Shown: positions 1 to 63,226 of the stretch, piece by piece
Layout of the letters: every line of letters starts with the position of its first letter
How positions within the stretch are numbered: position 1 is the first letter of the stretch
Origin: Treponema sp.
Lineage (GTDB): Bacteria; Spirochaetota; Spirochaetia; Treponematales; Breznakiellaceae
Direction of reading: 5' to 3'
Assembly (NCBI GenBank): GCA_031258305.1
Contig: JAIRNA010000097.1
Span: 1 to 63,226 of the forward strand
Length of the DNA stretch: 63,226 bases
The notes under the pieces: model-generated
The model's database searches: none
Seen by the model: the letters and a program-made list of their open reading frames with translations, nothing else
What the model was told of the DNA's origin: nothing
Program-made: the position numbers and the translations under genes

Positions 1-2121
1 CCGGATTATGTATTATATTCCTCTGATTCTTTTTCACCTATTGCAGTGATAGAAGCCAAAAAATCCGGTGAAAGTCTAGAAAAAGCATTAAAACAAGGAA
101 TTGAAAAATACGCTTCACCACTTGGTATAAAAATTGTATTTATAACCGATGGGACATTTATTCAAGCATATCATACAGAAGATAAAGATTATTTATATTA
201 TAATTCCGAATTGGTCACTGAATTCTTATCGGAAAAAAGATTAAGATTATTCGTTGATGGCGGCAGTAAAATATTTAGCGAACAAAAAGTGACTCATTCT
301 AAAGTAGAATTGATTAAAATATTTGAAGAAGCAAATGATATTTTACGAAAGGATGGTTTAAGCGAAGGAAAAGAGCGTTTTATCGAATTTTCAAATTTGC
401 TATTCTTAAAATTAATTAGCGATATAGAGAAACAAAGAGAGGAGAATGGAGAAAAAAGACGATTAGAACCGGTCTATTGTTGGGATGAATATAAAGAAAA
501 AAATGCTGAAGCCTTGTTTGTTCATATAAACAATATTGTTTTACCACGTTTTGATAAAGAGTATAATCATTCAAGTGATATATTTAATAAAAAATTATTA
601 ATAAATAAACCAATGCATTTGAAAGAAATCATTGATAAAATTTCAAAAATTGGTAATTTACTTGACACAAATTCCGATGTTAAAGGCGATGCTTTTGAGT
701 ATTTCTTAAAAAATTCGATAAGCGTCGGGAATGATATGGGTGAATATTTTACGCCAAGACATATCATAAAATTAATGGTAGAATTACTTGATTTGAAATT
801 TGAAGAAACCATCTACGATCCATGCTGCGGCACAGGCGGGTTTTTAATTGAGGCATTTAAGAACATTCGGAATAAATGTAAATTAACAAACGAAAATAAA
901 AAAATACTTGAAAATAAAACCGTATTTGGCCGTGAAATATCAACAACTTCAAAAATCGCAAAAATGAATATGATTATTATGGGTGATGGTCATAACAATA
1001 TAAAGCAAATGGATTCATTGGAATTTCCTGTTAAAGAAGAATATGACGTGGTGTTATCAAATTATGCTTTCTCGCAGAAAACCGATTACGGTTCATTTTA
1101 CGGGTTTAATACTATAGACGCGAATCCCATATTTTTGAAGCATATATTTGACAGTCTAAAAAAAGACGGACGTTGCGCCGTTGTTGTTCCTGAAGGCGTT
1201 TTGTTTGACACAAAAAAAGATTATATTAGAATTCGTCAAATACTTATTGAACAATCCAATGTAATCGCCGTGATTCGTTTGCATAATTTTACTTTTAAAC
1301 CTTATACCGGTCAACCGACAAGTATTATAGTCTTTAAAAAAGGGGAGCGCACTGAAAATGTGTGGTTTTTTGATGTGCAAGAAGACGGTTTTCAAAAAAC
1401 CAACAGCAAAAAGGGGCGTCGAAAAACATCCGAAGATGATTTAATTCTCTTGCGCCAGATATGGAATGATAAACTAACTACAAAAAAGTCTTTTAGCATC
1501 CCTGTAGAACGTCTTAAAAAAAATAATTTTCAATTGTCGATGGGAAATTATGAAAAAAAGAAATCCAACATAGAAACAGTATTGTTAAAAAATTTAGTAA
1601 AAAATGAAGAGATTATAATTGGTTTCACTCCTGACCGCGAGGATGATTCTTTTTGGTTTGGCGGGAAAAATATATGGGTGAAAGTCGGCGATATTCATGA
1701 TGATGATATGTATATAGAAGATTCATCAGAGAAAATTACAGACATCGCCATAAAACCAAAAAAACTATTACCCAAAGACGCGCTTCTTTTTAGTTTTAAA
1801 TTATCAATTGGTAAAACAGCCATTGCAAAAGTCCCACTGTATACCAACGAAGCTGTCGCCGGATTAATTATTGAAGATCCTATAATACGAAAATATTTAT
1901 ATTATATTTTACCGACCCTTAATTATGCTACAAATCGCGCGGCAAAAGGGGAGACGTTGAATAAATATTCTGTTGGTAATATTCAAATACCATTTGATAA
2001 AAATAATATTGAAAAATTGGTAAAAGAATTAGATAAAATTGAAAATGAACGTCAAGAACATATATCAATAAATGAAAAATTGAAAGAGAAACAATTATCA
2101 ATAATAAAGAAATTATTGTAG
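1..2121 (+). CDS. Fused restriction-modification protein, 5'-truncated by the window edge: PD-(D/E)xK nuclease motif, gamma-class N6-adenine DNA methyltransferase and one HsdS-like target recognition domain
   Basis: Frame 1 is open from nt 1 (PDYVLYSSDSFSPIAVIEAKK, an HsdR_N/Mrr-type D...ExK motif), so the track start at 46 (GTG) is internal. DPCCGTGGFLIEA is SAM motif I. VVLSNYAFS sits where NPPF motif IV is expected. The C-terminal ~190 aa (LFSFKLSIGKTAIA...YTNEAVAGLI plus a terminal coiled helix) look like half of a Type I S subunit. Very AT-rich. Confidence 0.75.
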   Translation, partial: PDYVLYSSDSFSPIAVIEAKKSGESLEKALKQGIEKYASPLGIKIVFITDGTFIQAYHTEDKDYLYYNSELVTEFLSEKRLRLFVDGGSKIFSEQKVTHSKVELIKIFEEANDILRKDGLSEGKERFIEFSNLLFLKLISDIEKQREENGEKRRLEPVYCWDEYKEKNAEALFVHINNIVLPRFDKEYNHSSDIFNKKLLINKPMHLKEIIDKISKIGNLLDTNSDVKGDAFEYFLKNSISVGNDMGEYFTPRHIIKLMVELLDLKFEETIYDPCCGTGGFLIEAFKNIRNKCKLTNENKKILENKTVFGREISTTSKIAKMNMIIMGDGHNNIKQMDSLEFPVKEEYDVVLSNYAFSQKTDYGSFYGFNTIDANPIFLKHIFDSLKKDGRCAVVVPEGVLFDTKKDYIRIRQILIEQSNVIAVIRLHNFTFKPYTGQPTSIIVFKKGERTENVWFFDVQEDGFQKTNSKKGRRKTSEDDLILLRQIWNDKLTTKKSFSIPVERLKKNNFQLSMGNYEKKKSNIETVLLKNLVKNEEIIIGFTPDREDDSFWFGGKNIWVKVGDIHDDDMYIEDSSEKITDIAIKPKKLLPKDALLFSFKLSIGKTAIAKVPLYTNEAVAGLIIEDPIIRKYLYYILPTLNYATNRAAKGETLNKYSVGNIQIPFDKNNIEKLVKELDKIENERQEHISINEKLKEKQLSIIKKLL

Positions 2122-2138
2122 TGTTGTGCGCCCACTTT

Positions 2139-2244
2139 GCCTAACGGGACTATTTACGCTTCGGGGCTAAAGCCACTCGGACTCCGTTCGACTAGGTCAG
2201 CCGCTACGCTCCATTCCCACGCTCACTCCAGAACGTTATGCGCC
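2139..2244 (+). repeat. GC-rich ~106-nt repeat copy 1 (attC-like), directly after the RM gene
   Basis: Starts GCCTAAC (fits RYYYAAC) and ends GAAC-GTTATGCGCC. It shares ordered blocks with copy 2: 18/22 at the 5' end, an identical TTCGACTAGGT, and CCCACG(C/A)T(C)CACTCCA. It has a small central hairpin, GGCT-AAA-GCC. Confidence 0.6.
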
Positions 2245-2275
2245 ATTAAATCTTTTCAAATTTTTAAAAAATATA

Positions 2276-2304
2276 TTGACGCTATGAAATATTTTTGATA
2301 TAAT
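2276..2304 (+). promoter_or_regulatory. Sigma-70-type promoter for the 173-aa ORF
   Basis: TTGACG (2276-2281), 17-nt spacer, TATAAT (2299-2304). GGAGG at 2322-2326 precedes ATG 2333. Confidence 0.6.
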
Positions 2305-2332
2305 ATATATAAATTTTTACTGGAGGAATGAA

Positions 2333-2854
2333 ATGAAAACATCTTCAAAAATTTGCTTTTTGGCATTAGCAATGATCTTTTCCGGCAACTTAGCAGCCCA
2401 GGAAATCCTAGAAACAAAAACAAATAGTAATCTGTTGTCCTACTATGACACGGAATTGTTTCAATGGAGTTATAGTATGTTTGGAGGCTTGGCGCTGAAT
2501 TTTCAGAATCAAAGTTCTGTAACCATGTATGGAATAAAGGAATCTATGAAAAATGCCTTTATTCAATATGAAGATACAAATCAACGGTATCGTTCATATC
2601 GCGGCAAAACTATCGCTGGAAATATCTTATTGTGGGGCGGCTTTGCTACTGTACTTGCCGGCGCATATGTGCCAATTTTTGGAACTTCGCAGGATAATAA
2701 CAACTATGAAAATACTTTTAAAATAAGTATTGGTGTAATGTTGGGCGGGCTTGTTACTGAAATAATAGGCGCATTTATATTACAATCAGGGCAAGAAAAT
2801 ATTTTTGATGCTGTAAATTTATATAACAGGTATAGAATAAATGATTATAAATAA
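2333..2854 (+). CDS. Hypothetical secreted/membrane protein (signal peptide plus two C-terminal hydrophobic helices)
   Basis: The N-terminus MKTSSKICFLALAMIFSGNLAAQE is signal-peptide like. Hydrophobic runs are TIAGNILLWGGFATVLAGAYVPIFG and ISIGVMLGGLVTEIIGAFIL. AT-rich like the upstream RM gene. No family recognised. Confidence 0.6.
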   Translation: MKTSSKICFLALAMIFSGNLAAQEILETKTNSNLLSYYDTELFQWSYSMFGGLALNFQNQSSVTMYGIKESMKNAFIQYEDTNQRYRSYRGKTIAGNILLWGGFATVLAGAYVPIFGTSQDNNNYENTFKISIGVMLGGLVTEIIGAFILQSGQENIFDAVNLYNRYRINDYK

Positions 2855-2876
2855 AAAGATGTAAAAAAGATTCAAC

Positions 2877-3040
2877 GGCGCATAACAGGTCTGTTTACGC
2901 TCCACCGCCATTCGGCGGCTCCGGGGTTCTATTCGACTAGGTTGGTTGCGCCTCCCACGATCCACTCCATCCATATTTTAGCGGGGCTATAAACCTGCGG
3001 TTTGTAGCCCCACTAAAATGTTATATACAGCCGGAACGTT
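2877..3040 (+). repeat. GC-rich repeat copy 2 (attC-like), interrupted by a ~67-nt palindromic insert
   Basis: Begins GGCGCATAAC, the exact reverse complement of GTTATGCGCC that ends copy 1. It follows copy 1 up to CACTCCA (2969) and resumes with GAACGTT at 3034-3040. Confidence 0.55.
2976..3018. repeat. Near-perfect 20-bp-stem palindrome nested inside repeat copy 2
   Basis: TTTTAGCGGGGCTATAAACC (2976-2995), TGC loop, GGTTTGTAGCCCCACTAAAA (2999-3018). 18 Watson-Crick pairs, one T-G and one C-A. Confidence 0.7.
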
Positions 3041-3121
3041 TTCCGCGTTGTGTTCTTTTTTAGGCACTGTGATTCCAAGAGTATACTTTCCGAAACGATT
3101 TGTCAAAATGTAACCGCCTAC

Positions 3122-3150
3122 TTGACTGTTTTTCAAATTTTTGTTATTAT
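3122..3150 (+). promoter_or_regulatory. Sigma-70-type promoter of the rplU-prp-rpmA-obg operon
   Basis: TTGACT (3122-3127), 17-nt spacer, TATTAT (3145-3150), about 30 nt upstream of ATG 3181. Confidence 0.6.
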
Positions 3151-3180
3151 ACCGTAATATTTTCTATATAAGGATTTGTT

Positions 3181-3492
3181 ATGTATGCGTTAGTAGAAAT
3201 CAAGGGTAAGCAGTACAAGGCTGAAAAAGACACCCTCTTAAAAGTAGACCTTCTCGATGTTGAACCCGGTTCAACGTTGAACATCGACTCCGTGTTGCTC
3301 CTGTCGGGCGACACAATGAGTGTGGGTGCGCCTTATGTCGCGGGTGCTTATGTTACCGCGACTGTAGAATCCCACGAAAAAGACAAGAAAATTATCGTTT
3401 TCAAGTATAAGCCCAAGAAAGACTATCGACGGAAACAAGGGCACCGGCAGCGGTATTCCGTCATCAAGATTAAAGATATCGCGGCTGTATAG
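3181..3492 (+). CDS. rplU: 50S ribosomal protein L21
   Basis: MYALVEIKGKQYKAEKD... is a typical L21 N-terminus. 103 aa, followed by prp and rpmA. Confidence 0.95.
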   Translation: MYALVEIKGKQYKAEKDTLLKVDLLDVEPGSTLNIDSVLLLSGDTMSVGAPYVAGAYVTATVESHEKDKKIIVFKYKPKKDYRRKQGHRQRYSVIKIKDIAAV

Positions 3493-3538
3493 TCGAAGCG
3501 ATGCTCGAAATTATGATTCTCACGAGAACAGTGTAGAA

Positions 3539-3871
3539 TTGATGATGATAGAGATAAGTATTCATTTTGAAGATGGGCTTTTACGTTCTTGTTTCATAGA
3601 AGGACACGCGAAAGCCGGTCCCAGAGGTAAAGATATTATCTGTGCAGCGGTTTCCGTGCTTGCCAGAACAGCGTGGCAGGTACTTTCCGCAAGAAAAGGC
3701 GTGACGGTCTTGGGAAAGGCCGTTAAACGTGGAGAGTTCAGCTTTGAAGTAACAGCTTGCAAGGGCGAAGAACCTTTTCTTGCGGGTGTTGGCGCTTTCC
3801 TCACGGAAGGGCTTGAATCGGTAGTAAGGGACTATCCGAAAAATTGCAGAGTGGTGATCACTAATGTGTGA
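3539..3871 (+). CDS. prp: Ribosomal-processing cysteine protease Prp (YsxB/DUF464 family)
   Basis: Lies between rplU and rpmA. EGHAKAGPRGKDIICAAVSVL keeps the catalytic His and Cys spacing of Prp. The start is ambiguous (TTG 3539, ATG 3542 or ATG 3545). Confidence 0.8.
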   Translation: MMMIEISIHFEDGLLRSCFIEGHAKAGPRGKDIICAAVSVLARTAWQVLSARKGVTVLGKAVKRGEFSFEVTACKGEEPFLAGVGAFLTEGLESVVRDYPKNCRVVITNV

Positions 3872-3908
3872 TTGACTATTAGAAGATGGTATGTTAGGGA
3901 GGTAAACT

Positions 3909-4160
3909 ATGGCTAGAAAAAGAGGCGGAAGTGGCGCAAAAAACGGGCGGGATTCTAATCCGCAGTATCTCGGTATAAAGGCATCGGGCGGTTCCACGGT
4001 AAAAGCGGGAACCATCATCGTAAGACAGCGAGGAACAAAGATTCACCCTGGAGAAAACGTGGGATTGGGTGGCGACTATACCCTCTTCGCCCTGATTGAC
4101 GGAGTCGTCTCCTTTAAAAATCGCCGTGGACGCAAATTTGCGGCGGTAATGGCACAATAG
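3909..4160 (+). CDS. rpmA: 50S ribosomal protein L27 (no N-terminal propeptide)
   Basis: [28 protein letters not shown]... is a mature-type L27 N-terminus. An in-frame TAA at 3903-3905 rules out an extension. Confidence 0.95.
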
Positions 4161-5368
<1,208 letters not shown>

Positions 5369-5378
5369 GCGATTTACT

Positions 5379-6647
5379 ATGAAACTAGCGATACTCGGTG
5401 GGAGTTTCAATCCCCCGCATATAGGACATCTCGCGCTGGCGTCCGCGGTAATTCCGCTCGGTTATGAGCGGGTCATTTTCGTGCCAGCGTTTGAGTCGCC
5501 GTTCAAACAGGGTGCGGTTGGTGCAAATCCGCGGGACAGGCTTGATATGCTCGCGGCATCCATCCCTACAGACACCCGGCTCACCGTGGATGACAGCGAA
5601 ATACGGCGCGAAGGCGTCTCCTATACTGCCGATACCCTCAATGACATCGCCCGCCGTTACTATCCTGATGGCAAATTGGGACTCATAATCGGCGAAGATC
5701 TCGCCCAAGACCTCCCTAAATGGCACAAATACGAAGAAATTCGCCAAAAAGCCGAAATTATCATCGCTCGTAGATTTATTCCTTCTCTTGACGAAAATAT
5801 TAAACTTGAGAAATATGAAGAGAATAATGGAACAAAGGATAAAATTTCGTATTCTTCTGCGACTAAATTTAACGTAGACAAGTTTCAGTACCCGCACAGA
5901 ATCCTCGAAAATGCAGTGATCCCTATCTCTTCCGCGATGATCAGGGAAAAAATTGCGAAAAACGAACCATGGAAGTACCTTGTGCCTCAAGGTGCGAGAG
6001 TCATCATTGAAGAACGAGGGCTTTATTTCCAGTTTCCGCCTCCCGGCTCTCAACTTCCAAGCTCTCTTATCTATCGTATGGAGGATGCGACTCGCTTTCT
6101 AGTAAGTCCTTCCCGTTTCCTGCACTCGCGTAACGTAGCTCTTCTTGCTGCGGACCTTTGCATCCGTTTCGGGCTTGATTCTCGCAGAGGCTACCTCGCG
6201 GGCATAGTTCACGACATCTGTAAATCGTTTTCCACTGAGGAATTGACAGACATCATCAAAAGAAACGGAGGAAAAATTTCAAAGATGGGAAAAAAGAAAC
6301 CGGCCCTTCTCCATGCGCCGGCCGGCGCTCTCTTCATACGGGAAAAATTCGATATTCAAGACGAAGATATTCTTGAGTCCGTACGCGTTCATACTATCGG
6401 CGCGAAACATATGGGACAACTCGCCAAAATCGTGTTCATCGCCGATAAAATAGAAGTAACCCGTCCCAGTGTTCGTCCTGTCATCCGCGAAATGTGCCAG
6501 CACGTACCGCTAGATATGTCTCTCGATGAATTGTTTTCTCTGATTTTGAATGAAACGGTTGATTTTATGCGGTCAAGAAATATGGATATTTCCCAAGAAA
6601 CACTAAGGCTCCTAGATGCAATGCAGAGAAAAACAGACTCCAATTAG
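5379..6647 (+). CDS. nadD: Nicotinate-nucleotide adenylyltransferase NadD fused to a YqeK-type HD phosphohydrolase
   Basis: N-terminal GGSFNPPHIGH (HxGH nucleotidyltransferase motif). The C-terminal half has LHSRNVA...IVHDICK (HD motif) as in YqeK. An extra ~60-aa insert lies in the NadD part. Confidence 0.85.
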   Translation: MKLAILGGSFNPPHIGHLALASAVIPLGYERVIFVPAFESPFKQGAVGANPRDRLDMLAASIPTDTRLTVDDSEIRREGVSYTADTLNDIARRYYPDGKLGLIIGEDLAQDLPKWHKYEEIRQKAEIIIARRFIPSLDENIKLEKYEENNGTKDKISYSSATKFNVDKFQYPHRILENAVIPISSAMIREKIAKNEPWKYLVPQGARVIIEERGLYFQFPPPGSQLPSSLIYRMEDATRFLVSPSRFLHSRNVALLAADLCIRFGLDSRRGYLAGIVHDICKSFSTEELTDIIKRNGGKISKMGKKKPALLHAPAGALFIREKFDIQDEDILESVRVHTIGAKHMGQLAKIVFIADKIEVTRPSVRPVIREMCQHVPLDMSLDELFSLILNETVDFMRSRNMDISQETLRLLDAMQRKTDSN

Positions 6648-6739
6648 GTGCGCCGATAGGACACATATGGTCAATCCGAACATCTATATTGTGTTTTACC
6701 CACTTGAATATTTAACTATTCTTGATTATCATTATAGTT

Positions 6740-7396
6740 ATGAAGAAAATTTGCTTGTTTTTATTAATTATTCCTGTCTTAGCGTCTGCTCAGGAAATCG
6801 TTACCGCGAATCGGTATATGGAAATGGTATCTGAACAATACAGCGGTATGCGCGATTATGAGGCGAAAATAGGCATACAGTCGGGATCAAGCGCGATGTC
6901 GGGAACGGTGAGTTACCTGGTTCCGTCTTTCTTGCGTATAGATTTTACGACGCCTGCGGAACAAGTCATCGTGTTTAATGGGGATCAACTCACTTTGTAT
7001 CTGCCCGAATATCGTGCGGTTCTGAATCAGGAGGTGACGTCTGGAGGCGCAGGATTAGCGACAGGCGGGGGACTTACCCTTATGCGGCGTAATTACGTGC
7101 CGTCTTACGTGACCGGTCCCGATCCTTCGCCGCTTGAGGGGTCAGGCGAATCGGTAGTGAAATTACGGCTATCGCGCAGGTCCGGCGCGGAGAGCTTTCG
7201 TGAAATTATCCTGAGCATAAATCCAAATACGAAGCTCATCAGACGTATGGAAGGCACGACTCTGAGCGGTTCCGTGATACGCTTTGATTTTACCAACATC
7301 AGGAGCAATATCGGTATTCCCGAACAGCGTTTCATCTACGACTCGCCCGGCTCGGCGAATATGTACAATAATTTTCTCTTTCGAGACACAGAATAG
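6740..7396 (+). CDS. LolA-like outer-membrane lipoprotein carrier/sorting protein
   Basis: Signal peptide MKKICLFLLIIPVLASAQE. GTVSYLVPSFLRIDFTTPAEQVIVFNGDQLTLYLPEY is typical of the LolA family. ATG 6740 is preferred over TTG 6722. Confidence 0.7.
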   Translation: MKKICLFLLIIPVLASAQEIVTANRYMEMVSEQYSGMRDYEAKIGIQSGSSAMSGTVSYLVPSFLRIDFTTPAEQVIVFNGDQLTLYLPEYRAVLNQEVTSGGAGLATGGGLTLMRRNYVPSYVTGPDPSPLEGSGESVVKLRLSRRSGAESFREIILSINPNTKLIRRMEGTTLSGSVIRFDFTNIRSNIGIPEQRFIYDSPGSANMYNNFLFRDTE

Positions 7397-7410
7397 GGAA
7401 GGGGCGTGAA

Positions 7411-8538
7411 TTGGAATCTTTAGGAAACAAACTGAAAACAACCCGCGAGAATAGGAACGAAACCTGCGATGAGGTGAGTTTTAAAATCAATGTGGCAAGT
7501 CGTTATCTCAAAGCTCTTGAAGCTGAGGATTTCTCGGTTTTCCCGGGCGAGGTTTACACGCTTGGGCTTATGAAGAATTACGGCGAATATTTAGGGCTTG
7601 ATCCTAAGGAATTGATTAAGCTCTACCGTGACAAAAAATTGCAGGAACAGCCTATGCCGCTTGAGCTTCTGAAACCGCAACGGCAGTTTCAGATTAAGCC
7701 TTTGATTAAGGTCCTTGGGGTTCTCGTCCTATTAGCCTTTATTGGGGGTGGATTTTACATCGTCACTCAAAATATACCTAAGTTTGAAAATTCGATGCCG
7801 AAGCTATCACGCAAGGCGAAGAACTGGATGGTTGACTCTTTACCTATGGAAAAACGCCTGTTTGTCAACGATTCCTTTGTTGTTCCGTATGAAGGTGCGG
7901 AGTACCGCCTGATTTTGGCATCAGTGGGAGATACGGTCACGGTGACTTCAGACGGCAGGGACGCCATAGCGCTTAGTTTGGGAGTTGAAAAATTTGTCGA
8001 TGTTGACAATGATGGTTTCAGCGACATAAAAATCACGGCATTGGATTTCGTGAAGAATAAACCATCAACCGGAGCGCGCCTGTTACTTGAATTCTCGGAT
8101 TCGGTGATCGCTAATTCTGAGAATGCCAATATAGCGCAAAACGATTCGCAGACCGTAGAGTTTGCACAGGAAGCAACCCCGTCTACCAAGGGGAATGAAA
8201 CGCAGGTCATCATCTTCTCTTCGCCGACCCCATATCCTTTTACGCTACAGGTAACCTTTCAAGACTACACTCTGTTCCGATGGGAGATTCTGGCTGAAAG
8301 AAACAGACAGGGACGCAATGAACAGTATTTCGAGCGGAATAAAGAATTGAGTATCCAAGCCCAGAATGGCGTCCGAATTGGCATATCAAACGCCGCGGCC
8401 GCAAAGATTCAGGCAATAGGCGGTGGAAGAGGAGTTCCACTCGAACTAGGTGCATCCGGCGAAGTCGTTGTCGCGGATATTCACTGGATAAAAAAAGAAG
8501 AAAACCGCTACCATCTCGTACTGGCGTTCTTGGAGTGA
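7411..8538 (+). CDS. RodZ-like cytoskeleton protein (HTH, one TM helix, C-terminal DUF4115-like domain)
   Basis: N-terminal HTH LGNKLKTTRENRNETCDEVSFKINVASRYLKALEAEDFSVFPGEVY, then TM helix VLGVLVLLAFIGGGFYIV. TTG start after GGGAAGGGG. Confidence 0.7.
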   Translation: MESLGNKLKTTRENRNETCDEVSFKINVASRYLKALEAEDFSVFPGEVYTLGLMKNYGEYLGLDPKELIKLYRDKKLQEQPMPLELLKPQRQFQIKPLIKVLGVLVLLAFIGGGFYIVTQNIPKFENSMPKLSRKAKNWMVDSLPMEKRLFVNDSFVVPYEGAEYRLILASVGDTVTVTSDGRDAIALSLGVEKFVDVDNDGFSDIKITALDFVKNKPSTGARLLLEFSDSVIANSENANIAQNDSQTVEFAQEATPSTKGNETQVIIFSSPTPYPFTLQVTFQDYTLFRWEILAERNRQGRNEQYFERNKELSIQAQNGVRIGISNAAAAKIQAIGGGRGVPLELGASGEVVVADIHWIKKEENRYHLVLAFLE

Positions 8539-8604
8539 ATAGGAATAGCTTTTTTGTTATCAAACATCGCTTATTGTAAGAATAAATTCACTGACTACTC
8601 CTAT
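8539..8604 (+). repeat. Intergenic hairpin element (instance L, rodZ-like|rimO)
   Basis: ATAGGAATAG 8539-8548 pairs with CTACTCCTAT 8595-8604 (9/10, the mismatch is a G-U equivalent). AT-rich core TTGTTATCAAACATCGCTTATTG. Confidence 0.4.
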
Positions 8605-8617
8605 ACCAGAGCTGTTT

Positions 8618-9934
8618 ATGAATAAAACTTACTTCTTAGACCTCTTCGGGTGCGCGAAGAACCAGGTTGACGCGGAAACTCTTATGGCCTATCTAAATGA
8701 TGCTGGATGGGTCTGCGTATCCTCGCCCGCTGAGGCTGAAATTACGGTCATCAACTCGTGTGGATTTATCGAAACGGCAAAACGAGAATCCATCAACGCG
8801 GTTATTGAGCATAAGAGAAACGGCAAACGAGTCCTACTTGCCGGTTGTCTTGCAGAACGTTACGCTGACGAACTATTTGAATCGCTCTCGGAGGCCGATG
8901 TTGTTTTCGGTAACAAAGATCTGTCTAAGATCGTCTCCGCCGCAGATGCGGCTCTCCATAGCGTACGGACGCAACTCGTTCCCTTGTCGTCAGATACCAA
9001 TATTCGGTACAAAAGCCGCCCTCTCCTCTCCCCACCCGGCTCCGCGTACGTGAAAATCGCCGAAGGCTGTAGCAATCGTTGTTCCTTTTGTTCCATTCCC
9101 CTCATCCGCGGAGGACTTAAAAGCCGCCAAATCGAGGACGTTTTTGACGAGTGTCAGACACTCTTGGACAGAGGCGTACGGGAACTTTGTCTGGTTGGGC
9201 AGGACATCGCCGCATTCGGCGTAGATTATTCGGGAAAACAACTTTTGTCTGTGCTTTTAGAGTCGCTTGCGCGTCTGGACGGAGACTTTTGGGTGCGTCT
9301 GCTTTACCTGCATCCCGACCATTTCCCGCCCATTCTCGATTTTCTCAAGAGAAACGGCGGCGGGCGGTTCCTGCCCTATTTTGACATTCCTTTTCAACAT
9401 GCCTCAAAGTCTCTCTTGCAAAAGATGAACCGCAAAGGTTGCGAGGAGGATTATATGGCTCTGCTTGACCGTATACGGGACGCTCTCCCGGACGCGGTTA
9501 TCCGTTCCACATTTCTACTTGGGTTTCCGGGGGAAACAGATGTAGACGTAGAAATTCTGCTCGACTTTCAGGAAAAGGCGCGCCTTGACTGGGCGGGCTG
9601 TTTCACCTATTCTCGCGAGGAGAACACGCCTGCGGATGCTATGAAACCTCGCGTACCAAAACACGCGGCCGCGCGACGTAAAGTTCTTGTCGAAGAGAAG
9701 CAGACTGCAATAACGGAAAAACAGTTAGAACGCTTTGTGGGGCGAGAATTCTCCGTTTTAGTTGAAGAAAAAGTAGACGAAGGATTGTATCTAGGTAGAA
9801 TGTTTGCCCAAGCACCGGAAGTGGACGGGGCGGTCGTGGTTCACGCGGACGCAGCGCCCAGACTCGGAACTTTTACCCGTTGTAAAGTTACCGCCCGCGC
9901 AGGCTTTGATTTGACCGCTGAGAAGGTTAGGTAA
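8618..9934 (+). CDS. rimO: Ribosomal protein S12 methylthiotransferase RimO (radical SAM, MiaB family)
   Basis: LFGCAKNQVDAE N-terminal domain, CSNRCSFCSIP radical-SAM cluster and a C-terminal TRAM-like domain. Confidence 0.85.
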   Translation: MNKTYFLDLFGCAKNQVDAETLMAYLNDAGWVCVSSPAEAEITVINSCGFIETAKRESINAVIEHKRNGKRVLLAGCLAERYADELFESLSEADVVFGNKDLSKIVSAADAALHSVRTQLVPLSSDTNIRYKSRPLLSPPGSAYVKIAEGCSNRCSFCSIPLIRGGLKSRQIEDVFDECQTLLDRGVRELCLVGQDIAAFGVDYSGKQLLSVLLESLARLDGDFWVRLLYLHPDHFPPILDFLKRNGGGRFLPYFDIPFQHASKSLLQKMNRKGCEEDYMALLDRIRDALPDAVIRSTFLLGFPGETDVDVEILLDFQEKARLDWAGCFTYSREENTPADAMKPRVPKHAAARRKVLVEEKQTAITEKQLERFVGREFSVLVEEKVDEGLYLGRMFAQAPEVDGAVVVHADAAPRLGTFTRCKVTARAGFDLTAEKVR

Positions 9935-9943
9935 TAAATTATC

Positions 9944-9973
9944 CTCCCCCGTCTTGACAGACAGGGGAGTTTA
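9944..9973 (+). terminator. Candidate intrinsic terminator after rimO
   Basis: CTCCCC(C)GTCT 9944-9954, TGAC loop, AGAC(A)GGGGAG 9959-9969 (10 bp plus one mismatch), then TTTATTAT. Confidence 0.5.
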
Positions 9974-9989
9974 TTATACTTTAAAAACT

Positions 9990-11204
9990 ATGAAGCAATG
10001 CGCTTTCTTTGTATTGATATTTTTGATGTTTTCCCTTGCGTCTGTTTTTTCTCATGAACCGGCGCCCCCACCTTCCATACAGTCGCGTTCCGCGATTATC
10101 TTGGATGCGGAGACTGGCGCGGTGCTTTTCACGAAGAATGAGAATGAGAAGATTCCTCCCGCTTCTCTCGCCAAACTGATGACTATGCACATAGCCCTCT
10201 CCCAAGTCGATACGGGAAACGCCGCTCTTGACGAAATCGTTCCTCTCCCGCAGGAGACGTGGTGGGGAAATCAGCCTCCGCGATCAAGCCTTATGTTTTT
10301 GGCAGACGGTCAGCGGGTGACTCTGCGCGAACTGCTGTTGGGGCTCGCCATTTCTTCGGGCAATGATGCGGCCGTTGCCGTGTCTCTGCGGTTTGCTTCT
10401 TCGGTAGACGCCTTCGTGAAACTTATGAACGAAGAAGCAAACAGGATAGGGCTTGAGAACACCGTTTTCACGGAGCCGTCCGGTGTTTCGGAACACAACA
10501 TGACCACAGCCGCGGAATTCGCCGTTTTTTGTAGGTATTACCTAAAAGCCCACCCGATGAGTCTGATAGAATACCATTCGGTCGGCAAATTTGACTACCC
10601 CAAACCTAAAAATATGCCGGAACCTGTACGTTCCGATATGAAAACCGTTACTCAGTACAATCACAACTACTTGCTTGGGCGCGTTGAAGGAGTTGACGGC
10701 ATAAAAACAGGGTACATCGACGAGTCGGGTTACAACATTGCACTGACAGCGCGGCGAGATGACACACGTTTGATAGCAGTAGTTTTAGGCGCGCCTGCGG
10801 TTAAGAACGGTGCGGACATAAGAGATGAAGATGGACGGAAACTCCTCGAATGGGCTTTCTCCCATTTTCGGACAATCAGGCCGGATATTGGCGTGTTAGA
10901 GAATGTCCGCGTATGGAAGGGACGGAGGAAGTTTGCCGGACTGGCGCTCGGTGCGCCTGTGGAATGGACCGCTACTGCTGACCGAGGGCAGAGTCTCCAT
11001 TTTGAGATACAGCTCAATGAGCCGATTATTGCGCCGTTCTACGCGGGAGATGTTGCTGGAAGCCTCGTTTTTTCTGACAGTATAGGGGAGTTACGGACGA
11101 TTCCGCTCGTTTTCACGGAAAACGTCGAGCGCGCCGGTTTTTTTAAGCGACTTTGGGACTCAATATGTTTATTTTTTAAGATAAGACTAAAGAAAGTATC
11201 TTGA
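9990..11204 (+). CDS. D-alanyl-D-alanine carboxypeptidase (PBP5/6, S11 family)
   Basis: Active-site motifs SLAK (SxxK), SGND (SxN) and KTG. Signal peptide from MKQCAFFVLIFLMF. ATG 9990 is preferred because the hairpin lies upstream. Confidence 0.85.
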   Translation: MKQCAFFVLIFLMFSLASVFSHEPAPPPSIQSRSAIILDAETGAVLFTKNENEKIPPASLAKLMTMHIALSQVDTGNAALDEIVPLPQETWWGNQPPRSSLMFLADGQRVTLRELLLGLAISSGNDAAVAVSLRFASSVDAFVKLMNEEANRIGLENTVFTEPSGVSEHNMTTAAEFAVFCRYYLKAHPMSLIEYHSVGKFDYPKPKNMPEPVRSDMKTVTQYNHNYLLGRVEGVDGIKTGYIDESGYNIALTARRDDTRLIAVVLGAPAVKNGADIRDEDGRKLLEWAFSHFRTIRPDIGVLENVRVWKGRRKFAGLALGAPVEWTATADRGQSLHFEIQLNEPIIAPFYAGDVAGSLVFSDSIGELRTIPLVFTENVERAGFFKRLWDSICLFFKIRLKKVS

Positions 11205-11229
11205 CCTATTTCCATTAAGAACGTATAAT
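11201..11229 (+). promoter_or_regulatory. Sigma-70-type promoter placed only 8 nt before ATG 11238
   Basis: TTGACC (11201-11206), 17-nt spacer, TATAAT (11224-11229). Confidence 0.55.
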
Positions 11230-11237
11230 TTAGGCAT

Positions 11238-13001
11238 ATGGCAGAAAGTGACAAGTTTAATGAATTATCCTCTATTTTGACTACTGAAGAACGGAAGGGA
11301 CTTTTAAAGAAACTTACCATCCAGTCGAATATCTCAAGAGAGCCGCTTTATGAACAGAAAGTTGAAGTATTACAGAGTACTACAGAGACGCAATATCAAA
11401 AGTTGCCGTGGTACCAGCGCATATGGCTTCTCTTCTTAAGTTTTTTTAAGGGTAAGCCGCCAATGGAAGTGTTTAAAGACATTATTATTAACAAAATAGG
11501 GCAGGAAATCGAGACAAAATACCCAGGGTATTTTGATTATAAACAGAATCTCTTACTCCCGCTTTTTCACAAAGAGCTTACGGAACTCAAGGAAAGCGTC
11601 CGCCTTTTCAAGGAGGCGTTTGAGGTAAGTATACAACATAACATCGGGGCATTCCACGCCTTTCTCGGTTCTTTGGAGATGCCGGATGTCCATAAACGTC
11701 TCATAGAGGAAACCCTCCCAGGAGACATTTCCGCGAAACATCCTGAAATGAATAGCGCCGCGCTCAAACAGATAGCTTTTGGGATTATGGAAGATGCGTT
11801 TGCCGCTATCAACGAAGACCACCGCAACGCTATGTACCACAACATTCATTCCTTGTTCTGTCTCAAGGAACTGGCTTTCTTCTTATTTGACCGGGTGCTT
11901 TACGCTTTTTCCGCAAATTCGGCTGTGGCTGGTATGTCTTGTTCCGCAAGCGTTGTACGCGAACAGCTCGCCTCGCTTAACAACATTCTCTTTTCGATAC
12001 GAAATCCGCCGTCTATCGAGTTGCTCGGTTCCCTGCTCGTATTTGTATTACAGGAAAAAGCCGGGGGAGAAGATTTTGATATTGAGGAAGAAAGCAAGGA
12101 CCTGCTCGCCAAAGCCGAAGATTCCTTAGTAACGATTCGTGAATTCAACAAAATCATACCGCTGACACTCATTCTCCGTTTTGCAAATCAGAATGTGGCT
12201 TTAATACCCGTTGAATTATTAGGCGGCGATGACTGGTTTAACGTATACCGCGACTACTGGAAACAATATATCGAAGGACTCTTCGATGAGTTTGAAAGAA
12301 CCCGCCGTCAGCGGAAACTGTTTGAATTGTTTCGTTCTTTCCTCAAAAACGCCCCTTTGCAGAATCTGGAACACGTCCAATCTGAAACAAAACCGACTGG
12401 CGTACCGATTCGGAGAAGCTATGTATTCTCATTCTTACTAACCTTCCATACGGTCGTTTTCCTCCAGGACATAAATAAAATTCTTCGCCCCATTCTGATA
12501 GAAGGTGAATTCTCCAAACGGGAGTACAGGATGCTGTTCACGGAGAGTTACAACGACTTGATGAAACTCGATGAAGACATCAAGAAATTTGACAACGATA
12601 TTTCGCCGAGCGGAGATATCGGTAAGCGATACGCTTTGGCCCAGGCAGACATGTCCCTTACCAGCCGCAGACGGAAGGTGCAGTCCATCGTTGAACTGGC
12701 AAACGATTCGGCGAATGTTATCATTTCCAAAGCACAGAACGCTTTGGACAATATGTTGATTGTGTTGCGAGGCATTGCCAAAAAGGACAACGATGGTAAA
12801 AACGAAATGCTTACCAACATATCAAAATTTATCGGTAAGTCGCCGTCCGCTATGATAACTTCTGCGGTGAGCAATACGGCTTCCCTTCCGCCGGCATTCA
12901 CACCCAAAGCCATTGCTTTCTTTAACGGTATAAACGAAGTCATTAGAAATCTGCAAGAGGCTATCCAAATTCTGGATAACATCGACACACTAGGCTTGTA
13001 A
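11238..13001 (+). CDS. Hypothetical protein, 587 aa
   Basis: Long ORF with core-like composition. No motif recognised. Confidence 0.6.
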   Translation: MAESDKFNELSSILTTEERKGLLKKLTIQSNISREPLYEQKVEVLQSTTETQYQKLPWYQRIWLLFLSFFKGKPPMEVFKDIIINKIGQEIETKYPGYFDYKQNLLLPLFHKELTELKESVRLFKEAFEVSIQHNIGAFHAFLGSLEMPDVHKRLIEETLPGDISAKHPEMNSAALKQIAFGIMEDAFAAINEDHRNAMYHNIHSLFCLKELAFFLFDRVLYAFSANSAVAGMSCSASVVREQLASLNNILFSIRNPPSIELLGSLLVFVLQEKAGGEDFDIEEESKDLLAKAEDSLVTIREFNKIIPLTLILRFANQNVALIPVELLGGDDWFNVYRDYWKQYIEGLFDEFERTRRQRKLFELFRSFLKNAPLQNLEHVQSETKPTGVPIRRSYVFSFLLTFHTVVFLQDINKILRPILIEGEFSKREYRMLFTESYNDLMKLDEDIKKFDNDISPSGDIGKRYALAQADMSLTSRRRKVQSIVELANDSANVIISKAQNALDNMLIVLRGIAKKDNDGKNEMLTNISKFIGKSPSAMITSAVSNTASLPPAFTPKAIAFFNGINEVIRNLQEAIQILDNIDTLGL

Positions 13002-13051
13002 TAAATATCGAGATGGTTTAGAAAGTTTGATAAGCCGACAAAGGAGCGTAT

Positions 13052-13852
13052 ATGAGGCGTCAAATTCCATTTATAATGATGCTTGTCAGCATAATGGCGG
13101 CGTCTTTTTTTGCTTGCGCGGGCAAGAACGTTTCAGCGGTACCGGAAGGGAAAATTTTGGTCTGGTCCGATGAATTTGACCGGGACGGGGCGCCCGATTC
13201 GGACAAATGGAATTATTCCATCGGCGGAAACGGTTGGGGAAACGCGGAATTGCAGAACTATACGGACAAGCGGGAGAATTCGGAGATTCGAGACGGAATC
13301 CTATATATTACCGCTAGAAACGACTATGGGCGATGGACCAGCGCGCGTTTAAAAACCCAGTATAAGGCGGGATGGAAATACGGCTACCTTGAGGTTCGGG
13401 CCAAGCTGCCTGAAGGACGGGGAACTTGGCCCGCTATATGGATGCTTCCGGTTGCCGACAAGTACGGCGGATGGCCCCGTTCAGGCGAGATAGACATCAT
13501 AGAACATGTTGGTTTTGACCAGGACAGAATCCACGCCACCGTGCACACAAAGGCTTTTAATCATCGGTCGAACACCCAAAAATCTACTTCCGCCATCGTA
13601 AAAGGAGTATCCAAAGCGTTTCATGTCTACACCATAGAGTGGACCCCTCAATGGATCCAGTGGTATGTCGATGCTGAACCCTTTTTCCGCTTTGATAACT
13701 CCGGCCAAGGGCTTGCGGAATGGCCCTTTGATATACCCTTTTATCTCATCCTCAACGTGGCCATAGGCGGTGCCTGGGGCGGCGAAAAAGGCGTGGATCC
13801 CAAGTTACAAACAGCTATGATGCAGGTGGATTACGTGAGAGTGTACCAGTAG
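13052..13852 (+). CDS. Glycoside hydrolase family 16 beta-glucanase (laminarinase-like), lipoprotein-type signal
   Basis: WSDEFD, catalytic GEIDIIE (ExDxxE), YVRVYQ end, FFACAG lipobox-like signal. Confidence 0.85.
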   Translation: MRRQIPFIMMLVSIMAASFFACAGKNVSAVPEGKILVWSDEFDRDGAPDSDKWNYSIGGNGWGNAELQNYTDKRENSEIRDGILYITARNDYGRWTSARLKTQYKAGWKYGYLEVRAKLPEGRGTWPAIWMLPVADKYGGWPRSGEIDIIEHVGFDQDRIHATVHTKAFNHRSNTQKSTSAIVKGVSKAFHVYTIEWTPQWIQWYVDAEPFFRFDNSGQGLAEWPFDIPFYLILNVAIGGAWGGEKGVDPKLQTAMMQVDYVRVYQ

Positions 13853-13929
13853 CAAGGCTGAAAGTATGATGATACCACTCAAGTGTAATAGAAAGAATCC
13901 CGCGCTGAGGCGCAAAGCTAAGACAAACC

Positions 13930-14697
13930 ATGAACCTTTATCCTTTTTCGCTTAATTTTTCAGGGCGCCCAGCCGCGTTTTTCCCTTTTATGTTTAACGG
14001 GAAACCGATAAGGGACGTTTTCTGCTTCGTTTCAGCGCGGCAGTCCGGGGATATGGGCTTGCAAAGTGTGGAAAACAGGCGTCGATTTGCGGAAACCTTG
14101 TTTCCATCCGAAGTAAAAAATAGCGGCACTGATATAAAGCTCTACGCCTGTAGGCAGACCCATTCGCAAAACGTTGTTGTCGTAGAGGCTGACTCTCCGC
14201 TTGTTTTTGAGAACGCGGACGGACTAGTAATGTTTCAAGGGGCAGGTAAAATTCTTTCCGTTACGGTGGCGGACTGTCTACCGGTGTTTCTATTTGACAC
14301 AGACTCCGGTACTTTCGGCGTGGTTCATTCGGGGTGGAGCGGCACGGGCATTGTCTTGAATGCCCTACGGCTTATGAAGACGCGCCCTGAAGCTGCGGCT
14401 GTGGTTTTCGGTCCCTGTATCTGCGGACATTGTTACCATGTTGACGAAAAAAGACGGCGTATTTTTTCGGAAAAATTCGGAGGCGTGGGTGGAGAATACC
14501 CACTTGGAGCGGTAGTTTCAGGCGATTGCCTGGACTTAAAAGCGGCAAACGCCCGCCTTTTGACGCGAAACGGTGTAAAGAATTTAGCCTATTGTGAAGA
14601 CTGTACTTTCACGGACCAAAGACTCGGCTCTTTTCGTCGTGAAGGGGAACATTTTACACGTATGCTTGTCGGGGTGGCCGGTTTTTCTTCTCCTTAA
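13930..14697 (+). CDS. pgeF: Peptidoglycan editing factor PgeF / YfiH (DUF152, laccase-domain) family
   Basis: CRQTHSQNVVVV, TVADCLPVF, VVHSGWSG and SFRREG motifs. Confidence 0.8.
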   Translation: MNLYPFSLNFSGRPAAFFPFMFNGKPIRDVFCFVSARQSGDMGLQSVENRRRFAETLFPSEVKNSGTDIKLYACRQTHSQNVVVVEADSPLVFENADGLVMFQGAGKILSVTVADCLPVFLFDTDSGTFGVVHSGWSGTGIVLNALRLMKTRPEAAAVVFGPCICGHCYHVDEKRRRIFSEKFGGVGGEYPLGAVVSGDCLDLKAANARLLTRNGVKNLAYCEDCTFTDQRLGSFRREGEHFTRMLVGVAGFSSP

Positions 14698-14908
14698 AGA
14701 AAGAAAAACTCAAAATATTACATTTTAGCAGAGTATACCGCAAAGCTTGGGAGGTTTCCTCCGAGCGTCTCTGGCGCTATCCATAACACCCAAAATGGGC
14801 TTTATAAAAATGATTTTTTAGATGGAGAGAACGATGCTGTCCCCATCCTATGCGGGTACGCAGATATGAGTGGGATAAACCGTCCATTGAGAAGAAAAAT
14901 AAAGATCA

Positions 14909-16264
14909 CTACAAAGAGGGTGACAAGTTGTTATTCGCCATTTCCACGAGAATCTGTTCCGCATCTCTACCGTATTTCCGCACCACGCGGGCGACCTCGT
15001 TATAGCCGAGTATCGGTATGAATGTAGCGGCAAAAGCAGTCGATGAATCGAGTAGTTTCTTACATTGCTCCACATTTGCGATAAGCGTGTCAATACATTT
15101 TGTGCGGAAAAGAAATACAGCGCGTTCCAATAGAGAAAGACTCTCCAAAAGAGCGTCCGCAATGAGTGGTAAGAAAGCGTTAAGTTCGAACTCGCCCCGC
15201 CCCGCGGCAACCGTTATGGCAAAGTCGTTGGCTTGAACCTTTATGGACACCTGAATCGTCATTTCCGAAATGATAGGATTCACTTTGCCGGGCATGATGG
15301 TGCTACCTATTTGCAAAGCTTGCGCAGTCAATTCTCCCAAACCGCCACCCGGCCCCGAGTTCATAAGACGAATATCACCCGCGATTTTGGATAAATTGAC
15401 GGCGAGGGCCTTGAGCAAGCCGGAAACCTCGACAAAAACATCATTGTTTTGCGTAATATCCATAGGATATTCAGCGGAAGCAAGCCCAATGCCGGTCCAT
15501 TCGCGTAAAAATTCATAAACCAGTACGCGGTATTGCCTGTCCGCATTGTCCGCTTTACCAACTGCGGTACCTCCGAGGTTCACCTGACGAAGCCGCTCCT
15601 CAATTTTGTAAAGCCGCCACCGGTCGCGGGCAATGGCCTGCGCGTAAGAGCCAAATTCCTCGCCGAGCGTGATGGGGAGGGCGTCCATAAGCTCGGTGCG
15701 TCCCAGTTTTTTGACATTTGCCCATTCGGTTTCTTTTTTTTGTAAACTTTCCTGCAATTTCGCGCATTGTCCGCTCAATTCCCGCAACAGCAAAATCGCC
15801 GCGATGCGGAGACTCGTGGGGAAAACGTCGTTGGTGGACTGCCCGCGGTTCACATGGTCAATAGGGTGGATAATGTGATACGCGCCAAGCGGCTTCCTCA
15901 TCAGGCGCAAGGCAGTGTTAGCAATAACTTCATTGACATTCATATTCGCCGAAGTTCCCGCGCCGCCCTGTAAGGCATCTGTGATGAAGTTTTTATCTGT
16001 TTCCTCACCATTTTCCATAAGATAATCGCAGGCGCGAACTATGGTCAGGTATTTTTCTGCGTTTTCAGGCTGTCCCACCTTTGTCTCAATCTGCTCATAC
16101 GCAGAGGCCGCGGCTTTTTTCACCAGAAGCATTGCTCGCAGGAGATGGGAGGATATCTTTCTATAATTTAAGGCGAAATTTTCTTCTGCCCGCATACTCT
16201 GTATCCCGAACAGAGCATCATCGGGTAGGTTTTTTTCACCCAAAAAATCAGATTCTATTCGCAT
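14909..16264 (-). CDS. aspA: Aspartate ammonia-lyase
   Basis: MRIESDFLGEKNLPDDALFGIQSMRAEENF parallels the E. coli AspA N-terminus. Signature GSTIMPGKVNP. ATG 16264 is preferred over the track start 16285. Confidence 0.85.
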   Translation of the reverse strand: MRIESDFLGEKNLPDDALFGIQSMRAEENFALNYRKISSHLLRAMLLVKKAAASAYEQIETKVGQPENAEKYLTIVRACDYLMENGEETDKNFITDALQGGAGTSANMNVNEVIANTALRLMRKPLGAYHIIHPIDHVNRGQSTNDVFPTSLRIAAILLLRELSGQCAKLQESLQKKETEWANVKKLGRTELMDALPITLGEEFGSYAQAIARDRWRLYKIEERLRQVNLGGTAVGKADNADRQYRVLVYEFLREWTGIGLASAEYPMDITQNNDVFVEVSGLLKALAVNLSKIAGDIRLMNSGPGGGLGELTAQALQIGSTIMPGKVNPIISEMTIQVSIKVQANDFAITVAAGRGEFELNAFLPLIADALLESLSLLERAVFLFRTKCIDTLIANVEQCKKLLDSSTAFAATFIPILGYNEVARVVRKYGRDAEQILVEMANNNLSPSL

Positions 16265-16291
16265 TTTAAGAACCACAAGAAACAAAAAATA

Positions 16292-16468
16292 TTAATTGTG
16301 CATATCTTCATGTAATTCGTTGACATTTCTTAAATCGTCTGGAGTTCGCGTCTTCTTTTCAGAATAGAAGTTCGGAGTGAAGGCATTTCGTACAAAAGCC
16401 TCCACTTCCGCCCTTGTGGTAAGTGTTTTCGCGTTTAGAATCGTGGAAACGTCTATTTTCACAGGCAT
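16292..16468 (-). CDS. Hypothetical 58-aa protein, below the track length cut-off
   Basis: Hand translation: MPVKIDVSTILNAKTLTTRAEVEAFVRNAFTPNFYSEKKTRTPDDLRNVNELHEDMHN. Its ATG lies 3 nt after the metQ stop (TAA CGG ATG). Confidence 0.35.
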   Translation of the reverse strand: MPVKIDVSTILNAKTLTTRAEVEAFVRNAFTPNFYSEKKTRTPDDLRNVNELHEDMHN

Positions 16469-16471
16469 CCG

Positions 16472-17299
16472 TTAGAAAATCGCTACCACGGAACCGTTCC
16501 ACTTCTGATTGATGTAATCCTTGACCTTAGGAGAGAGCAGGATTTTCTTGAGCGTCTGAATGGCCGGGGTGTTTTCGTTACCTTTTTGAACGACTACGAT
16601 GTTGACATAGGGCGAATCCGCGCCTTCTATAGCGATGGCATCCTCCGCGGGATTAAGCCCTGCGGCAAGCGCATAGTTGCCATTGATGATCGCGGCGTCT
16701 ACATCCGGCAAAGAACGGGGAAGCTGCGCGGCTTCAAGTTCACTGAACTTGAAGTTATGCGGGTTATCAATGATGTCCAACGGAGTTGCCTGTATACCTG
16801 CTGATGGGTCAAGGGTAATGAGTCCTTGAGACTGAAGCAAAAGCAGAGCACGTCCGCCATTGGTGGGGTCGTTGGGTATAGCAATGGTCGCGTCATCCGA
16901 CAGCTCTTCGATACTATTCACCTTTTCGGAAAAAAGCCCCATAGGTTCAATGTGAACGCCGAAAGCTGACACGAGTTTTTCATTCCATTCCGGGTTGGTG
17001 CCGTTCAGATAGGGGAGATGCTGAAAGAAGTTTGCATTAAGTTCTCCTGATATAACGGCAGTGTTCGGCTGAATGTAGTCGTTGTATTCGACGACCTTGA
17101 GAGTGATACCTTCGGCTTTTAGTTCCGGGGCGATGAGGGTGAGCAGTTCCGCATGAGGAACCGGCGTTGCGCCAATGGTGAACACCACTGTGTTCACCGC
17201 TGGGTCTACGGCTTTTCCGCCCTTATCTTTGTTTCCGTTTGCGAAAACAGGAAGGCTAACGGCAAGAATCACAGCCGTTACGATAAAAAGTTTCTTCAT
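16472..17299 (-). CDS. metQ: MetQ/NlpA-family methionine-binding lipoprotein
   Basis: MKKLFIVTAVILAVSLPVFANG signal peptide. VVEYNDYIQPNTAVISGELNANFFQHLPYL is typical of MetQ. The start at 17299 has GGAG upstream and lies downstream of the promoter. Confidence 0.85.
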   Translation of the reverse strand: MKKLFIVTAVILAVSLPVFANGNKDKGGKAVDPAVNTVVFTIGATPVPHAELLTLIAPELKAEGITLKVVEYNDYIQPNTAVISGELNANFFQHLPYLNGTNPEWNEKLVSAFGVHIEPMGLFSEKVNSIEELSDDATIAIPNDPTNGGRALLLLQSQGLITLDPSAGIQATPLDIIDNPHNFKFSELEAAQLPRSLPDVDAAIINGNYALAAGLNPAEDAIAIEGADSPYVNIVVVQKGNENTPAIQTLKKILLSPKVKDYINQKWNGSVVAIF

Positions 17300-17347
17300 A
17301 AAAATTCTCCTTAATATAAAGTAATGCAATTTCAAGATTGCAACATA

Positions 17348-17376
17348 AGCATAACAAAAAAATATTTTTTTGTCAA
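17348..17376 (-). promoter_or_regulatory. Sigma-70-type promoter of metQ
   Basis: On the minus strand: TTGACA (17376-17371), 17-nt spacer, TATGCT (17353-17348). It lies inside the track's N-terminal extension of the 302-aa ORF. Confidence 0.55.
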
Positions 17377-17564
17377 GCATTTCCTACAAAATTACTAGGA
17401 AATAGAAGACTAAAGGACAATTTTCAAACCATTCAATCCATTTGCAAGCTTACGGTTCGATGATGTTTGAGCTGAACATAGGAACGAAGCGTTCTCCAGC
17501 TATATCTTTTTTTTCAAGAATGGTTTTCGGCAATTCCGCTATCGAAAATCTGGTTGAGTCGGAT

Positions 17565-18338
17565 TTATGTATGGAATTCCGCGTAGGCAAAGGCGCTATG
17601 GTTATGTATACTCTCGAAATTCTCCGCCTCAACTGAAAATGAAGGAAATTTATCCAGAGCCTTGACGCTTGAGAATACATCTCGCACTACGTCTTCAACG
17701 AATTTTGGATTATCATAAGCCTGTTCTGTGATGAATTTTTCGTCTTCCCGCTTAAGAAGGGAGTAAACCGGACTCGAAGCAGACTTTTCCACTATATTTA
17801 TGAGATCTTCTATCCAGAAAAACGGTCCAAGCTCCACCGTTACTGTGGCGATTCCTCGTTGATTGTGTGCGCCGCGTTCACTAATGGCCTTGGAACAAGG
17901 GCAAACTGTGGTGACTGGCACCGCAACCGACACCGTGAATCGCTTGTCGTCTACGGTTACTTCACCCTGATAACGGCACTGGTAGCTCATTATACCGGAC
18001 AAACCGGACACGGGCGCTTTCTTTTCAAGGAAATATGGAAAGCTTGCGGAACAGAAACTAGATTCAGCTTCCATCGCGGTGCGAATATTCTCCAGCATAT
18101 CCAAAAAACGTGGCATCGAAAGGTCCTGTCGGTATTGATGAAAAATCTCTATGAAGCGACTCATATGCGTTCCCTTAAAATGCCGCGGCAAATCAGCAAA
18201 GAGGTCAACCTTCGCGGTCGTACGTTGGATCTTGTTCACTTTGTCAAGCACACAAATGGGATACTCAAGTCCTTTTACTCCAACTTTCGCAAGCGGAATG
18301 TCTCGCGTGTCAGGCTGGTTTTGTATGTCTATCATCAC
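17565..18338 (-). CDS. folE2: GTP cyclohydrolase FolE2 (type IB)
   Basis: MMIDIQNQPDTRDIPLAKVGVKGLEYPICV is a typical FolE2/MptA N-terminus. It overlaps the folD stop by 4 nt. Confidence 0.8.
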   Translation of the reverse strand: MMIDIQNQPDTRDIPLAKVGVKGLEYPICVLDKVNKIQRTTAKVDLFADLPRHFKGTHMSRFIEIFHQYRQDLSMPRFLDMLENIRTAMEAESSFCSASFPYFLEKKAPVSGLSGIMSYQCRYQGEVTVDDKRFTVSVAVPVTTVCPCSKAISERGAHNQRGIATVTVELGPFFWIEDLINIVEKSASSPVYSLLKREDEKFITEQAYDNPKFVEDVVRDVFSSVKALDKFPSFSVEAENFESIHNHSAFAYAEFHT

Positions 18339-19213
18339 GTCCCCATTTCCGCGGCATCTACAACATTCCGCAAAAGCATGGCGATAGTCATTGGACCGAC
18401 CCCGCCCGGTACGGGTGTTATGAAAGATGCTTTTTTTGCTGTACTGTCAAAATCCACATCTCCACACAGACGGTAGCCTTTTTTCGCTGTGGGGACAGAC
18501 ACTCGGTTCACACCCACGTCAATTACTACCGCGCCGTTCTTCACCATATCGCCTGTGATGAGTGCGGGCTTGCCGGCCGCGGCGATAAGAATGTCGGCTT
18601 GTAGCGTCATTTCCGACAAGTTTCTGGTACCAGTGTGGCAAATGGTAATTGTGGCATTCACTGATTTCTGAGAAAGGAGAATTCCCAGAGGCCTGCCAAC
18701 GATGTTGGAACGTCCCACGATAACTGCATGAGCGCCGCTCAATGAAAACGCTAATTTACGCTCAATTTCTTTCAACATATACACGATGCCATTAGGCGTA
18801 CAGGGGAGAAAGCCTTTTTTGCCCAGAACCATGTTACCAACTGAAATCGGGTGGAAGCCGTCAACATCTTTTTTAGGCGCAATAGCGTCTATTACCACAC
18901 TTTCACGAATGTGCCGCGGCAGGGGAAGTTGCACTAGTATGCCATGAACGCCTTTATCAGCATTGAGGCGTGCTATGAGAGAGAGAATTACCTCTTCTGT
19001 TGTGTTAGCGGTCAAGCGAATGTCTCTACTGTCTATACCGACTTCAGCGAGAGCTTTTTCCTTACCTGTCACATAGGAAAGGCTTGATGGGTCCTCGCCG
19101 ACTAAAACCACAGCCAGACATGGCGTTACACCTTTTTTTTTCAACGCTGCCGTCCGCTGTTGAGTATCTTCACGCACCTTTTGCGCCATTGTTTTACCGT
19201 CAATGATCGTCAT
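18335..19213 (-). CDS. folD: Bifunctional methylenetetrahydrofolate dehydrogenase/cyclohydrolase
   Basis: MTIIDGKTMAQKVRED...CLAVVLVGEDPSSLSYV and VIVGRSNIVGRPL motifs. Confidence 0.93.
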   Translation of the reverse strand: MTIIDGKTMAQKVREDTQQRTAALKKKGVTPCLAVVLVGEDPSSLSYVTGKEKALAEVGIDSRDIRLTANTTEEVILSLIARLNADKGVHGILVQLPLPRHIRESVVIDAIAPKKDVDGFHPISVGNMVLGKKGFLPCTPNGIVYMLKEIERKLAFSLSGAHAVIVGRSNIVGRPLGILLSQKSVNATITICHTGTRNLSEMTLQADILIAAAGKPALITGDMVKNGAVVIDVGVNRVSVPTAKKGYRLCGDVDFDSTAKKASFITPVPGGVGPMTIAMLLRNVVDAAEMGT

Positions 19214-19323
19214 AGATTTATAATAGCATAAACACGTGGTTTATTAAAGGTTGATTTAAATATCACTGGAGGGCATTATTTAAAATAAAAATTCGCTAGA
19301 ATATAATAGACAAAAAAGAATCG

Positions 19324-19491
19324 CTATCCCGCAAAAGAATTCGTGAAATAGCGAACGAGAAAAAGTGAAACCCACATACTGAAAAAAACGATAACCCACC
19401 GAATCTTTTTAAGCGGTAAAGGCACTGCAACTGGACGGCGGAGCAAAGAAGAAAAGCGACTTATAACAGCCGCTTTAACTCTTTCATACAT
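19324..19491 (-). CDS. Possible 55-aa single-pass membrane protein, below the track length cut-off
   Basis: Hand translation: MYERVKAAVISRFSSLLRRPVAVPLPLKKIRWVIVFFSMWVSLFLVRYFTNSFAG. It lies between ctc and folD on their strand. Confidence 0.25.
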   Translation of the reverse strand: MYERVKAAVISRFSSLLRRPVAVPLPLKKIRWVIVFFSMWVSLFLVRYFTNSFAG

Positions 19492-19572
19492 ATATTACCA
19501 TTTCCGTGAAATACCTTTTATTTTAAGAAACCAAACGGTTCAAAAAACGACGCCTCTACTACAAGTGTAAGC

Positions 19573-20193
19573 CTACTTTTTTTCGGACGCTTCCGCACTT
19601 GCGGCTTCCACTGTTTCATCGGACGCTGTTGAAGCGCCTTCTTCCTTGGCGAATTTCACCAGAGCCACGACTTGGTCACCCGAAGACACGAGCCGCACAT
19701 TTTCTCCCAAGGGGATATCCCTAACGTGTATAGATTGATTGACCCGCAAAGGGGAAATATCAACCGTGATGCGCTCCGGCATATCCTTGGGCAAACATTC
19801 AACTTCAATTTCATGGAAAGGCAATTCCAGAATACCACCTTCACGCACCCCAACCGGGTTGCCGTGAACGTGAATATGCACCTTTGCCCTCAATAAAACA
19901 CCTTTTTCCACCTCGTAAAAGTCCACGTGCAGAATGCACCCATCGGTGATAGTACGCTGGGTGTCTTTCACAAAAGCATCATACGATTTACCGTCAACTT
20001 CCACCTGAACTATAGAAGTCGCAGAAATATTTTTTGCGCTTGTAGAAAACTGTTGCGCGTCAATGTCTATAGATAGGGACTGACCACTCCGTCCATAAAT
20101 GACGGCAGGAATACGCCCGGCTCTTCTGAGCCGCCGCGCATCGGCAGATCCATTGCCCATCCGCTTCCTTGCCGTTAATATAACATTTGCCAT
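19573..20193 (-). CDS. rplY: 50S ribosomal protein L25 / general stress protein Ctc
   Basis: RKRMGNGSADARRLRRAGRIPAVIYG N-terminus. Long Ctc-type form, 206 aa. Confidence 0.9.
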   Translation of the reverse strand: MANVILTARKRMGNGSADARRLRRAGRIPAVIYGRSGQSLSIDIDAQQFSTSAKNISATSIVQVEVDGKSYDAFVKDTQRTITDGCILHVDFYEVEKGVLLRAKVHIHVHGNPVGVREGGILELPFHEIEVECLPKDMPERITVDISPLRVNQSIHVRDIPLGENVRLVSSGDQVVALVKFAKEEGASTASDETVEAASAEASEKK

Positions 20194-20286
20194 AAAAACT
20201 CCTAATTTATTAATGAAAAGTTGTCATTATAGAAAGCTTAACGATGAATTTTTATACCCACTCGTATTCGCTATTCTCTGTTACTA

Positions 20287-20358
20287 CTGGGACGACAGGA
20301 TTCGAACCTGTGCATACCGGAGCCAAAACCCGGTGGCTTACCACTTGCCTACGTCCCA
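20287..20358 (-). tRNA. tRNA-Gln (anticodon TTG)
   Basis: Reverse complement TGGGACG-TA-GGCAAGTGGTAAGCC-A-CCGGG-TTTTGGC-TCCGG-TATGC-ACAGG-TTCGAAT-CCTGT-CGTCCCA-G folds as a cloverleaf. CCA is not encoded. Confidence 0.9.
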
Positions 20359-20406
20359 TTATAATCAGTATATGAAGAAATTGCCACATACCAATTATAT
20401 TTGTAA

Positions 20407-20685
20407 TTAAATTTCAACTGAGGGATCGTCCACATCGCCGGAGTCATATTTATCCAATATTTCTTTTTGCAACTCGGCTCGGAATTCGGGATTTATGGGA
20501 TGTGCGACATCCTTGTATTCCCCGGAACTAGTTTTCCTGCTAGGCATTGCAACAAATGCGCCGCTCTTACCCTCTATGATTTTTACGTTGTGAACCACAA
20601 AGCAATCATCAAAGGTGACGGTAACATAGGCTTTGAGTTTTCCTTCTCCTGCTATTTTGCGGATCCTTATATCTGTCGTTTTCAT
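20407..20685 (-). CDS. spoVG: Septation/regulatory protein SpoVG
   Basis: MKTTDIRIRKIAGEGKLKAYVTVTFDDCFVVHNVKIIEGKSGAFVAMPSRK. ATG 20685 is preceded by GAGGAG. Confidence 0.92.
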   Translation of the reverse strand: MKTTDIRIRKIAGEGKLKAYVTVTFDDCFVVHNVKIIEGKSGAFVAMPSRKTSSGEYKDVAHPINPEFRAELQKEILDKYDSGDVDDPSVEI

Positions 20686-20734
20686 GACGCTCTCCTCTAT
20701 ACTAAAACTATTTTTAACTATATCATAACTATTT

Positions 20735-21637
20735 TTAAATTGCAAGGGGTAAAATGAACGTGTTCACAATTTTTGCGTTTTTTTCTAAATTCTTAATTGT
20801 TTTTTCTACACTATCCCATTTCGCAAAATTTTCCATATCCGACCGCTTCTCCCATATCCCGAAACAGCACGACCCCGACCCGGATAGCCCATAAAAGTCA
20901 GCGGCTTCCAAAAGAGTCAACATCGTGCGATACGCATCTGTATACTCACCATCCAATAGAACAGGCAAAAAGTCATTGACAAAACGCCATTCCAAAAGTG
21001 GTTTTTCAAACATTTTGACCAGTTCTTTTTCTCCTTCAAGCACAGGCTGAGTTTTGGTTCCCACGGATTCCCTCCTCGCATCAAGACGGCGGAACGCTTC
21101 TCTGGTCCCGCTCCCAAAGCCCGGATAGATGACGGACGCGAATAGCTCCCGTCGTGGGTGGATGGGACTAATCCGTTCGCCTCTTCCCGAAACAAACGCA
21201 GGCGTTCCTCTCAAGAAAAAAGGCACGTCGCTTCCTAATATGGCGGCAATATCCGTCAGCACTGTCAACGGCAGCCCTACCCCAGTTATTACATTCAGCA
21301 TCCGCAATACAGCCGCCGTATCCGAAGAGCCGCCACCCAGTCCCGCTCCTATAGGAATCCGTTTCTCCACATGGATGCGAATACCCTCGTCCCATCCTGT
21401 CTGCTCGCGAAAAAGTTTCACGGCTTTGAATACCAGATTCTCCTCAATCGGAATTAGCTCGTAGGAACCATTCCAGTCAACGGTTACATCAATACCTTTG
21501 CCAGCCAATTCAAAAGTCAATTCGTCTCCAAAGGCGATAGGGAGAAATACGCTCTCTATGTCATGAAAACCATCTGGTCTTTTATCTTTCACATGGAGGT
21601 GCAGATTAAGTTTACCATACGCCGTAGTCCTTATCAT
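20735..21637 (-). CDS. ispE: 4-diphosphocytidyl-2-C-methyl-D-erythritol kinase
   Basis: AYGKLNLHLHV..RPDGFHDIESVF and the GHMP kinase loop PIGAGLGGGSSDTAA. Confidence 0.9.
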   Translation of the reverse strand: MIRTTAYGKLNLHLHVKDKRPDGFHDIESVFLPIAFGDELTFELAGKGIDVTVDWNGSYELIPIEENLVFKAVKLFREQTGWDEGIRIHVEKRIPIGAGLGGGSSDTAAVLRMLNVITGVGLPLTVLTDIAAILGSDVPFFLRGTPAFVSGRGERISPIHPRRELFASVIYPGFGSGTREAFRRLDARRESVGTKTQPVLEGEKELVKMFEKPLLEWRFVNDFLPVLLDGEYTDAYRTMLTLLEAADFYGLSGSGSCCFGIWEKRSDMENFAKWDSVEKTIKNLEKNAKIVNTFILPLAI

Positions 21638-21873
21638 AATTTCGGAGTATAATAATAGGAAGAAAGAAAGTCAAGTCGGAAACAAAATGAATTGCTTAAA
21701 ATGACATCCATGCAAATTGCTAAGACGGAAAGATCCCAACATGGATGGTGACTCACCTTAGAATGAAACATAACTAAAATCTGGTATTCACCTTTTAGTT
21801 TTGTTATAAAATAGAGACGGATCTCCTGCTTGTAAACTTTATTTAAAAGTCCTTAAATTTTATGTCAAGCCTC

Positions 21874-21902
21874 TTGACAAAATTATTTTTTTGTTATAAA
21901 AT
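21874..21902 (+). promoter_or_regulatory. Sigma-70-type promoter ahead of tRNA-Thr/rpmG
   Basis: TTGACA (21874-21879), 17-nt spacer, TAAAAT (21897-21902), 12 nt before the tRNA 5' end. Confidence 0.6.
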
Positions 21903-21914
21903 ATAATTTCTCTT

Positions 21915-21987
21915 GCCCTTGTAGCTCAGTCGGCAGAGCATATCCATGGTAAGGATAAGGTCAACGGTTCGATTCCGTTCGAGGGCT
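21915..21987 (+). tRNA. tRNA-Thr (anticodon GGT)
   Basis: GCCCTTG-TA-GCTCAGTCGGCAGAGC-A-TATCC-ATGGTAA-GGATA-AGGTC-AACGG-TTCGATT-CCGTT-CGAGGGC-T. Confidence 0.9.
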
Positions 21988-22004
21988 TGTCCAGGAGGTG
22001 AATA

Positions 22005-22178
22005 ATGGCAACAAAAAAAACGGCGGTGGAACTCATCGCGCTTCAGTGTACGGAGTGTAAACGGAAAAATTATACCACGAAGAAGAATCGTAGGAACAAT
22101 CAGGAAAAATTTGAATTTAAGAAGTATTGTCCGTTTGACCGCAAGCATACCATCCATAAAGAAACAAAAATCAAGTGA
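22005..22178 (+). CDS. rpmG: 50S ribosomal protein L33 (57 aa, absent from the ORF track)
   Basis: Hand translation: [63 protein letters not shown] lies 6 nt upstream. Confidence 0.9.
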
Positions 22179-22247
22179 GACGGATTTCGACACCATGCCG
22201 TTATGCTTTTGCCGAAATTCTTGTGCCTTTGTCAGAGTAAGCCATTT

Positions 22248-22320
22248 AGGCCAGTAGCTCTAATGGTAGAGCGTCGGTCTCCAAAACCGAATGTTGTGGG
22301 TTCGAGTCCTACCTGGCCTG
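22248..22320 (+). tRNA. tRNA-Trp (anticodon CCA)
   Basis: AGGCCAG-TA-GCTCTAATGGTAGAGC-G-TCGGT-CTCCAAA-ACCGA-ATGTT-GTGGG-TTCGAGT-CCTAC-CTGGCCT-G. Confidence 0.9.
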
Positions 22321-22359
22321 TGTTTTATCGTGATATGTGAATAAATTATAGGAATAATT

Positions 22360-22563
22360 ATGGATACCGTAAAAAAGAAGAAAGAAAATAAAATCGTCTC
22401 GTTTGCGAAAGAGTCTTATGCTGAACTCAAGAAGGTTGTGTGGCCAAGCCGCGAGGATGCCATAAGTTCCGTTAAGGTTGTGATAGTTTCTACTATTGTT
22501 ATAGCAATGGTTCTGGGACTCATTGACGTTTTGCTCCTCCTCGGTGTGCAGGCGATTTTCTGA
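22360..22563 (+). CDS. secE: Preprotein translocase subunit SecE
   Basis: 67 aa. ELKKVVWPSREDAISS followed by a single TM helix. Lies directly upstream of nusG. Confidence 0.9.
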   Translation: MDTVKKKKENKIVSFAKESYAELKKVVWPSREDAISSVKVVIVSTIVIAMVLGLIDVLLLLGVQAIF

Positions 22564-22653
22564 TGTTGGTCGTTCCGGAAATTTTATTTCATCGGGACGC
22601 GATGCCGTTTGCAGTGTATAGTGTAAACGCTTCGTATTTTTAATAGGAAAGAT

Positions 22654-23211
22654 ATGGCTACAGGCTGGTATGTTCTCCATGTTTACTCGGGTTTTGAGAA
22701 TAAAATAGAAAAGACTATTCACCTTATGCGTTCCACAGGTGAGCTTGATGCGAATGTTGTGAAAGACATTAAGGTGCCGAATATGTCTATCGTGGAGATA
22801 AAGAACGGGAAAAAACGTACGCAAACACGAAAGTTTTTGCCCGGTTATATTCTCGTTGAAATGGACCTTTCGGACGATGGATGGAAAGCGCCTTGTTCGA
22901 AAATTAGGCAGATAAATGGCGTGACCGCTTTCGTGGGAACTCCTCCAAATAAGAAACCCCAGCCTTTGTCCGCTGACGAGGCGCGGGCTATTCTCCAAAA
23001 AACAGGTGAAATCAAAGGTGAAAAACCGTCGCGTCCCTCGCGGTCATTCAATCCACATGAACAAGTAAAAATCATTGACGGACCATTTGAGTCCTTCATT
23101 GGCGTCATCGAGGAAGTCAACCCGGAAAAGAACAAGCTCAAAGTTATGATCGGCATTTTTGGTAGAAAAACACCTGTCGAGGTGGATTTTTCACAGGTAG
23201 AAAAGGTATAG
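22654..23211 (+). CDS. nusG: Transcription termination/antitermination factor NusG
   Basis: [21 protein letters not shown] domain and a C-terminal KOW ([18 protein letters not shown]). Confidence 0.95.
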
Positions 23212-23305
23212 TGGAGAGTTGGGGAGTAGGTTTTTGTTAGTAAACGAAGTTTGTTGATTTCAAGCAACGTTCAATAATGATGGACTCACTCTTATCCCAA
23301 TTCCC
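23212..23305 (+). repeat. Intergenic hairpin element (instance C, nusG|rplK)
   Basis: Purine arm TGGAGAGTTGGGGAGTAGG 23212-23230 and pyrimidine arm CTCACTCTTATCCCAATTCCC 23285-23305. The core is ~80% identical to instance E, including CAAGCAACGTTCA 23261-23273. Confidence 0.5.
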
Positions 23306-23349
23306 ACGCTCAAAATAGAGATGTAGGAGAAGTTTAACAAACTTTGCTC

Positions 23350-23385
23350 GTCTGGGCGGTAAGCTGAAAGGGCGGACCGCCAGAC
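23350..23385 (+). promoter_or_regulatory. Stem-loop in the rplK leader (candidate L1 autoregulatory site)
   Basis: GTCTGG(G)CGG 23350-23359 pairs with CCGCCAGAC 23377-23385, 20 nt upstream of the rplK ATG. The function is inferred only from its position. Confidence 0.3.
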
Positions 23386-23405
23386 ACCACTACAAAGGAG
23401 AAAAC

Positions 23406-23837
23406 ATGGCAAAGAAGAAAGTCGTTGCACAAGTCAAACTGCAATGTCCGGCGGGCAAGGCAACGCCTGCGCCGCCGGTTGGTCCGGCGCTTGGTCCTCA
23501 CGGAGTGAGCGCCCCTCAGTTTGTCCAGCAGTTCAACGACCGGACAAAGACGATGGAGCCGGGGCTGATTATCCCTGTGGTTATCACCATCTATGCGGAC
23601 AAGTCGTTCACCTTCATTCTGAAGACACCGCCCGCGTCTGTCTTAATCAAGAAGGCGGTGGGTATCGAACACGGTTCCAAGGAGCCGCACAAGGTCAAGG
23701 TGGGTAAACTTCTTAATGCAAAGCTTGAGGAGATTGCTAAATTGAAACTTCCGGACCTGACGGCAAATGACCTTGACGCGGCGATGAAAATCATTGCCGG
23801 CACAGCCCGCTCAATGGGCGTGGAGGTGGAGAAATGA
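23406..23837 (+). CDS. rplK: 50S ribosomal protein L11
   Basis: [34 protein letters not shown]. Confidence 0.97.
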
Positions 23838-24511
23838 AGCATGGTAAAAAATACCGCGAGGCTGTCAAAAAATACGACAACGCGGCAATATTCGACCTTT
23901 TACCCGCCTTCGACTTGGTAAAATCTTTAGCTTACGCGAAATTCGATGAAACCATTGATATTTCCATCAAGTTGAACCTCAAGAAAAGCCAGTCTGTGCG
24001 CGATACGGTGGTTTTGCCCAATCAGTTTAAGGCTGAAAAGCGCGTTTTGGTGTTTTGTAAGCCGGAAAGGGAAGCTGAAGCAAAAGAGGCGGGCGCAACT
24101 TTTATCGGCTCGGACGACCTCATCGCCAAGGTGAAAGATGGATGGCTTGACTTCGATGTGGCGGTCGCTACGCCGGATATGATGAAAGACGTGGGTAAAC
24201 TCGGCATGGTGCTGGGCCGTCGTGGGCTTATGCCTAACCCGAAGACCGGTACGGTCACCTTTGACCTTAAGGGCGCTTTGTCCGAACTCCGTAAAGGACG
24301 CACGGAATTCCGTGCCGATAAAACTGGCGTGGTGCATCTGGCAGTTGGTAAATTATCTATGGACAGCGCAAAACTCGCGGAAAATGCAAGAACCGTTGTA
24401 ACGGAAGTCAAACGCAAGAAGCCGACCGATGCAAAAGGCGATTTTGTCATCAGCATTTCGGTGGCATCTACTATGGGGCCGGGCGTCTGGGTCGCAGTGA
24501 AAGACGAATAG
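23834..24511 (+). CDS. rplA: 50S ribosomal protein L1
   Basis: [15 protein letters not shown]... with a 4-nt overlap with rplK. Confidence 0.97.
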
Positions 24512-24590
24512 GAGTTGGGTTGGTTTTGTTACAGAATATTTTGCTTAAAATCGGTGAGCTTCGACGGTTAATGAAACCTGTTCCCTATTC
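24506..24590 (+). repeat. Intergenic hairpin element (instance D, rplA|rplJ)
   Basis: GAATAGG 24506-24512 (includes the rplA stop) pairs with CCTATTC 24584-24590. The flanking AGTTGGG / CCTGTTCC pairing is imperfect with wobbles. Confidence 0.4.
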
Positions 24591-24611
24591 TTTCTATATA
24601 GAGGAGAAACA

Positions 24612-25151
24612 ATGGCAATTTTAGCGAAAAGAGAGCAAGAATACAAGGTTAAGGCAATAAACGAGTTAAAAGAGGCGTTTGAGTCCGCGCCTGACTTCAT
24701 CTTTACTGATTACCGTGGATTGACTGTGGAGCAAATTACGAATTTACGGCGGCAGTTACGGACAAAAGGCGCGGAATTTAAGGTTGTAAAGAACAACTTC
24801 GCCCGTATTGCTTTTGAGCGACTTTCTACGACGGATGTGTCGGCTTATTTACTTGGTCCCACGGCTGTGGCTATCGCACCGCGGGATTCAAACGAAGTGG
24901 CAAAGGTGCTGTTTGATTTCACGAAGTCAGCGCCTCGTCTCAAGGTAAAAGGCGGCTTGGTTGGTAAAACGGTTTACACGGACAAGCAAGTCGAGGCGTT
25001 TTCCAAACTCCCCGGCAAGCTACAGCTTGTTTCTATGCTTATGTCCTGTATAAACGGACCCGTCCGTAACCTTGCCGGTGCGTTGAATGACATCAATGCC
25101 CGTTTGGTCCGCACGGTCAAAGCAGTGGCTGATAAAAAAGCGGATGGTTGA
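24612..25151 (+). CDS. rplJ: 50S ribosomal protein L10
   Basis: Position between rplA and rplL. FTDYRGLTVEQITNLRRQLR motif. Confidence 0.95.
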   Translation: MAILAKREQEYKVKAINELKEAFESAPDFIFTDYRGLTVEQITNLRRQLRTKGAEFKVVKNNFARIAFERLSTTDVSAYLLGPTAVAIAPRDSNEVAKVLFDFTKSAPRLKVKGGLVGKTVYTDKQVEAFSKLPGKLQLVSMLMSCINGPVRNLAGALNDINARLVRTVKAVADKKADG

Positions 25152-25157
25152 AAAAAT

Positions 25158-25258
25158 AAGGAGTAGCGAGTAAGGAGTAAGGTTGATGTTAGCAAACAAA
25201 GCTTGTTTTTCAAGCAACGTTCAGCAACAAAAAGTCTATTCCCTATTCCCTATTCCCC
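25158..25258 (+). repeat. Intergenic hairpin element (instance E, rplJ|rplL) with tandem heptamers
   Basis: The 5' arm AAGGAGTAGCGAGTAAGGAGTAAGG 25158-25182 has two AAGGAGTA units. The 3' arm has three tandem CTATTCC units at 25236-25256. The core carries CAAGCAACGTTCA at 25211-25223. Confidence 0.5.
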
Positions 25259-25348
25259 AATAATCCCTTGTCAGACTTCAAGTAACTGTCCTCTGTCAAG
25301 GGAACAAGCCCTCGTATGGGGGAAAATCTTATTTTTAAGGAGAAGATA

Positions 25349-25732
25349 ATGGCAGTTAGTATTGATGAGATTTTGGAGACAATTTCTTCTATGACCGTTC
25401 TGGAAGTTTCGGAACTGGTTAAGAAAATGGAGGAAAAGTTCGGTGTTTCTGCGGCGGCCCCGGTGGCGGTCGCCGCAGTAGCTGGTCCCGCGGTGGCCGC
25501 GGAGCCTGTTGAGGAAAAAACGGAATTCAATGTTATTCTTAAGGCGTTTGAGACGGACAAAAAGATAGCCGTCATCAAAGAGGTCCGTGCCGTTACAGGT
25601 TTGGGGCTGAAAGAAGCCAAAGACTTGGTGGAAGGCGCGCCGAAACCCCTCAAGGAAGGCATATCCAAAGAAGATGCCGAGAAAATCAAGAAATCTGTTA
25701 CCGAAGCCGGTGGAACGGTGGAAATCCAGTAG
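25349..25732 (+). CDS. rplL: 50S ribosomal protein L7/L12
   Basis: [39 protein letters not shown] lies 6 nt before ATG 25349. The track start at 25316 is upstream of the SD. Confidence 0.95.
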
Positions 25733-25839
25733 TTGGGAGTTGGGTTTTAGAGAGTGGAAGCAAGGTTATTTGTTAATAAACAAGGCTTATTTTAAACAAT
25801 GTTTTATAACAAAAAAACAACTCCCAACTCCCTAAAACC
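25732..25839 (+). repeat. Intergenic hairpin element (instance F, rplL|rpoB)
   Basis: GGAGTTGGG (5' arm, ~25735-25743) can pair with CCCAACTCC 25823-25831. GGTTTTAG 25743-25750 can pair with CTAAAACC 25832-25839. The two pairings are not nested, so they are alternatives or a pseudoknot. Confidence 0.45.
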
Positions 25840-25889
25840 TTATTCCCTTTCTTTTAAAAATCACAAACAAACACAGTAGGGAGGGAACC

Positions 25890-28800
25890 GTGGAGAGAAG
25901 AGATAAAGAAAGAGTTCTTATCGGAAAAGATATTCAGAATGGAGTAGACCCGAAAGATGTGATGGAGATGCCGGACTTGATTGACATTCAGCTTTGCTCT
26001 TACGAGCGATTCCTGCAAAGGGAGCGACTGAGACGGGGTGAAAAACCGGAGAATCAGGGGCTTGAAGAAGCCTTCCGTGCAACATTTCCCATCGTGAGCC
26101 AAAATGAAGAGACGGTTCTTGAGTATGAATACTACAGTCTTGATGAAGAAGGAGTCAAATTTAACGAGCAGGAATGTCATCAAAAAGGACTCACATACGC
26201 TATTCCTCTTAAGGCGCGTATAAACCTCATCTTTCAGCAGACAGGTGAAATTCGTCAGAAAAACATCTACATGGGCGACATCCCCATTATGACGGAACGG
26301 GGAACATTCATCATCAACGGTGCTGAACGTGTCGTTGTGAGTCAAATTCACCGCTCACCAGGCGTCATCTTTAACCACGAAAAAGGTGTATTTTCTTCAC
26401 GTATCATCCCTTATCGCGGGTCGTGGCTTGAATTCGAGGTTGACCAGAAAAAGGAGATGATTTACGCCAAAATAGACCGTAAGAAACGTATACTTGGTAC
26501 CATGTTTCTCCGCGCTCTGGGCTATGGCTGCCGCGAGGAGATTATCAAGAGTTTGTATAAGACCGTTTCTTTTGAAGTAAAGGACGATGAGGAAACCAGA
26601 GTGAAAATCTCCGGCAAATCGCTTGCCGCGCCGATTTGGATTGATGCGGATGAAAACGATAAAGCCGCAGTTGACGGCAGGAAAAAACTCTACAAAGCCG
26701 GTGAAAAGATGCATCCTCATAATGTTGATGATCTGTTGGCGCATAATATTCAAGTGATAGAAGTAATAGACTTTGAGGCAAAAGATTCCCTCAATTCTCC
26801 TATGATTCTGAATTGTTTTGAACGAGAAGAAATCAAGTATCCGGAAGACGACCCGACAAAAGACGAACCCACAAAGGAAACAGCTATCAGCGAGGTTTAT
26901 AAAGTGCTGATGCCCGGAGATTCTATTACCGTTGAAGCTGCGGAAAAAGACCTTATGACCCTATTCTTCAAGATATGGCGCTACGATCTTGGCAAGGTAG
27001 GGCGTTACAAGCTTAACAAGAAATTCAACCTCGAAATACCGATGGATACTTTCACATTGACCAAAGCTGACATCATCGCCACAATGAAATTTCTCATTAA
27101 AGTCTACATCGGCGAGGAAAACATAGATGATATTGACCATATGGGCAACCGGCGCGTGCGCTCTGTAGGTGAACTCATGACTGTCGAGATGAAAACCGCC
27201 TTTACACGCATAGAGAGAATCGCTAAAGAGCGTATGAATCTCAAGGAAATAGAAACCATCAAGCCCCAAGACCTTATCTCCATCAAGCCGATTGTGGCCG
27301 CAATCAAAGAATTTTTCGGTTCCAGTCAACTGTCCCAGTTTATGGACCAGGTGAACCCGCTCGCGGAACTCACCCACAAACGCAGGTTAAACGCCTTGGG
27401 ACCGGGCGGTTTGAGCAGGGACCGAGCCGGCTTTGAAGTGCGCGACGTGCATTATACGCATTATGGGAGAATGTGTCCGATAGAGACTCCAGAAGGACCG
27501 AACATCGGATTGATTGTTTCGCTGGCAAACTACACTCGCGTCAACGAGTACGGTTTTCTGGAGTCGCCCTACCGCCGCGTGGTAAACGGTGTTGCCGCCA
27601 AAGATATCGACTATCTTTCCGCAATGGAGGAAGACCGCTATTTCATAGCGCAAGCTTCGGCAAAACTCAATGCAGACGGTTCTTTCGCCGACCATCAGGT
27701 TTCATGCCGAAAGCAAGGTGATTACACGAGCCAACCACCCAAGGAAATAGATTATATGGACGTGTCCCCGCGGCAAATCATCTCGGTGTCCGCATCCCTC
27801 ATCCCTTTTCTGGAACACGACGATGCCAACCGTGCGCTCATGGGTTCCAACATGCAACGCCAGGCGGTGCCGCTGGTGTTTCCTGAAGCGCCTCGTGTGG
27901 GTACCGGTATGGAGGGCAAATGCGCCTATGATTCAGGTGTGCTTATCAAGGCTCGGCGAGACGGTGTGGTCATCCGCGTGACATGTAGTGAAATTATCAT
28001 CCAGCCAGACGATCGACAAACTAAGTCGCCGGAAACGGACAAACGCGGATTTGATGTCTACAAATTGCTAAAATACCAGCGGACCAATCAAGACACATGC
28101 TACAACCAGCGCCCCATTGTGAAACTTGGTGCCCGTGTGAGCGCCGGGCAGGTGATTGCGGACGGTCCCGCAACCCAAAATGGAGAACTTGCCTTAGGGC
28201 GTAACTTGCTCGTGGGCTTTATGCCGTGGAACGGGTACAATTACGAAGACTCAATCCTCATTTCACAGAGAGTTGTAAGAGAGGATATGTTTACATCTGT
28301 CCATATAAAGGAATTCCCGATTGAGATTAGAGAGACGAAACTCGGTCCCGAAAGAATAACCCGCGACATACCAAATATGAGTGAAAAGAGCCTGGACAGT
28401 CTTGATGCTGAAGGCGTCATCATCGTCGGCGCAAAGGTGTGGGCAGGCGACATTTTGGTCGGTAAGGTTACGCCCAAGAGCGAAACCGAAACCACGCCGG
28501 AATTCAAGCTGTTAAACTCAATTTTCGGCGAAAAGGCGAAAGATGTACGAGACACATCGTTGCGTGTACCACACGGTATCGACGGTACGGTGATTGAGAT
28601 TCAGCGGTTGAGTAGAGCCAACGGAGACGACTTGAACCCAGGTGTCAATGAAGTCGTCAAGGTGTTGATTGCCACCAAGCGCAAGCTCCGCGAAGGCGAC
28701 AAAATGGCTGGCCGCCACGGCAATAAAGGCGTCGTCGCCCGTGTTTTGCCGGAAGAAGATATGCCCTATATGGATGATGGTACTCCGCTTGACCTGTGCC

Positions 28801-29456
28801 TCACCCCGCTTGGTGTGCCGTCCCGCATGAACATCGGTCAGCTTTTGGAAACAGAGTTAAGCTGGGCGGGTATCAAACTGAATGAATGGTATGCAACGCC
28901 GGTGTTCCAGTCTCCCACAACCGATCAGATAGCCGAAAAGCTGAAAGAAGCGGGCGTGTGCAATGAGGATGAGCATCTTCGTACCAAGACCTATCTGCGC
29001 GATGGGCGTACTGGCGAGCGATTTGTCAACCCGATTTTCTGTGGGGTCATCTATTTCCTGAAACTGCACCACCTCGTGGATGACAAAATGCACGCGCGTT
29101 CCACCGGTCCTTACTCGCTGGTGACGCAGCAACCCCTTGGTGGAAAAGCGCAATTCGGAGGGCAGAGGCTCGGTGAAATGGAGGTATGGGCGCTTGAGGC
29201 TTACGGCGCGGCAAATACCTTGCAGGAACTACTTACCATAAAGTCGGACGATATGACCGGGCGTTCTAAGGTTTACGAAGCCATCGTTAAAGGTGAACCA
29301 TCCACGACCGCAGGTGTTCCTGAATCGTTCAACGTGCTGGTGCAAGAGCTTCGTGGACTTGCCATGGATTTGACCATATTTGACGACCACGACAAACAAA
29401 TTGCTCTCACGGAACGCGACGAAGAGATGATTGAAAAAGCGGGAAGCAATTTCTAG
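25890..29456 (+). CDS. rpoB: DNA-directed RNA polymerase subunit beta
   Basis: 1188 aa with conserved blocks ([46 protein letters not shown]). GTG start after AGGGAGGG. Confidence 0.98.
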
Positions 29457-29460
29457 ATTT

Positions 29461-29566
29461 AGTGGGTTGGGGATTGCGGTTGGGAGCGTTATTATAAATA
29501 TTGCTTGAAAGAAACAAGCTCTGTTTTTTAACAAAAAACTACTCCTATTCCTCTTTCCCCACTCCT
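29461..29566 (+). repeat. Intergenic hairpin element (instance G, rpoB|rpoC)
   Basis: Purine arm AGTGGGTTGGGGATTGCGGTTGGGAGCG 29461-29488 and pyrimidine arm CTACTCCTATTCCTCTTTCCCCACTCC 29540-29566. Apical stem GCTTG-AAAGAAA-CAAGC. Confidence 0.45.
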
Positions 29567-29623
29567 AAGAGACTACTCAAAGCAAGTGATTCATCGTTAT
29601 AAAACAAACAACGAGGAGAAAAA

Positions 29624-32600
29624 ATGAGAGACATACAAGATTTCAATTGGATACGGATACAGTTGGCTTCGCCTGAAAAGATTCGGGCGTGGTCTTATGG
29701 GGAAGTAAAAAAACCTGAAACCATCAACTACCGGACCTTGCGCCCGGAAAAGGATGGGCTCTTCTGTGAGCGAATATTCGGCACCACGAAGGAGTGGGAG
29801 TGTTATTGCGGAAAGTTCAAATCCATCCGTTATAAGGGCGTAATTTGTGACCGGTGCGGTGTGGAAGTAACTCATTTCAAAGTGCGACGCGAGCGCATGG
29901 GACATATCGAGCTTGCCGCGCCCGTTTCGCATATATGGTATTATCGATCCGTACCGAGCAGAATGGGACTCCTCCTCGATATGACGATGTCCAATCTCCG
30001 ATCCGTGCTTTACTACGAAAAGTATGTGGTGATTGAGCCGGGTGACACGGATCTCAAGAAGATGCAGATTCTCACAGAGGAAGAATACGCGGAGGCACAA
30101 GAGCGTTACAGCGGCGGTTTTACCGCAGGTATGGGGGCAGAAGCTGTTAAAACCTTGCTCGAAAATCTAGACCTTAACGCGATGGCCGCAGAACTCCGTG
30201 AAAAAATGATAGAAAAAGGCATAAAATCCGACAAACGCCTGTTGAGACGTATCGAGATTGTGGAGAATTTCCGCGCGTCTGACAACAAGCCGGAGTGGAT
30301 GATTATGGATGTGATTCCTGTGATTCCGCCTGATCTCCGCCCCATGGTGCAACTCGAAGGCGGTAGGTTCGCCACCAGTGACCTGAATGATCTTTATCGG
30401 CGTGTCATCAACCGCAACAATCGGCTCCACAGGCTCCAAGCCATGAGCGCGCCGGAAATCATTATCCGCAATGAAAAACGGATGCTTCAAGAGGCGGTTG
30501 ATGCGCTTTTTGACAATTCCAAGAAAAAGCGTGTGGTAAAAGGCGCAAGCAACCGCCCGCTCAAATCCATTTCTGATATGCTCAAGGGCAAACAGGGACG
30601 TTTCCGTCAGAACCTGCTTGGTAAGCGCGTTGACTATTCCGGGCGCTCGGTCATCACGGTCGGTCCGAATCTGAAAATGTGGCAGTGCGGATTGCCGGTT
30701 AAGATGGCGCTGGAACTTTTCAAACCCTTCATAATGAAGCGTCTCGTTGACAAAGGCGTTGTCTACAACATAAAGAAGGCGAAACTGCTCGTGGAGCAGG
30801 AAACGCCGGAAGTTTTTGCAGTTCTGGACGATGTGGTGAGAGAACATCCTGTTCTGTTGAACCGCGCTCCGACCCTGCACCGTTTGGGTATTCAGGCGTT
30901 TGAACCAGTACTTGTGGAAGGTAAAGCTATCCGTCTGAATCCGCTTGTGTGCCACGCCTTCAACGCGGACTTTGATGGGGACCAGATGGCGATTCACGTA
31001 CCGCTTACCCAAGCCGCGCAAATGGAGTGTTGGACGCTTATGCTTTCTGTTCGCAACCTGCTCGACCCGGCAAATGGTAAGACCATCGTATATCCTTCGC
31101 AGGATATGGTATTGGGATGCAACTTCCTCACCCGTCCCAAGCCAAAATCTGATGACAAGGACAAGCAGGCAAAAGGGCAGGGGCGCTATTATTCCAGCTA
31201 TGAAGAAATGCTGATGGCGATTGACGCGAAGTCGCTCGACTGGGAGGCATTGATTTTTACTCATCCCACCAAATTTCCTGTATGGGAAAAAGCGGGTAAA
31301 GAAGCGATGAACAAGAAAGGTGAGGCGATTTCTAAAGATGATTACATCGAGACGACCGCCGGACGACTCGCATTCAACGATGAAATGCCGTCGGAGATTC
31401 CTTTCATCAACTATGAATTGAAAGATAAAGAGTTACGCGCTCTCATTGAGAAAATATTCGAGACCAAAGGTTCGTGGGTAACCGTGCAAATGGTTGACGC
31501 AATCAAAGATACTGGTTATAAATACGCTACGCTTTTCGGCGCGACTATAGGCATTGACGATATCGTCGTACCGAAAGAAAAACCCGATATGCTCGACAAG
31601 GCGAACATGGAAGTCGAAGCTATACAGAAACAGTACGAACAAGGCGTAATTACCAGTCAGGAACGCTACGACCGCGTGATTGACGTTTGGAACAAGTGTA
31701 ACGAAGACTTAACAGCTATCGTGATGAAGACTCTGGAGGCGGACAAGGATGGGTTTAACTCGATTCATATGATGGCGAACTCTGGAGCGCGTGGTAGCAA
31801 GACGCAGATCCGCCAGCTCGCTGGTATGCGAGGGCTTTTATCCAAGCCGAATCAAGAAATCATCGAATTGCCCGTGCGTGCTAACTTCAAAGAAGGGTTG
31901 TCGGTCATTGAGTTTTTTATTTCCACAAATGGCGCACGCAAAGGCTTAACCGATACGGCGCTGAAAACGTCCGAAGCTGGGTACCTGACCCGCCGTCTCG
32001 TTGACATTGCCCAAGACGTGGTAATAAACCAAGAGGATTGCGGCACCATCAACGGCATTGCCTACACTGCTATTAAGGACGGTGAAGAAGTCGTCGAATC
32101 CCTACACGATCGCATCGTAGGACGTTATACATCCGAGCGGATCAAGCACCCAATCACCGGCGAAATCATTGTTGACATAAATGATGAAATCACCGAAGAA
32201 CTCACGAAAAAGATTGACGAAGCCGGTGTGGAGTCGGTGTCCATCAGGACGGTTTTGACCTGTGAAGCCCAGCATGGGGTTTGTCAGAAATGTTATGGCA
32301 GAAACCTCGCCACGAACCGGCACGTTGACATCGGCGAAGCGGTCGGCATCATAGCGGCCCAGTCCATCGGTCAGCCCGGCACCCAGCTCACAATGCGGAC
32401 ATTTCACATCGGCGGCGCGGCGTCTACAAAAGGCGAAGACAATCGTATCTATCTCAAGTATCCAGTCTACATCAAGGATATTTCTGGTGTTCATGTGGAG
32501 ATTAAGGATGGTCATTGGCTTTTCACCCGTAAAGGACAGATGGTTGTCAATAAGGTTATGGGTGAGTTCAAGCTGGAAGAAGGTGACGAAGTCCTTATCG

Positions 32601-34000
32601 AGGACAATCAGCGGGTCTACCGCGGGGTTCCGGTGATCCAGCGGGGCGATGAGGAAATTCTCGCATCTGAAAACGCCTATGCATTAAAAATCGAAAGAAC
32701 TCTTTACCTGATCGGGCAGGAGCAGAAGCTCGAAATCCGCAATGGGTCGGAGGTCGGGGTGAAAAAAGGCGACATCGTTCTGGCAGAGAAAACCATCGCC
32801 ACGTTCGACCCGTTCTCAGACCCGATTATTGCCGAAAAATCCGGCGCCGTACGCTATGAGGACATCATAGATGGTACGACCATGAAGATAGAATTTGACG
32901 AGAATGGCAACTCAGAAAAGCGCATCACGGATTTGCAATTGGAGAATAAACAGCCTCGTATCGTCATAACGAACATGGAAAACGAGGAAATATCTTACTT
33001 CTTGCCGGGCGGCGCCATTATTAATGTGGACGAAGGCGACCATATCGAAGCCGGACGTACCATTGCCAAGATCCTGAAAGAATCGGCAAAGGCGAGCGAT
33101 ATCACGAGTGGTTTACCCCGTGTGAGCGAGCTTTTCGAAGCGCGCAGGCCAAAAAGTCCATCCGTGCTTGCCCAAGTGTCCGGTACCGTGCATTTCAAAG
33201 GTACCGTCAAAGGGAAGCGCCAGGTCGTTATTGAGGATTATTTCGGCAAGGAGTGTAAGCACCTTATTCCGGTCGTCAAACGCCTGCTCGTGCGAGATGG
33301 CGATACGGTCGATGCCGGCGAACCGCTCTGCGTCGGTTCTGCAGATCCTCACGAGGTCCTGCATATTATGGGCGAAAGTTACCTGCACCGCTATCTGATG
33401 GACGAAATTCAGCAGGTTTATCGGTTACAGGGCGTTACCATCAACGATAAGCATATCGGCGTCATCATCCGCCAGATGATGCGTAAGGTTTCCATCATTG
33501 CGGTCGGGGACACGCGATTCATCTACGGTCAGCTTGTCGATAAATACCAATTCCACGAAGAGAACAACCGTGTCATCAGCGAGGGCGGTCAACCGGCTGT
33601 TGCCCGTCCGGTGTTCCAGGGCATTACTCGCGCCAGCCTCAACATCGATTCGTTCCTTTCGGCCGCGAGCTTCCAGGAAACTACTCGCGTCCTTACCAAC
33701 GCGGCCATCGCCGGATCCACAGATCTCCTGCATGGCTTAAAGGAAAATATCATTATCGGGCATCCGATTCCGGCTGGTACCGGTATGAAACGCTACAGGG
33801 AGGTGAAATTATTCGGACAAGAGAATCAGGACCTGGATGCGGAAATGGAGGAGATCCTCGAAAGAAGACGGCTTGAGCAGGTCGTAGAGCCGGAAGGACT
33901 CTTAGATTTGACCTACGACGATGATGACGATCTTGATGACGATCTTCCGCCTGAAATAGACGATATTATCGACGACGAAGATGGAGACGAAGACGAATAA
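29624..34000 (+). CDS. rpoC: DNA-directed RNA polymerase subunit beta' with an acidic C-terminal tail
   Basis: 1458 aa. Zn finger [20 protein letters not shown], catalytic NADFDGDQM, and a [27 protein letters not shown] tail. Confidence 0.98.
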
Positions 34001-34074
34001 GCGGAGCGGAAAGAGGGTGTTTACTGAAATTATGAAACTTTGTTCGCTAACAAAAATTTTATTCCTACTTTCTT
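34001..34074 (+). repeat. Weak member of the intergenic hairpin family (instance H, after rpoC)
   Basis: GCGGAGCGGAAAGAGGGTG 34001-34019 and TTATTCCTACTTTCTTC ~34058-34074 flank a TTGTTCGCTAACAAAAA-type core. Complementarity is poor. Confidence 0.25.
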
Positions 34075-34119
34075 CAAAATTTTTAGAACTCCACCAATTT
34101 GCCGTTGTATACTGACAAG

Positions 34120-35403
34120 ATGAAGACGATATATCTCGTGTTTTTTATTCTATTCTCCATTCCCGTCTTTGCCTACATAGACCCCGGAACCGGTAGTATG
34201 CTTTTTTCTCTGCTCACCGGGCTGGCGGTGACGATGTTTTTCTTGGCGAAAAATTTGCTATTGAGGATAAAGTCGGGATTTTCCCTTAAAAAGGCGCTTA
34301 CCGTGGTGGACGGCGCTAGGCGCCAGCGGCTTGTTATTTTTTCCGAAGGCAAACAGTACTGGAATGTGTTCAAACCGATTGTGGAAGAGTTGAGTGCACG
34401 TGGAATTGCCTGTATGTATTACAGCGCCGGAGAAGACGACCCCGGGCTCGCCTTTGAATCTTCATCCGTACATACGCGGTTCATAGGAGTCGGTAATGCG
34501 GCTTATCGGTTCCTCAACTTCCTCGAGGCTGAAGTATGCCTTACAACGACACCGGGGCTTGATGTATTCCAATTGAAGCGTTCGCCGGGCGTTCAACACT
34601 ATTGTCACATACTCCATACACTCACGGACGCCGCTACCTATCGGCTTTTCGGTATAGATTATTACGATAGCGTGCTTTTAACCGGCGATTATCAGAAGAA
34701 AGACATACGCGCTTTAGAGAAATTGCGTGGCTTAAAGGAAAAAACACTGGAAGTCGTAGGTTGCACCTATCTTGATGTTTTTCAGACGCGACTAAAAGGT
34801 ATGATCGAGGGCCGAAGGGATACTTCAGGGAATGTGCTTGTCGCGCCGTCATGGGGAGAAAATGCCATATTGAGACGCTATGGGCTACGGCTTCTTGAAC
34901 CACTGGCAAAATCGCGGTTTCATATCGTCATACGCCCACATCCACAGACTATGATTGTAGAAAAGGATGCCGTTGATAAACTAATGGGTGCCTTGAAGCC
35001 CTATAGAAACGTAGAATGGAATTTTGATACGGAAAATCTGGATGCCCTTTCCCGTGCGGACCTGATGATTTCAGACTTTTCCGGCGTTATATTCGATTTC
35101 GCTTTCTTGTTTAACCGTCCGGTGGTTTACGCATGTTTTGACTTCGACAAGCGTCCTTACGACCTGTCGGATATTGAGGACGAGACCTGGACATTCCGCG
35201 CCATACGGATACTGGGTAGTCCGCTCGATGAAAGCAGTTTTGCGGACATAGAACATACTCTTGATAAGGTACTGGGCAAGGATAGACGAGAAATCCAACT
35301 GCTGAAGGATGAGGCATGGGCATTCCGCGGGCAAGCCGGTAAGAAAACCGTTGATTTTCTCGAATCATTACTGGAGAAAACCGCTAAAGGCCGAAGTTTT
35401 TAG
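34120..35403 (+). CDS. CDP-glycerol glycerophosphotransferase (TagB/TagF) family protein with N-terminal TM helices
   Basis: HIVIRPHPQT and DLMISDFSGVIFDFAFLFNRPVVY resemble the Glyphos_transf family. The start is ATG 34120 or TTG 34099. Confidence 0.7.
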   Translation: MKTIYLVFFILFSIPVFAYIDPGTGSMLFSLLTGLAVTMFFLAKNLLLRIKSGFSLKKALTVVDGARRQRLVIFSEGKQYWNVFKPIVEELSARGIACMYYSAGEDDPGLAFESSSVHTRFIGVGNAAYRFLNFLEAEVCLTTTPGLDVFQLKRSPGVQHYCHILHTLTDAATYRLFGIDYYDSVLLTGDYQKKDIRALEKLRGLKEKTLEVVGCTYLDVFQTRLKGMIEGRRDTSGNVLVAPSWGENAILRRYGLRLLEPLAKSRFHIVIRPHPQTMIVEKDAVDKLMGALKPYRNVEWNFDTENLDALSRADLMISDFSGVIFDFAFLFNRPVVYACFDFDKRPYDLSDIEDETWTFRAIRILGSPLDESSFADIEHTLDKVLGKDRREIQLLKDEAWAFRGQAGKKTVDFLESLLEKTAKGRSF

Positions 35404-35464
35404 CGGTTATACGATAATGATGTACCCGCTGTTGGCGGATTAAATTCATAGATAAGGAGGAACA

Positions 35465-35695
35465 ATGTCAGATATAGCATTCGACATAGTAAAGACTTAC
35501 GGGGCGATTTCCGAAGAAAAAAGCGGATGGAAAAAAGAATTCAATCTGGTATCGTGGAACAATCGCGTCCCGAAATTTGACATTCGCGATTGGGATCCGT
35601 ATCACGAAAAGATGGGAAAGGGCATTACACTCTCACGAGAAGAAGCTGAAAAACTAGCGAAATTGCTCGCGGTGGCATTATCCGAGGAAAAATGA
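35465..35695 (+). CDS. YdbC-like PC4/p15-type single-stranded DNA-binding protein
   Basis: GWKKEFNLVSWNNRVPKFDIRDWDPYHEKMGKGITLSREEAEKL closely parallels Lactococcus YdbC as I recall it. Confidence 0.75.
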   Translation: MSDIAFDIVKTYGAISEEKSGWKKEFNLVSWNNRVPKFDIRDWDPYHEKMGKGITLSREEAEKLAKLLAVALSEEK

Positions 35696-35786
35696 CCCCT
35701 CTCCTGTATTAAGCCTTTTGACGGACGTTTCGCACAAAGGAACAAAGTAATCGCCTTGTTTCGTATTATCGAAAAAATCGTATTGC

Positions 35787-35856
35787 AAAAAATTCAATTA
35801 TCGAGTAAACTTGTTAGTATAATATAAGGAAGGAAAGTACGATAATTGAATTTTTT
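35787..35856. promoter_or_regulatory. Perfect 17-bp inverted repeat upstream of the flagellar export genes
   Basis: AAAAAATTCAATTATCG 35787-35803 and CGATAATTGAATTTTTT 35840-35856 are separated by 36 nt containing GTATAAT. Confidence 0.5.
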
Positions 35857-35970
35857 AAAACCGTTCCTGTGGCGGGGGCGTTTATACATCTGAATTCTCG
35901 GACAAAGGGAAAAGGAGACGCGGCGAGTCTTGACAAACTTTTGTGTTGCACTTCCTCTTCCCCGGTAAAA

Positions 35971-37068
35971 ATGGATTTACAGTGGTTTGCGGCCGAGGAC
36001 GAAGGGCGTACCGAAGAGCCATCTGACTATAAGATTCGTAAAGCGCGGGAAGAAGAAGGACGGGTTGCCAAGAGTCAAGAATTTATCGGTGCGATGGTTC
36101 TACTCTTGCCGGCGCTTCTTCTGTTTTTTTTAGCCCCGTATCTGTTGCGGATATGTATGGAGTTGGTGAAATTCTTCATTTCCCGTGTGACATCCATGGA
36201 CCCTGCCAAGGACCGCTCCATTGCGGGCGTATGTTTGAGTTATTTTCTAAGACTATGTTTACCCATCATCCTGACCGCAATGGTGGCGGCGATCTTTTCA
36301 AACATGGTGCAGGTGGGAATTTTCTTCACGACCAAGCCGCTTACGCCGAATTTCTCGAAAATTGTCCCGCGTTTTGGAAAATACTTTCAAAAGACGCTTC
36401 TTTCAACGGAAGGCCTCTTTAATTTTTTCAAATCTATTGTTAAAATGCTTGCCATAGGCTTGACTGCTTATCTGTTGATACGCTCGAAATGGGCTGTTCT
36501 GACGAATTTGCAGACTGCGAGTCTGTGGCAGGGAGTTAGCACTATTTCTACGCTTGCGGCGCGAATGCTCATCATCGCGGCTTTGCTGTTAGGCGCTCTT
36601 GCCATACCGGACTATATGTTTCAGCGGTGGCAGTATCGAGAGTCTTTAAAGATGTCCCGCAAGGAAGTCGAGGAAGAGCGCAAGAGGGAAGAAGGGGATC
36701 CAATGGTACGGGCGCGTCTTCGTCGGCGTATGCGCCAGATTCTGACTAAAAATATGGCTATCAACACAGCGAAGGCGGATGTAGTCATAACGAACCCCAC
36801 ACACTTCGCAGTCGCCTTGGAGTACCATCAAGGCGAGGGCACCGCCCCGATAGTAACGGCAAAAGGCGAAGATGAAATGGCATTCCGCATCCGACGCATC
36901 GCCCTTGATAATGAGGTGCCGATCGTGGAAAACAAGCCTCTTGCTCGTGCTCTCTACGCAGAAACCGAAGTCGGCGACGAGGTGCCTTTTGCTTACTGGC
37001 AGGCGGTAATACTGATTCTTCGGAAAGTACGAGCGATTAATGAAGAAAGAAGGAGGAAGAGGGCGTAA
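35971..37068 (+). CDS. flhB: Flagellar type III export protein FlhB
   Basis: MDLQWFAAEDEGRTEEPSDYKIRKAREEGRVAKSQE N-terminus and NPTH autocleavage site (VITNPTHFAVAL). ATG 35971 is preferred over GTG 35869. Confidence 0.9.
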   Translation: MDLQWFAAEDEGRTEEPSDYKIRKAREEEGRVAKSQEFIGAMVLLLPALLLFFLAPYLLRICMELVKFFISRVTSMDPAKDRSIAGVCLSYFLRLCLPIILTAMVAAIFSNMVQVGIFFTTKPLTPNFSKIVPRFGKYFQKTLLSTEGLFNFFKSIVKMLAIGLTAYLLIRSKWAVLTNLQTASLWQGVSTISTLAARMLIIAALLLGALAIPDYMFQRWQYRESLKMSRKEVEEERKREEGDPMVRARLRRRMRQILTKNMAINTAKADVVITNPTHFAVALEYHQGEGTAPIVTAKGEDEMAFRIRRIALDNEVPIVENKPLARALYAETEVGDEVPFAYWQAVILILRKVRAINEERRRKRA

Positions 37069-37133
37069 AGAAGAGGGATAGGAATCGTTCTTAGAAAGTT
37101 CTTCTATAAATTTCCTCCCCTATCCTACTCTTT
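37069..37133 (+). repeat. Intergenic hairpin element (instance I, flhB|flhA)
   Basis: AGAAGAGGGATAGGAA 37069-37084 and TTTCCTCCCCTATCCTACTCTTT 37111-37133. GGATAGG pairs with CCTATCC and AGAG with CTCT. There is no SD before the flhA ATG. Confidence 0.45.
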
Positions 37134-37146
37134 ATACCCACAAACA

Positions 37147-39261
37147 ATGGCAGACGCGGCTTACGCAATAAACAACAAGGCGGCTCACGCCGGACCGTTG
37201 GGTAAACCTTCGGACATAGCGATGGCAATAAGCGTGGTCGGGGCGCTTTTCGTGCTTATTATTCCGCTCCCGACGCCGTTGTTGGATGCGCTCCTCGCAT
37301 TGAACCTCACATTTTCTATTTTGGTCATACTCATCGTGCTTTACACGCAGAAAGCCGTTGATTTCAGCCTGTTTCCCACAGTGATGCTCGTGCTGACTGT
37401 ATTTGGGCTTGTCATTAATATTTCGTCCACGCGGCTGATTCTGACTCAAGGAGCGCAGTTTGACGGGCGTATGATACGGGCGTTTTCGTCCTTTGTCGTT
37501 GGGTCAAACAACGCGGTTGATGGGCTTGTGGTCGGATCCGTTATATTTGTCGCTCTGATTGTGATGCAGGTAGTCGTCATAACCAAGGGCGCGACCCGTA
37601 CCTCCGAAGTTGCCGCTCGTTTCACCTTGGACGCCATGCCGAATAAGTATATGGCGATTGATTCAGAATACAGTTCCGGCGTGATAACTGAGGAAGAAGC
37701 CCGTAGGCGAAAAGCCGAGATTCAGCAGGAGTCCGATTTCTACGGTTCTATGGACGGCGCGAGTAAATTTATTTCGGGAAGCGTCAAATTCGGTATATTC
37801 ATGACTGTGCTGAACGTACTGGGAGGCATTATCATTGGTGCGGTGACGCATGGGGAGCCGATAGCGGCCGCGGTGAACAACTACATACGATTCTCCATCG
37901 GGGATGGTTTGCTTTCTCAGTTTCCGACCCTCTTTGTTTCTACGGCGATGGGCATTTTGGTAACACGGGCCGCAACACCGGGTGATTTAGGGGTGGAAGT
38001 GTCGGCTCAGTTCACGCGGGACGCACGGATTTACTGGATTTCCGCGTTTGTACTGGCAGGGATGGCTTTCTTGCCAGGCTTTCCGCACGCGCTTCTGTTC
38101 GTGATGGCCGCGCTCCTCGGATTTTATGCCCATGCTATTACTATAAAACAGCGGAAGAAAACATCCACTGAAACGGCTGCGGCTCAAGCTGTCCAGAAAT
38201 CCAAAGATGACACTGGTGATATGCCGCCTATCGTGCCACTCGAAGCGCTTTCTCTCGAAATCGGGTATGGACTGATCCCGCTCGTAGACAAAGACAGAGG
38301 CGCAGAGCTTCTGGATAGAGTACAGGGCGTCCGCCGTCAGTCCGCGATAAACTTGGGGTTGGTGATCCCCAAAATTCGTATTATCGACAGCATAATATTG
38401 GAGCCTTCGGAGTACTGTTTCAAAATTCGCGGCGTTGACGTGGGAACCGGAAAAATCCGCATGAACTACTACTTATGCATAAAGTCAGGACACGTAAGAG
38501 AAGAACTCCACGGTGAAAAGACGCGGGATCCGGCTTTCGGCCTGCCCGCCGTGTGGATAAGCGAAGAAAGGCGGGACGAAGCGGAAAGACTCGGCTATAC
38601 AGTGGTCGACCCGCCAACTATCATTTCCACGCATCTCACGGAAATTATCAAACGTAATGCATCAGAGATGATGGGTAGACAGGAAACACAGGCAATCATA
38701 GAGACACTCAAGAAAGATTACCCTGCACTTGTGGAGGAAGCAATGGGGCAAAAAGGGCTTTCACTCGGAGAAATTCAGAAAGTCCTACAGAATCTGCTGA
38801 AGGAGCAGGTTTCTATCCGCGATATGGTATCGATTCTGGAGACTTTGGCGGATTTTGCGCCGCTCACGCATGATACACGCTTTCTTACCGAAAAGGTACG
38901 GCAAAGACTGGCCCGGCAGATCAGTTATAAGTATGCAGACGAAGATAGGGTATTGCATGCGCTGACCTTGGATATGGCTCTCGAACAGAAAATCATTGAC
39001 AGCAGGGTAGAGACCAACTCCGGGATTTTTTCGGCGATGGAGCCGTCTGCTCACCGTGCATGGATAAAGACACTCTTGCGGGTGACTTCGACTCTTGCGG
39101 AACAGGGGTACTTGCCACCGATTATTGTCTGTTCAGAGATGGCGCGCTATTTGGTGAAGTTGTCTACAGAACGGGAATTGTCTGAACTGGTGGTAATGTC
39201 TATGCCGGAGATCGCCCCGGATATTACGATTGAATCCTTGGGGATGATCAAGTTGGATTAG
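37147..39261 (+). CDS. flhA: Flagellar type III export protein FlhA
   Basis: 704 aa. N-terminal polytopic domain with FPTVMLVLTVFGL and RFTLDAMPNKYMAIDSE motifs, plus a large cytoplasmic domain. Confidence 0.96.
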   Translation: MADAAYAINNKAAHAGPLGKPSDIAMAISVVGALFVLIIPLPTPLLDALLALNLTFSILVILIVLYTQKAVDFSLFPTVMLVLTVFGLVINISSTRLILTQGAQFDGRMIRAFSSFVVGSNNAVDGLVVGSVIFVALIVMQVVVITKGATRTSEVAARFTLDAMPNKYMAIDSEYSSGVITEEEARRRKAEIQQESDFYGSMDGASKFISGSVKFGIFMTVLNVLGGIIIGAVTHGEPIAAAVNNYIRFSIGDGLLSQFPTLFVSTAMGILVTRAATPGDLGVEVSAQFTRDARIYWISAFVLAGMAFLPGFPHALLFVMAALLGFYAHAITIKQRKKTSTETAAAQAVQKSKDDTGDMPPIVPLEALSLEIGYGLIPLVDKDRGAELLDRVQGVRRQSAINLGLVIPKIRIIDSIILEPSEYCFKIRGVDVGTGKIRMNYYLCIKSGHVREELHGEKTRDPAFGLPAVWISEERRDEAERLGYTVVDPPTIISTHLTEIIKRNASEMMGRQETQAIIETLKKDYPALVEEAMGQKGLSLGEIQKVLQNLLKEQVSIRDMVSILETLADFAPLTHDTRFLTEKVRQRLARQISYKYADEDRVLHALTLDMALEQKIIDSRVETNSGIFSAMEPSAHRAWIKTLLRVTSTLAEQGYLPPIIVCSEMARYLVKLSTERELSELVVMSMPEIAPDITIESLGMIKLD

Positions 39262-39273
39262 TTGGGAGAGAAA

Positions 39274-40548
39274 ATGGAGTATTTTATAGAACATGCCGCA
39301 AATTACACTGAATGTCTGAACAAAATCCGTTTGAAATACGGAGATAGAGTGACGATACTTAATCAAAGAAGCATACGCATGGGTGGGTTTCTAGGATTAT
39401 TTACCAAAGATGGAGTAGAGATTGCGGGTTTCACCCAGAACAATTACGCGAAGGATGTGCGAATAGCTTCTTCAAGCGTTTCGCCTCAAGGATCCCCGCA
39501 AACTTCTGATCCTAAAAAAAACCTTTACTTCGAAGCAGAAAAAAAGAAGCTTGTTGAGATGGGGACGGCCGTCAAGAAAGATGACTCGTCGTGGCTCAAG
39601 ACAATGGCTGATATGGCCGATGATGTCAAATTGATAAAGAAAAGGCTTGACAAAAGCGGCGCAGCCCTTGAACAAGAAGAGCATCCTTCTCTCGCCCGTT
39701 TGCGGGAAACGATGGAGTTGAACGATTTTTCATCTTCGTATACACAGAATATCATCGAGCGGTGCAAGAAGGAGATTTCCTTCGAAGGGTTGAACAACTA
39801 TGACGCGGTTCAGGATAAGGCGCTTGAATGGATAGGGGGGAGTATTCGCCTTTACAAAGAGGAGAAATTTTATAAGCGTCCCCGCATCATGGTGCTGGTG
39901 GGACCGACAGGTGTAGGAAAAACTACGACCATCGCCAAACTTGCCGCTATATTCAAGATTGGGAGTGGAGGTGTGTCGCCTATTTCGTTTTGTATGATAA
40001 CGATAGACGCTTACCGTATCGGAGCAAAGGCGCAGATGGAGGTATATGGCGACATTATGCAGGTGCCTGTTTCTTACGTCGAGGATTACAACGATTTGAA
40101 GCAGGTGATTGCTCAATATTCGAGCGATATGGATATGATTTTGGTCGATACTATAGGTAAGAGTCCGCGTAAGTCCGTGGAATTGGGAGAAATGAAACAA
40201 TTATTAGATGCATGCGGACCGTCCGCGGAGGTGCATCTGACGCTTGCGGCCACCACGAAGTGCAGCGATATCAAAGAGATTCTGCGTCAGTTTGAGCCGT
40301 TTAACTATCGGTCTGTCATCATCACGAAATTGGACGAGACCATTCGGATGGGCAATGTCATCAGCGCCCTTGCGGAAAAAGGAAAATTAGTGTCTTATAT
40401 AACGGATGGGCAAAAGGTGCCGGGTGATATTCAGAAAGCATCGGTGGTACGTTTCCTCATCAACCTCGAGGGTTTCCACGTAAAGCGTTCGAAGATTGAG
40501 GGACAGTTTCCCAGCGATGAGGCGGAACAGATACGATGGAGAAAATAA
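39274..40548 (+). CDS. flhF: Flagellar SRP-type GTPase FlhF
   Basis: LVGPTGVGKTTTIAKLAA (G1), DTIGKS and TKLDET motifs. ATG 39274 follows GGGAGAG. Confidence 0.9.
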   Translation: MEYFIEHAANYTECLNKIRLKYGDRVTILNQRSIRMGGFLGLFTKDGVEIAGFTQNNYAKDVRIASSSVSPQGSPQTSDPKKNLYFEAEKKKLVEMGTAVKKDDSSWLKTMADMADDVKLIKKRLDKSGAALEQEEHPSLARLRETMELNDFSSSYTQNIIERCKKEISFEGLNNYDAVQDKALEWIGGSIRLYKEEKFYKRPRIMVLVGPTGVGKTTTIAKLAAIFKIGSGGVSPISFCMITIDAYRIGAKAQMEVYGDIMQVPVSYVEDYNDLKQVIAQYSSDMDMILVDTIGKSPRKSVELGEMKQLLDACGPSAEVHLTLAATTKCSDIKEILRQFEPFNYRSVIITKLDETIRMGNVISALAEKGKLVSYITDGQKVPGDIQKASVVRFLINLEGFHVKRSKIEGQFPSDEAEQIRWRK

Positions 40549-40635
40549 TGAGTAATATTTTTGTTTGAAAGTTTAGCGATGGACTTTCTAATAACGATTA
40601 TTTTCTCCTTATTATTCATTAAACAAGAGGATTTT

Positions 40636-41526
40636 ATGGAAGATCAGGCCGAAAAATTACGGGAAATTATGCGGAAGAGGGGGGAAACCCAGGAGAAACC
40701 GCAGAAAACATGGGACAAAAAGAAATCGCGTATCATCACCGTAACGAGCGGAAAGGGCGGTGTTGGTAAGACCAATGTGTCTATTAACATGGCGATAGTC
40801 TATGCGCGATTGGGGAAGAAGGTTGTGGTCATGGATGCGGACCTGGGACTTGCTAATGTGAACATCATGCTTGACTTGGCACCGAAACATACTCTCGTTA
40901 ACGTGATGCGAAGAGAGAAAACCATGAAAGAGATTTTGATGGAATCGGAATATGGCATATCCATTGTCGGTGGGGTATCAGGTATATCTAAAGTCGCAGA
41001 CCTCACCGATGAAGAAAGAAAACATTTTATCCAAGAGCTGAGTACCCTTTCCTATGCGGATATCATCATCGTGGATACGAGTGCAGGTGTTTCCAAAAAT
41101 GTGCTTGATTTCATCGCGGCTGCGGATGACGTTATCATCGTTACCACGCCAGAGCCTACGGCGCTCACAGACGCCTACGCCCTCACAAAAATCATCCACT
41201 CCGAGCTTATGGAGCATATGGAACTGGACCTGAAATTAGTGGTGAACCGCACGAAAAATGCCGAAGAAGCGAAGAAGATCGCTGAACGCATAACAGGCAT
41301 TGCGACTCAGTTTATGAATATCAAGATAGAGTACCTCGGTTTCATTTATGACGACCCTATCGTTTCCCATGCGGTTATGTACCAGAAGCCGTTCACGGTT
41401 ATCGACCCGCGGAGTAAAGCGGCCACCTGCGTTCAGCACATTGTCGAGCGCATGGAAAGGATGACGCCTCGCCATACGGGCGGTGGATTCTCAATGTTAA
41501 TAAAACGAATCTTTAACCGGACGTGA
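40636..41526 (+). CDS. flhG: MinD/ParA-type ATPase FlhG (YlxH/FleN)
   Basis: Deviant Walker A TSGKGGVGKTNVS. Position after flhF. ATG 40636 follows AAGAGGA. Confidence 0.88.
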   Translation: MEDQAEKLREIMRKRGETQEKPQKTWDKKKSRIITVTSGKGGVGKTNVSINMAIVYARLGKKVVVMDADLGLANVNIMLDLAPKHTLVNVMRREKTMKEILMESEYGISIVGGVSGISKVADLTDEERKHFIQELSTLSYADIIIVDTSAGVSKNVLDFIAAADDVIIVTTPEPTALTDAYALTKIIHSELMEHMELDLKLVVNRTKNAEEAKKIAERITGIATQFMNIKIEYLGFIYDDPIVSHAVMYQKPFTVIDPRSKAATCVQHIVERMERMTPRHTGGGFSMLIKRIFNRT

Positions 41527-41528
41527 TT

Positions 41529-42107
41529 ATGTATACAAAAACAAGCGGTATTACTGCTGGAGTTGCATTTGGATTGTCGTTCTTAGTTGGACTCATTGGA
41601 GGCGCGGAGTTTCCCGGGATCTTATTTCGGGCTCTTTTTTTCGCCGCTGTTTTTTTTGGCTTGATGGAAACTGTTTATTTCATTTCGAGTAAATTTCTTA
41701 CAGAGAAACCTTTGGAAAAGACCGATGATTCCCTTCAAAAAGGGACTATGGTGGACATCTCTTTAGACGATGAAGTGCAAATAACGCCCAAAGATTCAGT
41801 TGATGCCGACGTTGAAGACCTTGCTAAAGACAAACCTGCGGTGCCATATGAAACACCGGAAACAGACCATATCAAAACGGAGCTGTCGACTGATACGGCG
41901 GAATGGACGCCGGATCCTCCGATACAGGAAGTCTATAGAACTGAGAATGACAACATAGCGTCTATGTCCGATACATTCATAATGGATGATGAAAAGGGAT
42001 TTAAAGCCCCTTACACGCCTAAACAATCGGTTAGCGACATGGCATTCAACAAAGCGGACCCTCTAAAGATAGTTGGCGCGATACGGACACTGATAAAGAA
42101 GGATTAA
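41529..42107 (+). CDS. Hypothetical membrane protein of the flagellar cluster
   Basis: Two N-terminal TM helices, then an acidic low-complexity tail. Lies between flhG and fliA. The start is GTG 41523 or ATG 41529. Confidence 0.6.
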
Positions 42108-42111
42108 GGGG

Positions 42112-42897
42112 ATGATGGTGACCCTTGAACAAAAAGAAGAAGATGAACTGTGGCGTGAATACCGAAAAACAAAAGACTGGGCGATTCGAGAGAGATTCGT
42201 CATACAGTATGCGCCTCTGGTAAAGTATGTTGCTGGCAAGGTTGCCATAGCCATGCCGCACAACGTTGAATTCGATGATCTCGTGGGTTTCGGGCAGTTC
42301 GGGCTTTTGGACGCTATTGACAAATTTGACCCGAATAAGGGGGTTAAGTTTAAGACATACGCGGTTCTCCGCATACGAGGCGCTATTATTGATGAGCTTC
42401 GTTCTATTGATTGGGTGCCGCGATCTATCCGCCAAAAGGCCCGCGAAATAGAAGATGCTATTGGAACGCTCGAAGCTCAACTCGGCAGAATCGCCACGGA
42501 CCGTGAAGTTGCGAATACTCTGGGCATGGGCGAGGAAGAGTACGGGAAAACTTTGATGAAAATTTCTTGTACTACTATGCTTTCGTTAAATGATGTATGG
42601 TTTTCGGGAGATGAAAACGACAAGGTTTCCATTGGCGAGAGTCTCGAAGCGCCGATGAACCTGAACCCGGACATTATAATGGAAATAACCGAAGTAAAAC
42701 GGGTTATCAATGAATCCCTCAAAGAACTACCAGAAAAGGAAAGACAGATAATTGTTTCATATTATTATGAAGGTCTTACCCTTAAAGAGATAGGTTATGT
42801 TTTAGGTGTTACGGAGTCGCGGGTATCCCAACTGCACACAAAGGCTATCATTCATCTGCGCTCTAAACTGACTCATGCGCGGCGGGGGATTATATGA
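42112..42897 (+). CDS. fliA: Flagellar sigma factor sigma-28
   Basis: Region 2 [42 protein letters not shown] and region 4 [24 protein letters not shown]. Confidence 0.93.
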
Positions 42898-42916
42898 GTA
42901 AAAAGGAGTATAGGCG

Positions 42917-44875
42917 ATGATAGATTTTGTCAAACTACAAAGACTTATGAAGGAGCAGTTGGACGTTGACAGGCAGATTCGCACCGTAGATACGCAAGGT
43001 GATTCGCTTGAGTCCGCGCTTGCAGAAGCAGCCTCTTTGCTCGATATGCCGATGAGACGCATCGAATACGAGATAGTTGAGCACGGTTTCCGCGGCATAC
43101 TCGGAAGCGGGAAAAAAAACTGGAAAATACGGGCTTATGTTAAAGCTTCGGACCAGACAACAAGAACTGGACATAGACTCGCGGACGAGATAGAAACGTC
43201 TGAGAGAGTTGTAATGATAAATAAAGACGGCGAAATGTTTGTTGTTTTATCGCCGGAAGGCGCTATGCTCAAAGTAACCGCGCCGGTCGGTTCCGGAAAG
43301 AAAGTTACCGAAGACATGGCCATACAACGCTTAACCGCCCGAAATGTGAAAACTATTGATAAAAATATCGTTCATGCGGTAGTCGAAGCGGCAGAGGGCA
43401 AATATGTGGTGGTCGGTTCTTTTGACCGTAATTACGCTCATGATACCCCTTTGAAACTCGAAGTGACGGATTTTGATATGAAGGCGTTCATCATCGTAGA
43501 ACCTCCTGGAATAGGCGGTTGCGACCTTACGGCAGAAGTAATTATCAAGCACTTACGAAACAATCGCGTAGTGGTCGGTATCAAGAACGATGTCATTGAA
43601 GCCTTCGTAGACAGACCTCTTTATAGGACGCCGGTGCTGGTCGCGGAAGGTTCCAGGGAGGTAAACGGCAAAAACGCCTCCATTGAATATCTGTTTGAGA
43701 CGAATCAGAATAAGGTGCATCTGCACGAAAGCAGAGATGGAACCATTGACTTCAAAAACCTACAAATCATCCAGAACGTGGTGCAGAATCAGCCGTTAGC
43801 CAAGAAAATTCCGGCCCAAGAGGGCATCAAAGGGAGAGATGTTAGAGGCACATATCTACCCGCGAAGGACGGCGTAGATATTCCGCTTCCCCTGGGGAAG
43901 AACGTTCATGTTAGTGAAGATGGTATGACTATCATTGCGGACATCAACGGGCAGGTTATGCTCACAGGCAATCTCATTAATGTCGAACCGGTGTTCGTAG
44001 TGCAGGGGAATGTAGGTCTCAAGACCGGCAATATCATTTTTTTGGGCACCGTTGAAATCACCGGTAACGTAGAAGACGGATTTTCGGTGAAGGCGGTGGG
44101 CAACATTGTGGTAAACGGTATGGTTGGAAGCGCGGAAGTGGAGGCCGAAGGGGATGTCATCGTACGGCAGGGAATCATCGGCAAGACCAAAGGAAGTGTT
44201 AAGGCGGGTAAATCTATATGGGCGCGATTCATTGAAAATGCCATCATTGACGCGGGTAATATGGTTATTGTGTCGGACGGTATCATCAACTCTAAAGTGG
44301 ATGCCTACAAGCGTATTGTGTGTCAGGGTAAACGTGCCCGCATCGTCGGCGGACGACTACGCGCATCAGAGGAAATCAATGCGCTTGTCATCGGTAGTTC
44401 CAGCGGCGCAACAGAAACTATCTGCGAAACGGGTATTGATCCAAAAATAAAAGAAGCGATAGAGAATCTTTCCTCTAAAAAGGTGGACAAGGAAAAAGAA
44501 CTTGAGACGTTGACAACGGAAATACAAGGACTCATCAATATCAAGGCTCAACGGAAATCCCTTCCGGAGGAAAAAGAATTCCTGCTCAGGGAGCTTATGG
44601 ACCAAAAAGACAGGCTGAATGGAGATTTACAACAGATAGCAAAGGAAATAGGCGAACAACAGGAAATCCAAGACAATCTCAAGACCCGTGGGCGTGTTTC
44701 CGTTGCGAATATAATTTATCCTGGAACGAAAATCTTGATACACGAGGTGCCGGAAAATATACGTAGTGAATACAAAGCCGTTACTTTTGTGATGGAAGAC
44801 GGGCTTATCCGCGCCGTGAAATACGAGCCGCCCGATGAAGAAGCTACACGGGGTCCCGAAGGATACGATGGGTAA
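42917..44875 (+). CDS. FapA (DUF342) family flagellar-assembly-associated protein
   Basis: Beta-helix-like repeats GNIIFLGTVEITGNVEDGFSVKAVGNIVVNGMVGSAEVEAEGDVIVRQGIIG, a C-terminal coiled coil, and position after fliA. Confidence 0.7.
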   Translation: MIDFVKLQRLMKEQLDVDRQIRTVDTQGDSLESALAEAASLLDMPMRRIEYEIVEHGFRGILGSGKKNWKIRAYVKASDQTTRTGHRLADEIETSERVVMINKDGEMFVVLSPEGAMLKVTAPVGSGKKVTEDMAIQRLTARNVKTIDKNIVHAVVEAAEGKYVVVGSFDRNYAHDTPLKLEVTDFDMKAFIIVEPPGIGGCDLTAEVIIKHLRNNRVVVGIKNDVIEAFVDRPLYRTPVLVAEGSREVNGKNASIEYLFETNQNKVHLHESRDGTIDFKNLQIIQNVVQNQPLAKKIPAQEGIKGRDVRGTYLPAKDGVDIPLPLGKNVHVSEDGMTIIADINGQVMLTGNLINVEPVFVVQGNVGLKTGNIIFLGTVEITGNVEDGFSVKAVGNIVVNGMVGSAEVEAEGDVIVRQGIIGKTKGSVKAGKSIWARFIENAIIDAGNMVIVSDGIINSKVDAYKRIVCQGKRARIVGGRLRASEEINALVIGSSSGATETICETGIDPKIKEAIENLSSKKVDKEKELETLTTEIQGLINIKAQRKSLPEEKEFLLRELMDQKDRLNGDLQQIAKEIGEQQEIQDNLKTRGRVSVANIIYPGTKILIHEVPENIRSEYKAVTFVMEDGLIRAVKYEPPDEEATRGPEGYDG

Positions 44876-44925
44876 ATAAACAACCGTGCGATTTCCCCCA
44901 CGGTAAAGGTAAAACGAGGTGAAAT

Positions 44926-45252
44926 ATGGCTATCCAACCACTTGATTTGCAAGTAATGTTTAATCAGCTCGACAGTGTCGGCAAGGCTCAAGCTTCTCAA
45001 CGAGAAGGTTTGGCGATGCAACAGACTCTTCAGAATCTACATATACAAGAGAAGATTCAAGCCAACATACAAGCGGTTAACGAGTCTCAAGGTTCCGATA
45101 ACGGGGCGGAAGGGGTGAAAGACCGAGGAGCGCGTTCTCAGGCAGGATCGGAACAAAATGGCAAAAGAGAAGAGGAGAACAAGCAGGCACGGGAAGAAAT
45201 ACGGCGTCTCTGGGACCCGTATCTTGGGAAAAATGTTGATATTAGTGGGTAA
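44926..45252 (+). CDS. Hypothetical 108-aa Gln/Glu-rich protein of the flagellar cluster
   Basis: ORF with an AGGTGA SD-like sequence upstream. No recognised motif. Confidence 0.5.
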   Translation: MAIQPLDLQVMFNQLDSVGKAQASQREGLAMQQTLQNLHIQEKIQANIQAVNESQGSDNGAEGVKDRGARSQAGSEQNGKREEENKQAREEIRRLWDPYLGKNVDISG

Positions 45253-45255
45253 AGT

Positions 45256-45798
45256 ATGAATATAAGCACAATTATTTCTATTGTAACGCTTGGTTTATGC
45301 CTTTTGTTTTTTATATCTTGTCGAGCGTGGCTGGAAAAACGGACGGGACAGGATCGTATTTTGGCAGAGTTTCGTGAAGAGGTGGGCAAACTCATTACGG
45401 AAATTGACGCGGCAACAGATAGAGATGCAACGCTCATTGAAGACCGCATCAAGTCTCTCAAAACCCTGCTTGAAGACGTTGACAGGAGAATTATTCTCCA
45501 TGGCGAGGAAATAACCCGCCGACGGAATCATGCAGAGACATACGCTGAATTGGGCAGAAAACAGATCTTTGATGGTGAAACCAAGACCGTTATTGAAGCA
45601 AAATCATCGGCAGACGAAAAACCGTCCGTTCCCCATACGGAAATCGCAGCGCCGCCACCCGCGCCGCGGACCTTTCATGAACAAGTGCGGGAACTATCCC
45701 GCGCTGGCTTCTCGCCCAATCTGATTGCGGCGAAACTGGGCGTGAGCATCGCCGCAGTGGAGCTTGCCATCGCCATACCGGAAAGAAAGGAGCGGTAA
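45256..45798 (+). CDS. DUF2802-like protein (N-terminal TM helix, coiled coil, C-terminal HTH-like module)
   Basis: The C-terminus LSRAGFSPNLIAAKLGVSIAAVELAIAI resembles the DUF2802 module found at the end of flhFG-fliA-che clusters in proteobacteria (from memory). Confidence 0.5.
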   Translation: MNISTIISIVTLGLCLLFFISCRAWLEKRTGQDRILAEFREEVGKLITEIDAATDRDATLIEDRIKSLKTLLEDVDRRIILHGEEITRRRNHAETYAELGRKQIFDGETKTVIEAKSSADEKPSVPHTEIAAPPPAPRTFHEQVRELSRAGFSPNLIAAKLGVSIAAVELAIAIPERKER

Positions 45799-45800
45799 GC

Positions 45801-46487
45801 ATGGTGGAATATGTTGAGACAAGAAGCGCCAATTGCTGGATTTATTGGGCTTTTGGGCGAGTCTCTCCTTTTCCGCAAAAAAGAGGAATATTGCAGACGC
45901 CTTGCGTGGTAATGGATCCAGGTTCTGACGCGGAACTCATCATAGAACGGTTAGAAAAGTTGAATGTCTATCCCCGCGTGTTTTTGTTGACGCATGGGCA
46001 TTTCGATCATATAGGAGCGTTGCCCAAGCTTGCCGCTTATTACGCCGAACAGGAGGTCGAGATTGCCATTCATCAAGCTGACGCGGCGTATCTTGGGCCT
46101 GATTCGTTTGAGATGCACCGGCGATGCTGGTTACATGCGGCAGGAAATGCCGATTATATCGACAAATTTTGGCAACCCATGCCTGTTCCTACGCGGTTTG
46201 TCGGTGAAGGAGACCGCATCGGTTCTTTGCAAACCTTGCATTTGCCTGGTCATAGCCCCGGTTCAGCGGCGTTCTATGATGAATCAGCTCGTCTTATTTT
46301 CACCGGAGATTGTCTGTTTAGACATTCTTTTGGACGCACTGACCTTCCCGGCGGCGATGAAACGCTCCTGAGGGAAAGCTTGCGACGCCTCTTGACTCTG
46401 GACAGTGCGGTCGGCGTGTATCCAGGTCATGGTGAAATCACGACTGTCGGCGCGGAACGGTTTTATGGCAAAGGAGTTTACTTTTAG
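45801..46487 (+). CDS. MBL-fold metallo-hydrolase
   Basis: LTHGHFDHIGA (HxHxDH) motif and a downstream HLPGHSPG. Confidence 0.8.
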   Translation: MVEYVETRSANCWIYWAFGRVSPFPQKRGILQTPCVVMDPGSDAELIIERLEKLNVYPRVFLLTHGHFDHIGALPKLAAYYAEQEVEIAIHQADAAYLGPDSFEMHRRCWLHAAGNADYIDKFWQPMPVPTRFVGEGDRIGSLQTLHLPGHSPGSAAFYDESARLIFTGDCLFRHSFGRTDLPGGDETLLRESLRRLLTLDSAVGVYPGHGEITTVGAERFYGKGVYF

Positions 46488-46544
46488 CCTTTGAATAAAT
46501 AAAGCTAAACGAGTGACTATGTTTTGGCGAAAAAGAAGTAAAGA

Positions 46545-47096
46545 ATGATAGAGATAGAATTAAAAGCATGGGTTGACGACCCTCAAAAAACAAGGGTACT
46601 CGTATCTACCCTGGCTTCATTTGAGAGAGATTTTGAAAAAGAGGATGTCTATTGGTATCCAGTCGAGAAAAACCCAACGGTTCCGAACTTCGGGGTCCGC
46701 GTCCGCAAGGAAACCGATAGCAAGGGGACCCGCGTTCTGGTAACATTTAAGGTCAAGGAAAAACGGGATACCATTGAGGTAAACGACGAGAAAGAATTCG
46801 AGGTATCTGACGTGGAGCCTTTCGAAGCACTGCTCAACATTTTTGGGCTTCAAATTGGATTACGGAAATATAAAAAAGGCTCCGCCTGGACAAACAACGA
46901 TGTTACTGCGGAACTCTGCGAAGTACAAGGCTTGGGTTGGTTTCTAGAGCTGGAGATTCTTGTGCCTTCCGCGGATGAACAAACCATCAGGGAAGCGCAA
47001 AATCGACTCTTGTCTTTTCTCAAGGAAACTGGCGTCGATGAAAGCAGAATAGAAAGCCGTTACTACACGGAGATGCTGAAGGTATTAAGGAAATAG
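46545..47096 (+). CDS. CYTH-domain protein (CyaB-type class IV adenylate cyclase / triphosphatase family)
   Basis: N-terminal MIEIELKAW (ExExK signature). 183 aa. Confidence 0.75.
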   Translation: MIEIELKAWVDDPQKTRVLVSTLASFERDFEKEDVYWYPVEKNPTVPNFGVRVRKETDSKGTRVLVTFKVKEKRDTIEVNDEKEFEVSDVEPFEALLNIFGLQIGLRKYKKGSAWTNNDVTAELCEVQGLGWFLELEILVPSADEQTIREAQNRLLSFLKETGVDESRIESRYYTEMLKVLRK

Positions 47097-47148
47097 AGAG
47101 TAAGTTTTTTATTTATAGAATAAAATATGTTTGTAACGTGCGACAGAC

Positions 47149-48048
47149 GTGTTTTTAGAGGAAAAAATTGTGAAACCCATAACATTCACTCGCGTGAAAC
47201 GCAAGCTGATTCGGATTTTTTTCCGTGAACAATGGTCGCTTTTGCTTTTGGCAGGTGGCAAAGACGGCTTTTTAAAGCCCTCAGGAAAGAATGGACGTAT
47301 CTTAAAAGAAATCATCCCGCCGCGGGATTTTCAGTGGGCTGACCCGTTCATAGTGGAATGGGAAGGCAAAACGTATATCTTTGTCGAACAACAATACAAA
47401 CACGAAAACGGCACCCTGGGATTCATCGAATTATTTACAGATTTGAGCCATTCGGCGTTTGTCCCTATTTTGGAAAAGTTCTATCATCTTTCGTTTCCCA
47501 ATATCTTTCGCTATGAGAACGAGTGGTATATGATACCCGAATCCCATGAGAACAGAACCATAGATCTGTATAAGGCGAAGGATTTCCCCGCTACATGGGA
47601 GTTTGAAACAACGCTTATGCGAGATATTGACGCAGTTGATTCAATCGTGTTTTTTCATAACACGAAATGGTGGATTTTCACCAGTGTTAAGAGAAAATCT
47701 TTCAACGATAATCTCTGCCTTTTTTATGCGGATGCTTTCCCGACTGATAAGTGGACTCCGCATCTATGCAACCCTGTTTGCGCGGATGTGACAAACAGTC
47801 GTATGGCTGGCGCTATCTTTTGCGATGATTCGGGAAAGATTTACCGCGCCGCACAAAATTGTCTGAAAGACTATGGCAAAGAGACAAACATCAACGAAAT
47901 TATCGAATTGACAGAAACCTCATATAAGGAACGTATCGTCAAAACCATTTTTCCTGAAAAAGAAATGAATGTGGTCTGCACTCATACCTTGAATTTCAGC
48001 GAAAACCATGTAGTCAGGGACGTTAAAACGCGAGTGTGGAGGATTTGA
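47149..48048 (+). CDS. Hypothetical protein, possibly a beta-propeller glycan-modifying enzyme
   Basis: WADPFIVEWEGKTYIFVEQ resembles GH43-like/propeller proteins seen in polysaccharide loci. Weak assignment. GTG start. Confidence 0.45.
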   Translation: MFLEEKIVKPITFTRVKRKLIRIFFREQWSLLLLAGGKDGFLKPSGKNGRILKEIIPPRDFQWADPFIVEWEGKTYIFVEQQYKHENGTLGFIELFTDLSHSAFVPILEKFYHLSFPNIFRYENEWYMIPESHENRTIDLYKAKDFPATWEFETTLMRDIDAVDSIVFFHNTKWWIFTSVKRKSFNDNLCLFYADAFPTDKWTPHLCNPVCADVTNSRMAGAIFCDDSGKIYRAAQNCLKDYGKETNINEIIELTETSYKERIVKTIFPEKEMNVVCTHTLNFSENHVVRDVKTRVWRI

Positions 48049-48064
48049 CTCATAAAAGGAACCT

Positions 48065-49237
48065 ATGACCATACTCGGTATTTTTTTAATTAACGAAATC
48101 CGCACTGGCGGGGACCGTCGTTACCTCGAACTACTGGAACTGCTGGCGGAGCGTGGCAATCGCATTTTTGTTATCATGAACATATTTTTGAACTACACAC
48201 CGAAACATTTGACACAAATCAAGTTGCCAGTAAAATATGTCCGCCATAGGTTCCCGCCTGCGTCTTTCTTATTCTGTGAAAGCATAAAAAAGAATCTAGC
48301 TTTTATAAAAAACAAGATGGGAAACATGCAAAAGATTGATTTTATCCATATTCACGGGGATATTTACCTCAAATCTGCGATTTTTCTGAAAAAAGTCCTG
48401 CAAGTCCCGTTGTTTTACGCCTCACGGTGTAACGATGTGGACCGGGCGCGGATTTTGCGGGCAAAAGGCGGCTTATCACTCAAAGAATACCTTTTTTCGC
48501 TTGTGTATGAACTGGTCAACAGGTCGAGGGAACGACAAATCGCTCGTTTTGCGGACTTGGCAACATTTCAAAACGCCATTGACCGCGATATTTTCGTCAA
48601 GAGGACAAAATATCGCATAGAAAAGATTATCGTCATACCAGGCAACATCGGTTTACCGCGGTGCAAGCCGAAATGGGAAAACAAAAACACCTCGGAAAAG
48701 GTTCAAACCCTTGTCTACATCGGCTCCCTCTCTCCGTCAAAAGGATTCCTCGATCTGTTAAAAGCCCTCGCGGAACTGAAAGAACGTGGGTTCGGCGGTC
48801 TCCGCTGTTACATTCTCGGCAGAACAGAAAACACAGGGCAAACAAAGCGATTCATTGAAACTCTGAACATTCAGGAAATGGTTACTTTCGAGGGCTTTCA
48901 AGATCCATTTCCCTATCTTGCGCGGTGCGATATGCTGGTGTATCCTACGCTTTACGATGCGTATCCTGATACGGCGCTTGAAGCCCTCCATACAGGTTGT
49001 CCGGTGATTGGATCGCGGGTGGGTGGTTTACCAGATTTGCTCAAATACCCGGAGTTGCTTTTTGAAACAGGCGATATTCAGGAAATTGCAGACAGAATCG
49101 AAAAATGCATCAGAGAGCCAAAATTTTACCAGTGTATCCGTCGCTTATGTGCGGCACGGACTGAGGCTCACCATTTTGACTGGGCGGCGCAGTTTGAAAT
49201 GGCTATGAAAATTAAGAACAGGGAGTTGTATTGTTAG
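48065..49237 (+). CDS. Glycosyltransferase family 4 (GT-B)
   Basis: The C-terminal domain has YPTLYDAYPDTALEALHTGCPVIGSRVGGLPDLL (EX7E-type region). Confidence 0.8.
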   Translation: MTILGIFLINEIRTGGDRRYLELLELLAERGNRIFVIMNIFLNYTPKHLTQIKLPVKYVRHRFPPASFLFCESIKKNLAFIKNKMGNMQKIDFIHIHGDIYLKSAIFLKKVLQVPLFYASRCNDVDRARILRAKGGLSLKEYLFSLVYELVNRSRERQIARFADLATFQNAIDRDIFVKRTKYRIEKIIVIPGNIGLPRCKPKWENKNTSEKVQTLVYIGSLSPSKGFLDLLKALAELKERGFGGLRCYILGRTENTGQTKRFIETLNIQEMVTFEGFQDPFPYLARCDMLVYPTLYDAYPDTALEALHTGCPVIGSRVGGLPDLLKYPELLFETGDIQEIADRIEKCIREPKFYQCIRRLCAARTEAHHFDWAAQFEMAMKIKNRELYC

Positions 49238-49291
49238 GAATTTGGAGTTTGTCGCTAAACGTTCTCCCTCTCATAAAACAGGAGATAAATT

Positions 49292-50641
49292 ATGAACATA
49301 TCGGTAATCGGTACAGGCTATGTCGGTTCCGTGTCAGGCGCGTGTTTGGCTGACTTTGGAAACAGCATTATTTGCGTTGACAAAGACGCCTCAAAAATCG
49401 AGGCGCTGAAAAACGGTATCATCCCCATATTCGAGCCGGGTTTGGACGAAGTGGTGGATAGGAACGTCCGTGGCGGTAGACTGCGGTTTTCCACCGATTT
49501 GGCGGAAGCAGTGCGGAACAGCGATGCGGTTTTCATCGCTGTCGGTACCCCGCCTGCGGAAGACGGAGCCGCAGACTTGCGATACGTAGAAGAGGTCGCC
49601 CGTGAAATTGGACGCAATATCGGCCACTATACTGTCGTTGTGGATAAAAGCACGGTTCCCATCGGTACCGGGCGCAAAGTTGCAGGCTGGATACGGGAAG
49701 AACTGTTCCTACGGGGCGGGAATGTGGCGAAAACGCCTTTCGACGTCGTTTCCAATCCCGAATTCCTGCGCGAAGGCACGGCGATTTACGACTTTACTCA
49801 CCCGGACCGTGTAGTCATCGGCGCTGACAGTGAAAAAGCCCGCGCTATAATGAAAGAAGTCTACCGACCGCTCTACTTGAACGAAACGCCCTACATTGAA
49901 ACAGGTTTGGAATCCGCTGAAATGATAAAATACGCCTCAAACGCTTTTTTAGCGATGAAAATCACCTTCATCAACGAAGTGGCAAATCTGTGCGAAAAAT
50001 GCGGCGCAGATGTAAGAGACGTGGCAAAGGCCATAGGCAGAGATGGACGCATCGGCGGTAAGTTCCTACATCCCGGACCTGGCTACGGCGGCTCATGTTT
50101 CCCAAAAGACACGGCCGCAATGGTGCAAATCGCCCGCGCTTATGGAGAAACCCTGTCCCTCATTGAAACCACCATTGCGGCAAACGAGCGCCAAAAGGCG
50201 CGTATGGTTGACAAAATTACGGTAGAATTAGAGAAAAAAGGCAGAGTTACGGGCAAGACTATCGCTGTTCTAGGACTTGCATTCAAGCAGAACACGGACG
50301 ATATGCGGGAATCGCCGTCTATTCCCATTTGCGAAGGACTTGCGGCAAAGGGCATACATCTACGGGCTTTTGACCCGGAGGCGATGCGAGAGGCGGAATG
50401 GCGGCTTGCCTCCATTAAGGACAGGCTTGTTTTTTGCACTGATGAATACGCGGCCGCCACAGGAGCGGATGCTGTGGTGCTTATTACGCCGTGGAACCAG
50501 TTCCGCAACCTTGATTTGGCGCAGTTGAAGGCGGTTATGGGCGGTATAGACGAAACCCCTTGTTTTTTTGACCTCCGCAATATTTACAAGCGGGCGACTG
50601 TCGAGAATGCGGGCTTCGCGTATTTTGGGGTAGGGACGTGA
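49292..50641 (+). CDS. ugd: UDP-glucose 6-dehydrogenase
   Basis: MNISVIGTGYVGSVSGACLA Rossmann N-terminus and catalytic GGSCFPKD. Confidence 0.92.
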   Translation: MNISVIGTGYVGSVSGACLADFGNSIICVDKDASKIEALKNGIIPIFEPGLDEVVDRNVRGGRLRFSTDLAEAVRNSDAVFIAVGTPPAEDGAADLRYVEEVAREIGRNIGHYTVVVDKSTVPIGTGRKVAGWIREELFLRGGNVAKTPFDVVSNPEFLREGTAIYDFTHPDRVVIGADSEKARAIMKEVYRPLYLNETPYIETGLESAEMIKYASNAFLAMKITFINEVANLCEKCGADVRDVAKAIGRDGRIGGKFLHPGPGYGGSCFPKDTAAMVQIARAYGETLSLIETTIAANERQKARMVDKITVELEKKGRVTGKTIAVLGLAFKQNTDDMRESPSIPICEGLAAKGIHLRAFDPEAMREAEWRLASIKDRLVFCTDEYAAATGADAVVLITPWNQFRNLDLAQLKAVMGGIDETPCFFDLRNIYKRATVENAGFAYFGVGT

Positions 50642-50694
50642 GCTGTTAATTAAACACGGATCCACTCAAAACATATAGACCATCCGTTTCTGAA

Positions 50695-51129
50695 CTAGAT
50701 AAATTCCCCAGCCGTCCTGATTTCATCGCAATATTCACAACGGTACGTCCGTTGTTCCGCGCTTTCGAGATGAAAAATGTGGGAGACATAGGTTTCTGTT
50801 GATGTGATACACCGCGGGTTTTTGCAACGAAGCACGTTTTCCACCCGTTTTGGCAGGGAAAGTTGTATTTTTTCGCGGATAAGCTCGTTTTCAATGATGT
50901 TTACTGTTATGTTCGGGTCGATCAAACCTAAAATGTCGAAATTGATGGCGATAGTATTGTCAATCTTGATGATGTCTTTCCTGCCCATTTGCGAAGAAGT
51001 CGCATTGATAAGAAACGCCACCCTATCCGTCGTCTGGTCAAGACCCAGCCAGTTGAAAATCCTTATACCTTGTCCGGCTTTTATATGGTCCATGACAACG
51101 CCGTTTTTGATTTTCGGTATGTTTAACAC
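50695..51129 (-). CDS. pyrI: Aspartate carbamoyltransferase regulatory chain PyrI homologue, with no adjacent pyrB
   Basis: KIKNGVVMDHIKAGQG, GRKDIIKIDN and the Zn motif CKNPRCIT...CEYC parallel E. coli PyrI. Confidence 0.85.
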   Translation of the reverse strand: MLNIPKIKNGVVMDHIKAGQGIRIFNWLGLDQTTDRVAFLINATSSQMGRKDIIKIDNTIAINFDILGLIDPNITVNIIENELIREKIQLSLPKRVENVLRCKNPRCITSTETYVSHIFHLESAEQRTYRCEYCDEIRTAGEFI

Positions 51130-51286
51130 TTTGCCTCCATATTCCTAAAATAGGTGGTTCATCAAGCCAGTTTTCATGTCCATTCAAGTTTTTAACATTA
51201 TAGCAATGAGTATAGCGATAATAACGGGTCATGTCAAGCAAGGATTTTAGAGATTTCCGTATAAGGAAAATATGGTTTTTAAGATA

Positions 51287-51320
51287 GTCTGTCGATATTG
51301 TGTCTACCGTATCGACAGAC
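51287..51320. other. 11-bp-stem hairpin abutting the sbcC stop codon
   Basis: GTCTGTCGATA 51287-51297 pairs with TATCGACAGAC 51310-51320 around a 12-nt loop. No U-tract follows on either strand. Confidence 0.4.
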
Positions 51321-51321
51321 A

Positions 51322-54300
51322 CTAGCTCTGCACTATCCGCGACCCTTCTGCGCCCTTGACTATCTCGATGCGGCTTGAGATGCGGGAACGCAGGTCCCCC
51401 ACGTGGGAGATGAGTCCTACCATGCGTCTATCGCGTAACTCGTCCAATATACCCATAGCCTTGTCGAGGCTTGTCTCATCCAGACTACCAAAACCTTCGT
51501 CTATGAAAACCGCGTCCAGACGCACTCCCCCTGAGCGGGATTGTATGGAGTCGGCCAAGCCCAGTGCCAAGCTGATTGACGCCATAAAACTTTCGCCGCC
51601 GGAGAGTGTGGCGCAAGGACGGGTTTTGCCGGTGTAGGCATCAAACACCTCAAGGTCAAGTCCAGAAAACGCCCTCCCCCTGCTCCTGTCACGGTCTAGG
51701 AGTAGAGAATAGCGCCCTTCGCTCATTTTTTCGAGTCGTTTGCTGGCAAAACTCGCAATTTCCGCAAGATATTTTCCCAAAAGCCATGCCTCAAACGGAT
51801 GTCTTGTGCGATTTCTCCCTTCGATGTCGTCTTTTAAGCGGTTCAAAAGCTCGTTTTTCTTGTTCAAATCCGCCCATTGCGCCCGCTTTTCCCGTAAAAA
51901 AAATCCATCCCGTTCAATAGAGGCAAGTTCCACTTGAATATTGTCTCGTTCTAGTTGCAATTTCTCCTTTTCTGTGGCGGCTTCCGTCATTTTTGCGGTC
52001 ATTGTTCCTTCGTCCACAGCTTCATCGGTTTGGAAACTCGCCAAGCGGCTTTCTAATTCCTCTTTAAGCGACAAAAGCTGGGTCTGATCCCGCTTCCATT
52101 TGTCGATCTCCCGCTCAAAGCCCGCTTCTTTTTCCACGCTCAAAAGCGCGGCTTTAATCTCGCTCACAGAGGCAAAAGGAGAATTACCAATGGCTTCTTG
52201 TAAGCCAGAAGCCGCCTCTCCGAGTCGGCTTCTGGCGGATTCTTTTGAAGAAAGCGCTGAATTTTCTCGCGCCATTGCCGCAGAAAGCTCGTTTTGCGCC
52301 TTTTCTCGCTCATTACGGAAGTCGGTGCCCATCTTCTCGACGTGATTTAGGCGTGTTTCCACCTCTGCGAGCATTACCTCCACACTGCCTACGCCTTTTG
52401 ATGGAGCGAGTTTTTGTTCTAGCGCCGCTATTTCTTTATTAAGTACTATTTGCTTTTCCGTGGAAAGCGCTCGTTGCTTCTCAATGTCCACCATCCGCGT
52501 CTGAAGCGCGAATATCTCTTTGTAAAGAAGGGATAGTTTTTCGTGTGCTTGTTTTGCCAACCGCCGTTTATCCGTAACTGCATTGAGCTTCACGACCTGT
52601 TTCTTCAAAAGCGCGTCTATTTCATTTTTGTCAATTTTCTTGAATTTCTCAAATTCCTCATCATCCAATCCCTCATTTCTGAAAAATCCTGAATCCCTAG
52701 CTTTCTTGAAAAGATCGATAATTTGCCTTTGTATACGATGTAATTCCCTCGTTTTATTTTCCAAGTCTGTCTTGTGGATAGTCAACTCTTGTTCTGCGGC
52801 TTTCAGAGAATGACGGTGTGTTTCTATGCGTTCATCAATACCGAAAATACGTTCCGCGGCGGCCGCCACCTGCGGATGGTCGCGGCTCCCACATACCGGA
52901 CACGGTTCCCCTTTTTTAAGCGTCGCCACCAAATGTGCCGCCCTGTCCGCGTTCTCCGATGCTGTTTTTTTCGCTTCAAGGCGTTTCAGATCATCGGCAA
53001 GCACAGGAACATCCTTCTCAAGCTCGTTGAGACGCTTTTCCATGTCTTCAATCGCATTTTGAGCTATTCTTTCATCATTGAGGAGAGGTTCCATGTCTTG
53101 AGCGATGCTTTTTAAGCTCACAAGGCTGTCTTTTCTCGACCGCGCATCTTCAAAAAGCGCATCAAGGCTTTCAGTTTGGGAGTTGAGTGAGTCAAGCGTC
53201 TGAATTTCTTTGTCTCTTTCAGCAATTTCTTGTTCTAAAACGTCTTTTTGCGTGGTGAAATTACGTGTTTGTCTCTCTTCAGCGGCGATTTCATCTTTTT
53301 TTACAGAAATTACCTTTTCTTCGTCACGCATTTCCCGCAAGAGAGGCAGTTTTTCCCGTAAGGAGCGGCTTTCCTCCTCAAGGGCGTCTATTTCGGCGGC
53401 ACGTAGCTCAAGGTTATCAGTCTTTTGACGGGCAAGAGTAGCGTTTTTAAACGCCGTCTCCCATTCTTCGGAATAATGACTGAAAGTCTGCTGCGCCGCC
53501 TCTTCAAGGACGATGAATTGTCTCAAAGGCTGGGCTTTTCGGGACAGCGTAAGGGCATTTTCTTTATTTTTAATAGCGGATTCTTTGTCTTCAAGGGATA
53601 AAAGTTCTTGTTTTATCACCGAGAGTCGCTCCATGAGTCGTTTTTCTTCCTGCTTATTCTCGAGCTTCTTCTCAAGAGCAGTATAGTTTTCGGAAAGTTG
53701 TCTGATTTTTGTCTTTAGAAGAGATAGTTTTTCCGCATAACGGACTCTTATGTCGTCTAAATCATCTAAAGACAGGCGTTTAGCCACTTCTTCAATGGAA
53801 CCGCAGATTTGACGGGCTTGGTCTGTCGCGTTTTTTGCTTGGTTTGACACAATTTCCCGTATTCTTGCGGCATCATCCATCGGAAAGAGCTTGCCAAGTA
53901 CTTCTTTGCGTTTTGTGCTATTTTGGCGAAGGAATTCAGCAAATTCACCTTGGGGCAATAGCACAATCTTAAAAAATTCTTTAGCGTCAAGCCCAATGAC
54001 TCTTTTGATTTTCTCATCAGCTTCAGATTTTCTTGAACTTGCACTTTCCCATTTTCCTTTTTTTCTTTCGGAAAGAACCGCGCTTTCCCCTCGTTTCTTT
54101 GGTTTTTCTTGCTTGGGACTGCGTTCTATGCAAAAATGTCTTTCCCCAACCAAGAATTCTAGTTTAACGGAACATTCGCCGCCGTTCTCGCGTCCAAAGT
54201 CAGATTTGAGTCTTTGGAGGTACTCGTTACGTGCACCGGGGACCTCACCGTAAAGGGCAAAGCATATCGCGTCAAAGATAGTGGTTTTACCCGCACCAGT

Positions 54301-54402
54301 CTTACCTGTAATGAGGAATATGTCATTCAAGGCAGTAAAATCAAGGGATACTTTACCCGCGAAGGGTCCGAAATTTTCAAGATCGAGTTTGAGCGGTTTC
54401 AT
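51322..54402 (-). CDS. sbcC: SbcC/Rad50-family ATPase (exonuclease subunit C)
   Basis: LENFGPFAGK...ITGKTGAGKTTIFDAICFALYG Walker A, long coiled coils with a CPVCG zinc hook, and C-terminal LSGGE plus FIDEGFGSLD. Confidence 0.9.
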   Translation of the reverse strand: MKPLKLDLENFGPFAGKVSLDFTALNDIFLITGKTGAGKTTIFDAICFALYGEVPGARNEYLQRLKSDFGRENGGECSVKLEFLVGERHFCIERSPKQEKPKKRGESAVLSERKKGKWESASSRKSEADEKIKRVIGLDAKEFFKIVLLPQGEFAEFLRQNSTKRKEVLGKLFPMDDAARIREIVSNQAKNATDQARQICGSIEEVAKRLSLDDLDDIRVRYAEKLSLLKTKIRQLSENYTALEKKLENKQEEKRLMERLSVIKQELLSLEDKESAIKNKENALTLSRKAQPLRQFIVLEEAAQQTFSHYSEEWETAFKNATLARQKTDNLELRAAEIDALEEESRSLREKLPLLREMRDEEKVISVKKDEIAAEERQTRNFTTQKDVLEQEIAERDKEIQTLDSLNSQTESLDALFEDARSRKDSLVSLKSIAQDMEPLLNDERIAQNAIEDMEKRLNELEKDVPVLADDLKRLEAKKTASENADRAAHLVATLKKGEPCPVCGSRDHPQVAAAAERIFGIDERIETHRHSLKAAEQELTIHKTDLENKTRELHRIQRQIIDLFKKARDSGFFRNEGLDDEEFEKFKKIDKNEIDALLKKQVVKLNAVTDKRRLAKQAHEKLSLLYKEIFALQTRMVDIEKQRALSTEKQIVLNKEIAALEQKLAPSKGVGSVEVMLAEVETRLNHVEKMGTDFRNEREKAQNELSAAMARENSALSSKESARSRLGEAASGLQEAIGNSPFASVSEIKAALLSVEKEAGFEREIDKWKRDQTQLLSLKEELESRLASFQTDEAVDEGTMTAKMTEAATEKEKLQLERDNIQVELASIERDGFFLREKRAQWADLNKKNELLNRLKDDIEGRNRTRHPFEAWLLGKYLAEIASFASKRLEKMSEGRYSLLLDRDRSRGRAFSGLDLEVFDAYTGKTRPCATLSGGESFMASISLALGLADSIQSRSGGVRLDAVFIDEGFGSLDETSLDKAMGILDELRDRRMVGLISHVGDLRSRISSRIEIVKGAEGSRIVQS

Positions 54403-54464
54403 AGACTTATTATACACAGAAGGATCGATCACGTCTATACATAGGGTAAAATAAAGGTTGTAAC

Positions 54465-54550
54465 GGAGCGGGGTGAAAGTTTATTGGTGCAATATTTCTT
54501 GAAATTATAAATTATCAAGTTCTGAACAACAAACCTATTCCCCTCCTCCC
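54465..54550 (-). repeat. Intergenic hairpin element (instance J, infB|sbcC)
   Basis: Plus-strand GGAGCGGGGTG 54465-54475 and CCTATTCCCCTCCTCCC 54534-54550 flank an AT-rich core. Confidence 0.4.
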
Positions 54551-54560
54551 ATTTTTCATT

Positions 54561-57239
54561 TCACACAGGCGTCAGCTTCTTTGCTACTTCCACAATCTCG
54601 AACACTTCGAGATTGTCTCCGACTTGTACGCCGTCGAAGCCTTCGATACCCAAACCGCACTCAAAGCCGGCCGATACCTCTTTCACATCGTCTCTGAAAC
54701 GTCGCAGAGAGGCGATTTTACCGGAGTGAAGCTCTACGTTATCACGGATGAGGTGAACGCTGGCGCTCCGTTTAACCGTACCGGTGATCACGTAACAGCC
54801 CGCGATAACCCCAAATTTCGGAGTTTTGAATGTGTTCCTTACCTCAACTGTTGCAATGGTTTCCTCTTTCAGGTCAGGCTTAAGCATTCCTTCCATTGCC
54901 TGTTGCATCTCTTCGGTGGCTTTAAAGATAATGTTGTATTTACGGATATCAACCTTTTCTTGGTCAGCTAAGATTTTTGCCTTAGGCACGGGACGCACAT
55001 TGAAACCAATGATGATGGCCTTGGACGCAGCCGCAAGCTCTACATCACCTTCGTTGATTGCCCCAGGCAGGGCTTGTATGACATTGAGGCGTACCTCTTT
55101 TGTGGAGAGCTTTTCAAGGCTGGAACGGAGGGCTTCTGCGGAGCCTTGCACGTCGGCTTTAACGATAACCTTGAGTTCTTGAATATCGCCTTCAGAAATG
55201 GTGTCGTGGAGATTTTCAAGGGTGATTTTCTTGACATTCTTAGCGTCTTCAAATCGCTTGAGCTCCTTGCGTTTGGCGGATATTCCGCGGGCGAATTTTT
55301 CGTCATCAACTACTTGAAATGGATCGCCTGCATTAGGGATGCCTTCGTCAAAGCCGATGACTTCAACCGGCATCGCGGGAGTTGCTTCCTTGACGCGAAC
55401 GCCTTTGTCGTTGAACAGGGCGCGCACTTTTCCTGGCCAAATGCCCGCGACAAACGAATCGCCCACTTTGAGTGTACCTTTCTCGATGATGATAGTTGCC
55501 ACAGTGCCCCGACCTGGGTCAATGCGCGATTCAAGTACTTTGGCTTCAGCATTACGGTGGTAATCCGTCTGTAATTCTTGAATTTCCGCCTCGAGGAGGA
55601 TACTCTCAATAAGTTTTTCAAGTCCCAATCTTTTCAGTGCGGAAATTTCTACGAACATCGTCTGCCCTCCCCACTCCTCGGGCTGTAAGCTCAATTCTGA
55701 GAGTTGGGTCTTCACGCGGTCGATATTTGCATCTGGTCTGTCAATTTTATTGATTGCCACGATAATAGGGACATTTGCCTCATTTGCGTGGTTGATTGCC
55801 TCAATGGTTTGAGGCATAACCCCGTCGTTAGCCGCAACTACCAGCACGACAATATCCGTCACCTGTGCGCCCCGCGCCCGCATCCGCGTGAACGCTTCGT
55901 GTCCGGGTGTATCCAAAAAAGTGATTCTACCGCGCTCGGTTTCCACCATGTACGCGCCGATGTGCTGGGTGATACCGCCAAACTCGCCGTCAACCACATT
56001 GGCACTGCGAATAGCGTCCAAAAGCTTGGTTTTGCCATGGTCAACGTGTCCCATGACTGTGACAACCGGCGGACGGGGCGCCATATTGGCCGCTTCATCC
56101 GCCGGGGTTTCAATGACGGTCTCGTCGAAGAGACTAACAAGTTTCACGTCCGCGCCGTATTCTAACGCGAGCAGTCTAGCGGTGTCTGCATCTATTTGCT
56201 GATTGATGCTTACAAGCTGTCCCATAGACAGAAGCTTGGCGATAAGGTCAGCCGCACGGAGGTTCATCTTTTTCGCCAATTCAGCGACTGAAATCACCTC
56301 CATAATCTCGATGAGCTTTGGTACTGGGCTGGTGGAACGGATTATCTTCTTTTTGACAGGATGAGGTTTTTCCTCTCTCTCTTTTTCCTTCTCCTTGCGC
56401 GTATAAATCGGCTTTTTTGCCTTGAAAGAACGTTTTACCGGTGTCTTCGCATCAGAAGGAGACGGTGTTTGCGGAACTATGCCGGGCGCTGTTCTAGTCA
56501 CAAGAGGACGCAACGGCCTCTGAGCACCGAAGTTTTTGCCCTGCCGATTGTCAGATACACCCGGTTGTCTCGGATAACGCGGTCCATTGCTACGGACATT
56601 CCCCGAAGAGAAATCAGGCTTCCCTCCGCGCTCTTGAGGTCTTTCCGAAGAGATGCTGCCCCGTCCACCCGGACGCTGGTCGAAATGCTGACCACTCTGT
56701 TTTCCGCCGTTCCTGTTCCGCTGATGTGACTTGTTCTCCTGATGCGTTCTCGGACCAACATTTCGTCCACCAACCTTACCCGCGACAACATGAGGGCGTT
56801 CCTTTATTTGGAAGACGCGGACCGCTTTTGGATCGATTTTAACCGTAGTTTCCACAACATCCAGAGTTTCCGTCAGTTTATCCGTCAGTTTATCCGCGGA
56901 TCCAGGTTTTACTTTTTCCCGTCTTTTTTCCGTCTTAACCGATTCTTGAGAATGTTCCGACCGTTTCCCCATCTTTTCCGTTTTCTCAATTACGGGTTCA
57001 ATAGCGACCGGCACCGTGACCTTAGCTGTCGTAACGACTATCTTCGGTTGAAGTTTTTTAGTCAAAGGTTTTTTCTTTACCACAATCACTTTTCGACGTT
57101 CAACATGTTCATTTTCCACTGTTTTTTCCCCATGGACAGACTTATCCCCTTCACGTTCCACTTTACCTTTTTTCTCTATGGGACGACGTTTGATGAGTTC
57201 TGTCTTGGGCTCTTGTGTCTTTTCTAATTCCTCCGCCAT
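54561..57239 (-). CDS. infB: Translation initiation factor IF-2
   Basis: GTPase core [28 protein letters not shown], and a long basic N-terminal region. SD AAGGTGG. Confidence 0.97.
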
Positions 57240-57258
57240 AAACCACCTTTCTCAAAGC

Positions 57259-57322
57259 GGGAATAGAGAATGGAGAACGTGGTATGAAAGTTTAATAATG
57301 TACTACCACCGTTCTCTACTCC
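57259..57322 (-). repeat. Intergenic hairpin element (instance K, nusA|infB)
   Basis: Plus-strand GGAGAACGTGGTA 57272-57284 pairs with TACCAC(C)GTTCTC 57304-57316 (12 bp plus one bulge). A second pyrimidine/purine block allows an alternative GGAGTAGAG/CTCTATTCC pairing. Confidence 0.55.
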
Positions 57323-58795
57323 TTATTCCTCGTCTTCGTATTCAAAACTTAAGCCGATACCGCAATTCGGGCAACTGGTCATATCGAGTGTTATTTTAGC
57401 ACCGCATTTTGGACATTCGTATTCTTCGACTTCGGCCTCTTCGAAGAGAGGATCCTCAACCTCTTCCTCTACAATGTCCACGTACTCTTCTATCAGTTTG
57501 TTCAACGTGTCAAGCTGTTCCTGAGACAGGTTGAATTTCTCACTCTGTTCCTGAGGACTCAACGCTATGAAATCCTCAATATAATCCGCCCCCTTGTTCT
57601 TGACTTCGGTGGAGACCTGCGGGTCTACACCGGGCAGTTCCGAAATACGAGAATATTCTTCGACTTCGCTGAACAGTTCGGACACAGCGCGCCGAGATTC
57701 GGAAGCGATGTCCATCTGGGCGAACTGGGTTTCAGTCTTGACATCAATACTCCAGTCAACGAGCTTATTGGCGAGTTTCACGTTGTTACCTTGTTTACCA
57801 ATAGCAAGGGATAATTGAGAATCATTCACAACCGCTAGGGCCTGATGCTTGTATTCATCAAGGATGACGACTTCCCGTACTTCCGCGGGTGAAAGCGCAT
57901 TCTTTATAAAGAGCGCGGGATCTACTTCATATTTGAGGATGTCTATCTTCTCCCCTTCCAGCTCCTTGATGATGGACTGTATCCTCACGCCTTTGAGTCC
58001 AACACACGCGCCTACAGGATCGACATCTTCCTTATTTGAGTAGACTGCAATTTTCGTTCTATATCCGGGCTGTCTGACGATGCGGTGAATCTCAACGGTT
58101 TTGTCGTAGATTTCCGGTATTTCAAGCGTCAGAACCGCCCGCACGAAATCCGTATGGGTACGTGAAAGCGTTACCTGCAAATCCGAGGAATTCTTCTTCA
58201 CGTCGTATATCAATGTCTTGATACGATCATTGACGTGGAAGTACTCCCGTGGAGATTGGTAACGTTTGGGAAGCAATCCTTCAACTTTGCCCAAATTGAC
58301 GTAAATATCACCGTTTCTTTCCCTTTGATAATACCCGATGATAATTTCACCTACTTTAGACTTGAATTCATCGTAAAGGCTGGAATTTTGAATAGTCCGT
58401 ATGGAGTGTCGTGCGGTTTGTTTCGCGCTGTGAATCGCGGCCCGGTCGAAATCCTTAGGGTTTATTTCAATAAGAAACTCGTCTCCTATTTCCGCTTCTG
58501 GACTCGATTTTCTGGCTTCCTCCAGAGATATTTCAAACACGGGATTCACATCCTCACCTTCTGCGACTATTTTCTTCTTCGCAAAAAGGGAAACCTTTTG
58601 ATCATCTGTGAATCGAACTACCGCGTTAGCCGGATTAGGCTCCTGTTTCCCGTTCACTAACCGCTTTTCAGGTATCTTATACTTGCGACGATACGCGGTT
58701 ATGAGGGTCTCCTCTATTGTCCGCAGAATATGTTCTTCAGACATACCGCGTTCTTGTTTGAGTTGAAAGACTGCTTCAGATACATCTATTACCAA
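57323..58795 (-). CDS. nusA: Transcription termination/antitermination factor NusA with a C-terminal zinc-ribbon extension
   Basis: S1 and KH domains (GACVGLKGVRIQSIIKELEGEKIDI). TTG start 7 nt after GGAGG. C-terminal CPKCG...CPNCG. Confidence 0.93.
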   Translation of the reverse strand: MVIDVSEAVFQLKQERGMSEEHILRTIEETLITAYRRKYKIPEKRLVNGKQEPNPANAVVRFTDDQKVSLFAKKKIVAEGEDVNPVFEISLEEARKSSPEAEIGDEFLIEINPKDFDRAAIHSAKQTARHSIRTIQNSSLYDEFKSKVGEIIIGYYQRERNGDIYVNLGKVEGLLPKRYQSPREYFHVNDRIKTLIYDVKKNSSDLQVTLSRTHTDFVRAVLTLEIPEIYDKTVEIHRIVRQPGYRTKIAVYSNKEDVDPVGACVGLKGVRIQSIIKELEGEKIDILKYEVDPALFIKNALSPAEVREVVILDEYKHQALAVVNDSQLSLAIGKQGNNVKLANKLVDWSIDVKTETQFAQMDIASESRRAVSELFSEVEEYSRISELPGVDPQVSTEVKNKGADYIEDFIALSPQEQSEKFNLSQEQLDTLNKLIEEYVDIVEEEVEDPLFEEAEVEEYECPKCGAKITLDMTSCPNCGIGLSFEYEDEE

Positions 58796-58806
58796 AATCC
58801 ATCCTC

Positions 58807-59268
58807 CTATTCCTGAGAATAGTCCAACTTCGCTTTTGCAATAACATCATAACGTATTCTCTCCGGTTTTACTGAAGCGTCCTTTTTTGCTATCACGATA
58901 CCTTCGTTGTCTGCGGCGAGTAGTATACCTACAGTCCAATCGGAAATGTCCGAGCAATAGCACCGGACCCCCCGCCCCAAATAATGGGCGAATTCGGCAC
59001 CATTCTTTATGTTCCTATCTATGCCCGGAGACGACACTTCAACCGAATAATCATCAGGAAAAGCTAAATCCAATCGAGGGACGATGGCGCGATGAACACG
59101 GGAACAGTCATCAATACTTACGATTCCTTTCTTGTCAATCATTACACGGATTTGAACCGATATTTTATGTCTCGAAACAACGAGGTCCACCAGGGACATC
59201 CCAAGTCCATTAATAACTTGTTCCAGTGAATCGAACAACGGGTCTGATTCCCGCGGGATAAACCGCAA
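58807..59268 (-). CDS. rimP: Ribosome maturation factor RimP
   Basis: LVDLVVSRHKISVQIRVMIDKKGIVSIDDCSRVHRAI is typical of RimP. TTG 59268 follows GGGGGAGG. The track start at 59373 falls inside the -35 box of the promoter. Confidence 0.75.
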   Translation of the reverse strand: MRFIPRESDPLFDSLEQVINGLGMSLVDLVVSRHKISVQIRVMIDKKGIVSIDDCSRVHRAIVPRLDLAFPDDYSVEVSSPGIDRNIKNGAEFAHYLGRGVRCYCSDISDWTVGILLAADNEGIVIAKKDASVKPERIRYDVIAKAKLDYSQE

Positions 59269-59344
59269 ATTTCCTCCCCCCCTTTTCCATAAGCTAAAAA
59301 AATCGCCTAACGACCTTTTAACAATTATCAATATATTAAAAAAT

Positions 59345-59373
59345 ACTGTAAATGAATTCTTAATTTTTGTCAA
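59345..59373 (-). promoter_or_regulatory. Sigma-70-type promoter of the rimP-nusA-infB operon
   Basis: On the minus strand: TTGACA (59373-59368), 17-nt spacer, TACAGT (59350-59345). Confidence 0.5.
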
Positions 59374-59490
59374 GTGGAAAAAATCGATAAGAAAGTTTTA
59401 AAAAATTGGAGTTTTATTAAAGATTTTTCTATAAAATTCATGATTATTTTCAGTAACTAGAATTTCTTCGGAGATTTCAGAGACATTCAT

Positions 59491-60387
59491 TTATCGGCGC
59501 ATAATGTATTTATATACAAAACCGGCAGGGCGATAGGTCATTTTCGCTTGCCGTAAACCTTCATCTCCAAGGTCTTGCTCGCGGTTTATGAGAACGAAAT
59601 TTTCCGGCAGAGAAGCCGCGAATTCTTGATTGATGTACTGATAGACGCCTTTATAATCGTCAATGCCCTTCTCAAAATGTACGGCAAACATCGTGTTTCT
59701 CGCAAGCCCTTCTCCCATACTCCAGCCGACGGGTCTTCCATTTATATAATAAATGTTTCCGGTCATGCCGAGAATACTGAGGAGTTCCAGAGCATCTTTC
59801 GAGGCGAGGTAATCGCCGTCCTCGCCCTTGTCTTTGCGCCAATGGCTGAGAACCTTCATGGCATCAGGAACGCGGTCCTGGGTCAATGGAAACACTTGCG
59901 GGACATAGCTGTTGAGGAATGCGTTCACTAGATTCCGTTTCTTGTGAAATTTCTTTCCAGAAAGTTCCGCAAGATCGGTTCTATTGTAAAGATAATCAAA
60001 ATTATCGCGGTCTTCGATTATTTCAACACTATTTCGCCGACAAAATTCATCTTGTCCACAAAACGTCTTTGCTCCTTCCAAAAGAGAAGCGGGTATGCCC
60101 TTCCAATAATCATGGTTTTGAAAAAGAACGGATAGGATCCTGTCTGGCGGCAAAGCGCAGGGCGTCTCAAAGAATTTCTTGCCGTCTTTTTCACCACAAA
60201 CAATGAGAGCGCGGCCCGCGGATGTCTCCGTCGCCGAAACCATATACGCATACTTTCGTCGGAACAGGTAAAGGTTGGAGAACGTATATTCCGAAACGCC
60301 ATCCGGCGCATTTAACAGTAGCCGCTGAATTTCAGATTGAAACTCAAGTCTTATCGGAACAAATTCAGGGTAACAGGGTAATTCCAT
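59491..60387 (-). CDS. DUF2156 (lysyl-phosphatidylglycerol-synthase C-terminal-like, GNAT fold) protein
   Basis: SEYTFSNLYLFRRKYAYMV and the overall length are typical of DUF2156 proteins. Confidence 0.7.
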   Translation of the reverse strand: MELPCYPEFVPIRLEFQSEIQRLLLNAPDGVSEYTFSNLYLFRRKYAYMVSATETSAGRALIVCGEKDGKKFFETPCALPPDRILSVLFQNHDYWKGIPASLLEGAKTFCGQDEFCRRNSVEIIEDRDNFDYLYNRTDLAELSGKKFHKKRNLVNAFLNSYVPQVFPLTQDRVPDAMKVLSHWRKDKGEDGDYLASKDALELLSILGMTGNIYYINGRPVGWSMGEGLARNTMFAVHFEKGIDDYKGVYQYINQEFAASLPENFVLINREQDLGDEGLRQAKMTYRPAGFVYKYIMRR

Positions 60388-60590
60388 TTCTATAATATAA
60401 TATTTTTACCTTTTATAGGCAAGAAAACATTTAAATAAGACGTGCGCTTACTAGACGCGGCGCAGCCTCTCTCGGCGCCGGTAACCGGCGACCCGCACCG
60501 TGCGCTTGTATTTTTTGGTAGAGTGTGATACCATAATTGCGTGTCTATCGGGGACACGGATTGCACAAAGAAAAAATGAGGAGTACAAAT

Positions 60591-63226
60591 ATGAACACGT
60601 CTAACCACACGGCGGCATCGTACCAGCGACGGTTTAAGACTTCGTATCAGGAAGGAGGGATTAGCGCTTCGGCTATCTGGGCGGGCGCTTATTTCTGCCT
60701 GCCGATGTTTATGGTCGGGGGGCTTCTGCAAAACGGGCTCCCGCTGGGCGCCGTCGTCGTCTGCGGGCTTGCCGGCTTCGGCATTGTGGGGCTTTATTCC
60801 TGCGTTGTCGGTATGCAAAGCAACGACACCGGACTTACCATCCATTCGGCCGCGGCGGCCGCGATGGGAAGCGTCGCGGCGCAAATCATCACGAGTATGC
60901 CCATAGCCCTCACCTCCATAGGATGGTACGCGATACAAGCCGTAACCCTAGGATCGGGCTTCAGTGCGGTCTTCCGCTCCTTTACCGGTGTCGCGCTCTC
61001 TCCTGCAGTCAGCACCCTCATCTGGGGATCGGTAACCGGTCTCATAGCCATGGGCGGCTACCGTTGGATGAAATACTTTGCCTACGTGTCGCTTCCCCTC
61101 TGTGCGGGGATACTCATATACGCCCTCGTCTCCATCTTCTCTGACGGAGTCTCGGGGGGAGGGGGCATCTGGAGTTACCGCCCCATCCAGAATATACCGA
61201 TGCTCTCGGGGATCAGCACCGTGGTCGCCGCCTGCGCCCTCTCCGGCGTTATGATCGGGGATATTTTTCGGCATTGTAAAACGCGGGCGCACACTGCCGC
61301 CGCCTGCGTCTGCACCGTCGCCATACAGACGACGGTACTGTGCATAGGCGCCGCCCTTGTTATCGCAACCGGACAGTGGGACCTTACCGCGCTCTTGACA
61401 GGGCGCGGACACCCCGTGCTTGCCCTTGTCTACCTTATCTTTTCTTCCATTGCCGTCAACCTCACCAACGCCTATTCGGGCGGCGTTGCCGTATCCATGA
61501 TGCTGGGAATCAATGAAGACCGCTTCAAGCTTACCTGCGGGATCGCCTGTAGCATCGGCGTTGTACTGGGCGCGATGGGGATCATGTCCCTTTTTGCGGC
61601 GTTCTTGAGCTTGGTCTCTTCCCTCATCCCGCCTCTTGCCGGTGTCGTCATCGGCTCCTACTGGATACTGGGCAGGGGAAGCAAAGAAGAATTCTTCAAG
61701 ACGCCGGATCGGGACCTTTACCTGCCGGGCCTTATCGCCTTTGCCCTCGGCGCGTTCACTGCCTACCTCACAAGCGCGATTCTGCCCTTCTTCATCCCGG
61801 CCCTGAACGGTCTTGCGGTCTCCTTGTTCTCCTACTGCCTGCTTTCCAAATGGATGGACGATGCGGACGCCTCAAAAAACTTGAGCCTTTCTTCCAAATT
61901 CACCGGAGGCTTTGTCTTTTGCGCCGTCATCACCATTGCCACAGGCGGACTGGGGCTGTCCGCCATACAGGCGCTGACAACGGCGGAGAACGCCGCGCTC
62001 AGCGCGGATCTGACTGCCATGACCGTCATGCTTATGCTCATAGGCGTCGTCCTATCGTTTGGGCTGGGCATTATGTTTACCGGCTTGGTCGTCAAGCCCA
62101 TACGCCATATGTTCAGCCTGCTCAAGACAATCGCCACGGGCGATCTTACGGGGAGCATAGAAAGCGAGAGAAATGACGAGATTGGAGAGATGACGCGCCT
62201 TCTGGAGCGCACCCAGGTTGGTATCAGCGCGCTGATTCTTGCGGTGCGGACAAAGGAGCAGGGGCTTGAACAGGTGGGCAAAGAGCTTACGGTTATGACG
62301 GAGCAGGAAGCGTCCACCGTAGAGCAGGTAAGCGCCAACGCCCAGGACATGAAGGAGAAAGCCCTCGCGCAGGCGGAGAAGGCGTATGAGGTCATGGAAG
62401 CTATGGTTGCCAACATTCAGGCGCTGGACGCTCATATTGAGGAGCAGGCGCAAAGTGTGCTACGCTCCTCCTCTTCCATTGAGGAGATGCTGTCCAATAT
62501 CGGATCCATAACCGCCGACCTTGTGGCGAATCAACGGAATATGAGCGAACTTTCCCTTGCCGCGGAGAAGGGTAGTACGGGCGTTGAAGAAGTAGCCGGC
62601 GCGATAGGGCGGATCGTCTCCGAGTCCGAGCGCCTCCTTGAGATAAATCGCGTGATCCAGCGTATAGTTACCGAGACGAACCTGTTGTCTATGAACGCGG
62701 CTATCGAGGCGGCTCATGCGGGGAACGCGGGCGTGGGGTTTGCGGTTGTGGCATCTGAAATCCGCCAATTGGCGGAGTCGTCAAGCGTACAGGTAAAGAC
62801 CGTCTCTTCCGTTCTGAAAGAGGTAAAGGGTAGCCTTGAAGGAATAGGAGGTTCAGCCCAGAATGTGCTTCGTTACTTTGAAGATATAGACAAGGCGGTA
62901 AAGACAGTCTCTACGCTGGAGGATCATATCCGCCGGTCTATGGAAGAGCAGCACGCCGGAAGTCAGGATATTATCAAAGCCATTTCCCAGTCCCAAGAGA
63001 TCACTCGTAGCGTACGGAGCGGCTCTCAAGCGGTAGTTAGCGGTAGCAAGCGGGATATTGAGCGGAGTAAAGAGGCGCTGACCGCGGACTTAAGCGGCGG
63101 CATGAACGAGATAGCCGCGGGGATAAGCCAGATCAAGTCAGCGATAAACCGTACCAAAGATATAAGCGCGGAGAATAGGCGGAACATTGAAGCGCTTGCA
63201 CACGAACTGTCCAAGTTCCGTACCGG
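60591..63226 (+). CDS. CodB/NCS1-type purine-cytosine permease domain fused to 2 TM + HAMP + methyl-accepting chemotaxis signalling domain (3'-truncated by the window edge, absent from the ORF track)
   Basis: Hand translation of frame 3 from ATG 60591 (GAGGAG upstream) gives 878 codons without a stop. CodB-like blocks: TGLTIH, SIGWYAIQ, DIFRHCK, NLTNAYSGG, LIPPLAGVVIGSYW. HAMP at ~62094-62216. MCP hairpin tip ETNLLSMNAAIEAAHAGNAGVGFAVVASEIRQLAE at 62673-62777. Confidence 0.85.
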   Translation, partial: MNTSNHTAASYQRRFKTSYQEGGISASAIWAGAYFCLPMFMVGGLLQNGLPLGAVVVCGLAGFGIVGLYSCVVGMQSNDTGLTIHSAAAAAMGSVAAQIITSMPIALTSIGWYAIQAVTLGSGFSAVFRSFTGVALSPAVSTLIWGSVTGLIAMGGYRWMKYFAYVSLPLCAGILIYALVSIFSDGVSGGGGIWSYRPIQNIPMLSGISTVVAACALSGVMIGDIFRHCKTRAHTAAACVCTVAIQTTVLCIGAALVIATGQWDLTALLTGRGHPVLALVYLIFSSIAVNLTNAYSGGVAVSMMLGINEDRFKLTCGIACSIGVVLGAMGIMSLFAAFLSLVSSLIPPLAGVVIGSYWILGRGSKEEFFKTPDRDLYLPGLIAFALGAFTAYLTSAILPFFIPALNGLAVSLFSYCLLSKWMDDADASKNLSLSSKFTGGFVFCAVITIATGGLGLSAIQALTTAENAALSADLTAMTVMLMLIGVVLSFGLGIMFTGLVVKPIRHMFSLLKTIATGDLTGSIESERNDEIGEMTRLLERTQVGISALILAVRTKEQGLEQVGKELTVMTEQEASTVEQVSANAQDMKEKALAQAEKAYEVMEAMVANIQALDAHIEEQAQSVLRSSSSIEEMLSNIGSITADLVANQRNMSELSLAAEKGSTGVEEVAGAIGRIVSESERLLEINRVIQRIVTETNLLSMNAAIEAAHAGNAGVGFAVVASEIRQLAESSSVQVKTVSSVLKEVKGSLEGIGGSAQNVLRYFEDIDKAVKTVSTLEDHIRRSMEEQHAGSQDIIKAISQSQEITRSVRSGSQAVVSGSKRDIERSKEALTADLSGGMNEIAAGISQIKSAINRTKDISAENRRNIEALAHELSKFRT

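Follow-up and report, generated by a model that had tools for sequence, protein, structure and literature searches.

What kind of element occupies the first 3,040 nt of this contig, where two AT-rich genes, each with a GC-rich repeat behind it, precede the core gene rplU? The window (the whole 63,226-nt stretch of DNA that was analysed) comes from the MAG of a termite-gut Treponema sp., and from its letters alone the block had been taken for the distal end of a chromosomal integron cassette array of the type documented in this genus. Positions 1-3040 are very probably the terminal, promoter-distal part of a chromosomal mobile-cassette array that belongs to an integron-like system of termite-gut Treponema, and this array system is not a canonical integron.

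The array end beside rplU

The two genes, the GC-rich repeats that follow them and the position of the block as a distal array end next to rplU, with both genes as cassettes, were all found as the sequence-only reading had placed them (Table 1). The G+C content of the two gene regions is 31% by computation, and not 20-30% as hand sampling had suggested, with 54-57% in the repeats and 47.6% in the remaining contig. The restriction-modification gene is open at the contig start, the contig beginning inside cassette 1, and its product matches Pfam HSDR_N, N6_Mtase (E = 1.3e-54) and Methylase_S. The 173-aa protein of the last cassette, whose boundaries were set by the junction rule seen across the site family, has a signal-like segment at its N-terminus, hydrophobic segments at its C-terminus and no Pfam match, and neither cargo protein of the window has close relatives in the other fetched arrays. 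Homology to the related loci L248 and L249 (90% identity) begins at position 3094, and comparison of the region upstream of rplU showed relatives with a hexokinase or HD-domain gene directly upstream and no site.

Table 1. Features of the array end and its border with the chromosome (window positions).
Feature	Position	Strand	Basis or remark
Cargo of cassette n-1: type IIG restriction-modification enzyme, 3' part, 706 codons	1..2121	+	Pfam
Site W1, recombination site missing one arm	2134..2244	+	nhmmer profile match
W1 R'' GCCTAAC	2139..2145
W1 L''-like CTATTTACG	2150..2158
W1 hairpin 1
W1 TTCGACTAGGT	2187..2197
W1 CCCACG..CACTCCA, then GAAC
W1 GTT	2235..2237
Last cassette, 803 nt	2236..3038	+	TT of W1 GTT to G of W2 GTT
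R stem left half, last cassette	2235..2256	+	pairs with 2865-2886, 20/22
Sigma-70-type promoter inside last cassette, TTGACG-17-TATAAT	2276..2304	+	11/12 matches, TG extension
Cargo of last cassette: 173-aa protein	2333..2854	+	no family match
R stem right half, including R'' GCATAAC (2880-2886)	2865..2886	+	pairs with 2235-2256
Site W2, full-length recombination site	2873..3047	+	nhmmer profile match and fold
W2 L'' CTGTTTACG	2891..2899
W2 hairpin 1	2905..2918
W2 TTCGACTAGGT	2932..2942
W2 CCCACG	2954..2959
W2 hairpin 2	2976..3018
W2 L' TATATACAG	3022..3030
W2 spacer CCGGAAC
W2 GTT	3038..3040
Array/chromosome junction, sequence absent from relatives	3041..3093	+	homology begins 3094
rplU promoter-like site (3122-3150) and rplU (3181-3492)	3122..3492	+	first core gene past array

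The two repeats share ordered blocks, namely a 5' block (GCCTAACGGGACTATTTACGCT vs GCATAACAGGTCTGTTTACGCT, 18/22), an identical TTCGACTAGGT, which has no other exact copy in the 63 kb, and a final GAACGTT, and the different central hairpins GGCT-AAA-GCC and CCGCC-ATTC-GGCGG were both found. A further shared block, CCCACG.T.CACTCCA, had been proposed; it is present in copy 2, while copy 1 is one base shorter there (CCCACGCTCACTCCA). The 10 nt at 2235-2244 (GTTATGCGCC) are the exact reverse complement of those at 2877-2886 (GGCGCATAAC), and this inverted match lengthens to 22 nt at 20/22, with a mispair in the R stem, A2245 opposite C2876, at a position that is non-Watson-Crick family-wide. Each copy has the R''/R' inverted pair, GCATAAC with GTT in W2 and GCCTAAC with GTTATGC in W1. 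A profile search of the whole window returned W1 and W2 only, the next best match having E = 2, and the architecture recurs hundreds of times elsewhere, hence the repeat signal does lie beyond chance.

W2 is a row of the family alignment A3; it matches positions 3-186 of the site profile (E = 4.4e-30, nhmmer), measures 161 nt from R'' to R' and folds (z = -4.3), with an L stem that is partly degenerate. W1 had been treated as a complete, shorter unit, yet it matches only positions 5-108 of 190 (E = 1.6e-14, nhmmer), after which the alignment jumps some 70 nt to GAACGTT; it lacks hairpin 2 and the L' arm, and is unfolded on either strand (z = +2.0). W1 is a deletion derivative with an internal loss of about 70 nt, and the restriction-modification cassette, which ends in this site, has probably lost its mobility with the L' arm.

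A family of folded sites and the point of exchange

At least 296 copies of the site, on at least 122 contigs mostly from termite-gut metagenomes, were found by searching with the site profile (190 positions, flanks included); the metagenome scan by a three-block pattern had yielded at least 120 contigs, as a biased sample. Among the matches listed, all copies lie on the same strand in 91 of 97 multi-copy contigs and are spaced as cassettes would be, at a median of 944 nt; the 13 copies of one contig fit into 11.2 kb. Family sites are about 185 nt long, with about 165-185 nt from R'' to R', and AAC and GTT are near-invariant across 76 members. The largest ORF lies on the site strand in 136/146 cassettes, and the cargo (109 families among 130 proteins) includes GNAT, methyltransferases, ParE, PIN, HepT, BrnA, APH and NUDIX. 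The promoter reported for the second cassette of the window is present and is no peculiarity of that cassette: a near-consensus promoter was found in the first 200 nt of 88/151 family cassettes (58%; controls 11 and 22), which makes it the rule in the family. In the cassette unit, a GC-rich site of about 185 nt stands behind a single AT-rich gene or a small number of them, which usually have a promoter of their own.

Rfam gave no match to the sites, whether gathering or permissive thresholds were applied, viral contigs scanned for the site yielded 0 matches, and no description of such long folded sites was found in the literature searched. A genome-collection scan with a gapped pattern of 17 specified bases was swamped by chance matches, among them the 'Treponema' match L056, which lies inside a gene; its only true relative, L055, was recognized by BLAST of the fetched loci. 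Where arrays lie, the site repeats interrupt the assemblies of termite-gut Treponema MAGs.

Neighbouring sites are linked by a junction rule. In 83/98 neighbouring pairs, the stretch following GTT in the first site is reverse-complementary to the stretch preceding AAC in the second, matching at 8-9/10 positions against a mean of 5.4 in random pairs and 5.6 between a site and its own flank. Both arms of an R stem of about 17 bp are therefore contained within each cassette. This stem is at least 94% Watson-Crick to position 14, except at position 7 (71%) and at position 8 after GTT, which is Watson-Crick in 0/83 family cassettes and forms A.C on the top strand and T.G on the bottom strand. In two pairs of loci (L199 vs L144, L134 vs L196), the sequences agree at 99.8% identity as far as ...ACGTTA and are unrelated past that point, which shows that the exchange point lies within AACGTTA. 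The proposal that R'' pairs with the opening bases of its own cassette, with exchange at G/TT, is hence borne out by the window (20/22), by the family (83/98) and by the breaks at ACGTTA.

The sites also fold. Four stems show compensatory changes (the L stem, the central P3 with two helices, and the base of hairpin 2): the paired share of stem cells is 94.9%, compared with 74.8% in shuffles and 35-45% with slid partners, and 303 cells are changed on both sides, against 69 in shuffles, the observed values being reached in 0/500 shuffles. The L stem (helix 1) is 95% paired, with compensatory changes in 4/6 pairs, and is separated from the R stem by unpaired spacers of 4 nt and 6-7 nt. In the excised form the bottom strand is computed to be more stable than the top in 45/45 cassettes (mean -6.7 kcal/mol), and the excised form to be more stable than the integrated form in 41/45, folding 9 kcal/mol better. 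Folding had been suggested as a way to reveal R and L boxes with extrahelical bases; the R and L stems were recovered, but no bulges are evident, and no consistent bulge was seen in the L stem in the family alignment. A tally of pair types gave no excess of G.T over A.C in the internal stems (about 35 vs 32), so the strand preference rests on the R-stem mispair together with the computed energies. Same-strand arrays, junction pairing, covarying stems and the breaks at ACGTTA identify these sites as cassette recombination sites, and of the attC kind, as had been supposed, given the R''...AAC/GTT...R' pair, the second L stem and the complementarity of R''.

The recombinase at the array heads and the explanations weighed

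A gene for a Xer/IntI-like tyrosine recombinase of about 390 aa lies directly upstream of the array, on the array strand, in five independent loci (L240, L242, L245, L246 and L250); the 63-kb window holds no such gene, its contig ending inside the array. Every catalytic residue is conserved in this family. Its alignment lacks the IntI-specific (I2, intI_Cterm) segment that the IntI of T. denticola has, and the alignment with PDB 2a3v splits, so that chain residues 174-239 face only 24 query residues. The recombinases are collinear with XerD and XerA and carry an extra N-terminal domain of 78 aa, for which a structure search gave nothing significant (best E = 0.13), while the full-length model has XerA and IntI4 as equal best structure matches. 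The enzymes fall below every curated IntI/Xer cut-off: five members score 187-206 bits with TIGR02249 (cut-off 265), where the match breaks at about 172-177 of 315, and the scores are 206-215 bits with XerA_Arch (cut-off 220) and 170-184 bits with the XerC and XerD models (cut-offs 330-335). In seven loci a candidate attI junction, ...G|TTA with a typical cassette start after it, lies 150-500 nt past the recombinase stop, and L240 and L242 have a conserved region in common before it.

Judging by its adjacency at five related loci, this recombinase may excise cassettes as circles and insert them at the attI-like site, and its substrate would be the cassette site's bottom strand in folded form, used without an I2 insert and perhaps with the aid of its N-terminal domain and the invariant R-stem mispair. 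There is an even chance that termite-gut treponemes harbour a second kind of integron, with a Xer-like, I2-less recombinase and mispair-marked, folded single-stranded sites of about 185 nt, which would represent either a living intermediate on the proposed path from Xer to IntI or a case in which cassette arrays were invented independently. What defines an integron is an integrase that uses its I2 insert to read bulged bases in the folded attC site. The arrays described here, with up to 13 cassettes and all the genetic signatures of cassette exchange, adjoin an insert-less Xer-like enzyme. A genome survey concluded that I2-less tyrosine recombinases near attC sites were not integron integrases and lay beside fewer than three sites (PMC4889954), and it is not yet settled how Xer-like enzymes gave rise to integrons (PMC4792948). 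If the recombinase is the catalyst, a cassette system can do without the I2 domain, the question of integron origin becomes directly testable, and finders that require an IntI signature will not report such platforms as complete integrons.

Alternatively, the arrays could belong to a canonical integron with long attC sites and a true, I2-bearing IntI upstream or elsewhere, the adjacent 390-aa recombinase being incidental. The R/L architecture, the AAC/GTT triplets, the junction rule and the cargo would all fit, and the window starts inside cassette 1, its upstream part lying beyond the contig; however, the insert-less recombinase adjoins the array in 5/5 loci with a visible head, its TIGR02249 scores stay below the cut-off, the sites go unscored by the T. 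denticola attC model, and tblastn of the fetched loci and the window turned up no IntI-specific region, most of the contigs being short. We regard this explanation as unlikely. Somewhat less likely still is double-strand recombination of the Xer type, in the style of dif modules, with incidental stems. It would suit the collinearity with XerD/XerA and the missing I2, and also the R arms (GCGCATAA / TTATGCGAAAT), which we take to resemble those of E. coli dif, but arms about 170 nt apart cannot form a duplex core site, compensatory change keeps four stems, the excised form folds better than the integrated one, and the sites are co-oriented within arrays, whereas pdif sites alternate. Very improbable is an element without recombination, either a dispersed REP- or MITE-like structured repeat or a 3'-UTR or terminator RNA element: it would suit the high G+C and structure of the repeats, their constant place downstream of ORFs and the terminator-stem-like hairpin 2, but would leave unexplained the post-GTT/pre-AAC pairing between copies 0.7-1.3 kb apart and synteny breaks exactly at ACGTTA, and neither an Rfam match nor further copies in the 63 kb were found. 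Also rejected were an IS or MITE ending in 22-bp terminal inverted repeats (each copy is a complete direct repeat, with no split target), coding sequence inside the repeats (stop codons in every frame) and tRNA- or tmRNA-derived attachment sites (none found).

Comparison with known systems

Of known systems, the mobile-cassette arrays proposed here share the genus, a chromosomal array, AT-rich cassettes and a recombinase gene on the cassette strand with the 'reverse' integron known from T. denticola (Coleman 2004; Wu 2013, PMC3607928), the latter described as the only study of Treponema integrons. The sequence-only reading had assigned the block to this documented type, which does not hold. 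The IntI proteins of T. denticola, T. vincentii, T. succinifaciens and T. brennaborense have the IntI-specific region (...GFGSVPLPFALAKKYPNA...), which the recombinase here lacks, and T. denticola-type attC sites, 63-68 nt in length (up to 132 nt), show no sequence relationship to the sites described here. A covariance model (R1) built from five of the eight T. denticola representative attC sites matched neither the window nor any of 9 array loci at E <= 10, and once filters were switched off it produced a single, generic match of 12.8 bits, which fell out of register on hairpin 2. No integron was reported in two cultured termite treponemes (Wu 2013, PMC3607928).

Sedentary chromosomal integrons, such as the Vibrio superintegron with its VCR-type attC sites, are alike in their long same-strand arrays of short cassettes, in a structured end site with R''...AAC/GTT...R', a second L stem and an unpaired spacer, in the complementarity of R'' to the cassette start with exchange at G|TT, in cargo rich in acetyltransferases and toxin-antitoxin genes, and in a tyrosine recombinase and attI-like junction at the array head. 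They differ in that the recombinase here lacks I2, has an extra N-terminal domain and is encoded in the orientation of the cassettes, that the sites are four-way branched inside, with conserved blocks, and show one invariant mispair in an R stem of about 17 bp and no evident bulges, and that 58% of cassettes carry a promoter, in contrast to promoterless cassettes served by Pc. Both the family sites and W2 exceed the reported attC length range of 57-141 nt (PMC4909258).

Taken by itself, the window shows a pair of attC-like sites less than 1 kb apart, with no integrase gene in the available sequence, and in this resembles a CALIN, a cluster of attC sites lacking an integron-integrase (Cury 2016, PMC4889954), but the contig is cut inside the array and related arrays have the recombinase. 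Acinetobacter pdif modules are likewise gene modules, often with toxin-antitoxin or resistance genes, bounded by Xer-type sites; these are 28-bp duplex sites of alternating orientation on plasmids, used by the host XerCD, as opposed to folded 185-nt same-strand sites. If, as we infer, action here is single-stranded, the integration of CTX-phi by XerCD on a folded single strand offers a parallel, in that a Xer-type enzyme without I2 would use a bulge-less hairpin, which has been discussed as a possible route to integrons (Escudero 2016, PMC4792948). CTX-phi, however, borrows the XerCD of its host to bring a phage genome into dif, whereas a dedicated recombinase lies here beside an array of many cassettes.

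Window repeats and their site family

At the left end of the contig, a GC-rich repeat (54-57% G+C) lies behind each of two genes, whose regions both have a G+C content of 31% as against 47.6% in the remainder of the contig. The 173-aa product of the second gene has no family match. The sequence-only reading took this block for the distal end of a chromosomal integron cassette array abutting rplU, and its placement of the two repeats, the blocks common to both copies and the promoter of the second cassette were all borne out. The 10-nt inverted match that it described, in which the last bases of copy 1 are complementary to the first bases of copy 2, is likewise real, and extends to 22 nt with agreement at 20/22 positions. 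Neither repeat has a match in Rfam.

Features discussed in the text (window coordinates unless a related locus is named)
Feature	Coordinates	Strand	Remarks
Type IIG restriction-modification enzyme, last 706 residues	1-2121	+	HSDR_N, N6_Mtase, Methylase_S domains
Repeat copy 1 (site W1)	2134-2244		
173-aa protein	2333-2854	+	TTGACG-17-TATAAT promoter upstream
Repeat copy 2 (site W2)	2873-3047		
Hairpin 2 of W2	2975-3020		15-bp perfect stem plus inner stem
rplU	3181-3492		
Dispersed intergenic motif	8542(+), 23223(+), 24516(+), 25824(-), 29545(-), 54541(-)		
Two very long ORFs	25890-29456 and 29624-34000		
Type IIG gene of a close relative	L248:13985-16435		28% identity to the window's
DDE_Tnp_1 transposase gene	L055:180-1475 (JAIRVH010000158.1)		
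N-terminal domain of recombinase P0005, residues 1-78	L242:10001-10234		

In a metagenome collection, at least 120 contigs matched a strict three-block pattern, and those listed all come from a few JGI samples, one of which also appears by name in the record of a termite-gut MAG. A site profile of 190 positions, built from 48 full copies, found at least 296 copies on at least 122 contigs; among the matches listed, 97 contigs carry several copies, which lie on a single strand in 91 of the 97, and successive sites start a median of 944 nt apart. One locus, L141, holds 13 copies within 11.2 kb. Judged by sequence, the window repeats belong to this very large site family. A profile search of the window recovers no copy beyond these two (next best E = 2). 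Copy 2 is full length; copy 1 aligns to profile positions 5-108, after which it skips to GAACGTT. Hairpin 2 and the 3' arm of the inner stem are thus missing from copy 1, a loss of ~70 nt that explains why it is unfolded in the folding check (z = +2 on both strands); copy 2 folds well (z = -4.3). Hairpin 2 of copy 2 is unlike that of most family members in sequence, and is the sole weak match, out of register, of a model of T. denticola attC sites.

The family delimits complete cassettes (n = 151; median distance between sites 826 nt), in which the largest ORF lies on the strand of the site in 136/146 cases. The cargo is diverse, with 109 Pfam families among 130 proteins, foremost GNAT acetyltransferases, methyltransferases and parts of toxin-antitoxin systems, and a near-consensus promoter is present in 58% of the cassettes, compared with 7% and 15% in controls. 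A close relative of the window host has a type IIG gene with the domain architecture of the window's in an ordinary chromosomal position, without any site.

Relatives with 90% identity to the window from position 3094 onward lack the site and have a hexokinase gene directly upstream of rplU; in a more distant relative, an HD-domain gene takes that place. The position of the array is therefore lineage-specific. The window is a complete contig of 63,226 bp, and the left part of the array was lost at an assembly break. Elsewhere in the window, copies of an intergenic motif (GGGAGTAGnTTTTTTGTTAnnAAAC) are scattered in both orientations, several of them flanking two very long ORFs.

Junctions, crossover point and fold of the sites

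Adjacent sites obey a junction rule, which is seen in the window's inverted match and again at L055, where the two copies lie on either side of a nucleotidyltransferase/HEPN pair and the first copy ends in a sequence (GTTAGACGAA) whose exact reverse complement opens the second. When the 10 bases that follow GTT in one site were compared with the reverse-complemented 10 bases preceding AAC in the next (n = 98 adjacent pairs), 8-9 of the 10 positions matched in 83/98 pairs; random pairs gave a mean of 5.4/10, and sites compared with their own flank 5.6/10. Complementarity in this outer R stem reaches ~14 bases past GTT, except at position 8, which is Watson-Crick paired in 0/83 and has A opposite C on the top strand, equivalent to T.G on the bottom strand. 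The last cassette of the window has exactly this mispair (A2245 opposite C2876). The crossover point is marked by two contig pairs that are 99.8% identical over one or two cassettes plus the next site, and unrelated right after ...ACGTTA.

The L055 array is of the Treponema type but its 2.9-kb contig is binned as 'Sphingobacterium sp.', and hence it is probably mis-binned. An insertion sequence adjoins this array, with a DDE_Tnp_1 transposase gene directly after the last site.

For 76 diverse site copies, RNAalifold predicts the inner (L) stem, a central stem and the base of a long hairpin, with compensatory changes in 20/23 predicted pairs. Paired cells amount to 94.9%, a share that falls to 74.8% in shuffles and to 35-45% when partners are slid, and 303 cells are changed on both sides as against 69 in shuffles, the observed values being reached in 0/500 shuffles. 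Variants of the L stem include GGTATACG/CGTATACC, TTGTATACG/CGTATACAA, CTGTTTACG/CGTAAACAG and GGTAACTG/CAGTTACC. When the excised, circular form of each cassette site was rebuilt and folded in silico (n = 45), the bottom strand was computed to be more stable than the top strand in 45/45 (mean -6.7 kcal/mol), and the excised form more stable than the integrated form in 41/45. Two sub-families have unrelated central-stem sequences (columns 80-142 of the site alignment A3; TTCGGCTAGGTCA...TTCCCACGCC versus CGAAAAACCGCAG...TGCGGTTTTTC), yet the stem is maintained despite this wholesale replacement, and both occur within the one array of L141.

Since four independent lines, namely the junction rule, the natural breakpoints, the structure, and the cargo and layout, converge, the repeats are cassette recombination sites. 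The core of the sequence-only reading, the end of a cassette array with attC-like sites in Treponema, was right. The site family, its arrays, the junction rule, the crossover position and the conserved fold are established by the data.

A recombinase at the head of the arrays

At L240, the first site is preceded at a distance of 1 kb by a same-strand gene for a 394-aa tyrosine recombinase, and a single cassette, encoding an MntP-like protein, separates the two. Homologues of the recombinase form a large family of 380-430 aa, the named ones being annotated 'site-specific integrase [Treponema sp.]' and coming from MAGs. In the neighborhoods of seven homologues, the upstream housekeeping genes differ from locus to locus, and a same-strand site follows the recombinase in 5/5 loci with enough sequence (L240, L242, L245, L246, L250). 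In each locus, the stretch from the recombinase stop codon to the first cassette contains a ...G|TTA junction, after which the sequence continues as a typical cassette start; L240 and L242 have a conserved region in common ahead of this junction. The recombinase contigs L242, L243, L245, L246 and L250-L254 each end 0.3-6 kb downstream of the recombinase, and the window too starts mid-cassette; short-read assemblies of termite-gut Treponema MAGs are systematically interrupted at these arrays.

The catalytic R, K, H-x-x-R, H and Y are conserved in this family. Among solved structures, V. cholerae IntI4 (2a3v) is its best relative, but the alignment is split: the part of the IntI4 chain with the IntI-specific region (residues 174-239) is opposite only 24 recombinase residues. 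Six members score below every curated cut-off, with 187-206 bits for TIGR02249 (cut-off 265; the match breaks at model position ~172-177), 206-215 for XerA_Arch (220) and 170-184 for the XerC and XerD models (about 330). An AlphaFold model matches XerA (5hxy) and IntI4 equally. The IntI-specific segment is found neither in the family alignment nor, by tblastn, in any fetched locus or the window. The array-adjacent recombinase thus does not qualify as an integron integrase by the accepted criterion.

Residues 1-78 of the member P0005 are modeled as a confident beta/alpha domain (pLDDT 83) followed by a disordered linker, without a Pfam relative or a significant PDB relative. The weak top matches include the MutS mismatch-binding domain (TMq 0.44-0.54, E = 0.4-1.3), a resemblance that is curious beside the invariant R-stem mispair, though not significant.

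The adjacency of this insert-less recombinase to the arrays suggests that it catalyzes cassette exchange. It would then act on the folded bottom strand, and both the R-stem mispair and the N-terminal domain may take part in recombination.

Relation to known integrons

An ordinary integron like that of T. denticola, as the sequence-only reading had implied, is unsupported, because the recombinase lacks the insert and a covariance model from five T. denticola attC sites yields no in-register match in the window or in any of nine array loci. Termite treponemes were reported to be without an integron by Wu et al. (PMC3607928), and a full-text literature search returned neither an account of integron-like arrays from termite-gut bacteria nor anything comparable for such arrays with Xer-type recombinases. 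The attC sites of T. denticola measure 63-68 nt (PMC3607928) and reported attC sites 57-141 nt (PMC4909258), whereas those of the present family span ~165-185 nt from R'' to R'. Treponema cassettes other than toxin-antitoxin ones are described as promoterless (PMC4909258), in contrast to the 58% of family cassettes that bear a promoter. Likewise, the IntI-specific segment (...HEADCKE-GFGSVPLPFALAKKYPNA...) is present in the IntI proteins of T. denticola, T. vincentii, T. succinifaciens and T. brennaborense in the published IntI alignment, but absent from the termite recombinase family. According to Escudero et al., no Xer-type enzyme with an I2-like domain, the IntI-specific insert, is known, and CTX-phi, whose folded site has no bulged bases and is a substrate of XerCD, is discussed as a possible evolutionary link (PMC4792948).

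Follow-up and report, generated by a model that had tools for sequence, protein, structure and literature searches.

The window analysed here is a stretch of 63,226 nucleotides from an uncultured, Treponema-like organism of a termite-gut lineage. Palindromic hairpin elements of 65-110 bases lie in it directly after stop codons in the most conserved operons (Table 1). All twelve elements of the preliminary description are present, all twelve in spacers between co-directional genes of housekeeping operons, and each has the layout ascribed to it: a 5' arm rich in G and A with hardly any C, an AT-rich middle, and a 3' arm rich in C and T with hardly any G. The 5' arm begins near the upstream stop codon, as had been claimed, at offsets of -23 to +10 nt and at exactly 0 nt in six of the twelve, while in seven the 3' arm stops 6-24 nt short of the following start. 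Arms are frequently 7-nt tandem arrays. A search of the window for a thirteenth copy found none. The window offers only about three spacers other than co-directional ones.

Table 1. Hairpin elements of the window, with leave-one-out HMM E-values and folding z-scores (each element against 200 dinucleotide shuffles, sense strand unless stated)
Location	Coordinates	Strand	Leave-one-out E	Folding z	Remarks
rpmA(L27)-obg spacer	4161..4265	+	not recovered	-5.7	Layout only; starts 0 nt after TAG stop, ends 6 nt before obg GTG start; at this site L150 has a hairpin whose arms are similar and whose core is shortened
obg-nadD spacer	5266..5368	+	6e-12	-2.4	Core-bearing; purine arm overlaps the last ~7 obg codons and encodes the Obg tail ..WGVGNWA-stop; L150 orthologue by nhmmer (4.6e-9)
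HTH_25 gene-miaB-like gene spacer	8539..8604	+	0.15	-1.0	Short, weak member; starts 0 nt after TGA stop; reverse complement 77% similar to 25786-25824 over 39 nt
nusG-rplK spacer	23212..23311	+	6e-14	-3.2 to -4.1	Core-bearing; 0 nt after stop; core reversed relative to 29461; orthologues in same orientation in L001-L004, L146 and L147 (HMM)
rplA-rplJ spacer	24506..24590	+	0.009	-0.7 (-1.8 to -5.3 in orthologues)	5' arm contains the rplA stop codon (GAATAGGAG / CCCTATTC)
rplJ-rplL spacer	25158..25258	+	1.5e-13	-6.3	Core-bearing; arms are 7-nt arrays, TAAGGAG x3.7 and CTATTCC x3.1 (TRF)
rplL-rpoB spacer	25732..25842	+	8.6e-11	-2.3 sense, -7.5 antisense	Core-bearing; arms GTTGGGAGTTGGGTTTTAG / CTAAAACC..CAACTCCCAAC; CAACTCC x2.1 array
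rpoB-rpoC spacer	29461..29566	+	1e-10	-3.8	Core-bearing; defines the reference orientation
after rpoC	34001..34074	+	3e-5	+0.1	Decayed or truncated copy; core half recognisable, without stable hairpin; partial copies in L002, L147 and L003, absent in L001, L146 and L004 (different downstream gene)
flhB-flhA spacer	37069..37133	+	not significant	-1.1	Layout only; short purine/pyrimidine hairpin; 0 nt after stop, ends 13 nt before flhA start
downstream of infB	54465..54550	-	0.0085	-2.8	Marginal sequence member; starts 10 nt after infB stop
nusA-infB spacer	57259..57322	-	not recovered	-4.1	Layout only; short hairpin; 0 nt after nusA stop, ends 19 nt before infB start

The proposal that these elements form one family held for part of them. 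Leave-one-out HMM searches recovered six copies (5266, 23212, 25158, 25732, 29461 and 34001) at E<1e-4, two more (24506 and 54465) were marginal at E~0.01, and 4161, 8539, 37069 and 57259 share the layout only. The element consists of a purine-rich left arm and a pyrimidine-rich right arm around an AT-rich core that is itself quasi-palindromic, with the consensus TTTTGTTA..TTGCTTGAAA..AACAAGCTT..GTTTrCTAACAAAA, and the cores of separate copies match one another in either strand (82% over 45 nt in one case). Because the purine-first layout is identical on either strand of such palindromes, it carries no information on strand; among the eight copies with a recognisable core, four are forward and four reverse relative to the mRNA. 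Core identity is 0.76 between orthologues, 0.66 between paralogues within a genome and 0.65 between paralogues across genomes. By sequence, the elements are a family of imperfect palindromes dispersed within operons, with copies that have descended vertically without homogenisation.

As a group the elements fold better than their shuffled controls (mean z -2.8), and a comparison set of 16 other co-directional spacers gave a mean z of -0.4 (Mann-Whitney p=6e-4 against the elements). Four window copies (8539, 24506, 34001 and 37069) fold no better than shuffles. Among the orthologous copies, 25 of 35 reach a z of -2 or lower, in 24 of 35 it is the sense strand that folds with the lower MFE, and the MFE structures contain 168 G.U pairs in sense and 87 in antisense. 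The statement that the arms pair often through G-U pairs proved too strong: the long hairpins of the window have about 32 G.U pairs against 30 A.C oppositions. With all copies included the numbers are 147 and 100, a modest excess that is absent within the window and could stem from the coding-strand G>C skew.

Covariation of the apical stems, also suggested earlier, is weak. An 18-pair core structure is 80% paired, compared with 32-50% in slid controls, yet its covariation measures were reached by 18-35 of 500 shuffles. RNAalifold on the orthologues gave weak consensus structures of -6.0 and -3.8 kcal/mol with a covariation term near 0, and on the core alone no consensus structure. Divergence of the arms showed no transition excess (ts/tv 1.8, compared with 3.4 at four-fold sites).

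In one orientation a T run comes after the small apical hairpin GCTTG..CAAGC (29503-29519 on the plus strand), as might be expected of ordinary transcription signals between cistrons, whether intrinsic terminators or attenuators or internal promoters. We regard this explanation as very improbable. Reversed copies have the T run in antisense (25215-25201 on the minus strand is one example), the stem is only five pairs long, and the copies separate genes that need co-expression (rpoB-rpoC, rplA-rplJ). Terminator-like sites number 16 against 17.4 in shuffles, and promoter-like sites 18 against 16.9.

The five elements of the nusG-rpoC cluster occupy identical sites, with unchanged orientation, in seven related genomes. 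In six relatives, nhmmer found 27 of 30 orthologous sites, all oriented as in the window; at the three sites it missed, the core is deleted and the arms are retained in spacer alignments. Members of the clade have 79-110 nt between rplA and rplJ and the six outgroups 1-16 nt, so that 80-110 nt have been added; short spacers in relatives had been named beforehand as a sign of insertion. The rpoB-rpoC spacer is 156-175 nt long in the clade, 11-13 nt in four outgroups, about 33 nt in L066 and 78 nt in L005, where it holds an unrelated hairpin. In the outgroups L005-L007, L148, L066 and L067, nhmmer found zero copies; L148 has similar arms at three other spacers, with unrelated cores. Beyond the six relatives, copies occur in L017 (three) and L027 (two), again in co-directional housekeeping-operon spacers, and L150 has extra copies in flagellin-flaG and fliD spacers. 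The elements are a lineage-specific addition.

That the purine and pyrimidine runs are nothing other than Shine-Dalgarno sequences and low-complexity bias is almost certainly wrong. GGAG words in the 5' arms do resemble the local Shine-Dalgarno sequence (AAGGAGAA), and four of the twelve copies lack sequence support and fold weakly, but this reading is contradicted by the significant core similarity between sites, by folding far better than that of other spacers, by the length inserted relative to outgroup spacers and by the real Shine-Dalgarno sequences downstream of the elements. We put at roughly 0.9 the probability that these are a genuine family of palindromic repeats specific to the lineage.

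The elements are best explained as an old family of MITE/ERIC/REP-type imperfect palindromic repeats restricted to this lineage. Among the earlier proposals, a domesticated ERIC/BOX/Correia-like MITE family fits best. From their distribution, the repeats would have spread into co-directional spacers before the present species of the Treponema-like clade diverged, and the copies would have been inherited vertically since. Spirochaetes genomes, Treponema included, are MITE-rich in a published census (PMC11602168).

Across species it is the AT-rich core, not the arms, that is conserved. Core identity is 0.71-0.87 in 19 of 20 deep pairs and 0.67 in the remaining one, compared with 0.49-0.63 at the four-fold sites of neighbouring genes; the cores being more identical than these sites, the core is constrained. 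Arm identity is 0.52-0.71, with many indels, and despite this rapid change most orthologues still fold.

The repeats may instead be selfish palindromes that spread once and survived where they do no harm, in spacers just after stop codons, the hairpin being a by-product of the inverted repeats needed for transposition and selection acting only against gene-disturbing copies. This is a possible, if rather unlikely, explanation. Several observations suit it: the rate of arm divergence is close to that of four-fold sites, the copy after rpoC has decayed, orientation bias is absent and covariation weak, and the core has been lost without visible consequence from the rplJ-rplL spacer in L001 and L003 (arms kept) and from the rplA-rplJ spacer in L001 and L146. 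Unrelated palindromes in the same spacers of L005 suggest that these spacers are safe havens for such repeats, and the combination of similar arms and unrelated cores in L148 recalls MITE subfamilies with common terminal repeats. Core identity so far above that of four-fold sites in highly expressed genes is, however, unexpected for neutral relics, as is occupation of five of five sites in seven of seven genomes despite near-saturated synonymous divergence. Most orthologues fold well below shuffles; neither a consistent target-site duplication nor, in the loci examined, a transposase was seen.

By analogy with other hairpin repeats, we consider it about an even chance that the elements are retained because of an RNA-level role in cis. 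Since they are located inside operons, copies would be part of the polycistronic mRNA, and gene order indicates that they are probably co-transcribed with the operon genes. A transcribed copy is predicted to fold as a long imperfect hairpin with its 5' base at the upstream stop and its 3' base before the downstream leader or start, and this hairpin may act in cis on the mRNA. Our first choice would be an RNase III-type double-stranded processing and stabiliser site that separates the fates of neighbouring cistrons. Correia elements, which are cleaved by RNase III at their inverted repeats (PMC10969869), are the mechanistic model for this proposed role; ERIC elements inserted at the 3' ends of genes change transcript levels by way of an RNase E site (PMC10969869). 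As a second choice, the fold may loop the insertion out and keep the upstream stop and downstream start close together.

Copies face both ways with respect to the mRNA, so that transcription of the asymmetric conserved core would give two different RNAs, and this fits a DNA-level or purely structural role at least as well. The core is sequence-specific, dyad-symmetric and AT-rich (TTTTGTTA...TAACAAAA), works in both orientations and has its copies concentrated in highly expressed operons, all of which would suit sites bound by a nucleoid or topology protein, or cruciform-forming sites, in heavily transcribed operons, like the BIME/REP elements of E. coli. REP/BIME elements bind gyrase and IHF. 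Gyrase cleavage at BIME-2 appears in the reference list of PMC3184786. We nevertheless judge a DNA-level role improbable: the analysis turned up no candidate binding protein and no known motif, a folding bias towards the sense strand is unexpected at the DNA level, and the 5' end at the stop codon and the all-co-directional placement are left unexplained, the placement being a weak point because so few other spacers exist in the window.

The repeats belong to a known class, the small intergenic hairpin repeats. In line with the preliminary description, which did not recognise them as a described element, neither Rfam nor the papers searched contain a description of them. ERIC/IRU elements of Enterobacteriaceae and Vibrio are likewise imperfect palindromes, of about 100-127 bp, at transcribed intergenic sites within or after operons, in either orientation and with long RNA hairpins (here predicted). 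This likeness is one of architecture, and no sequence relationship is expected between different phyla. Unlike ERIC/IRU, the Treponema elements have purine/pyrimidine-segregated arms of 7-nt arrays and an AT-rich centre better conserved than the ends, and they adjoin the upstream stop codon.

The Correia elements of Neisseria (CREE/NEMIS) are also hairpin-forming repeats, of about 100-150 bp, co-transcribed with their neighbours (here presumed). Correia elements carry an IHF site and promoter elements, and their 26-bp terminal repeats are well conserved and come with a TA target duplication; the ends of the Treponema elements, by contrast, are their least conserved part, and neither a consistent duplication nor a promoter signal was found. 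REP/BIME sequences are extragenic palindromes frequently found after stop codons inside operons, and in REPINs two inverted REPs and a spacer give a hairpin of about 100 nt; RAYT transposases mobilise REPs and REPINs. GTAG words occur in many Treponema arms, as in REPs. REPs are, however, conserved ~25-mers in tens to hundreds of near-identical copies, whereas the arms here are variable heptamer arrays and paralogues are about 65% identical. REPIN systems are long-lived and are passed on mainly by vertical inheritance (PMC3116915, PMC3337134, bioRxiv 10.1101/2022.05.22.493013).

Pneumococcal BOX, RUP and SPRITE are small interspersed repeats transcribed with their neighbours, some of them modular with a tandem sub-unit (PMC3049150). 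The Treponema elements resemble them in being small and interspersed, some with tandem sub-units; the pneumococcal repeats differ in their boxA-boxB(n)-boxC architecture, belong to another phylum and lack segregated purine and pyrimidine arms. Integron attC sites are imperfect palindromes of 57-141 nt directly 3' of ORFs in co-directional arrays. Unlike attC, the Treponema elements lack the core sites RYYYAAC / GTTRRRY, having GTTAGCA, GTTAGTA and GTTACAG, and are flanked by core housekeeping operon genes rather than cassettes; attC sites have conserved ends and a variable centre, the reverse of what is seen here. The best-conserved part of the hairpin is its apex rather than its stem, which a simple model in which any hairpin will do does not predict.

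All twelve hairpin elements named in the preliminary description were found where it had placed them, each between co-directional genes of the window, and its account of their layout held throughout: an almost C-free, G/A-rich 5' arm, an AT-rich middle (the core) and an almost G-free, C/T-rich 3' arm in every copy. Because this purine-first, pyrimidine-last layout is identical on either strand of a palindrome, it is uninformative about strand. As a group the elements fold more stably than dinucleotide shuffles, with a mean z of -2.8 against -0.4 for the 16 other co-directional spacers of the window (Mann-Whitney p=6e-4; sense-strand values in the table). The objection that shuffled controls fold as stably therefore fails for the group and stands for four single copies (8539, 24506, 34001 and 37069; copies are named by their start in the window).

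The 5' arm begins -23 to +10 nt from the upstream stop codon, and at exactly 0 nt in 6/12 copies. In seven of the twelve, 6-24 nt separate the end of the 3' arm from the start codon that follows, and five of these seven downstream genes have no Shine-Dalgarno (SD) word of their own. In the rif cluster (nusG-rplK-rplA-rplJ-rplL-rpoB-rpoC) the spacer continues for longer beyond the element and contains a strong GGAG, at about -10 in all genes of the cluster, and parts of these spacers beyond the element are conserved leader-like segments. TAG or TA words occur at some element junctions, such as rplA-rplJ in the window and in the close relative L001 but not in other orthologues; direct repeats consistently flanking the element, as a target-site duplication would, were not found at the copies and orthologues examined. 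Nor are TAG stops enriched at the elements (6/12 versus 19/42).

Coordinates of the elements and of features discussed with them. Folding z, sense strand against dinucleotide shuffles; HMM, outcome when the copy was left out of the model.
Feature	Locus	Position (nt)	Folding z	Remark
Element	window	from 4161	-5.7	HMM: not recovered
Element	window	from 5266	-2.4	HMM: E<1e-4
Element	window	from 8539	-1.0	HMM: not recovered
Element	window	from 23212	-3.2	HMM: E<1e-4
Element	window	from 24506	-0.7	HMM: marginal (~0.01)
Element	window	from 25158	-6.3	HMM: E<1e-4
Element	window	from 25732	-2.3	HMM: E<1e-4
Element	window	from 29461	-3.8	HMM: E<1e-4
Element	window	from 34001	+0.1	HMM: E<1e-4
Element	window	from 37069	-1.1	HMM: not recovered
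Element	window	from 54465	-2.8	HMM: marginal (~0.01)
Element	window	from 57259	-4.1	HMM: not recovered
Inverted core match	window	23223-23267 / 29501-29545		82% over 45 nt, second segment reverse-complemented
Start of obg	window	4272		no SD word in 20 nt upstream
Start of nadD-like gene	window	5379		no SD word in 20 nt upstream
Start of miaB-like gene	window	8618		no SD word in 20 nt upstream
Start of ORF	window	34099		no SD word in 20 nt upstream
Start of flhA	window	37147		no SD word in 20 nt upstream
Obg tail in purine arm	window	5266-5288		last ~7 residues
nusG-rplK spacer, 3' half	window	23312-23405		TGTAGGAGAAGTTTAACAAACTT..CTGGGCGG..CCGCCAG..ACTACAAAGGAG
rplJ-rplL spacer, 3' half	window	25265-25348		CCCTTGTCAGACTTCA..GTAACTGTCCTCTGTCAAGGG..GCCC..GGGG..AAGGAG
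Low-G+C island	window	1-3200		31-40% G+C
ORFs of island	window	46-2121; 2333-2854
Similar ~100-nt segments	window	about 2122-2240; 2880-2990		bracket ORF 2333-2854
22-nt inverted repeat	window	2235-2256 / 2865-2886		brackets ORF 2333-2854
Like-armed hairpins	L148	1530-1660; 3350-3485; 4011-4125		three of the same spacers
Unrelated palindromes	L005	7999-8164; 9852-10000; 14121-14198		same rif-cluster spacers
Homopolymeric G or C runs, 10-13 nt	L017	~2479; ~7407		intergenic
Homopolymeric G or C run, 10-13 nt	L003	~4192		intergenic
Homopolymeric G or C runs, 10-13 nt	L001	3963-3992		intergenic; inverted G-run / C-run pair

A repeat finder matched the cores of separate copies on both strands. Written in the direction of copy 29461, the common core is approximately TTTTGTTAy-wGAACrTTGCTTGAAA-(0-4 nt)-AACAAGCTTy-GTTTrCTAACAAAAA, itself a nested quasi-palindrome. 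A core can be recognised in eight copies, of which four run with the mRNA and four against it. No thirteenth copy turned up in the window with an HMM made from the twelve, and what the copies not recovered on leave-one-out have in common with the family is the layout alone. The arms are often tandem arrays of 7-nt period according to TRF, including TAAGGAG x3.7, CTATTCC x3.1 and CAACTCC x2.1 in the window and ATAGGGA x5.9, AGGGAGT x3.6, CCCCACT x3.4 and CCACCGT x3.6 in the outgroup locus L148, and all period-7 arrays of these two sequences fall in element arms. A strict core pattern had 58 matches in a collection of genomes from 185,579 species; some 53 of them are chance matches in AT-rich genomes, and the remaining five come from three Treponema MAG species only.

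We fetched the nusG-rpoC locus from ten other genomes through their L7/L12 proteins. Six are close relatives (L001-L004, L146 and L147; L7/L12 89-94% identical), which with the window make up the clade; the six outgroup loci (75-85%) comprise L005, L006, L007 and L148 together with the metagenome-derived L066 and L067, the best matches (75-76%) of an RplL scan dominated by generic L7/L12 patterns and hence used as outgroups only. In the close relatives nhmmer recovered 27 of the 30 expected sites, each oriented as in the window, and spacer alignments show that the other three have lost the core and retained the arms; no copy was detected in the six outgroup loci. The rplA-rplJ spacer is 79-110 nt long in the clade and 1-16 nt in the outgroup loci, and the rpoB-rpoC spacer is 156-175 nt as against 11-13 nt in four outgroup loci, about 33 nt in L066 and 78 nt in L005, where it holds an unrelated hairpin. 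The preliminary description had proposed that short, element-free spacers in relatives would indicate insertion, and such spacers are indeed found, at rplA-rplJ and, in five of six loci, at rpoB-rpoC. The element was thus gained in the ancestor of the clade, at least at these two junctions. No recent presence/absence polymorphism was seen among the seven clade genomes. What is shown overall is a family of imperfect palindromic repeats, old and restricted to the clade, that found its way into spacers within operons, among them two junctions that are otherwise minimal, and was long kept there with its centre constrained.

Copies are not confined to the rif region. The relative L017 carries three, one after another in the spacers of a single co-directional run of genes; L027 has a pair between small ORFs; and in L150 the L27-obg and obg-nadD elements are retained, with extra copies in flagellin-flaG and fliD spacers. 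Hairpins of other kinds occupy some rif-cluster spacers of the outgroups. L148, a G+C-richer relative, has like-armed hairpins in three spacers, with GGGAATA/GGGAGTA arrays opposite CCCTACTCCC-type runs and G+C-rich cores unrelated to those of the window. Several of its 5' arms fit the canonical G-quadruplex pattern, which we rejected as a general arm feature because it is found in a minority only (L148, and rplL-rpoB in L003 and L004). L005 carries GGGACACGATTTATCGTGTCC twice after nusG, a hairpin with CACGAAC-repeat arms after rplJ and a GGTTTCGACAGGCTC hairpin after rpoB.

Core and arms have evolved very differently. Four-fold sites of rplK, rplA, rplJ, rplL, rpoB and rpoC are 49-63% identical in deep genome pairs, near saturation, whereas the cores are 71-87% identical with few gaps in 19 of 20 such pairs (67% in the remaining one); the arms, at 52-71%, have many indels. 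Judged by this comparison, the cores are under purifying selection. Identity between orthologous cores (0.76) exceeds that between paralogues, both within a genome (0.66) and across genomes (0.65), which argues for vertical inheritance and against homogenisation. Despite the turnover of the arms, 25 of 35 orthologous copies fold with z <= -2, a persistence that could reflect selection for pairing or templated correction within quasi-palindromes. The main rival to a cis-acting role in the RNA is a selfish repeat merely tolerated in spacers where insertion is safe; set beside the constrained cores and the kept folds, we regard this as possible but rather unlikely.

The indications that constraint acts on the sense RNA are only suggestive. 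In 24 of 35 orthologues the MFE is lower for the sense strand, and MFE structures hold 168 G.U pairs in sense and 87 in antisense. A scoring-neutral palindrome alignment of all copies, in which the arms appear as imperfect inverted repeats, gave 1027 Watson-Crick, 147 G.U, 100 A.C and 113 transversion oppositions. The claim that the arms pair often through G-U goes too far: the long hairpins of the window have about 32 G.U to 30 A.C. The overall excess is modest (1.5-1.9 fold), and as the coding strand is G-rich its G>C skew could by itself produce it, so we do not take the asymmetry as decisive. Of the suggested covariation, the pairing stood, with a named 18-pair core structure 80% paired over 22 copies as compared with 32-50% when partners are slid, but covariation proper is weak. 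RNAalifold consensus structures were weak or absent for orthologues and for cores, because indels make the arms unalignable. The transition/transversion ratio, used to test for G.U-mediated neutral drift, showed no excess of transitions in the arms (1.8 versus 3.4 at four-fold sites), though misalignment probably confounds this test. A role at the DNA level would agree with the orientation independence of the elements and with their dyad-symmetric conserved core; next to the sense-strand signals, we think it improbable.

We suggest, with a probability of about 0.5, that the elements are retained for a cis-acting role in the mRNA, a reading favoured by analogy with Correia elements, at whose inverted repeats RNase III cuts, and with ERIC insertions, which alter transcript levels through an RNase E site (PMC10969869). 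The elements would be transcribed within polycistronic mRNAs and fold into an imperfect hairpin of 25-45 pairs that encloses the spacer between the stop codon and the leader or start further on, and this hairpin may serve as a processing and stabiliser site by which neighbouring cistrons are set at different levels. Where a start lacking its own SD lies 6-24 nt past the stem, the fold might instead hold stop and start close together. Much less confidence attaches to any single molecular mechanism. One variant, a hairpin that brings an SD beside the start codon, was rejected, as its geometry suits rpmA-obg only and not the other SD-less cases.

More tentatively, the elements may be a domesticated, clade-specific intercistronic RNA module. 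The sequence-constrained AT-rich apex would be the recognition site for an RNase or RNA-binding protein; the heptamer-array stem, purine strand against pyrimidine strand, would be free to turn over fast; and translation of one cistron would be tied to how the next is processed, how stable it is or how translation re-initiates on it. As the 5' base lies on the stop codon of the preceding cistron, the stem would be opened by a ribosome that terminates there, and the lack of an SD in most genes that start shortly after the 3' arm fits such a module. If correct, this rather unlikely picture would mean that one Treponema lineage gained a whole layer of regulation in its most conserved operons (rplKAJL-rpoBC, nusA-infB, L27-obg, tsf-frr).

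The elements also bear on the ends of proteins in one case. The C-termini of NusG, L11, L10, L12, RpoB and RpoC agree with those of the outgroups and that of L1 is one residue off, and we rejected a general supply of stop codons or C-termini by the elements, obg being the sole gene that reads into an arm. There the purine arm of element 5266 encodes the end of the protein (..WGVGNWA, then stop); close relatives have other W/G-rich ends (EGRKVEGWE, EWRRVEDWG), and cultured relatives end differently. A small 25-codon ORF in element 25158 was likewise rejected, being frame-shifted in L002.

The family is in line with the earlier view that it matches no described element, since no description was found in the papers searched or in Rfam. 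The proposed likeness to ERIC/BOX/Correia-type MITEs holds in kind: arm alignments and hairpin folds show terminal inverted repeats around a short non-coding core, homologous copies are dispersed (six of twelve at E<1e-4, two at ~0.01, more in operons of relatives), and presence differs between genomes, with rplA-rplJ and rpoB-rpoC occupied in seven clade genomes and in none of the six outgroup loci. Neither the window nor the fetched loci contained an insertion sequence or transposase that shares these terminal repeats and could be the parent, and the window has no RAYT (Y1 transposase) gene. ERIC/IRU, Correia, REP/BIME/REPIN and BOX/RUP are alike in kind, as small palindromic intergenic bacterial repeats, and the elements differ from them in their purine/pyrimidine-segregated heptamer-array arms, in conserving the centre and not the ends, and in adjoining stop codons. 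That class, and the richness of Spirochaetes genomes, Treponema included, in MITEs (PMC11602168), are already known.

Individual assignments failed on specific grounds. REP/REPIN repeats have a conserved ~25-nt palindrome in many near-identical copies and inverted pairs, whereas arms here differ by site and orthologue (0.52-0.71, with indels) and paralogous cores have an identity of 0.65. Correia elements have conserved 26-bp terminal repeats with a TA duplication, and they carry IHF and promoter motifs inside; the present elements vary most at their ends, promoter enrichment is absent (promoter-like sites are at shuffle level), and reading the core gave no match to the IHF consensus. Integron attC sites carry R''/R' core sites, RYYYAAC and GTTRRRY, at their ends and adjoin gene cassettes, but GTT words here are followed by AGC, AGT, ACA or AAT, not RRR, and the neighbours are rif-region, nusA-infB and L27-obg genes. 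Intrinsic terminators or attenuators, G+C-rich hairpins with a U tract behind them on the sense strand, were rejected on 16 terminator-like sites versus 17.4 in shuffles, the sole match in the core being an orientation-dependent 5-pair stem. At gathering scores, Rfam 15 (including termite/Treponema motifs and r-protein leaders) yielded three tRNAs only over the whole window, and a permissive scan of 23100-29700 gave two chance-level matches (E 0.5-2).

The feature is real and moderately interesting for its location and conserved core; its role is predicted from analogy. Few junctions in bacteria are as tight and as well conserved as rplA-rplJ and rpoB-rpoC. In this one lineage, five consecutive rif-region junctions took up palindromes of 80-170 nt and kept them through extensive speciation, and the centres are much better conserved than synonymous sites. 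Should the elements act on mRNA, they would be a natural case of a mobile repeat put to use in adjusting the balance between ribosomal-protein and RNA-polymerase subunits; should they merely be tolerated, they illustrate the amount of structured insertion that such junctions can take. In both cases the family is useful as a marker of this uncultured clade and as a warning for annotation, both of long 'empty' spacers and of repeat-encoded C-terminal tails such as that of Obg.

Two spacers hold conserved segments beside the elements. The one in the rplJ-rplL spacer is kept in every treponeme locus fetched, including outgroups without the repeat, and looks like a structured leader ahead of rplL; it has no Rfam match. 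The one in the nusG-rplK spacer, kept across the clade, looks like an L11/L1 operon leader and has no Rfam match even at permissive thresholds.

The gene order guessed from the DNA was borne out by gene calls and identifications: L27, obg, a nadD-like gene, lolA, an HTH_25 gene and a miaB-like gene; nusG, rplK, rplA, rplJ, rplL, rpoB and rpoC; flhB and flhA; and, on the minus strand, nusA, infB and an sbcC-like gene. In protein searches the nearest L7/L12 proteins are labelled 'MAG: Treponema sp.' or 'Spirochaetaceae bacterium', with those of Hollandina sp. SP2 and Breznakiellaceae bacterium SP9 further off; for Obg, the nearest cultured relatives are Leadbettera azotonutricia and Breznakiella homolactica (72% each). 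These are termite-gut treponemes, and the window is accordingly a contig of an uncultured, Treponema-like spirochaete of the Breznakiellaceae type. The window's L27 was found in other assemblies in the same strain alone (99.93% identity), and the 7.9-kb contig L149 (Logan SRR14710907), which comes from a separate sequencing run, matches window 2533-8160 at 99.93% identity, so the same strain is present in a public read set. The window has a G+C content of about 47%, from which its first 3.2 kb depart as a low-G+C island that may be an inserted cassette.
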